DNA of 32,685 bases from Perkinsus chesapeaki ATCC PRA-425 (taxonomy: Eukaryota; Protista; Perkinsozoa), in the NCBI GenBank assembly GCA_013115145.1, contig JAAPAO010000401.1, positions 1 to 32,685 of the forward strand. Direction: 5' to 3'. The notes beneath the pieces were generated by a model. That model was not told the origin of the DNA. It saw only the letters and a list, made by a program, of their open reading frames with translations, and did not search any database. The position numbers and the translations under genes were made by a program. Of this stretch, positions 1 through 32,685 are shown piece after piece (position 1 is the stretch's first letter; the number at the start of each line of letters is the position of its first letter).

Positions 1-137
1 AGAAGCCTCAGCCGATGGGTTAGCGGAAGACGAGATGTGAGTCATTTTCGTAGAGAGAACGAAAACAGATACTAAGTGCCGTACTCAAAACAAACTCTAA
101 AGAGCTATGATACGAACTGCATTGAAGAATATGTTAA

Positions 138-2209
138 TCACTTTGTCATACCAGTAATAGCCACGGCTGTGCCGATGAAGGCGAAGACTATGCCGATGAG
201 CATGACGCCCCACGCTTTCAAACATTCCAGTGTCATATGGTTACCTGAATAGGGCTGTGACCTCACAAGCTATGCTTCAAATGACTTATCATACCTGTAA
301 CCAAACATATGTAGAAATAAGAAGGAAGGATGTAGCACGTCAGCGCGCCGCTGGTGCTCCCGACCAGCTCGAAAACTTGTGCCATTGATGGAGCCAAAAT
401 AGCACATCCAAGAGACAATAAAACCTGAGTGAAAATTAAGGATCTTCCACCATCTGTCTTCTCACTGTGATTGCTGTGAGAAGAGTGACAACTGTTCGAC
501 TGGCACGGCCGCTATCATCTGGGTCAAACCGAGATGGGTATAAAACCTAACTGAACCACGTTAATCGGCACTGCTCTGTGATGGTCCCACCAATAACGCT
601 GATTCCAATCCGAATCTAGCCGGGAAAATGCACAGAGGATACGCTGCTATAATGGCAATAGACATACCTAGAGAACACGGACCAGAAAGTGTTAAATAAC
701 AGACAGGCAGCGGTACTTACCTATGAAGGCGAGGGTTATATCGAAGCTCCCTTTGAATAACGCGTTGTAATTATAAAGTATGTTGTCTCTTGTCTCGACC
801 CCCCATGTATATACCCCAGCAAAGCCGACACCAAAGTAGACCAATAGACAGATAAGGACAGCCCAGAAGGCCACTGACCGCATCCTGGTGGCCTGAGGTT
901 ATCGTTGCATGGCTTCCCAGAAGTGTCTCTGGCCTACACGACATCTTCTTTTAGTTTCTGACTCTTTCAGTTCTGCGTATATAGCCGGGACGTTAGGCTG
1001 GCAGGCAAAAGCAAACGTAACGAGAGACATCGTCCGGACAACCTGAAGGTAAATTAAGCGGGCAGTGTGGAGGGATGAATGGCGTACACCGGGCCACCCG
1101 TAAGCCGGAAGCATGGGAAGGCTGTTTTCTTGCGAGTGATGTCCTCCGACAATCGCCTCGAATATGATCACAAAAACCAGGAGGAAAACCGACATAACGC
1201 CTGACGGTCGACTCCACACGGAGACCCAATAAGGTGGAAACGACAGGCCCTACCGATGAGGCTGGGGATCCTGAGCTCGTTAACCTTCTCTGCCAGGCAA
1301 AGTGGATAAAGTATAACAATCACCAACGCGCACAGCATTATATTTGTTCCTGAAGAGCCGTGACTTCCCTCCACTGCGGTGGGCAAGGACAGCAAAGCGC
1401 ACCCGATGGTATATCCTGCAGAAGGAAGAAATTAACCGACAGTACCAGAGCGACATACCGATTTGGCCGAGTGTGATAAGATAACCAACAGCCGTGCCGA
1501 AACAAAACGTTATAACGCTGATGATGGCGAGGAGCGCCAGTCTGAGGAGATCATCAGATACCAAGTAAGCGTCACTCCAGGGCACCTTCGGCCACGAGAT
1601 GGATTAGGGCTGCAGCTGAAGGCCAGCTTTTCGAACGTTTGACATCTGGACACATCCATACAAACCTAACAGAGCTTGACAATTATTAACTTGTGTTTAC
1701 TTCTCATTTACCTGGATATATCCAATACTTGTATACGACAGGAAAGCACAGACAAGCAAACATAAGGAACCGACAATGTATCCCGAATTGCGGAATGCGT
1801 ATGGGAGAGACAGCGCCCCAGCGCCGAGTGTTGCCGTTGTGAGGTTGAAGATCGATGATCTAGGTGACAGGCACTCTCCACTACTCCATCTCCAGAGTAG
1901 TTCACCTTATTCCTCCAGCTTCCATGAACTTTTTCGGTCTGTGTGACGCCATGGCTGCAGAACCAGCGACCGCCTTAGGTTGCGCAGTTATACTCTATGT
2001 CGTTATATGGATCAAAGAATGTATACATCTGTGCTGACCTGTTTGTCCTCCTCGACAACCAGTTGCAACTCTGGAAGATGCCCTTTTTCCAAATGCTCTT
2101 CGATACGCTCCACAAAGCCTCTGTTACCGCCTGTCACCTACACCGGTGACAACGTACGAATTATAGCGTTGCACCTTCTGTTCCCTCTACTGGGCTCCAC
2201 CACATCCAT
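138..2209 (-). CDS. Multi-exon amino-acid transporter, Aa_trans/AAAP (SLC38-like) family
   Basis: Manual splicing gives MDVVEPS...AGGIR|SSIFNLTTATLGAGALSLPYAFRNSG, later FAFACQPNVPAIYAELK and RSVAFWAVLICLLVYFGVG, ending WGVMLIGIVFAFIGTAVAITGMTK*. Many short GT-AG introns; stop at 138-140. Confidence 0.9.
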
Positions 2210-2312
2210 TCTTCTGGCTTGTTGATCACCCTGTCGACCTAATTCATGACATAGCTTCGTATTGAGTCAAATGGCAGTCGAGATAGAGTCCTCTACATAC
2301 TGCGACAGACAA

Positions 2313-2392
2313 TGACAGCTGCGGGGTTCGAACCCGCGCCCTTTCGGAATGTCGCCTATAGCCACCGCCTTAGACCACTCGGCCAAACTGTC
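2313..2392 (-). tRNA. tRNA-Leu(TAG)-like gene with long variable arm; non-canonical (possible pseudogene)
   Basis: Reverse complement GACAGTTTGGCCGAGTGGTCTAAGGCGGTGGCTATAGGCGACATTCCGAAAGGGCGCGGGTTCGAACCCCGCAGCTGTCA: 7-bp acceptor stem, intact A and B boxes, discriminator A, anticodon TAG at 2356-2358. Position 33 is A and G30:A40 is mismatched. Confidence 0.85.
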
Positions 2393-2570
2393 CACTGTCT
2401 TTTAAAGCCCAAAAGGGGAGTATACGATATCACATCCTCACATTTCTGTTCTCTAGGGAATATCCGCGGAACCTGTCGGAAATTCCTCTTTCAACTGGGG
2501 ACCCGAGCAACTCGGAGTCGGAAAATTGGCGTCTGATGAGGCATCACGTCTCACTCTGGGATTTCACTGC

Positions 2571-5500
2571 TCACCTCAAGATGCTATTGGGATAGAACAG
2601 CGGGCCCATATCGGGCACATACCCCCAAACACGCACGAGATGATGTGTTCTCATAGTGGATGCAATCGAGGCTATTCTACGAAGTTCAGCTGTCGGACCG
2701 AGCTCAGTTGGACCAGACGCCTCCTCTGAGCGAAGAACAGCATTGCTCATGATTACATATTCGGTATCCGACGCACCTGCCCCCAGAGACCCTTGGTTAC
2801 TGACTACCGATGGGTCAGTTGGGTCCGTCAAGCAACCTGTAAACGAACCGTTCATGTTGTTCGAAAAAAATGTGCCTCACGTCCTCGAGCATGCCCTCCT
2901 CTAAGCGTCCTTGGAGTCAACAACGAGCGCACAAGATCACTTGTTCCATGATCTTGTTGCGACATTAAGGGCTTCGATGACAGACTACACCCGCAATAGC
3001 TCCCAAATATCGGTTAGTGCAAACTGTAAACTCAAAGCCATCAACTACGCACATGAGACTCATGTGTCATGCTCTCGGTGATGGTGGTGATGATGGCCAC
3101 GTCGATAAAAGTGGCCGACAGTAGCAATGCTTTTCCGTTGTATATGGTTATTTGGTCTGCTGCCGAGCATCTCCAGAGGAATGCTGTCGATCTTATTGAG
3201 CTCGGCTTTCGTGAACTCGGCGCGACCTGCGAAAGGCGACAGTGACCAGACGGAACCTCAATTTCCGACCTTTCTTATGAGCTACTCGACGCATAGTTAT
3301 ATACAGCCTGTCCACGCTATCCCCAGCTGTTCTGAGCAAGTGAACCTATTCAACGATGAAACTCCACGATAGTCTTGTAGGGGCAAACGACTTGTCTCTC
3401 GGCACTGGCTAGATGAGAACGTTCAAATCTGGGCACTGCCGCTTGGACTGTTGCCGAAACAGATATCAAATCCCTCCCACGAGCATCACCCTTGAGCAGC
3501 TGGCACCTGCCTATTGAACTGAAAACTCGGGCCCATCGAACAGAGGACCTCTTCAAGAATTCATCGACATCGATACCATCACTCTTCCCTTGCGCCTCGT
3601 CCATCATAGTAAAGAGGTCAACCATATCCTAATTTTCGCACCTCCATCGGATGATCACAGACAATTACCTGGCCTTGAATGTCTATGTGTCGAAGGAGCC
3701 TCCGCACGTGTTTGTCTTTCAAAGAGCTCTTCACCTCACGTCTATCCAGTGCCTGCCGAGTATAGTACTTGCGCTCAACCAAAGGTCATCACTACCCCAG
3801 ACCCGTCTGTGTCTGTTGCTAGGAAGACAGCCTTGAGTGCTTTAACCTATATTACAAACGACCTGCGACGCACAAGCCATACTAGACTCAGCGTGCATTT
3901 TTTTCAAATTGACCTTAGACAGCTGTGCAAATTCCTCAGGGAACTAGTGTTCTTTTGTTTGATTTGCCACTGAAATCCCCCTATGCGACAACGAGAAGAC
4001 CTTGGTGATAAAGCGTCTTGCTGAGGGAAAGTCCAGTATAGAGATTGCAAACGAACTGGGGAGAGACAATCACACATTCGAGAAATATCTCGTGAGATCC
4101 ATCTAAGTGGTATGCCACAGGAGAAGGTCCCTGCCAGAACCCGTTAATGGCACGAGGAGCGAAGAATGAAGAGAAAAATGGGTAGGTACCCTTTCCGAGA
4201 GGGCCTCTCGCGAGCAGCAGAGAGTTATCTGCAGGGGTACTCCAGGGAATCGGGAGCACCAGAGAGCCAGCTGCTAATGGTCATTGGCACTCCCAATTTG
4301 GAAAGGGCAAGGGAGCAAAGCGGGGACTTCCCCGACGGAACCAGTGATTGTGCAAGTACGCGTGTCGGAAGTATCATTGTGTCTCCCTAGCGCTAGTAGT
4401 GCTCACTGATGTCATATCAGTGATGTGTGTACCTTGATAGTCAAGGCTCTATGAATCTGCCAGACTGGTAGTACCAGTGTTGAATTTCGGTGACACGGTG
4501 TCACCAAAATTCAACACTGTGCCAGTGACCGTGGTTTTCCACCAGGTGTCAGTGACACCACGGACACCAGAACCACGATCGTAATACGACCGTCGTATCG
4601 AATCGACACTAGCGATTCCCTGTGGCACAGGGCCTGTGCCGATTGGTGAACGCTGATTCTCCCGAACATCTTGCGTATCTGCCGAATTTGTGGAGGTTTG
4701 TCATAATGCTTTGAGTGATGGCTCCGCCGAGCTAGGTAATATAATATATATCAACTTCGAGACGGAGGGGACCGAAGGCTGGAAAACGCAGGGTGCAGCG
4801 GCCAGGGGTGGGGGCACTACCGTAGGGTTTGAGGACGACGTAGCGCAAGACTTGGCAGTCTGAGAAGGGGATGTAGCCCAGGAGTCAGACGAGGGTGCTT
4901 TCTTGTGCTTATAAGGGCAGTCTGTTCGGCGACAGATACCATTGGCGACATAGTACATGCAGATGTTGTTGGCAAGACGGAAGTCGCGGAGCGTAGGACT
5001 CGTAGATGGACCACGGGCGCGTGTACGGGTAGAACCGGCAGTGTCGGCAGATTTTGCCAGAGTAGAGTACTCTCACAAGTTGTCACTAGCGATGTCATCA
5101 CTGATAGTCTATCAGTGATAATCATGAAGTCTTCATGTGACATTCCATCTCCAGAAATTTTCTAGCAGAAAATACGTGCTCTTCAGATTAGGTAATATTT
5201 CGGCGACAACGCACTCTTTAAAAGCTCCTGAGAGCAACCATACAAGAATCGGTAGGATGTTCGAGGGCGTTGGCACATCTCTTCTGGATACCCTGTAAAA
5301 GAAAGTTAGTAAGGAGTAAAGCCCCGAGGCAAAAGTTCGTCGGACAGGCCCAGTACGGCTACGGGCCATTGCAGCTGAATCGTCCCCAAACATGTTCTAC
5401 GGTACTCTTCCGGCACGGTTATAATATATGCACGAAGGATTTCGCAGGCCTAATGCACCTATGCAGTTTACAGCAAGCTCAACTGGCAACTTGCCAGTTT

Positions 5501-6705
5501 TGTTTGCGGCGTACAAGCGTTGTGTTTGCGCATTGCCAGTGACGATGATTCTTACTATCCTAGCGTTCTGCTCCGCCCTAACCTTCAGCGTATGGGCATC
5601 ATTTTCTTTGGCGCATACCTGACAGGAAAGGATTCCTTTCAAATGAAGTTTCTTAGAGCAGTCCCACCAGTGAGCCAACAAACGAGCGGTATTGGGTCTT
5701 GACTGACCTGTGCGCTTTCACACATCGCTCCCAGGAGCTGCTGCATGATAGTGTACGATGTGAGCATGATAAAAGCTATGAACATGAGACCAAACCCGAT
5801 AGCTTTCACTGGAGAGCTCTGCATGACCAACGGTCGGGCAATGTTACTGGACCAGTCATCAAGAGTGACAACCTGACATCAGGAAGGTAAATCCTACGGG
5901 CAACAGGCTCACCTGAAAAAGTGTGAACATTGACTTCCCCACTGATCCCCAATAGGTCTGGCCATTCCAGCCCCATTCGTTGTAGTAGTCGATACCCTCC
6001 AGAGGGACCAGAGCCGCAAAAATGACGCCAAAGACATAGAGCAGAAGGGCGAGCAAGGCGGCTACCCAGACGGTAGCTCGAGCTGACTCCATCATACCGT
6101 TCACCAGAATCCACAACTCTCGAAAGACCGGTATAGTCGCGACCACCTCCATCAACCTCAAGATACGCAGTGCCCGTAGGACAGCCAGTGTCTTCAGGGA
6201 TGCCGCCGAGGCCAGGATGTCTATCCATTGCAAACCCACCAGGATGATGTCGAATTTTGACCAATGGTCTTGAATGTATCTCCGCCAACCGTCCGCGTAT
6301 ATTCTGATAGCGATTTCAATGGAAAAGCAACAGGCGAATGCTGTCTCCAGCATAACCCAGTGAGACGCGTCCGGATCATCACTATCAGCGCTGATACCAA
6401 TCGTTATTGCATAGGCGGCGATGAGAAGGCCAACCGTTCCTTTGAATTTCATGCTGTGGACGACGTGTTTGCGTACGAACCCTCGGCCTTTAGAAAGCAC
6501 AGATTTGCCGCCACCGAAAAATGCATCAATGGAGCCATCTGTGGTGTCAGCAGTCTGAGGTAAGCTTGAAGCGTGTCACTCACTGAAGGAAAGATACCTT
6601 CCGCGAGTCGTTTGAGCTTCTAGTGTTATTTGGTCGTTGAGAGGATTCTTGCGTAGACGGTCTTTTGGGCGAGCCGGCTGTCGAAGGAGGTGTTCCACGC
6701 GTCAT
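2571..6705 (-). CDS. Single-domain (6TM) voltage-gated cation channel with C-terminal EF-hand pair
   Basis: Ion_trans S1-S6 in 5700-6500 (S4 LAVLRALRILRLME; pore MFTLFQ|VVTLDDWSSN). Splices across 5555-3847 into VKALKAVFLATDTDGSG|ALDRRE (canonical EF loop) and VDLFTMMDEAQGKSDGIDVDEFLK...CQLLKGDARGRDL. Start (6705) and C-terminal exons (end 3060 or 2571) are uncertain. Confidence 0.85.
3963..4106 (+). mobile_element. Tc1/Tc3-type transposase N-terminal HTH remnant inside channel intron
   Basis: Translates PLCDNEKTLVIKRLAEGKSSIEIANELGRDNHTFEKYL, resembling Tc1-family first HTH motifs (L..EK..I...L.EG.S..EIA..LGRDH.T). No start codon or catalytic domain seen. Confidence 0.55.
4404..4640. repeat. 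Dense cluster of short inverted repeats
   Basis: 21-bp arms 4475-4495/4499-4519 (1 mismatch, 3-nt loop), plus ACTGGTA-g-TACCAGT, GGTGTCA-g-TGACACC, ATACGAC-c-GTCGTAT, CCCTGTG-g-CACAGGG-CCTGTGCC, CACTGAT..ATCAGTG and CCTTGA..TCAAGG. Confidence 0.9.
4701..5072 (-). pseudogene. ATG-less open frame with CCCH-type zinc finger, possible retroelement gag remnant, inside channel intron
   Basis: Frame reads ...TLRDFRLANNICMYYVANGICRRTDCPYKH (C-x8-C-x4-C-x3-H, 4905-4961) followed by a Ser/Pro-rich tail. Upstream stop at 5073-5075. Confidence 0.4.
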
Positions 6706-7135
6706 CGACAGCAGCACAACGACTGTGCTCTAGAAATAAATTCGTAAATACAGCGATATGCGCTCAAATATATATTTATAGATCCAAAGCCGTGGTTGGA
6801 ACCAGGTCACTGGAAGCTATCCTGATGAAGCAGGGAGCAAAGCGGAGTCTGCATGAATCAGGTCGAATGGCAAAGTGTGGAGGATATGCTTGCTAAGGAT
6901 TCGTCCTTATAACTCGATTATCAAATCCCAGCCGCAGAACTGACAAGTTATGGAGCCAGATACAGACAAAATCAGTGAAGCTGACCAACAACCAAACGAA
7001 AACCGCGCTTTCGAAAACGCGGAGCGATGTACTTTGCATCGCTCCGCCCAATTTTCGCAACATTTCCGTATCGATGTCCTCTTTACCTTGTGCGTCACTC
7101 ATACGACCTAACCTATATTAGTTGTATTATTAACC

Positions 7136-7947
7136 ATGTTCCGGTGTGGTGGAAGCAGCCCAGCGTCTGTCTTATACTTTATCGAGCCCGATGCCGAGGG
7201 CTATTGCCCACACAGCGAGCTCTGCGACTGTCATTGCCATTGCCCGTGTAAATGCCATGAAGTTCCAAAGAGGTGAGCTTGGATTCCAAACGAGGTCGGA
7301 AAGATGCAACTGCATAGGTGTGGGAGAGGAATAGAAGTGGGCGATAAGCCGCTGATCGAATGTATTCGAGAGGGCTACTCAGTGTGGTGGCTGAAGATGG
7401 CCGTCTCCTTGGGAAAGTGGCGAGAGCTTAACCTTCAAGAATCTTATACGCTAGATACGCCGCTGCACGTGGCCTGTAGGGTTTGAATGGCTTGAAGAAG
7501 GGGCATTATGGTGGATCAGGTCAACCTCAGTACTATGACTTCTCCTTGGTAGAGCATTTCCTTCGACATGGCGCAGATCCTAATATCACCAATGTGAAGG
7601 GGGAGATAGCCCTCCACATTGCTGCGGGGTAGTTGAAGCCGTCCGCAGCTTGAAAAGATATTTTTAGGTCGAACAATTTGCCTTGTGCAAGGTTGCTGTA
7701 TAGCCACGGTAGTCGAATAGATCTTCTAGACTCTAAGGATCGCTTGCCGGAGGACAGGACCAGGGATAAACGGGTGAGGGGGTTAACTCCCAACGCTTCT
7801 GTATCTCAGCTGCTTGTGAGCATTAGTCAAATGGCCCCACTACAGACGCTCCTCATCGCAATGTATCGCTGCATCATCTCCTTACCAGTGTATCACGCAT
7901 CTGAAGCACCACATACGTGTCGAAGAAAATCTTTTAAAATCGCATAG
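7136..7947 (+). CDS. Small ankyrin-repeat protein with N-terminal Cys/His-rich motif
   Basis: Spliced: MFRCGG...YCPHSELCDCHCHCPCKCHEVPKR|CGRG...DTPLHVAC|QPQYYDFSLVEHFLRHGADPNITNVKGEIALHIAAG|SNNLPCARLLYSHGSRIDLLDSKDRLP. Last exon uncertain. Confidence 0.8.
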
Positions 7948-8131
7948 ATTCATATAAGTCGATAATAGTGCAGCAGATTTCCCTGCTTACATCTCAGATA
8001 CACAGGCTGTTAACATGTTAGATGTCCTCCTCTTGATGTCCAACTGATATCCTTATGGCTCCAGCCTATTGCGTTCTAATGGAGCAGGCGTATCTTCAAC
8101 CTCGGACTATTTTTCTTTCACCCTTCATACC

Positions 8132-9423
8132 ATGCTTTCCTCAACAACTGGTTTCACTAGTCGAGTCATGCCTCGCGCTCTGGCTGCCGGCTCTCGAGCG
8201 CTACAGGCACGGTGCATAGCGGTCTCAGCAGAGGCCACTCCGAACCCATCGGCGATGATGTTCACTTTGGAGGGCAGGAAGCCTGTTCTTGGACAGGGTG
8301 CAAAAAGCATGTCCTTCGAGAAGAACCATTGCGCCGACTCACCACTGGCCGCAAGCTTGTTCAGGGTAATACGGATGGCGAATTGGCACTCTCCGCGACT
8401 GTATGTGAAAAGGTGCATGGGGTTGACAAAGTGTTGCTAGCGGCGCGCCACGCGACAGTGACCAAATCACCGGAGACTGACTGGACGATGGTCCAGCCTA
8501 ATGTGGAGCTCGTTATATCACAGTTCTTCGACATTCCTAATGTTAAAGCCGTGAGTGCCCAGATGGCTAGAGGGCCCTATAGAGTATCTTTTTAGGTTGC
8601 ACCAGAGGCAATAGAGTACACTCCAGAGGGACAAGAGCAGCATATGGACGATGTTGTGGCTAGCATCCATGAGATACTGGAGCAGAGGATAAAGCCGTTT
8701 GTAATCATGGGAACAGTTGTGCTTACCTTTTGTGCTCTAATTTTACCTCCGAAAAGTTCACCACCATTGTCCATATTTCGGTAAATCTGTCGGCATTACT
8801 CTGCTTCCCTAGAAAATACGCTGTTCAGTGGAACCGCCCGCGAATCTGCGAAATCGAGATCTCACTTCGATTGTGGACATTTGTGGGTGAGGGAATGTGT
8901 GATACGTAATGTAGGCCTCCATCGCTTGCGTGCATTATGAAACGATCTAGTGCGATAGGTGACTTCCCCATACTATGCCATTCCCTGTGTCGTATTTTGG
9001 CACGACGTTTCTGCGGATTTTCGCCTGGAAGTCCCATCTATCCATGATTTTGGAAATCAGGGTCGTTCGGGTTTTCGGGTTTTTCATCTGCCAGAAACCC
9101 GACATGTCATTGATCTTTCTATATCCGCTTCACTCCACTGGTCCCTCCATCTCACACATTCTTCGGGCAGGTCGAACAGGATGGCGGCGACGTTGAATTC
9201 GTATCTTTCGAGCCTGAATCTGGCGAGCTGAAGATACGTCTCGTCGGTTCATGTAGGAGCCAGGGCGAATACTGGCGGTGAAGGCTTTCGCTTAGGCTCC
9301 GGCTGTCCCAAGTCTAGCGTTACGTTGAAGTTCGGAATTCAGCGAATGGTGTGCCATTACATTCCCGAGGTTAAGAATGTCATCAACATAGAGGAGGGTG
9401 AAAGCTCCGAGGTGCAACCGTGA
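8132..9423 (+). CDS. NFU1: NFU1-type Fe-S cluster scaffold (Nfu_N + NifU-C), paralog 1, mitochondrial-like leader
   Basis: [11 protein letters not shown]...SPLAASLFR|VHGVDKV...TVTK...W; [12 protein letters not shown]|[11 protein letters not shown]...LVGSC|[25 protein letters not shown] (CxxC). Arg/Ser/Ala-rich N-terminus. Confidence 0.92.
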
Positions 9424-9577
9424 ATCGCTTGGTGCTCCTCCTACTAGTTGCTGCTGTTAAATAATACGCTTCAATATCCTACTGTACACTGGTGTTCTGG
9501 AGGGGCAAGGAAGCCACTGAGTTGTCGTCAGCTGATAAGTGTCGGAATCGTCGGTGGTGTTTTGAGCTCGAGGAGCG

Positions 9578-10841
9578 ATGGTCTCGGTATGTGTTTTGGA
9601 AGGTGCGGTTGCTTTCGACAGTTGCATTCTGATTATGATAACCGCGGCAACCTCTGGATTGGACGGTTCCCTCAGCCGCGTATTGGCGTCTCATGCGCCG
9701 CCCTCACCTACATCCCTCACCTTTGAAGCGGCGGCCGTCTCGACGGCTGATGAGGACTCACCTTGCGGAAGGCAGACGATTGAAGTGTCATCGGCAACGA
9801 CCAAGGACGACAATGTTATGATATTCTGGCTCGAGGGGGATAAGAGGATACTGCCGTCGGGGGCCAAGGGGATGACCTTCAGTGATAAGGCGTCATCGAC
9901 CCAGTCTCCTTTAGCTTTGAGCTTATTCAAGGTGGTAGTAGTAGGAAGAAAGTAACTTTTGGATGTCGATCGAATTGCAAATAGTATAGTTGGATGGTCG
10001 ATTAGAAATTAGAATCTCTTTAAACCTATGTAGAGACGAAGAGACTGATTAGAAGTATGGCGCTTTGTTTTGGTCGGGTTGTATGGACTGATAGTTCTTT
10101 TTCTTGTTCGGCCAGAGGATTGGTCGACAGACTAGTATCAGGGCTGGGCTAGCCAACAGTCCAGTTAGGCAGGGCACGGTAGTTTTTTCCTTTGCTGCAT
10201 CTTCCTCTGGACTCTTTCCGTCGCCTTGAAGAAGCATGCTTCAGATAGCCGGCGTGGAGAAGGTAATTCTCTCCCAGCACAACGCATCGGTATCGAAGTC
10301 CGAGTCGATGAACTGGTGTTTTGTGAAACCAAAGGTCGAAGATGTTCTGTCGAAGTTCTTTGCAGTACCGGGGCTCCAGCCGGTAGGACCAGCGGTGCTG
10401 CCTCGTGGTCTAAGTCGAGTCGCTCTGGGCAGGTCTATCGCTCCGCATTGGAGTTTGAAAATGCAGCTGAGGAGGCCAAAAAGGCCGAGTTGATGAGGCG
10501 CATTGCGGAAGTGCTGGATGAGAAAGTTCGACCAGTGGTAGCAATAACGGGCTTGCCGAGGTTGACGTGATTTGTGGCAGTTACAAGATGATGGGGGAGA
10601 CGTTGATTTGGCAGACTTCGACGAGGAGACTGGAGTGCTTAATGTCCGCCTAAAGGGAGCATGTACGATACCAGTCTAGGAAGGACTGAGAATGCGGATA
10701 GGTGCCGGCTGCCCGATGTCGAGCGTCACTCTGAGGTTCCGGATTGAGAACATGCTCGTGAGGAATGTCCCCGAGGTTAAGAAGGTCATCAACATAGCTT
10801 CAACAGACGTGACGCAGTTCCCTAAGGAAATAGACTTTTGA
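9578..10841 (+). CDS. NFU1: NFU1-type Fe-S cluster scaffold, paralog 2 (start 9578 or 9635)
   Basis: SPLALSLFK|IAGVEKVILS...W; IAEVLDEKVRPV|LQDDGGDVDL...LKGAC|AGCPMSSVTLRFRIENMLVRNVPEV; stop 10839-10841. Intron positions match paralog 1. Confidence 0.88.
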
Positions 10842-11329
10842 GCTTAGAAGTAGTTCCAAAATGGAACGTATACATATTTCGTCGCCTGTTGTCCCCAAGG
10901 CATTCCCCTGTCATACCAATTATTGACCTTTTTCTGCCCTTGTTTATTCGCCGATTGTCTCAGCTCATCGAAGCTCATTACTGCTGGAACTGATGCCTTG
11001 TAGCATTTTCACAGTGTGTAGAATAGTAAGTTATATCCGTGTATTGTCGGGCAGTAGAAGAATCACTTCTCGGTCCTCGTAAGAGTATCGTCTTGAGTTA
11101 AGTGGCATAGTTGCAGTGAGCTCGAATGTGCCCTGATGTCCCAGACGTCTGGACAGCCGTCGGTCAGTTTTTCGGAGGTTATCTATCAAATTGGGCGCGA
11201 AATAGGACTTTTTCGTGAATTTCGGGAACTCAACCAGATGAACTTTTTCGTTGCAAGTGGATTAGTGCACGCGTGCGCATGGTGAGAGGATTCGCTGAGC
11301 ATTTTGTCATGTAGTTGGTTACCATCATT

Positions 11330-13115
11330 ATGAGTGTCCCCGAGGGTCTACATTCCTCCATCTCATCCTCCTCCTCCTACTCGTTATCTCCGAGTCAGCC
11401 CCTGTCCAGACTGGAAGGTTATCGTATACTCTATGTACCTTTATCGAAGGGCTCCCCATTAACACGTCAACTTATGGTTAAGCGGAATAGTCAATCTTCA
11501 GATCAACCAGGAGAATGGCCGAATGAAAGTAGAGTTCATAATGCAACAACATTCTGTCTCTTTTAAACAACCTGAATCAACTCCATGCCCGGTTGTCTAT
11601 AGAGGCGGTTCCCCGGCGCCGAATGTTATGGTTGGACGAGGAAAGGTTAGACTCGTACCAGCACTGATTTTCCATTTAGTAGGATGAGAATAGCAGATAG
11701 ATCTAAAGCTTATAGCATGGTTATCATTCCCTATGGATATCAAAGGTTTATAAAGAGACCTCCACTTTATTTAATAATTCATATATGATTTATATACTCA
11801 GTTTTGCTCTTGGTGTCTTGCATTGAAGCTCTCATTGACACTAAACTAATAACAGCTAGATCGACTCCCCCTCCTCAGGAACGCTTTTCGTAGCCCATCT
11901 AGATTACTGGGTCACAGAGAAGGCTCTAGCTCGTCTCTTCGAAGCCTTCGGTGACGTCGAGAGAGTCCGAATAAAGAAAGCTGTTAAACCTGCACAAACC
12001 AGCGCTGATAAAGCGGTAGGAATCTCATATCAATTTTTTGGCGAGGAAGATTCTTATCAGGATGGCATAGTCACGGACTTGGTCTTTGGCCATGTTCTCT
12101 TCGTATCAGAGGAATCTATGACTAACGTGCTGGAGAGTCCCAGCGCATCGATGGAGCTGGTAAGTTGAAATGTCCTGGCTCGGGATTGAACCAGGGTCGT
12201 TCGAAGGTCCATCGTGGCTTATGCTTGCCTTTGGCTAAAAGCGTTCTTAAGACGGCAGAGAAGAGCTCTCTACCGGCATCGAGCCAAGTGTCCACTACCA
12301 GGACTGTGGTGCATGGCGTGCCCGTTGTGTAGGCGTTGAATTCTTAATAGCGATGATGAGTAAGTTTGATAGATATTGTGATCCGCTAACTCTACAGAGA
12401 CATGTCGATGTGGCAATGGCTGAGCATGAAGACGAGGAGGCCGCTGAGAAAAGACGCCAGCAAGAGGTGAGGCTTTGAACTGCTGCGCGGAGAATCTTAT
12501 GGTGTCAGCCCGAGGTGGACGAAGATGGTTTCACGGTTGTTCGAGGCACGGGTGTTACTCGAGGTGCAGATGGATTCGCGGTGAAGGGTTATCGTGTGCC
12601 GACGGCAGCCACTGCTGGGGTGGACTATGGTGAACTGTTCGGAGGTAAAATTATAAGGCAACTCATTGGTTAAGCGGATGGCAGGTATCGGTCGAGGAGA
12701 TACTCAGCAGCGCAAATTGGAAAAAAAGAAGGCTAAGAAACAACAGGTGAGGGGAGGTAGATCCTGTTTTAAGGGGAGGTAGATCCTGTTTTAAGGGGAG
12801 GTAGATACTGTTTTAAGGGGAGGTAGATGCTGTTTTAAGGGGAGGTAGATGCTGTTTTAAGGGGAGGTAGATGTTGTTTTATAACATAGTTTTATCATTC
12901 TCAAACGTCGCTCACTGATGGGGCTCATTGGTAAGGTAATGGACTTCTACCGATTCCAGCATAGAGAACGTAAACGAGCAGAGTTTATAGAGGAACAACG
13001 GAGGAACTCGATTGATAAAGAGTAGGCCAATGATACCTGCTAACGACGGAAATCATGTACTGTGCTCAGGACTGTATCGGATATGAAGAGGCGTAAGATA
13101 TTCGAGATTAAGTGA
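11330..13115 (+). CDS. RRP7: Ribosomal RNA-processing protein 7 (RRM + RRP7 C-terminal domain)
   Basis: LEGYRILYVPL; GTLFVAHLDYWVTEKALARLFEAFGDVERV; PEVDEDGFTVV; KKKAKKQQ|VMDFYRFQHRERKRAE; ends KRRKIFEIK*. Confidence 0.88.
12750..12881 (+). repeat. 22-bp minisatellite x6 in RRP7 intron
   Basis: Unit AGGGGAGGTAGAT(C/A/G)CTGTTTTA repeated six times (the last unit has T in place of the following C), starting 3 nt after the GT donor. Confidence 0.97.
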
Positions 13116-14137
13116 TTTCCTCGAGATCATCCTATCTGCTGTAAAATGCAGAAACGTTTCCTTACCAAACTGGGCGGTTTGGAGTTTGAGTAAATTGTTG
13201 CAAGAAAATGGCGAAGATACGCGGCCAAGAGAACACCGCGAGGAATCATTGCAAAAGATGCGACAGGTCAAACCGTAAAGCAAGGTCACGCCGGTAAGAA
13301 TCATGTCATCAGAGCGAGCTCTGCGAGCTTCTGGCACATTGAGCCGTAGCGCGCAGATGGTCAGGAGATACTCAGAGTAGAACTAGTCCGACAATGAATA
13401 TTGAGTGAGACAACCCACAAGGAAAATGCTCTCTTTAAGGAGAAAGATACATTCCTCAGTAACAATCGAAATGGCATCAGGCTGCCGTTTCGTGGCGATA
13501 TTTTTCACGTACTACAAAATTGTGTCACGTTGGTGACGTGAAACATAGAAGAGTGATATTTGCCGTCTTGGGAACGGTTCATCTCAATTCAACTGTGCCA
13601 GTGAAATGCCTCGCTCCGCCAGCCGGAGGGGCACTTCATCGGATGTGATCTAGTTGTTGGGATAGGGCAGCCACGGTGGCTGAGCCACCGGATGTCAGGT
13701 TTGTGGATCTCGGGGGTGTCGCTTGAGGGCATTTACAAACCCATAGACCAGTGCACTTATGCGGAAATGTGGCAAAACCCGAATGATTCGGGATGAACAA
13801 TAGGCATCACAATTACTCTTTCACGAATGTGGTGAAGATCAGGAATCAGAATCTGATTATCAGATGGAGAAAAGATGCATGACGAGCGATGAGGAAGAGA
13901 AGGAGTTGCATACTCACGGGTAACCGGGAAAGAAGAACCGTCACGGTCACAAAGTCACAACGGTGACGCGCGGCGTCACGCGCCCGAAACGGAGCTTCAG
14001 TGAGATTCCTTATGATAGTTGAGAGATCAGCGTTGTCCTCCCTCGATCTACCACGCGTATGTTTCTGTCGGGTGAGTTACTGATCTCCACGATTGGAGTT
14101 ATGCTATCCCGTGCACTTACAACACTCTCTCCGTTAT

Positions 14138-14413
14138 TGAGTTACTTAATCAAGTTGTCAATTAGTTAATATCTGATGTACTTAATGAGTTACTTAATCA
14201 AGTTGTCAATTAGTTAATATCTGATGTACTTAATGAGTTACTTAATCAAGTTGTCAATTNNNNNNNNNNNNNNNNNNNNNNNNNNNNNNNNNNNNNNNNN
14301 NNNNNNNNNNNNNNNNNNNNNNNNNNNNNNNNNNNNNNNNNNNNNNNNNNNNNNNNNTTAGTTAATATCTGATGTACTTAATGAGTTACTTAATCAATTA
14401 GTTACTTATCAAG
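14138..14413 (+). repeat. 48-bp AT-rich minisatellite spanning an assembly gap
   Basis: Unit TGAGTTACTTAATCAAGTTGTCAATTAGTTAATATCTGATGTACTTAA, about 2.5 copies before and about 1 after the N-run. True copy number unknown. Confidence 0.95.
14260..14357. other. Assembly gap (N run)
   Basis: 98 Ns flanked on both sides by the 48-bp repeat. Confidence 1.
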
Positions 14414-14440
14414 TCTTCCCCTAAAAGTTGATAACCAGTT

Positions 14441-14854
14441 ATGATGCCGTCCTATCTCATTCTGATCTGTCTGGCCTACCAGTGTTATGCTTCCTACCCA
14501 GATGGGACCTTCAGTGGGCAGGTCGCTAACCCATACCTAAGGGTTTTGTGTGAGTTCCGTCAACTACCCACTCCCTATGTTGTCATCCATGTGAGCTGCA
14601 ACACGGTTATGCCGCCGGCTATTACGGCACTACCCATTCATGAAGTTGCTGGCACATGTGGTCAGCAACTGAGCGTGAACGCGACGGCTGCGACTATCGC
14701 AGTCATGGCGAGTATGACAAATTACCTCAACTCTATGTGTCCTGGTCGCGGCTACAATGCGGGAGACTTCATACTGTACGATGAGGCTACACAAGATATG
14801 GTGTATGATGTACACGTGGATGTCTTCACCATTAGGCTCTCTCGCGTCAACTGA
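14441..14854 (+). CDS. Intronless secreted protein, family member A (137 aa)
   Basis: Signal-peptide-like N-terminus; shared motifs P.GT/R(F/Y).GQ..PYL.V.C, V.CN, LN.MCPGRG..AGDF, YDV.V. Confidence 0.85.
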   Translation: MMPSYLILICLAYQCYASYPDGTFSGQVANPYLRVLCEFRQLPTPYVVIHVSCNTVMPPAITALPIHEVAGTCGQQLSVNATAATIAVMASMTNYLNSMCPGRGYNAGDFILYDEATQDMVYDVHVDVFTIRLSRVN

Positions 14855-16054
14855 GCTAAGCTGACAATCGTCAGAGGATTGTGGTTCACGTGGCATAAGT
14901 TATGCCTCTCATCTTTTGTTTAAGAAATGGATTCTGCTGACCGAAAATATTTCAGTTTATTCTAAGCAGCAGCGGGGATAACCCATCCTGTATGGGACAT
15001 ACATCTAGTTAGGCCACAGTAAGCCTTTTTTAAGAATACTTGTGTGTCGAGTTGAGAGTGTAGAGTCCTTGGGAGTAGAGCTAGAAAACCTAAGCTCACT
15101 GAGCATTGCTCAGCTGAGGCAATTCCCCTCGGGCTACTAAGAACCTGCAAACCGTGTCGACCCGACACTGTCGGGTTACCCAGCACGCTTGGTGCTGTAG
15201 CGTAGGAACTTCCTGCCCCGCTCAATGAGCGGCGCTCATGAGGCCTGAATCCGGTCATTAGGCTAGCCTTCGAGCTTGGTGAGCCACTGATAGGCTAGAC
15301 CCTTGAGAGAACTTCTCCTGCGCTTAGACAACGAGAATACCGAAACGAATCTTTTCTAACGAGATGGGGAAAGAAGGTCGAAGTAGACCAGCGCAAGACA
15401 GTCAACTTTCGAAGTTCGAACTGAGGCTATGAACATGACAGCATACTAGTCATACCGGAATCCGGTAACCGGATATACGGGAAAAGGGTATTAATGATAC
15501 AGCAATGCGAATTGATACCTCCATAGTATGGAGGTATTCCTAGCGATAGGTTTCTCTGATACTCGTGTTTGTGGGATCGTGGTAGAGTATCATCCAACAC
15601 ACTGCGTACTCGAAGCTATTCAGTGCGGTTCTCACACTGTCTTTTTTTATTGTCCAACGTGAATCCAGGCGCGTTCTCAGTACTTTCGGCCCTTCGGCAA
15701 AGATTCCTGACTGAAACTCTTTCATGTTGAGAGAGCTTTCTTATTGAAAGGGTGTCAATCCAATCGACTTGTTCAACTAAGGTCTGAGTTTGCCAAACTC
15801 AGTTTGAACTTACGAAGTCTTTTGCAGTGGAACTTCGAACGCTTTAAAAATTGTAAATAACAATCTCTCTGTGACAGAGACTCTGTCGATGGTGCATTAG
15901 TACGTTCGGTCCGCCTTCGCGTATGTGGCCTTGGTATACTCACCACAAATTGTGATCCACAACCCTTCTCTCAATCCTTGTTGAATTCTTAAACTTGAAG
16001 ACTCTTCACATCGGTCGGCAACACCATTTCCACATTGGCCGATATGTCACATAT

Positions 16055-16900
16055 CACACCCCCTCCCACAAGTTTAGAAAAAGTTGTGCGCGGCCTGAAA
16101 AGTAAGTTCTTACATCTAACAGCCACACTTCTGTAGTAGACACCCAGGCATGCTGGTTATACGATGTTAGCGTCCCGTCACTCAATTAGCTTCCAATCCG
16201 CATATACTCAACTGCTCGCATTTTACAACGTCACGCAATCTTAGCAAAACTTTGAAACACCTTCCTTCCTCGTACTTGAAGCACGTTCCCTTCTCCAGAA
16301 TAACTCGGACGCTCCACAGTTCCACTGTGACAAGCTTTTAAGTGACAATGTCTAAAATCTGACTCCACAAGACAAGGCTCGCATTAGAGCCATGTACGCG
16401 CAGAAGCTACCAAGTGGCCGTTGTCATTACTCTCGCAAGGTGATTGCTGAAGCCAATATTGTTCATGTGGCAACTGTGAGCAGAGTGATGACCGCGAACG
16501 ACGATGCCATTCAGCAGAAGAAGAGAGGGCCCAAGTTCAAGCTCAACGACCGTGCCCGCCGCCGAGTTGTTCGCTACTTCTTCCACAACCCTGGGTCTTC
16601 TGCTCCTGGTGCTATTAAAGAGCTGGGTCTACAGGTCTCTGCGGAGGGTGTTCATCCGTTCATGCGCGATTTGGATGCACAGTATGTCAAGCAACTTGAC
16701 TCAAGTGAGTGCAACTCCCCCCTTGGCTGATGCGCACAAGGCTGCGCGCGTTAGCTTCGCGAAACAGCACCTCCATTCTCCCACCGATTTCCGTAAGTGG
16801 GTATTGAGCGACGAAAAAAGTTCTGCCATGACGGGCCAGACGGCCTGTATTACGTATGGAACCTGCCTGGTAGCGTCGAGCAGTTCAAAAGCAAACGAGC
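16055..16900 (+). mobile_element. 3'-truncated Tc1/mariner (Tc3-like) transposon with frameshifted transposase (16348-16900)
   Basis: NLTPQDKARIRAMYAQK...KKRGPKFKLNDRARRRVVR...PLADAHKAARVSFAKQHL...KWVLSDEK/KFCHDGPDG. Absent at the paralogous site near 20687 (ACATAT|TATAT). Confidence 0.88.
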
Positions 16901-16977
16901 TATATCTGATCTCAACTTTAGTGCTGTCCGAGATCGTCTTTGCCACCAACTTGTTCATAGTGCACATCAGTACTATA

Positions 16978-17349
16978 CACTGCGCAACAAAGCTTCAGCA
17001 AGTTGTGTTTTTTTAGGATTTAGGAACAATTTAGGTGTGCTAATCAATGAATACCTCAGGTATAAGTTCCCTAAGCATAACAATTATACCCTCGAAGTTT
17101 CAGAGACAAACTCTTTGTCAGTATTGAGAAACAGGGAAATCGTGCAAAATCTGCGCAACATATTCTTAGCAATCACAGCTTGAAAATGCGCGCAAAATTC
17201 ACGTTTTTGTTAGGGAAGCATATTAAAGCGATTCGTTCAGAGCTAACCACATACACCTCTGAAAAGCTCACCCTTTCACTACTGAATGACATGAGTTGCT
17301 AAACTCATGCTATGAGTTACACAACTTGCTAAAGTTTTGTTGCGCAGTG
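16978..17349. mobile_element. 372-bp Tc1/mariner-type MITE with TA target-site duplication
   Basis: TA|CACTGCGCAACAAAGCTTCAGCAAGTTGTG ... CACAACTTGCTAAAGTTTTGTTGCGCAGTG|TA (28/30 TIR match). Empty site CAGTACTG-TA-TAACGAG at about 20755-20772. Confidence 0.93.
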
Positions 17350-18649
17350 TATAACGAGAGCGGGTGGAGGCGAATAAACAGCTCTCGGAGTCACACCGTA
17401 GTTGGCAGCTGTATTCGCGCGGCAGCTCTGGGCACTCCATAATACCAACCAGCTAATATTGTTGGATATCAGTATTATCATATCACGGAAGGCAGGCTCA
17501 GTGAGCCCGACTCACGTTGGTGGACCTCTCTGTTTGTGGATCATTATGATCTGCAAGTCAACGATTCCACAAGCTCCATACTGATATAGGGTGACACCCT
17601 CAGGGTGGCCCGAAAAGAAGCAAAAGCTTTCAAACACCGTATATGCCACCAAAATATTTGTCCATCTGCAAAAATTGGTCAAAACATCACATCTATTCGG
17701 AACACCCTGTACATTTCGAATTCCGTCAGTCACTACTTCGGAGCTGATACTTGAAGTCCCTCGATATCACATTATCATGAGGCCGAATAAATTTCCTTTA
17801 AAACTCGTAAGTTACAAATTAAAATCTTACGTAAATTATCTAAGGTCTTTGAGCGCCACGGGAGAAGTTGTGTCTTCGGGAGACAAGCCACATTCGTATA
17901 TAATAGTCTACTCCAAGGTGCGTGAAACTGCCGATTTTGGACGCTTATTGAACCCAGTGAGTAGACCTAACTTAGTACGAAATTTGTACTACTAATCCCA
18001 CAACCGGGTTCACGCTCGAACCGGACAACTGGGTTCGTGACGTGGCACATAGGCGAGCGGTACATGTCACCTTGGGAACGGGCTGTCCCGAAGTAAAAAT
18101 CCAATAAAGTAGTGGACTAGCTGTCCCAGTGGCCCTGAGTAAGCCACACTAATAAGGCTGCCTTATCAAGACAATCTTTGGAATATGATCTGGTGGTTAG
18201 GACAATGTAGCCGTCAGATCTTAGGTTCGGGAATGTAAAACTTCGAGTTGAGCCAAAGGTGCCACATGGGACACTTGCATTTATCCCGTAAACCAGTGCG
18301 CTTATGGCCCAATGTAACACTGAGGATGGCTACCGAATATCCAGCGATGACGGTCACGGATCATGCACGGGATAATAGTGGGAAATACGATGGCAAAAAT
18401 TCAAATAAATAGGGAGCGCCGGTGAGGACTAGTATGCTCGAGGCCCTCGGATCGAGGGTATTGTAGTTAAGGCAGGTGTCGCCAAGGTGACGTGACGGGA
18501 CTCCCGTCACGGGAGTATAGCTTCAATCACAGTCTTGGATTGGTAATATTGGCATCCAGTGGCCACCGTTTTTTCCTGTATAGTTGGAACTGATTGGCGT
18601 TCATCACAATCCGGGTAAACCGCACTTCTGAGTGCCGTGTACCACGTAA

Positions 18650-18677
18650 TCTTCTTCATCACAGTTGAGAATCTCGC
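18650..18677 (+). promoter_or_regulatory. Candidate trans-splice acceptor (pyrimidine tract + CAG|TTG) 13 nt before the ATG of gene B; conserved before C and D
   Basis: TCTTCTT(C/T)ATCACAG|TTGAGAATC...ATG at 18664, 19588 and 21880; similar AG|TTG before several unrelated genes. Confidence 0.5.
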
Positions 18678-19091
18678 ATGGTCGTCTTCGGTATCGTCGC
18701 TCTCTGCCTCACCTTTCGCTGTAACGCTGTTCTACCCAGTGGAAGATATGTTGGCCAAGCCAGGAGCCCTTATCTGAAAGTTGATTGTGCTTTCTACAGA
18801 ACCCCTAAGCCCTTCGTAACCATTACTGTGACCTGCAACCCGACTATTCCAGAGTCGCCCATGACTTCAGTCGACATTCTCCAGGTGCCTACTAGGCCTA
18901 AGGAGTTCTGTGTCAAGCGGAACCCTGAGAACATTGGAAAGATGAAGAATTTTACAGATCGTCTGAATGGTATGTGTCCCGGGCGTGGCTTCAACTCAGG
19001 AGACTTCGTGTCCTACATAGAGGTCGATAGCGGCTTAGAATATGATGTAAAAGTAAAAAACAGTAAAGTGAGACTTTACCTCGAGGCCTGA
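18678..19091 (+). CDS. Intronless secreted protein, family member B (137 aa)
   Basis: MVVFGIVALCLTFRCNA signal; same family motifs and cysteines. Confidence 0.85.
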   Translation: MVVFGIVALCLTFRCNAVLPSGRYVGQARSPYLKVDCAFYRTPKPFVTITVTCNPTIPESPMTSVDILQVPTRPKEFCVKRNPENIGKMKNFTDRLNGMCPGRGFNSGDFVSYIEVDSGLEYDVKVKNSKVRLYLEA

Positions 19092-19601
19092 TTGTATTTA
19101 AGTAGAAAGCTCCTGCTCGGTAGAGGGCCACATGAGGGTAGCCTTTCTGAGGTACGAGCAATTTTATTTTATCCATTTAGCAAATGGACTTTACTCTTTC
19201 GCTGGATCAACTCTATCGTGCAGCATAATGCTGCGAATAATAGTGAAATATCTCGACATTTCCCTAGCCGAGAACTCGTCTCATTGAATAGCAGGTCTCG
19301 AGTTGGTTGATAATCAGTGGTTATGACTCATAACTTATGAGGTGCCATTGGGAATTCCAATCCGGGATTCTAGAGGTATATTCTACCTACTCGAGATATT
19401 TTAGTTAAGACAGGTGTCGCCACGGTGACGTGACGGGAGCATAGCTATAATTACAGTCTTGGATTAGTAATATCGGCATCCAGTGGCCACCGTTTTGTCC
19501 TGTATAGTCGGAGCTGATTGGCGTTCATCACAATCCGGGTAAACCGCACTTCTGAGTGCCGTGTACCACGTAATCTTCTTTATCACAGTTGAGAATCTCG
19601 C

Positions 19602-20015
19602 ATGGTCGTCTTCGGTATCGTCGCTCTCTGCCTCACCTTTCGCTGTAACGCTGTTCTCCCTAGTGGAAGATATGTTGGCCAAGCTAGGAGACCTTATCTA
19701 AAAGTTGGTTGTGCTTTCTATAGAACTCCTAAGCCCTTCGTAACCATTACTGTATCCTGCAATCCGGTTATTCCAGAGTCGCCCATGACTTTAGTCGATA
19801 TTATAAAGGTGGCTGGTAGATCTAAAGAGTTCTCTGTTAAGCCAAATGCTGAAAATATTGGAAGGATGAAGGATCTCACAGATCGTCTGAATATTATGTG
19901 CCCAGGTCGTGGCTTCAGCGCAGGAGATTTTGTGCTCTACACAGAGGTTAATAGTGGCTTAGCATATGATGTAGATGTAAACAAAACGAAAGTTAGACTG
20001 TATCTCACGATCTAA
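19602..20015 (+). CDS. Intronless secreted protein, family member C (137 aa)
   Basis: N-terminus nearly identical to B; C-terminal half closer to D. Confidence 0.85.
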   Translation: MVVFGIVALCLTFRCNAVLPSGRYVGQARRPYLKVGCAFYRTPKPFVTITVSCNPVIPESPMTLVDIIKVAGRSKEFSVKPNAENIGRMKDLTDRLNIMCPGRGFSAGDFVLYTEVNSGLAYDVDVNKTKVRLYLTI

Positions 20016-20099
20016 GCTGAGATCTTCGAAAACATCCCAAATAAGTTACATCCGCCATCTTTTTGTTGATGGCAGCCTTACTGAGATATAACCAACCTT

Positions 20100-21550
20100 A
20101 TTTTGTCCTTTTTCTCGGGGGGGTTGGCATTATTATGTTGGCACTTGGATATTTTGTCAGCCTAGATCCTAGGCCCTAGAACCCATTCTATTTAACAACA
20201 TGTGTCGAGTTGATGAAATGGTTATGTGAAAAGTTCCCGCGAGAAACTCATTCTATAGGTATATTCTGCCTCTGCCCATGCGAGAAACTCTCGAATTCCT
20301 TCGCTAACAACACACGATGATGAGGGAACCTATTCCATTTGCTTTTATATCGGCACACGACTACACTTAACCTCCTCCGAGAACCTGGGCCGCGTTTCTC
20401 GGGAAGGAAGCAGGGAGCTGCGGTGCTGAAAGTCGGCTTGCCCAGGGGTGTAGAGCTACTGAGTTTGAACTTACGAAGTCTTCTGCAGTGGAACTCCGAA
20501 TGTCGCTCACTCTACAACCTCTCTCTCGGTGGTGCATTAGTACGTTCAGTCCGCCATCGTCGCGTATGTGGCTTTGGTATACTCACCACAAATTGCGGTC
20601 CACAACCCTTCTCCCACCAATCCTTGTTGAAGACTCCTCACGTCTGTCGGCAACATCAGTTCCACATTGGCCGATGTGTCACATATTATATGTGAGTTTA
20701 ACTTTAGTGCTATCTGGAGTTTGTCTTGGCTATCAACTTCCTTATAGTGCACATCAGTACTGTATAACGAGAGCGGGAGTAGGCGAGTATACAGCATTCG
20801 GAGTCACACCGTAATGGGCAGCTTTGTGTCCCGAAAAGAAACAAAGGCTTTCAAACACCGTATATGTCACCAAAATGTTTGTTCATCTGCAAAAGTTGGT
20901 CAAAAAATCACATCTTTTCGGGACACCTATATATACATCACTCAGTACTTCGGAGCTGATACTTGAAGTCCCTAAATATCACGTTATCACAAGGCAGGAT
21001 GAACCTCCTTTACAACTCATAAGTTACAATTTGAAATCTAAGGTTTTTGGGCGCATCGGGAGAAGTTGTGTCTTCGGGGACAATCCACATTCTTATATAA
21101 TAATTTACTCGAAGGTGCGCGAAACCGCTGATTTTGGATGCTTAAGTTTTACGAATATTAAATCAAGTTAGTACGGAATTTTCACAACTAATCCCACAGG
21201 AGGGTTCAAACTCGAACCAGGCAGTTCGATTCGGGACGTGACACATAGGCGAACGGTACATGTCACCTCAGGATTGGGCTGTCCCGAACTACAATCCCAA
21301 TATAGTAGCGGACTACTTGATCGGGGCGCTCTGAGCAAGCCACAATCATAAAGCACTCTTACGAATATGGTTTAGTAGTTAGGATAATGTTGCCGTCAGA
21401 TCCTCGGCTCGTGAATGTAAAATTTCGAGTTGAATCAAAGGTGCCACATGGGACACTTGTATTAGTCCCGTGAACCAGTGCACTTGTGGCTCAATGTAAC
21501 GCTGGGGATGGTTGCCGATCGTTCAGTTATGGCAATCAATGATCATGCAC
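20100..21550 (-). pseudogene. Decayed partner gene (copy 2)
   Basis: ALH*ATSALVHGTNTSVPCGTFDST with stops. Nucleotide-colinear with copy 1 but lacks both transposon insertions. Confidence 0.5.
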
Positions 21551-21893
21551 GCCAGAAGACAACTAAACCGATATCAAAAAGTCAGGTAAATAGCGAGCGA
21601 TGAGGAGGACTAGTATACTCGGGGGCCCCGAGTCGGGGCCCGCGAGTGGTGAGTGACATAGCAGTGAAGACAGAATCACCACGGCGACGTGCTGGGAGTA
21701 TAGCTTCTATTGCAGTCCTGGATTAAGTCTTGATCTAAGAGTCTTAGACTAAGACTAGTGATATTGGCACCCAGTGGCCACCATTGCGGCCTTTATAGCT
21801 CGAACCAATTGGGGGTTTATCACAATTCGGCTAAACCGCATTTCTGGAAGCCTTGTACCACATGATCTTCTTCATCACAGTTGAGAATCACTC

Positions 21894-22310
21894 ATGGCCT
21901 TCTTTGGCATCGTCGTTCTCTGCCTCACCTACTGCTGTAGTGCCGACTTCCCATCTGGAACTTACGTCGGCCAAATTGCAAACCCTTACCTAAGAGTTGT
22001 TTGTTCTTTCTACCGACCTCCTAAGCCCTTTGTCATCATTAATGTAACATGCAACCGGGCTATTCCATATTCACCCCTAACTACAGTCGACATTGTCGAG
22101 GTGCCTGGCAAAACTCCGAAGGAGTTCTCTGTTAAGCCAGATACTAAAAATATTGGAAGGATGAAGGAACTCACAGATCGTCTGAATGGTATGTGTCCAG
22201 GTCGTGGCTTCAGCGCAGGAGACTTCGTGGTCTATACAGAGGTCAATAGTGGCTTCGCATATGATGTGGACGTAAAGAAGACTAAAATGAGGCTGTACCT
22301 CAGGGTCTGA
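21894..22310 (+). CDS. Intronless secreted protein, family member D (138 aa)
   Basis: MAFFGIVVLCLTYCCSA signal; FPSGTYVGQIANPYLRVVC...MCPGRGFSAGDF. Confidence 0.85.
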   Translation: MAFFGIVVLCLTYCCSADFPSGTYVGQIANPYLRVVCSFYRPPKPFVIINVTCNRAIPYSPLTTVDIVEVPGKTPKEFSVKPDTKNIGRMKELTDRLNGMCPGRGFSAGDFVVYTEVNSGFAYDVDVKKTKMRLYLRV

Positions 22311-22449
22311 GTTGGGACAGTCAAAAGGGGAGCTCCTACCTGGGAGACCGACGCTACCTGTGCTACGTTCTCCATTTTTAGTTGGAGGTAGCCTTTCTGA
22401 GGTACGACCAATTTGATTTGATCCATTTAGTACCCAGCAGGATTAAGGA

Positions 22450-23400
22450 TATTATGCTAGCACGTAGATATTCTGCTAGCCAAGTACCCGTCTCATTCAA
22501 TGGCTTGTGTCGAGTTGGTTGGTAATAAACGCTTATGTGAAAACTTTTCACATTTCACTATTGTCGAAATAGGCGTTGAAAGGTGTAGAGGTAGATCCTG
22601 CCCATGCAAGAAATTCTGAAACGTCTCCACTAATAGCACACGATAATCAAGAGACATTTTTCGAAGACGCTTCTGAATTGACATACGGCTGCAGTGTAGC
22701 CGCAACACTCGTAATCTCTTAAGAACGTAGGCCGAGGTTTTGGGGAAAGGTAGCAGTGAGCTTTGAGGTCTACGAGTGGGTGTGCAGCAGACGTGTATAG
22801 TTGCTTTTGCCTGCACTTGGAGCTTCCAATAATAGAACACTCCATCTGATGGAGTCCATCAAGGCCGTACAGACTTGCCCTCTTTCAGTCGGTGAAGATG
22901 AAATGATTGACGTTCGTACCGTTCTAATGACGGTAAGACTTAGTGTACTTGTAGTTTCCGAGTAGGAATCCCACACGACTACAGCAGTCTTGTCCCTTTG
23001 AGGCTGTTGACTGTGACATAGAATCTCTATAGGCCACCTTTTCGCGTTCGGTCCTTTCTATTGAGCCATTCTTCTGATTTTCTCGATGCTTTGAGCTGAC
23101 ATGTCCCGATCATGGCAAATGATACCGTTCAATTAGAAAACAACGGATTGCGTGCTTTTTTTGCTCGCACATGTCGTATATGTGAAACGGTTGATCGATT
23201 CGTGTAATATCATACCCCATGTTCGAAGGCATGTACATGCCGAATTACGCCACTCAGTAGTTATTTTCCGGAGAAAGTACATCGCATGTTCGAATATCAG
23301 TCGGGCAGAAATGACCGAACGAAGACAGGGTAAACTTCCTTTAAAAAGGGACCACACTTTTGGCCGCATCGACAGAGTGGACCCCTCGGGAGCCAAGTCA
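22450..23400 (-). pseudogene. Divergent decayed partner gene (copy 3, partial)
   Basis: Acceptor ttttaaag|GAAGTTTAC matches ttttaaag|GAAATTTAT of copy 1; in-frame stops; shared 3' flank motif GTGTCGAGTTG. Confidence 0.35.
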
Positions 23401-23592
23401 CGTTTGTAAATAATACTCGAGGATGCATGAGGCTGCTAATTTTTGACGATTAAGTGATTCGAATTGTGTACTGATTCCACACTGTGGGCCCCCACTAGTA
23501 GTAGGCCTCCCACTCGGAGCGAGCAAACTAGTAGCTCGGAGGACTGACTTCACTCAACAATCCCAACTTCATAAAAACGCTGTTTTAAATGA

Positions 23593-24810
23593 TCATAAAC
23601 TAGAACAAGGTTGCACACGTTCGGAGCAGAATTCTGGCGGCTCTTCCGATTCCAATACGGATAGCAGGTCTGGAGAGATCTCCACCGAGTTCGGTTGCCA
23701 CTCCCTCTCATTCGACGGCACGCCGGTGTAGTAGGTCAGCCTGCAGGAATAATAAATCATAAACAGATTTGACGACCACACCGGAACTTCCACGTTGAGC
23801 TTTGGGGCTCATAAATGTCATGATGGTTGTCTCCTGGATAAGCAAGAACGATTCTTTGAGGTGATGATATACCCGGAATTGGATGCGGCTTGATCGGGTA
23901 TCTGAGCAGGAGGGTCACGTGTCGTCGAGAATCTCGGCCGTGAACCCGTCTACCTGAAGTGACTCCGAGACAAATGCCTTGCTCTCGCTGCAATTGCTTC
24001 GGGTCCGTAGGGAACCGCGGGACAGAGAAGTTGTAGCGTGTGCCACTGAGGCGGTGGGAGGAGCATTTGACCGTGGCTGGACTGATACCTGAATGATATG
24101 GGACCTATTCAGTTCATGGTTTTACTCTGAAAGGATGTCCGAGGGCGATTGCCATACAAGTTGTGTCGTCTCCTGCCCATCACACGTCGCTACATTCTTC
24201 AAAGCTTGGGAGCCCTCACTATCGCTGCTCAAGGCACAAACATAAAATCTCGTGATGAACCCCCCTGAAGAGAAAAATGCAAGTTTTATACACAGTTTTC
24301 CACCTTTTTTCGTCCTTAGTGCCTCATAGTCAGGCGTTTGGAACTGACATAGGTACACCATTTTCGAGATGGTCTTTGCAGCATTCAGTTCAATCGCAGT
24401 CTCTTCCTTCAGTTCTCGCAGTGCGCATTTCCGATACGCGATATCGGTGAAGGCTCCGTGACAACGGGAACAGCAGCAACGCCTGAGCGCGCCGTGGATC
24501 TTCGTTACCCGAGCAAGCTTCAGTAACCCTACGTTGTGGTTTTATGGGCAAAGTCCTTTGCCCACAGTCTGTCCTCTTCCTCAAGCTTACCACCGGGGAA
24601 CACCAACGCGTGGGGCATGAACCGACTAGCACCGCTGCGACGGACCTGCGATGCACAGCATCATGGCCCTCCTACAGAGATTTGCCGCCACATTATATAG
24701 GCGACCATATATTCGAATTGCAACGTTCAAACGTAGATACGTACCATGCAAACCTTGTCCCCTACAAATAAGAGTATGCTGGACGACTCGCTCCAACGGG
24801 GCTTTGGCAT
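23593..24810 (-). CDS. NUDT19: NUDT19-like Nudix hydrolase (acyl-CoA diphosphatase family)
   Basis: MPKPRWSESSSILL...VRRSGASRFMPHALVFPGGKLEEED...CALRELKEETAI...QFQTP...GGFITRFYV...DGQET..VWQSP...LLPPPQW...LAYPGD; ends CSSL*. Confidence 0.85.
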
Positions 24811-25652
24811 GTCACTAATAGACAACCTTTAAAGGAGGAAGTCCAAACACTCAATGTTAAGTTGATTTCCGTGCATTGTTGGTATCAATTCAAGGAGCAC
24901 CTGTCCGCATCGTTCCCCCTCAGTGCTGTTCACTTCTGTCGCACTATGTATTACGTTGTGTTTGGAATTTACGTTCCGTAGTGGAGTCAAGATTCAGTGC
25001 CACACTACTCCAGACTATCGGAAGTTGGACCATACGACGAAAATTGTTTTTATAAGTATGGAATACCAGAGGTCAGCCCGTTCGCCGAATGGGAACATCC
25101 ACCAGACCGAGGCGCAATCGATCTCCGAATGACATTCGGAGCTCGATGGTCTAATTTCGGAGAACTAACAATATAGATTTCGTGGCGCGTGACTTGTCTA
25201 TACCATTTCGGAGGATACAAAATTTGCAGATAAGTCAGTTCAGTTCGTAAAGCAGCCGTCTTGAAAGCGATAGACGCAAGTTCGATGAATGGAAGAGTCG
25301 TTTTAAAGTCAAAACGGGGTTTGCATCTGAAAATCGCGAAACCAACTGTCTGAAAAACCAACTCTTCAATTCAGCAATTGTTTTGTACTTTAACACGGTC
25401 ACTTGGCCCCACCACTCTCCGTCACATGACAGTCTTTATTGAGAGGTTGGCCGTACTCTAGGGTCGATACCATCCGTACTAACCGTCATTCAAAAATGCA
25501 GCATAGGAGGTTCCGAACTATCTCACCAAATTTTCGCAGCTTAATTCGCCATTTTGTGTTTTACACAGTTTGGGATCTTTTCATGAGTGAACAAGTGCCG
25601 GGCAGCCAAGTATCTTGTTGACAATCTCTTGCAGTTGTACTATACTATTAAC

Positions 25653-27753
25653 ATGTCATATTCCCAGTCCGGTTACTCGGACTTCCATTCCCGCATACAA
25701 GGGTACGGCAATACCAGTTACGAAGGCCAGGACCAAACAGTCCAAGACAGAGCATCAGCTGTAGGCACTAGACTCCTATCCCCCCAAAACTCGGAATGAA
25801 TTATTGAACGTTCATAAAGATCGTTTTGAGGTTGTTAAATTCCCCGTCACCTCAGGCTGGCTCGAGACTGGCCGCGGACGTAGGAGCCACCGTGTCAGCT
25901 TTTCGCGACGGTAGTATGTATGACTCGATAAAGGAGCAAGCCGGGGAGGCCGCCAGTACTGTGAACCACAGAGGCAACCATTCAATTAGATGTAATAGGT
26001 ATAATATCCCAGGCCGCCTCGGGAGTCGCTGAGTGGTTCCGCCCGTCTACCGCTCCAAATGGTTATTCCACTCCTGGCAATGCCTACGTTAACAACAACG
26101 CTCCTCCAGTCATACCTCAGCAGCAGCAGACCTACCCGGGCTTCGGCTCGGAAGGCCCGATGCCTTACGGCGGCGTTCAGCCTAAGCGGAGGCCGTGGGG
26201 GAATACTGGTGCTCCAGCGCCAACCTACAGCGTCCCTCCCGCCGCTCCTCCAGTCCCGGCAGCTAGCGCTACGGCTCGCGGTGTATCAGGGGCGTTACCA
26301 AAGGGGCAGTATGAAGCTCAGCTGGTTAAACAGGTAGTTAGGGAAAGGGAGCAAGGAAGAGGAGTGATGGCAGATGACCGCTCCGGGTGGAACTCGAGTA
26401 AAGCCTTCCGAGTCTGCGATGCGAGACTTCTACCGTAAGGTCAAGAACCTTGACCTGGACGTGGTTGGCAAGGAGCTGGCGAAGGCCCTGGATGAGCCCG
26501 ATTCGACATGGCAGCACCGACTCCGGGTAGGAAACTGTGAGCAGTCTATAGTGGTAGTTTTCGCGGCCTTCAGGTACTGTATGTTGTTGATGGCCTATGG
26601 GCACAAGGGTTGGAAGAACCAGTGGCGGTAGTGAAGGAGGAGTGTGGCAGTACAGGGCTGGTGGAGTTAGTAGCAGATTCCCACACGAGGTAGTTGACCA
26701 AGGCACAGAGGTCTGTAGTAATCGAGGTAGAGGATTGTACTATTTCGGGGTGTTAAAAAATAGTAGATCACTTCGTAGTGGTACTAGTACACTACCGTCA
26801 TCGTGAAAATGACTATTATAGATATCATTGCATTGCTTATTGTTACGAGTGGCCGGAGTAGGGCCTGTTAGAGTGCTCGTTATAAATCAGACTCCCGGTG
26901 AGGGTTATCGTGGTAGACCTTTTCACTCACCACCTCCACATGATCGCACTCCAGCCACCTATGGTGCAGTATATGATAGACAGGAGTACTGCTACAGTAC
27001 TCTAGTACTACTATCAACATCCGCAATTCTGTTGAATAGGAATATGTCGCGGTCGACTCTGTCGAGCTCCGTCCTCTTGTCAGATCAAAGGCACTACCAA
27101 TCCTGGCTGAATGGGGCGTAGAGGTGGGTAGTCTCACACCATCACAACCATCCAAGTCAGAAAAGGCTCCTGCGGTGCCTGACAGCGATCTCCTCGATTT
27201 GGACGACCGTACTGAGCGGTAGGCATTGGAAGGCTTTGCTGCTGTTGTAGTGTATGTAAAACTATAAGGGTCTAGTGTTTGCCTCAAGCCGAGGCTGGCG
27301 GCGTTCCGCTCGCCCTTACTTCAGAGCTGTACTGTGGCAAGGGCGATCACACTTTAATTCTGCCATCCCGTGCATTCGAGCATGCTCGCTATGAACTTGT
27401 TTAGTTGTCGTTGCGTACGTGTAGGCTTATGGTAACTAGTTGCATTCGGCTGGAAAAAAGTGGAGTAAAACTCCTTTGGTTGTTGAGTGAATTGCCCCCC
27501 AAGCGCACTGTATATTTCCCATTTCCTCAGGCCAGCCCCCTCTGCGCCTTCCAGCCCAGCTTTGAGCTCTCCTTCATCTGTATCACCTTCGCTATCCCTT
27601 AGCAGCACCAGGCCCCCAACTCCCATATCCAGTACCGGCCCGAAGCGATCTGCTTTCAGTTTCGTGAACCGGCCACCGCCTGCCAACCAAGCCAAGACTG
27701 TACCGCAGGCTGGCGGCGCTGTCGTTACGTCGGGAGACCTTCTGGACTTGTAG
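25653..27753 (+). CDS. TEPSIN: Tepsin / AP-4 accessory protein (MTV1-like), C-terminal VHS-like domain
   Basis: SRIQGYGNT; GQYEAQLVKQ|MTAPGGTRVKP...LAKALDEPDSTWQHRLR|VLYVVDGL; C-terminal KRSAFSFVN matches the tepsin AP-4 epsilon-ear motif S[AV]F[SA]FLN. Confidence 0.8.
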
Positions 27754-27907
27754 TTGTCACTGAACAGTCTTGTCTCATTCAACTTGTATATTCGTATTCA
27801 CTGTAGTTCCTTTTCGTTCGCTTCGTTGTTGTGTTCACAGTGGGGACAATTAACGCCTCTTCGGTCCCTTCTAGCATTGTGACGTGAGGTCAACTGGCGT
27901 TGGTCAG

Positions 27908-28659
27908 ATGGTAGGCCTTCTCCTCCTTCTCCATGGTGGTATGGCAGCACGCCACACCCCCTTCATCGTCGACGATGTTCGCGCTGCTCCCCGGTGGCGT
28001 CAGTATTGACTCTTTGAAAGATTCTCATGGCCATGACGTGTCCCCAGTAAGCAGCGGCGATCTGCAGGGTTTTTGCCTGTCTTTTTTTCAGTACTCTGTC
28101 GAAGGCAGCGCGCAACTGGGCAAGGCGGCAGGCAGCATGTTCAAGGCACCTGGCGGACCTTCCTCTGATGAGTAGGTGGCTCAGCCCTCATTGACGCTCA
28201 TCATCACTGTTAGTTTGATGAAGGAAAGCTACCGAGAGGAGATAGCTGCGGAGGAGGCCGATAAGGCAGGCCAGATAGGCCCGGGAGTATGAAACCTCGA
28301 ATCCCGCAACGGTCAGCGTCCCGTCTAGTGCAATCAAGATTTTTCGGCACCATGCCCCAAGGGATGGACACTCCTCAGCAACGATTCGGTGAGCCCGTTA
28401 TGCATCCCTCCAAGCAACTATCATGGATATTGTAACAAGCCACAGCCCTGGCCGACAGCATCAGAGGTCGGCGGAGCGAAGCGTTTCATATTTACCATTT
28501 TACGTGCAGTACGTGAAAATGAGCGACGCTCGCGGCTGCGAAGTGGAGTACCCGTGCAAGGGCGAGCTGCATAAAGTGAAGTGTGGTGGACCGATTCAGT
28601 TGGTGACACGGACCACCTTCTCAGGGAGTTCTCGACGCACGAATCACCACCCATGTTGA
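27908..28659 (+). CDS. CPW-WPC domain protein (single domain)
   Basis: Spliced GPG|CNQDFSAPCPKGWTLLSNDSVSPLCIPPSNYHGYCNKPQ...|YVKMSDARGCEVEYPC matches the C..D(Y/F)...CP.GW...C..P..Y.G.C...C...WPC pattern. Start (27908 or 27933) uncertain. Confidence 0.75.
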
Positions 28660-28807
28660 TGCAGCAGTTGTTGCAAGTGAAAGGCAATTTCATGTAACGC
28701 TTGGTTTGCTTGTTGTGTTCAATTAGTCCACTGGGTCTTCCATGAGATAGCCAGCACTGTTGCAGCTAAAGGACTCCATCTCTTGTTGTTGTTATTCTTG
28801 CTTCGGT

Positions 28808-30063
28808 ATGTTTATCGCTTCTCAAGATGATGTCGATGCTTACCAACGCTATTCAGTGATGCGCGTTGGGGCCCTAAGAGCCCTGTGCAAAGAGAAAGGA
28901 TTGCCTTCTGACGGTGAGAGAGGAGGAGGGGATAAAATCGCATATCAATGTCGATTATGCTACTCTGCTATTCATTATTTATATGTTAATGTTACTTTTT
29001 TTTATATTTTAATGTTACTCTTATTTATATGTTGATGTTACTCTTATTTATATGTTAATGGTACTATTCCAAGAACATCACACTTGGGCAGGTCGCAAAG
29101 AAGATCTCGTGAACCGTCTATGTCACAATTGCAGCAACATTCCCTCTGATCTAATTAATGCAAGCCACCACTCATCTTCAAACATTCCCCAAGATGCCGC
29201 CGGCTCTCATCTCACTGATGGCCGTAGTTCCAAAGGCGCTCATACAGATGGTTCCAACTCAGACGGAGGAGTCTCGACTCCTCTCGGTCCATTGTCTACC
29301 GCATCGTCGTCATCCTGGAAGGGTGAAGTAGGGCTGCTCTATGAGACGAGTTCCCATGCTTTCACAGGGTGACACCAGCAACCGTCTGAGCGCCAACGAG
29401 CTTCGTGAGTTAGCGAGCATCGCCGATGAGATCAGACATATAAGGAAACAAACGGTAAGGGGCTCGACGGTAATGTCTCTCGGACCCACTACTCTTCAGG
29501 AGTTCAGCCTCCTTCGTGCTGTTGGTCTGATAACCGACTATCCGACTTCGTCGACATGTCATGCTCCATCAGATAGACGCTACGGTATGAGCCAGAAGGC
29601 TACGCCTTATGGGGTGGGTGCTGCCTCAGCTGACGTGTGACTAGAGCGGAGCATGATTCTCCTTAGTACCCTTTGGCCGCACCCACTTCGAGAGCGGCAG
29701 CATCCCTGCACCAACAGCAACAGTACTGGCCGTATGAGAGACAGCTCGGTCTAGGTAAGCCAATTGGCAATGAACGAGCACAGGATATGTTCCATCTCTC
29801 AGGTACGCACTGAAGTCGTTCATGAAGTGTTGTCTGATTAATGTGAAGTGAATAATATTATCAATGTCATCATCACCTTACTGTACGGTCCCCAACCCTC
29901 CTCCAACATCTTATTCTCCTCCTTTTTTGTCCTTCTTCTTATCGAAGTGAAGTATCATTGTCATTGATGACGATGTGCGAAGCTGATGATAGACGACTAT
30001 CTCCGCGTTTGATCCGTCGGAGCCGGTCTTTGTCGATGAGCCAGTATCCATTGCATCATTGAA
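28808..30063 (+). CDS. SAP-domain-containing protein, otherwise unassigned
   Basis: YSVMRVGALRALCKEKGLPSD|GRKEDLVNRL is a SAP motif split by an intron; low-complexity exons follow. Both ends uncertain. Confidence 0.6.
28975..29066 (+). repeat. Degenerate 23-bp AT-rich tandem repeat x4 in the SAP-gene intron
   Basis: Unit approximately TTATTTATATGTTAATGTTACTC. Confidence 0.8.
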
Positions 30064-30191
30064 TTAGACCACGTATCGGTTCTTCGGTTCACGCTGTCGG
30101 TGATCCTGTCGTATCCCGTCTCTCACTTTCCCGTGCCCTTGTGTTGCCAAGTTGCAGCAGCAGCAGCAGCTCAGGTTGAGTGTTAAATTCC

Positions 30192-31358
30192 ATGATATGC
30201 GTGGAGTGCGGGCAGGTGGTGAAGAGCCTTTTCCGGGAATACTCTCGCGGCAACATTCGCCTGACCCACTGCCCTAACTGTGGGGCGATAGCCGACAAGT
30301 GAGCAGTTGACCGATGGCCGGTCGGAGGACTGATATCTTGTCTTCCAGATACATCGAACTCGAGATACAGTTGGTATTCGTTGATCTAATATTGCACCGA
30401 AGTCAGGCGTATCGACATATACTTTTTAATAGAGGGACGATACGAGTGCACAAGGAGGTACATCAGATGCTGCTGACGGCATGTCATTGCATTCTGCCAG
30501 GTGTACAAGTTCCTCACGGTTATGTTTGCGTTAGACTCATTCGATCAATGGTTCCTGTGTAGTCGAAGTAAAGAGTTGGACTATATAGAGACTCATCCGG
30601 ACGGCTCAGAAAGGTATCAAAACTACGCCGGCAATCGGGAGGCAATCTTCATAGGTACCCATGGGAAGAGTTCGCTAGGTGGCTCCAACCGCACGAGCAT
30701 CAATGGGTGTTGCTCATAGAAGCTGTCATGGAAACCGTTGTGTAAGCTTGCTTACCATTCTCAACACCTCTATGTCACCTTTGTAGATACTTAGCAGTAA
30801 TTTGTTGGTTAACTAGGCTTTACGTTACCCTTCTGCAAGACAGGAAAATCCCTGACCCATCTGAGCCTTCGCAAACGGAGATGATGGAATTGGTAGCGGT
30901 TCTTAGGAGAAGCTGGCCGGAGTATTCTTCTGTCTTTAGTCCCCTCGTACGCGTGCGCAATCCCTCCGTACTCCTTTGCCATCTTGGGGAACCTCATGGA
31001 TGCAGTTTCGTTTCCTAATCTCAGCAGTAGTTATATCGTGTTTCGGTAAACTGGGTAAGTCGCTGCCTTTCCGTCTCCCTCGAGGATTGCCTTATCAGGT
31101 GTATTACTCTGGATGATATGGGATGCAAGCCGTCTGATTCGGAAGGCAATATCAATATTTACTTTAACCTCGAATATCGTAGCAGTGCGGGTGTTTCTGC
31201 GGTGTGACAGTTATGCACCCCCCGTGACTATCATTGGGCTCGCGTTTGCTGCGAGGTGAGCATGAGCTTCGTATTTTCGCACAGTTGCCTTTTTCAGGGC
31301 ACTATTCAGATGCGCTATGTCCACCTTGGAACCTACGCTAGAGTTCAGTATTATATAG
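30192..31358 (+). CDS. ARV1: Arv1-like sterol/lipid homeostasis membrane protein
   Basis: MICVECGQVVKSLFREYSRGNIRLTHCPNCGAIADK|YIELEIQLVFVDLILHRSQAYRHILFNR (Arv1 zinc-ribbon signature); later SCFGKL|GVLLWMIWD...TSNIVAVRV. Confidence 0.92.
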
Positions 31359-32685
31359 ACCAACTGTGCATTGTGAAAATTGATTTATCCTCCTTGGACC
31401 CCTTCATGGCTTGAGTTCATAATACCGTAGCCAGATGACAGCAACGTAAGATGACTGTAACGTAAGTCTTGAAGCATCAACTTGACGAGTTCATGAGTGG
31501 TGTTACTGGCCTGACAAACTAGTCTATTATCTAATGCTGATAACCCCTAATGGCTTACTTTCATATTCTCTACTGAGCGAACGTATGTAACCCACCAGTA
31601 CGAAACCCCGATCGGAAGAAGAACAACGGCCAGCCGCTAACCGTTATTTTTCCGCTAGCCGTCAGCGGGTTAAGCGCAGAATGAGCATTTGACAAATGTC
31701 ATCTGCCAGTGAGGGATTCATTTTCTTTTGATCGCACCATGAGGTTACTTCTGATAGATGCTAGATAGGTAAGCACGGATACTTTATCTTGAAGGGGTGT
31801 CGTATTTGCCTCCATGAGAGCAAATTTGCTTTTATGCACTCTGCTGCGAAGTCTTTGCTCTTTTTAAGTCTTCGGCTTTGTTTGCATCCCCGAAGATCTC
31901 TGTGTGCCAAAAAGAGTATCTATAGTTTGGCTCGAGACGTCAATCAGCATTGCCTGCTTCTACTAGTTGTTCGAGTCGTGCCTCAAGAAAAGCTTGGAAT
32001 CAAACCCCTGGTTCTGGACTACCTCAAGACCTGTGGTCGAGCAAACACAAATGACTTTAGGCGTAAATATGGGTAGCCAACCGGATTGGCCGAATCTCGA
32101 TTGGGGACTCCCGAAGGAAGAAGAGTCATTAGCCCTGAGTGGTGCTGGAGTGGCCATCTTAAGCCAAATCTGACATATACTGTACAAGAACTCAAAACCA
32201 GTCTTAGTTGAAAAGCCGCATGAATGTCCGGCGTCTACTAAAATGGTTGATGGGAGGATACATTTGTGGAACACAATGATAGGCCGATAAGCTGACACTT
32301 TAGCTTTGACTGGATATTGGACTTGGATATTACTGCAAGCAGTTACGCAGCATACAGAGGGATATGTACTTCGCCCGCTCGTCGTAAAAATCACCAAAGC
32401 TTCCCAGCAAGATAATCCTGAAATGCTTGTTGCATCCCAGATGGTTGATTGAGTATCACGTCGTGACTTCCTCCAGTTACCTGGATCATAACAAGACTTA
32501 TGAGCTGCTAGGGCGGAGGCGTGCTTGGCAGCGCTAGTTGCTCAGTTGGATACTCACATTTAGAAATGCTATTTTGGCTCCGTTAGAGTAGACCAGCTTC
32601 CTTATATTTCCTAGCGGGCCATCGGGATACTGGCAGAAAATTCCAAAATACACCGAGCATCAAATTGCCTTACAGAGATCGAAAC

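Follow-up and report, generated by a model that had tools for sequence, protein, structure and literature searches.

A 22-nt palindromic scar in Perkinsus chesapeaki DNA, probably the dominant excision footprint of hAT-superfamily transposons

Palindromes with a 1-nt center recur along the window, the whole 32,685-nt stretch of Perkinsus chesapeaki ATCC PRA-425 DNA analyzed here (contig JAAPAO010000401.1). They are probably the footprints of cut-and-paste excision by hAT-superfamily transposons, mended in one dominant way. The scar unit is fixed at 22 nt and consists of bases 1 to 7 of an 8-bp site (N1-7), the reverse complement of the complete site (N1-8), and bases 2 to 8 (N2-8). It takes the place of the 8-bp site, with a net gain of 14 nt. 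All 22 bases follow from the 8-bp site; no sequence is common to the scars, and they contain no element-derived bases.

The window contains 44 perfect inverted repeats with a 1-nt center and arms of at least 7 nt (most commonly exactly 7), against a mean of 1.85 and a maximum of 5 in 40 dinucleotide-preserving shuffles. Palindromes with spacers of 0, 2, 4, and 6 nt occur in the window at chance level, and those with spacers of 3, 5, and 7 nt are raised mainly through nesting within the 1-nt-spacer palindromes. Every palindrome site listed in the original prediction reads as described there. The excess of arms of at least 9 nt that it reported also stands, although its count of four was too low: there are 8, versus 0.17 in the shuffles. 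An enrichment of four-unit arrays (A-A'-A-A') was considered and rejected, because matches in the flanks occur at the binomial expectation; arms of 9 to 11 nt are thus chance run-on into the flank.

Among 45 geometries tried, perfect matches were obtained solely when the site was 8 bp long and each outer copy was one base short, and the 44 alternatives, including 9- and 10-bp sites, gave none. Eleven perfect scars and seven with one mismatch were found in the window, where chance predicts about 0.0001 and 0.005, respectively. In each scar, the two center bases complement N8 and N1, and an excess of mismatches at these two bases was looked for and is absent. The partial third copy that had been noticed beside many palindromes can now be specified as N2-8 of the 8-bp site within the fixed 22-nt unit, to which, at up to two mismatches, 32 of the 44 palindromes belong; it is missing from the other 12 (among them those at 5481, 15515, 22535, and 25123). 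The perfect scars are as follows (here and below, coordinates are those of the window, and no strand is assigned).

4618-4639, perfect 22-nt scar, target CCCTGTGC
13668-13689, perfect 22-nt scar, target CAGCCACC (predicted at 13669)
13844-13865, perfect 22-nt scar, target AATCAGAT
15218-15239, perfect 22-nt scar, target CCGCTCAT
15453-15474, perfect 22-nt scar, target TACCGGAT (predicted at 15454)
15866-15887, perfect 22-nt scar, target TCTCTGTC (predicted at 15866)
18494-18515, perfect 22-nt scar, target GACGGGAG, in paralog A only (predicted at 18491)
19320-19341, perfect 22-nt scar, target GTTATGAG, end of paralog A
21618-21639, perfect 22-nt scar, target CTCGGGGC, paralog C (predicted at 21617)
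21734-21755, perfect 22-nt scar, target TCTAAGAC, in paralog C only (predicted at 21740)
22840-22861, perfect 22-nt scar, target CTCCATCA

Imperfect scars, a length variant, and orphan palindromes accompany them.

4189-4210, scar, 1 mismatch
4457-4478, scar, 1 mismatch
4577-4598, scar, 1 mismatch
5626-5647, scar, 1 mismatch
15092-15113, scar, 1 mismatch (predicted at 15099)
15154-15175, scar, 1 mismatch
15786-15807, scar, 1 mismatch, at the first center base (predicted at 15784)
4406-4427, scar, 2 mismatches
5101-5122, scar, 2 mismatches, whose 11-nt arms comprise 7 nt plus 4 flank bases (predicted at 5097)
5151-5172, scar, 2 mismatches
14982-15003, scar, 2 mismatches
15843-15864, scar, 2 mismatches
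16686-16707, scar, 2 mismatches, within an ORF with a sub-threshold match to a Tc3-type HTH
17494-17515, scar, 2 mismatches
17587-17608, scar, 2 mismatches
17975-17996, scar, 2 mismatches
18152-18173, scar, 2 mismatches
20160-20181, scar, 2 mismatches
20673-20694, scar, 2 mismatches
22687-22708, scar, 2 mismatches
13965-13984, 20-nt variant scar, target GACGCGCC, middle copy short of one CG in a CGCG repeat
5481-5499, orphan palindrome, arms of 9 nt, no third copy (predicted at 5481)
15515-15537, orphan palindrome, arms of 11 nt, no third copy
22535-22553, orphan palindrome, arms of 9 nt, right site copy missing
25123-25141, orphan palindrome, arms of 9 nt, 3 mismatches to the scar model

The orphan at 22535 consists of N1-7, the center, and the inverted copy, plus two further flank bases. 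Its center C complements N8, which is G in paralog B (reading GTGAAAAG), and thereby matches the rule expected of a hairpin (see below). Two 20-nt variants were found, and in each the middle copy is short by one unit of a dinucleotide repeat. Annealing shifted by 2 nt, or slippage afterwards, would explain the variant at 13965, and the pair of variants supports an annealing join.

The paralogs within the window supply the polarity of the change. Paralogs A and B are 85.6% identical over their aligned block, and C is more distant; relatives of the 137-amino-acid paralog ORF were found only within the window. Two unscarred sites serve as empty counterparts of scars.

19432-19439, unscarred 8-bp site GACGGGAG, paralog B, empty site for the scar at 18494
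20461-20468, unscarred 8-bp site GAGTTTGA, paralog, empty site for the scar at 15786

As had been claimed for both pairs (15784 against 20459 and 18492 against 19430), scarred and empty sites differ in length by exactly 14 nt. At the scar at 18494, which is the sole indel between A and B, paralogs B and C both keep a single 8-bp site, and the unscarred site corresponding to the scar at 19320 is found at the ends of paralogs B (20220) and C (22531). The scar at 21618 in paralog C has a decayed counterpart with 3 mismatches at the matching position in paralog A (18437). The scar at 21734 sits within a 32-nt insertion specific to paralog C, in agreement with the earlier observation of extra DNA at 21740, which is missing from copies A and B. 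These alignments show the scar to be the derived state, since the paralogs keep unscarred single sites. Shuffles and paralog comparison together uphold the proposal that the palindromes are non-random, derived, and locally templated inverted insertions. Scars are also behind the larger indels that separate the paralogs of the window.

Scars are not confined to the window. The genome-wide enrichment that had been anticipated was recovered on 20 other contigs (65.8 kb), which carry 13 perfect scars and 8 with one mismatch. A count over 147 kb gave 44 perfect 22-nt scars, while footprints whose palindromic additions are shorter were close to chance. In 159 kb, we counted 45, 25, 35, and 55 scars with 0, 1, 2, and 3 mismatches, respectively, a spectrum that suggests long and steady accumulation. 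At 0.24 perfect scars per kb, the whole genome would hold about 10,000 of them by extrapolation, and about 27,000 scars if up to two mismatches are admitted. Scars avoid homology-supported ORFs and build up in non-coding DNA. A gain of 14 nt would put an exon out of frame. The window also contains one assembly gap.

14260-14357, assembly gap in a 48-nt tandem repeat, outside every scar

The gap is flanked on both sides by this single repeat (98% matches), which would stay in phase if the true gap measured 46 or 94 nt, and the repeat copy number at this place is therefore uncertain. The array is non-coding, none of the listed ORFs of at least 90 amino acids overlaps the gap, and the scars nearest to it are those at 13965 and 14982.

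The inferred targets point to a particular kind of transposase. In 70 scars with at most one mismatch, T occupies position 2 of the site in 47% and A occupies position 7 in 54%, against a background of 27% (P = 1.3e-9). Also raised, at 38% (P = 1.3e-4), are G at position 1 and C at position 8, and the positions flanking the target show no base bias in the same 70 scars. The inferred targets thus follow the hAT consensus nTnnnnAn; Hermes prefers 8-bp targets of this form (PMC10368747).

A pathway of five steps would yield the observed unit. (i) Insertion would duplicate an 8-bp target N1-8, preferably nTnnnnAn. (ii) At excision, the transposase would nick one base into each flank and seal the flanks as hairpins. 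Nicking of the flanks and their closure into hairpins on excision are established for Hermes and Ac/Ds, and a one-base nick offset in the flank hairpins of Hermes/hobo was reportedly described by Zhou et al. in 2004. The one-base offset assumed here draws on that report and on the center-base rule of Ac/Ds footprints (PMC5873905). (iii) The left flank would then run through N1-7 and continue with the complement of N8, of N7, and onward, with the right flank as its mirror image. (iv) The host would open both hairpins several bases off the tip, leaving two 3' tails that would be mutually complementary because they are inverted copies of one 8-bp duplication. (v) Any in-register annealing of these tails, with trimming and fill-in, would give N1-7 plus the reverse complement of N1-8 plus N2-8, invariably a product of 22 nt with a net gain of 14 nt. 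The fixed geometry, the hAT target consensus, and the Ac/Ds center rule together mean that the initiating lesion is best read as a pair of transposase-made hairpins at a target-site duplication. Joining may proceed by a microhomology or annealing step, perhaps with a theta-like polymerase.

Transposons that could have made such lesions are present in the genome. The PF05699 (hAT dimerization) profile has 11 matches, with open frames of up to 532 amino acids. A 530-amino-acid ORF on C616, for which NCBI has an identical Perkinsus chesapeaki protein, carries the hAT dimerization domain; its relatives combine DUF4371, PF27073, and this domain, and the transposase falls in the DUF4371/TTF-finger branch. 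A search of PDB gave no sequence match for it. The terminus of the C616 element, CAGGGGCGGCT... (CAGGGG... ends), recurs on a 612-bp internally deleted, non-autonomous copy (C2941:11931-12542) that ends in a terminal inverted repeat (11/12) and has a perfect 8-bp duplication, CATATATG. This family has just 5 termini genome-wide, and its six flanks, a small sample, lack T2/A7. Neither a hAT copy on C18 nor a fragment of it on C2874 has ends that could be defined. Partner end and duplication were sought for a derivative on C2857 and not found, and the mosaic left of C616 gave nothing informative. A scan of 113 to 122 kb revealed no resident element with an 8-bp duplication and inverted ends, and the assembly contains no allelic contig for window positions 15700 to 15900, nor one for the DNA beside the C2941 element. 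Not one site was found both with an element in place and with a scar, so the connection between transposon and scar is circumstantial. Resident elements are also very few relative to scars, and MULE transposases, which likewise make flank hairpins, outnumber those of hAT type (25 matches to PF10551 with long open frames); both points, like the lack of T2/A7, count against a hAT origin. With regard to repair genes, the genome has family-A polymerase matches, one SNM1/Artemis-type DRMBL match, and one Ku-domain match above the cut-off, and absence of Ku is accordingly not supported as a cause of unusual repair.

Another hairpin-forming superfamily could have made the scars, most plausibly MULEs generating 8-bp duplications in this lineage, and this we consider unlikely. 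Besides the high PF10551 count, the behavior of the MULE Muta1 speaks for this: its flanks are closed into hairpins, and its duplications measure 8 or 9 bp (PMC5499845; PMC5225508). However, Muta1 has no target preference, and its excision is about 90% precise when duplications are present (PMC5225508), whereas the T2/A7 bias of the scars is the hAT consensus. Furthermore, MULE duplications vary from 8 to 10 bp (lengths taken from MULEs of other systems), while the 9- and 10-bp scar models had no perfect matches. A host or domesticated hairpin-forming nuclease that recurrently makes 8-bp staggered breaks, with no mobile element leaving, would account for the scarcity of elements relative to scars, and several of the long open hAT-like ORFs could be domesticated. 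It is nevertheless very improbable: the scar requires two copies of the 8-bp site, that is, a prior duplication; a hairpin break at a single copy would produce even palindromes, which are not enriched; and the genome does have the hAT copy on C2941, with its inverted ends and 8-bp duplication.

SD-MMEJ creates locally templated inverted insertions, and the original prediction had named such snap-back synthesis by polymerase theta as the trigger. General templated insertion of this kind (snap-back or template switching by a theta-like polymerase), occurring at ordinary breaks or forks and independently of transposons, would explain why the inserted bases are inverted copies of the adjoining DNA, and family-A polymerase genes are at hand. 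Yet such processes vary in length and template position, whereas nearly all events here share one exact geometry and other lengths and offsets are empty, which disfavors the proposed trigger. Nor would templated insertion give a basis for a T2/A7 bias in an 8-nt frame, and even-length and other-spacer palindromes show no enrichment. Two family-A loci were tested; both had better scores with bacterial Pol I than with polymerase theta, and neither was a clear polymerase theta. The single geometry, the hAT consensus, and the hairpin-rule centers leave this origin hardly credible. The chance of a sequencing or assembly artifact is slighter still. The fragmented assembly (3544 contigs) does contain gaps, but scars decay through point changes in a graded spectrum, one is common to two paralogs and has diverged between them, homology-supported ORFs are avoided, and the target sites show sequence bias.

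A hAT origin also places the scars among known systems. In Ac/Ds footprints from plants, yeast, and Candida, palindrome centers are the complement of the element-abutting base, joins often rely on microhomology, and arms of up to 20 nt occur (PMC5873905; PMC1978519). Like these footprints, the scars keep both copies of the 8-bp duplication, each minus its element-adjacent base. However, Ac/Ds excision leaves varied footprints (in Candida, 128 events gave 28 types, mostly with 0 to 3 added bases), whereas in Perkinsus a single product prevails, the one that includes the inverted 8-bp site in full. The implied 8-bp duplication and nTnnnnAn preference are shared with Hermes/hobo (PMC10368747), while the cleavage chemistry of the Perkinsus element, whose transposase belongs to the DUF4371/TTF-finger branch, is proposed by analogy with Hermes. 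SD-MMEJ by polymerase theta likewise leaves locally templated, sometimes inverted insertions joined by microhomology; there, template position and length vary by event and the microhomology is made by synthesis, whereas the scar geometry is set by the 8-bp duplication. In V(D)J coding joints, off-center hairpin opening leaves short palindromic P nucleotides of 1 to 4 nt. The proposed scar mechanism resembles V(D)J joining in its hairpin-capped ends, opened off-center, and in its palindromic additions; V(D)J joining, however, starts without a target duplication, which leaves the two tails non-complementary and the joins without a stereotyped form. In the literature, neither for Perkinsus nor for other genomes did we find a report of one 22-nt hAT footprint predominating.

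The hAT footprints described so far amount to dozens of experimental events of heterogeneous form, whereas here one dominant product is fixed by the thousands. On a wider reading, for which we see the case as evenly balanced, Perkinsus mends transposase hairpin breaks almost solely through far-from-tip opening and annealing of the inverted duplications. Each hAT excision would then leave the same 22-nt mark, and the genome would hold more than 10,000 countable and datable events caused by elements that are by now nearly absent. The scars would also be the main source of medium-sized indels and of new hairpin-forming palindromes in non-coding DNA. Reading them as scars explains 14-nt insertions and palindromes that otherwise resemble an exotic mutational signature. 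The Perkinsus chesapeaki genome would allow past cut-and-paste activity, which is normally invisible, to be counted and dated; hairpin opening and joining in a non-model alveolate parasite could be read off sequence alone; and each scar would be a clean presence/absence marker across Perkinsus strains and species.

Perfect inverted repeats that have a single-nucleotide centre and arms of at least 7 nt number 44 in a full scan of the window, against a mean of 1.85 and a maximum of 5 in 40 dinucleotide-preserving shuffles of the window; with arms of at least 9 nt, there are 8 versus 0.17 in the shuffles. The palindrome sites listed in the original prediction were all recovered when the window sequence was reread. 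At spacers of 0, 2, 4, and 6 nt, palindromes are at chance level in the same comparison. Arm length has its mode at 7 (26 cases) and falls off beyond it approximately as chance extension would; arms longer than 7 nt are chance flank matches, and a fourth-unit test follows the binomial expectation.

Thirty-two of the 44 palindromes are halves of a 22-nt unit (here, a scar) that replaces a single 8-bp site, N1-8, with a gain of 14 nt. In the model tested in the window, N1-7 is followed by the reverse complement of N1-8 and this by N2-8, with 14 constrained positions in all. Perfect scars number 11 (about 0.0001 expected), and imperfect ones with 1, 2, and 3 mismatches number 7, 15, and 11 (expected, 0.005, 0.1, and 1.2). 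When site length (6 to 10) and bases lost per outer copy (0 to 2) were varied over 45 geometries, perfect matches came from the 8/1/1 geometry only (an 8-bp site, with one base lost from each outer copy), the other 44 yielding none in the window. Each scar comprises two overlapping palindromes, offset by 7 nt, whose centres are the exact complements of N8 and N1.

The polarity of the change can be read from the tandem paralogs A, B, and C, in which A and B are most closely related to each other, with C as outgroup. These copies and a further position carry the following related ORFs:

14441-14854: ORF of 137-138 aa, outside the aligned copies A, B, and C
18678-19091, 19602-20015, and 21894-22310: ORFs of 137-138 aa, in the aligned tandem copies A, B, and C

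Two of these four ORFs were searched against Pfam, with no match, and no relative of the copy A ORF was found outside the contig. The scar at 18494 is present in A only, the single 8-bp site being kept in both B and C, and it is the sole A/B indel across 634 aligned columns (85.6% identity over the aligned block). Scars 19320 and 21734 are also lineage specific. The palindromic state is thus derived, which answers the refuting condition set in the original prediction, an ancestral palindromic state. Scar 21618 in C has a counterpart with 3 mismatches at the same position in A, which indicates that scars are passed on and decay as ordinary DNA does. Copy C also has a specific insertion of 32 nt at 21711-21742 (columns 191-222 of the paralog alignment); subtracting the 14 nt of the perfect scar leaves an 18-nt near-palindromic remainder, absent from A and B, which is in part a repeat of the flank upstream and cannot be explained by any one scar model.

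The scan is blind to the sequence of the 8-bp site. In the targets inferred from 70 scars, T occupies position 2 in 47% and A position 7 in 54%, against a background of 27% (P = 1.3e-9); a weaker bias favours G in the first position and C in the eighth (38%, P = 1.3e-4), and the positions flanking these 70 sites show no base bias. This signature, T2/A7, is independent of scar geometry and has no place in a polymerase-slippage model. Excision of hAT elements leaves the donor flanks as hairpins, and hairpin-type hAT footprints are textbook knowledge; Zhou et al. are said to have described, in 2004, a one-base nick offset at hAT excision. The scar demands two copies of the 8-bp site, each without its junction-nearest base, and inverted copies in the space between. 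The duplications produced by hAT elements are 8 bp long and arise at nTnnnnAn targets (PMC10368747). The scars thus have the anatomy of a hAT excision site and are probably hAT excision footprints. In the DNA examined, from one assembly, no site was found in both the element-filled and the scarred state, and the literature searched showed no match for a single dominant full-inverted-duplication hAT product fixed by the thousands.

Mutator-like elements (MULEs) also make flank hairpins, and they seem to outnumber hAT elements here: the MULE transposase domain has 25 matches in the genome (e.g., C3474:6525-6821 and C1114:3615-3845, on other contigs), in open frames of up to 1368 aa. However, the characterised MULE makes 8- or 9-bp duplications, shows no target preference, and excises precisely in about 90% of events (PMC5225508; PMC5499845), and the window has no scars for 9- or 10-bp sites, so that an origin from MULEs appears unlikely. 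Snap-back templated insertion by polymerase theta, independent of transposons, was the cause originally proposed; it predicts variable geometry and no T2/A7 bias, whereas one fixed geometry and a clear bias are observed, and we consider it very improbable. The genome has one Ku-domain match (contig C189), one SNM1/Artemis-type DRMBL match (contig C245), and several family-A polymerase loci, two of which, when compared, were closer to bacterial Pol I than to polymerase theta; this complement speaks neither for nor against a theta-type join. A sequencing or assembly artefact deserves virtually no credence, being ruled out by the fact that scars decay in a graded way, are inherited between paralogs, avoid supported ORFs, and show the target bias.

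Candidate sources for hAT excision footprints reside in the genome. The hAT dimerisation domain PF05699 has 11 matches, in open frames as long as 532 aa. One of them is a 530-aa ORF on contig C616. The domain combination DUF4371, PF27073, and PF05699 occurs among the relatives of this ORF, one of which is a P. olseni protein with 66% identity; the ORF itself has a 100% identical Perkinsus chesapeaki protein in NCBI. Comparison of element fragments across contigs placed the terminus of the C616 element, CAGGGGCGGCTCTAGGCC, at position 837 of a stretch of that contig (L024). One internally deleted copy was found:

C2941:11931-12542: internally deleted hAT copy of 612 bp, with an 11/12 terminal inverted repeat and a perfect 8-bp duplication, CATATATG

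Resident hAT copies are very few relative to scars, with only five termini of the CAGGGGCGGCTCTAGGCC family genome-wide, and six flanks of this same family, a small sample, are without T2/A7. Perfect 22-nt scars lie beside or inside hAT-derived sequence at L033:2180-2205 (contig C2857) and L024:967-988 (C616), which suggests nested insertion and excision.

The uniformity of the product could be explained by distal hairpin opening followed by tail annealing. Each flank hairpin would be opened several bases 3' of its tip, giving a left tail c8...c1 (cN being the complement of NN) and, on the other strand, a right tail N1...N8; such tails would be complementary, and any in-register annealing of them, with flap removal and fill-in, would give one and the same 22-nt sequence, independent of where exactly the nicks fell. 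Consistent with this model, the full form occurs 44 times in 147 kb, while the numbers of shorter-addition footprints are close to chance. Just two variants of 20 nt exist, and they also fit it: their targets, GACGCGCC and CACACGGC, both have a dinucleotide repeat, and the middle copy lacks one repeat unit; annealing 2 nt out of register, or possibly later slippage, would produce this. The 12 orphan palindromes outside scar units are compatible with a rarer outcome, the joining of a long palindromic tail to a partner that has been resected; in orphan 22535, the inverted copy extends 2 nt beyond the site, there is no right copy, and the centre base is the one predicted from paralog B.

The window is one contig (C2840) of a 41.7-Mb assembly of 3544 contigs. 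Its other features are as follows:

2313-2392, minus strand: tRNA gene (Rfam RF00005, 42.8 bits)
14260-14357: run of N (assembly gap) within a tandem repeat of 48-nt units (98% matches)
16504-17016, plus strand: ORF of 170 aa with a sub-threshold Tc3-type transposase HTH match (E = 0.005)

The 170-aa ORF, possibly a decayed Tc1/mariner remnant, holds one 2-mismatch scar. About eight tandem copies of a 22-nt unit, AGGGGAGGTAGATCCTGTTTTA, occupy a G-rich-skewed stretch at 12728-12903. The left flank of the gap ends at unit position 30 and the right restarts at position 29, so that a true gap length of 46 or 94 nt would keep the two sides in phase. The 48-nt array is noncoding, no listed ORF of at least 90 aa overlaps the gap, and the closest scars on its two sides are those at 13965 and 14982. 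It has no bearing on the scar finding.

No scar lies inside the homology-supported ORFs, namely, the ion-transport exon at 5859-6500, the Nfu_N ORFs, and the four 137/138-aa paralog ORFs. Scars are almost absent from 5.7-13.6 kb and 23-32.7 kb of the window and cluster elsewhere: 4577-4639 has three in 63 nt, and 15092-15239 has three spaced about 62 nt apart; local hopping or open-chromatin targeting is a possible cause of this clustering. The genome-wide enrichment that the original prediction anticipated is present, with 13 perfect and 8 one-mismatch scars in 65.8 kb from 20 stretches of other contigs. In an unbiased set of 98 kb, perfect scars occur at 0.24 per kb and those with at most 2 mismatches at 0.66 per kb, which extrapolates to about 10,000 perfect scars and about 27,000 with at most 2 mismatches in the genome, and the near-flat mismatch spectrum suggests their long, steady accumulation.
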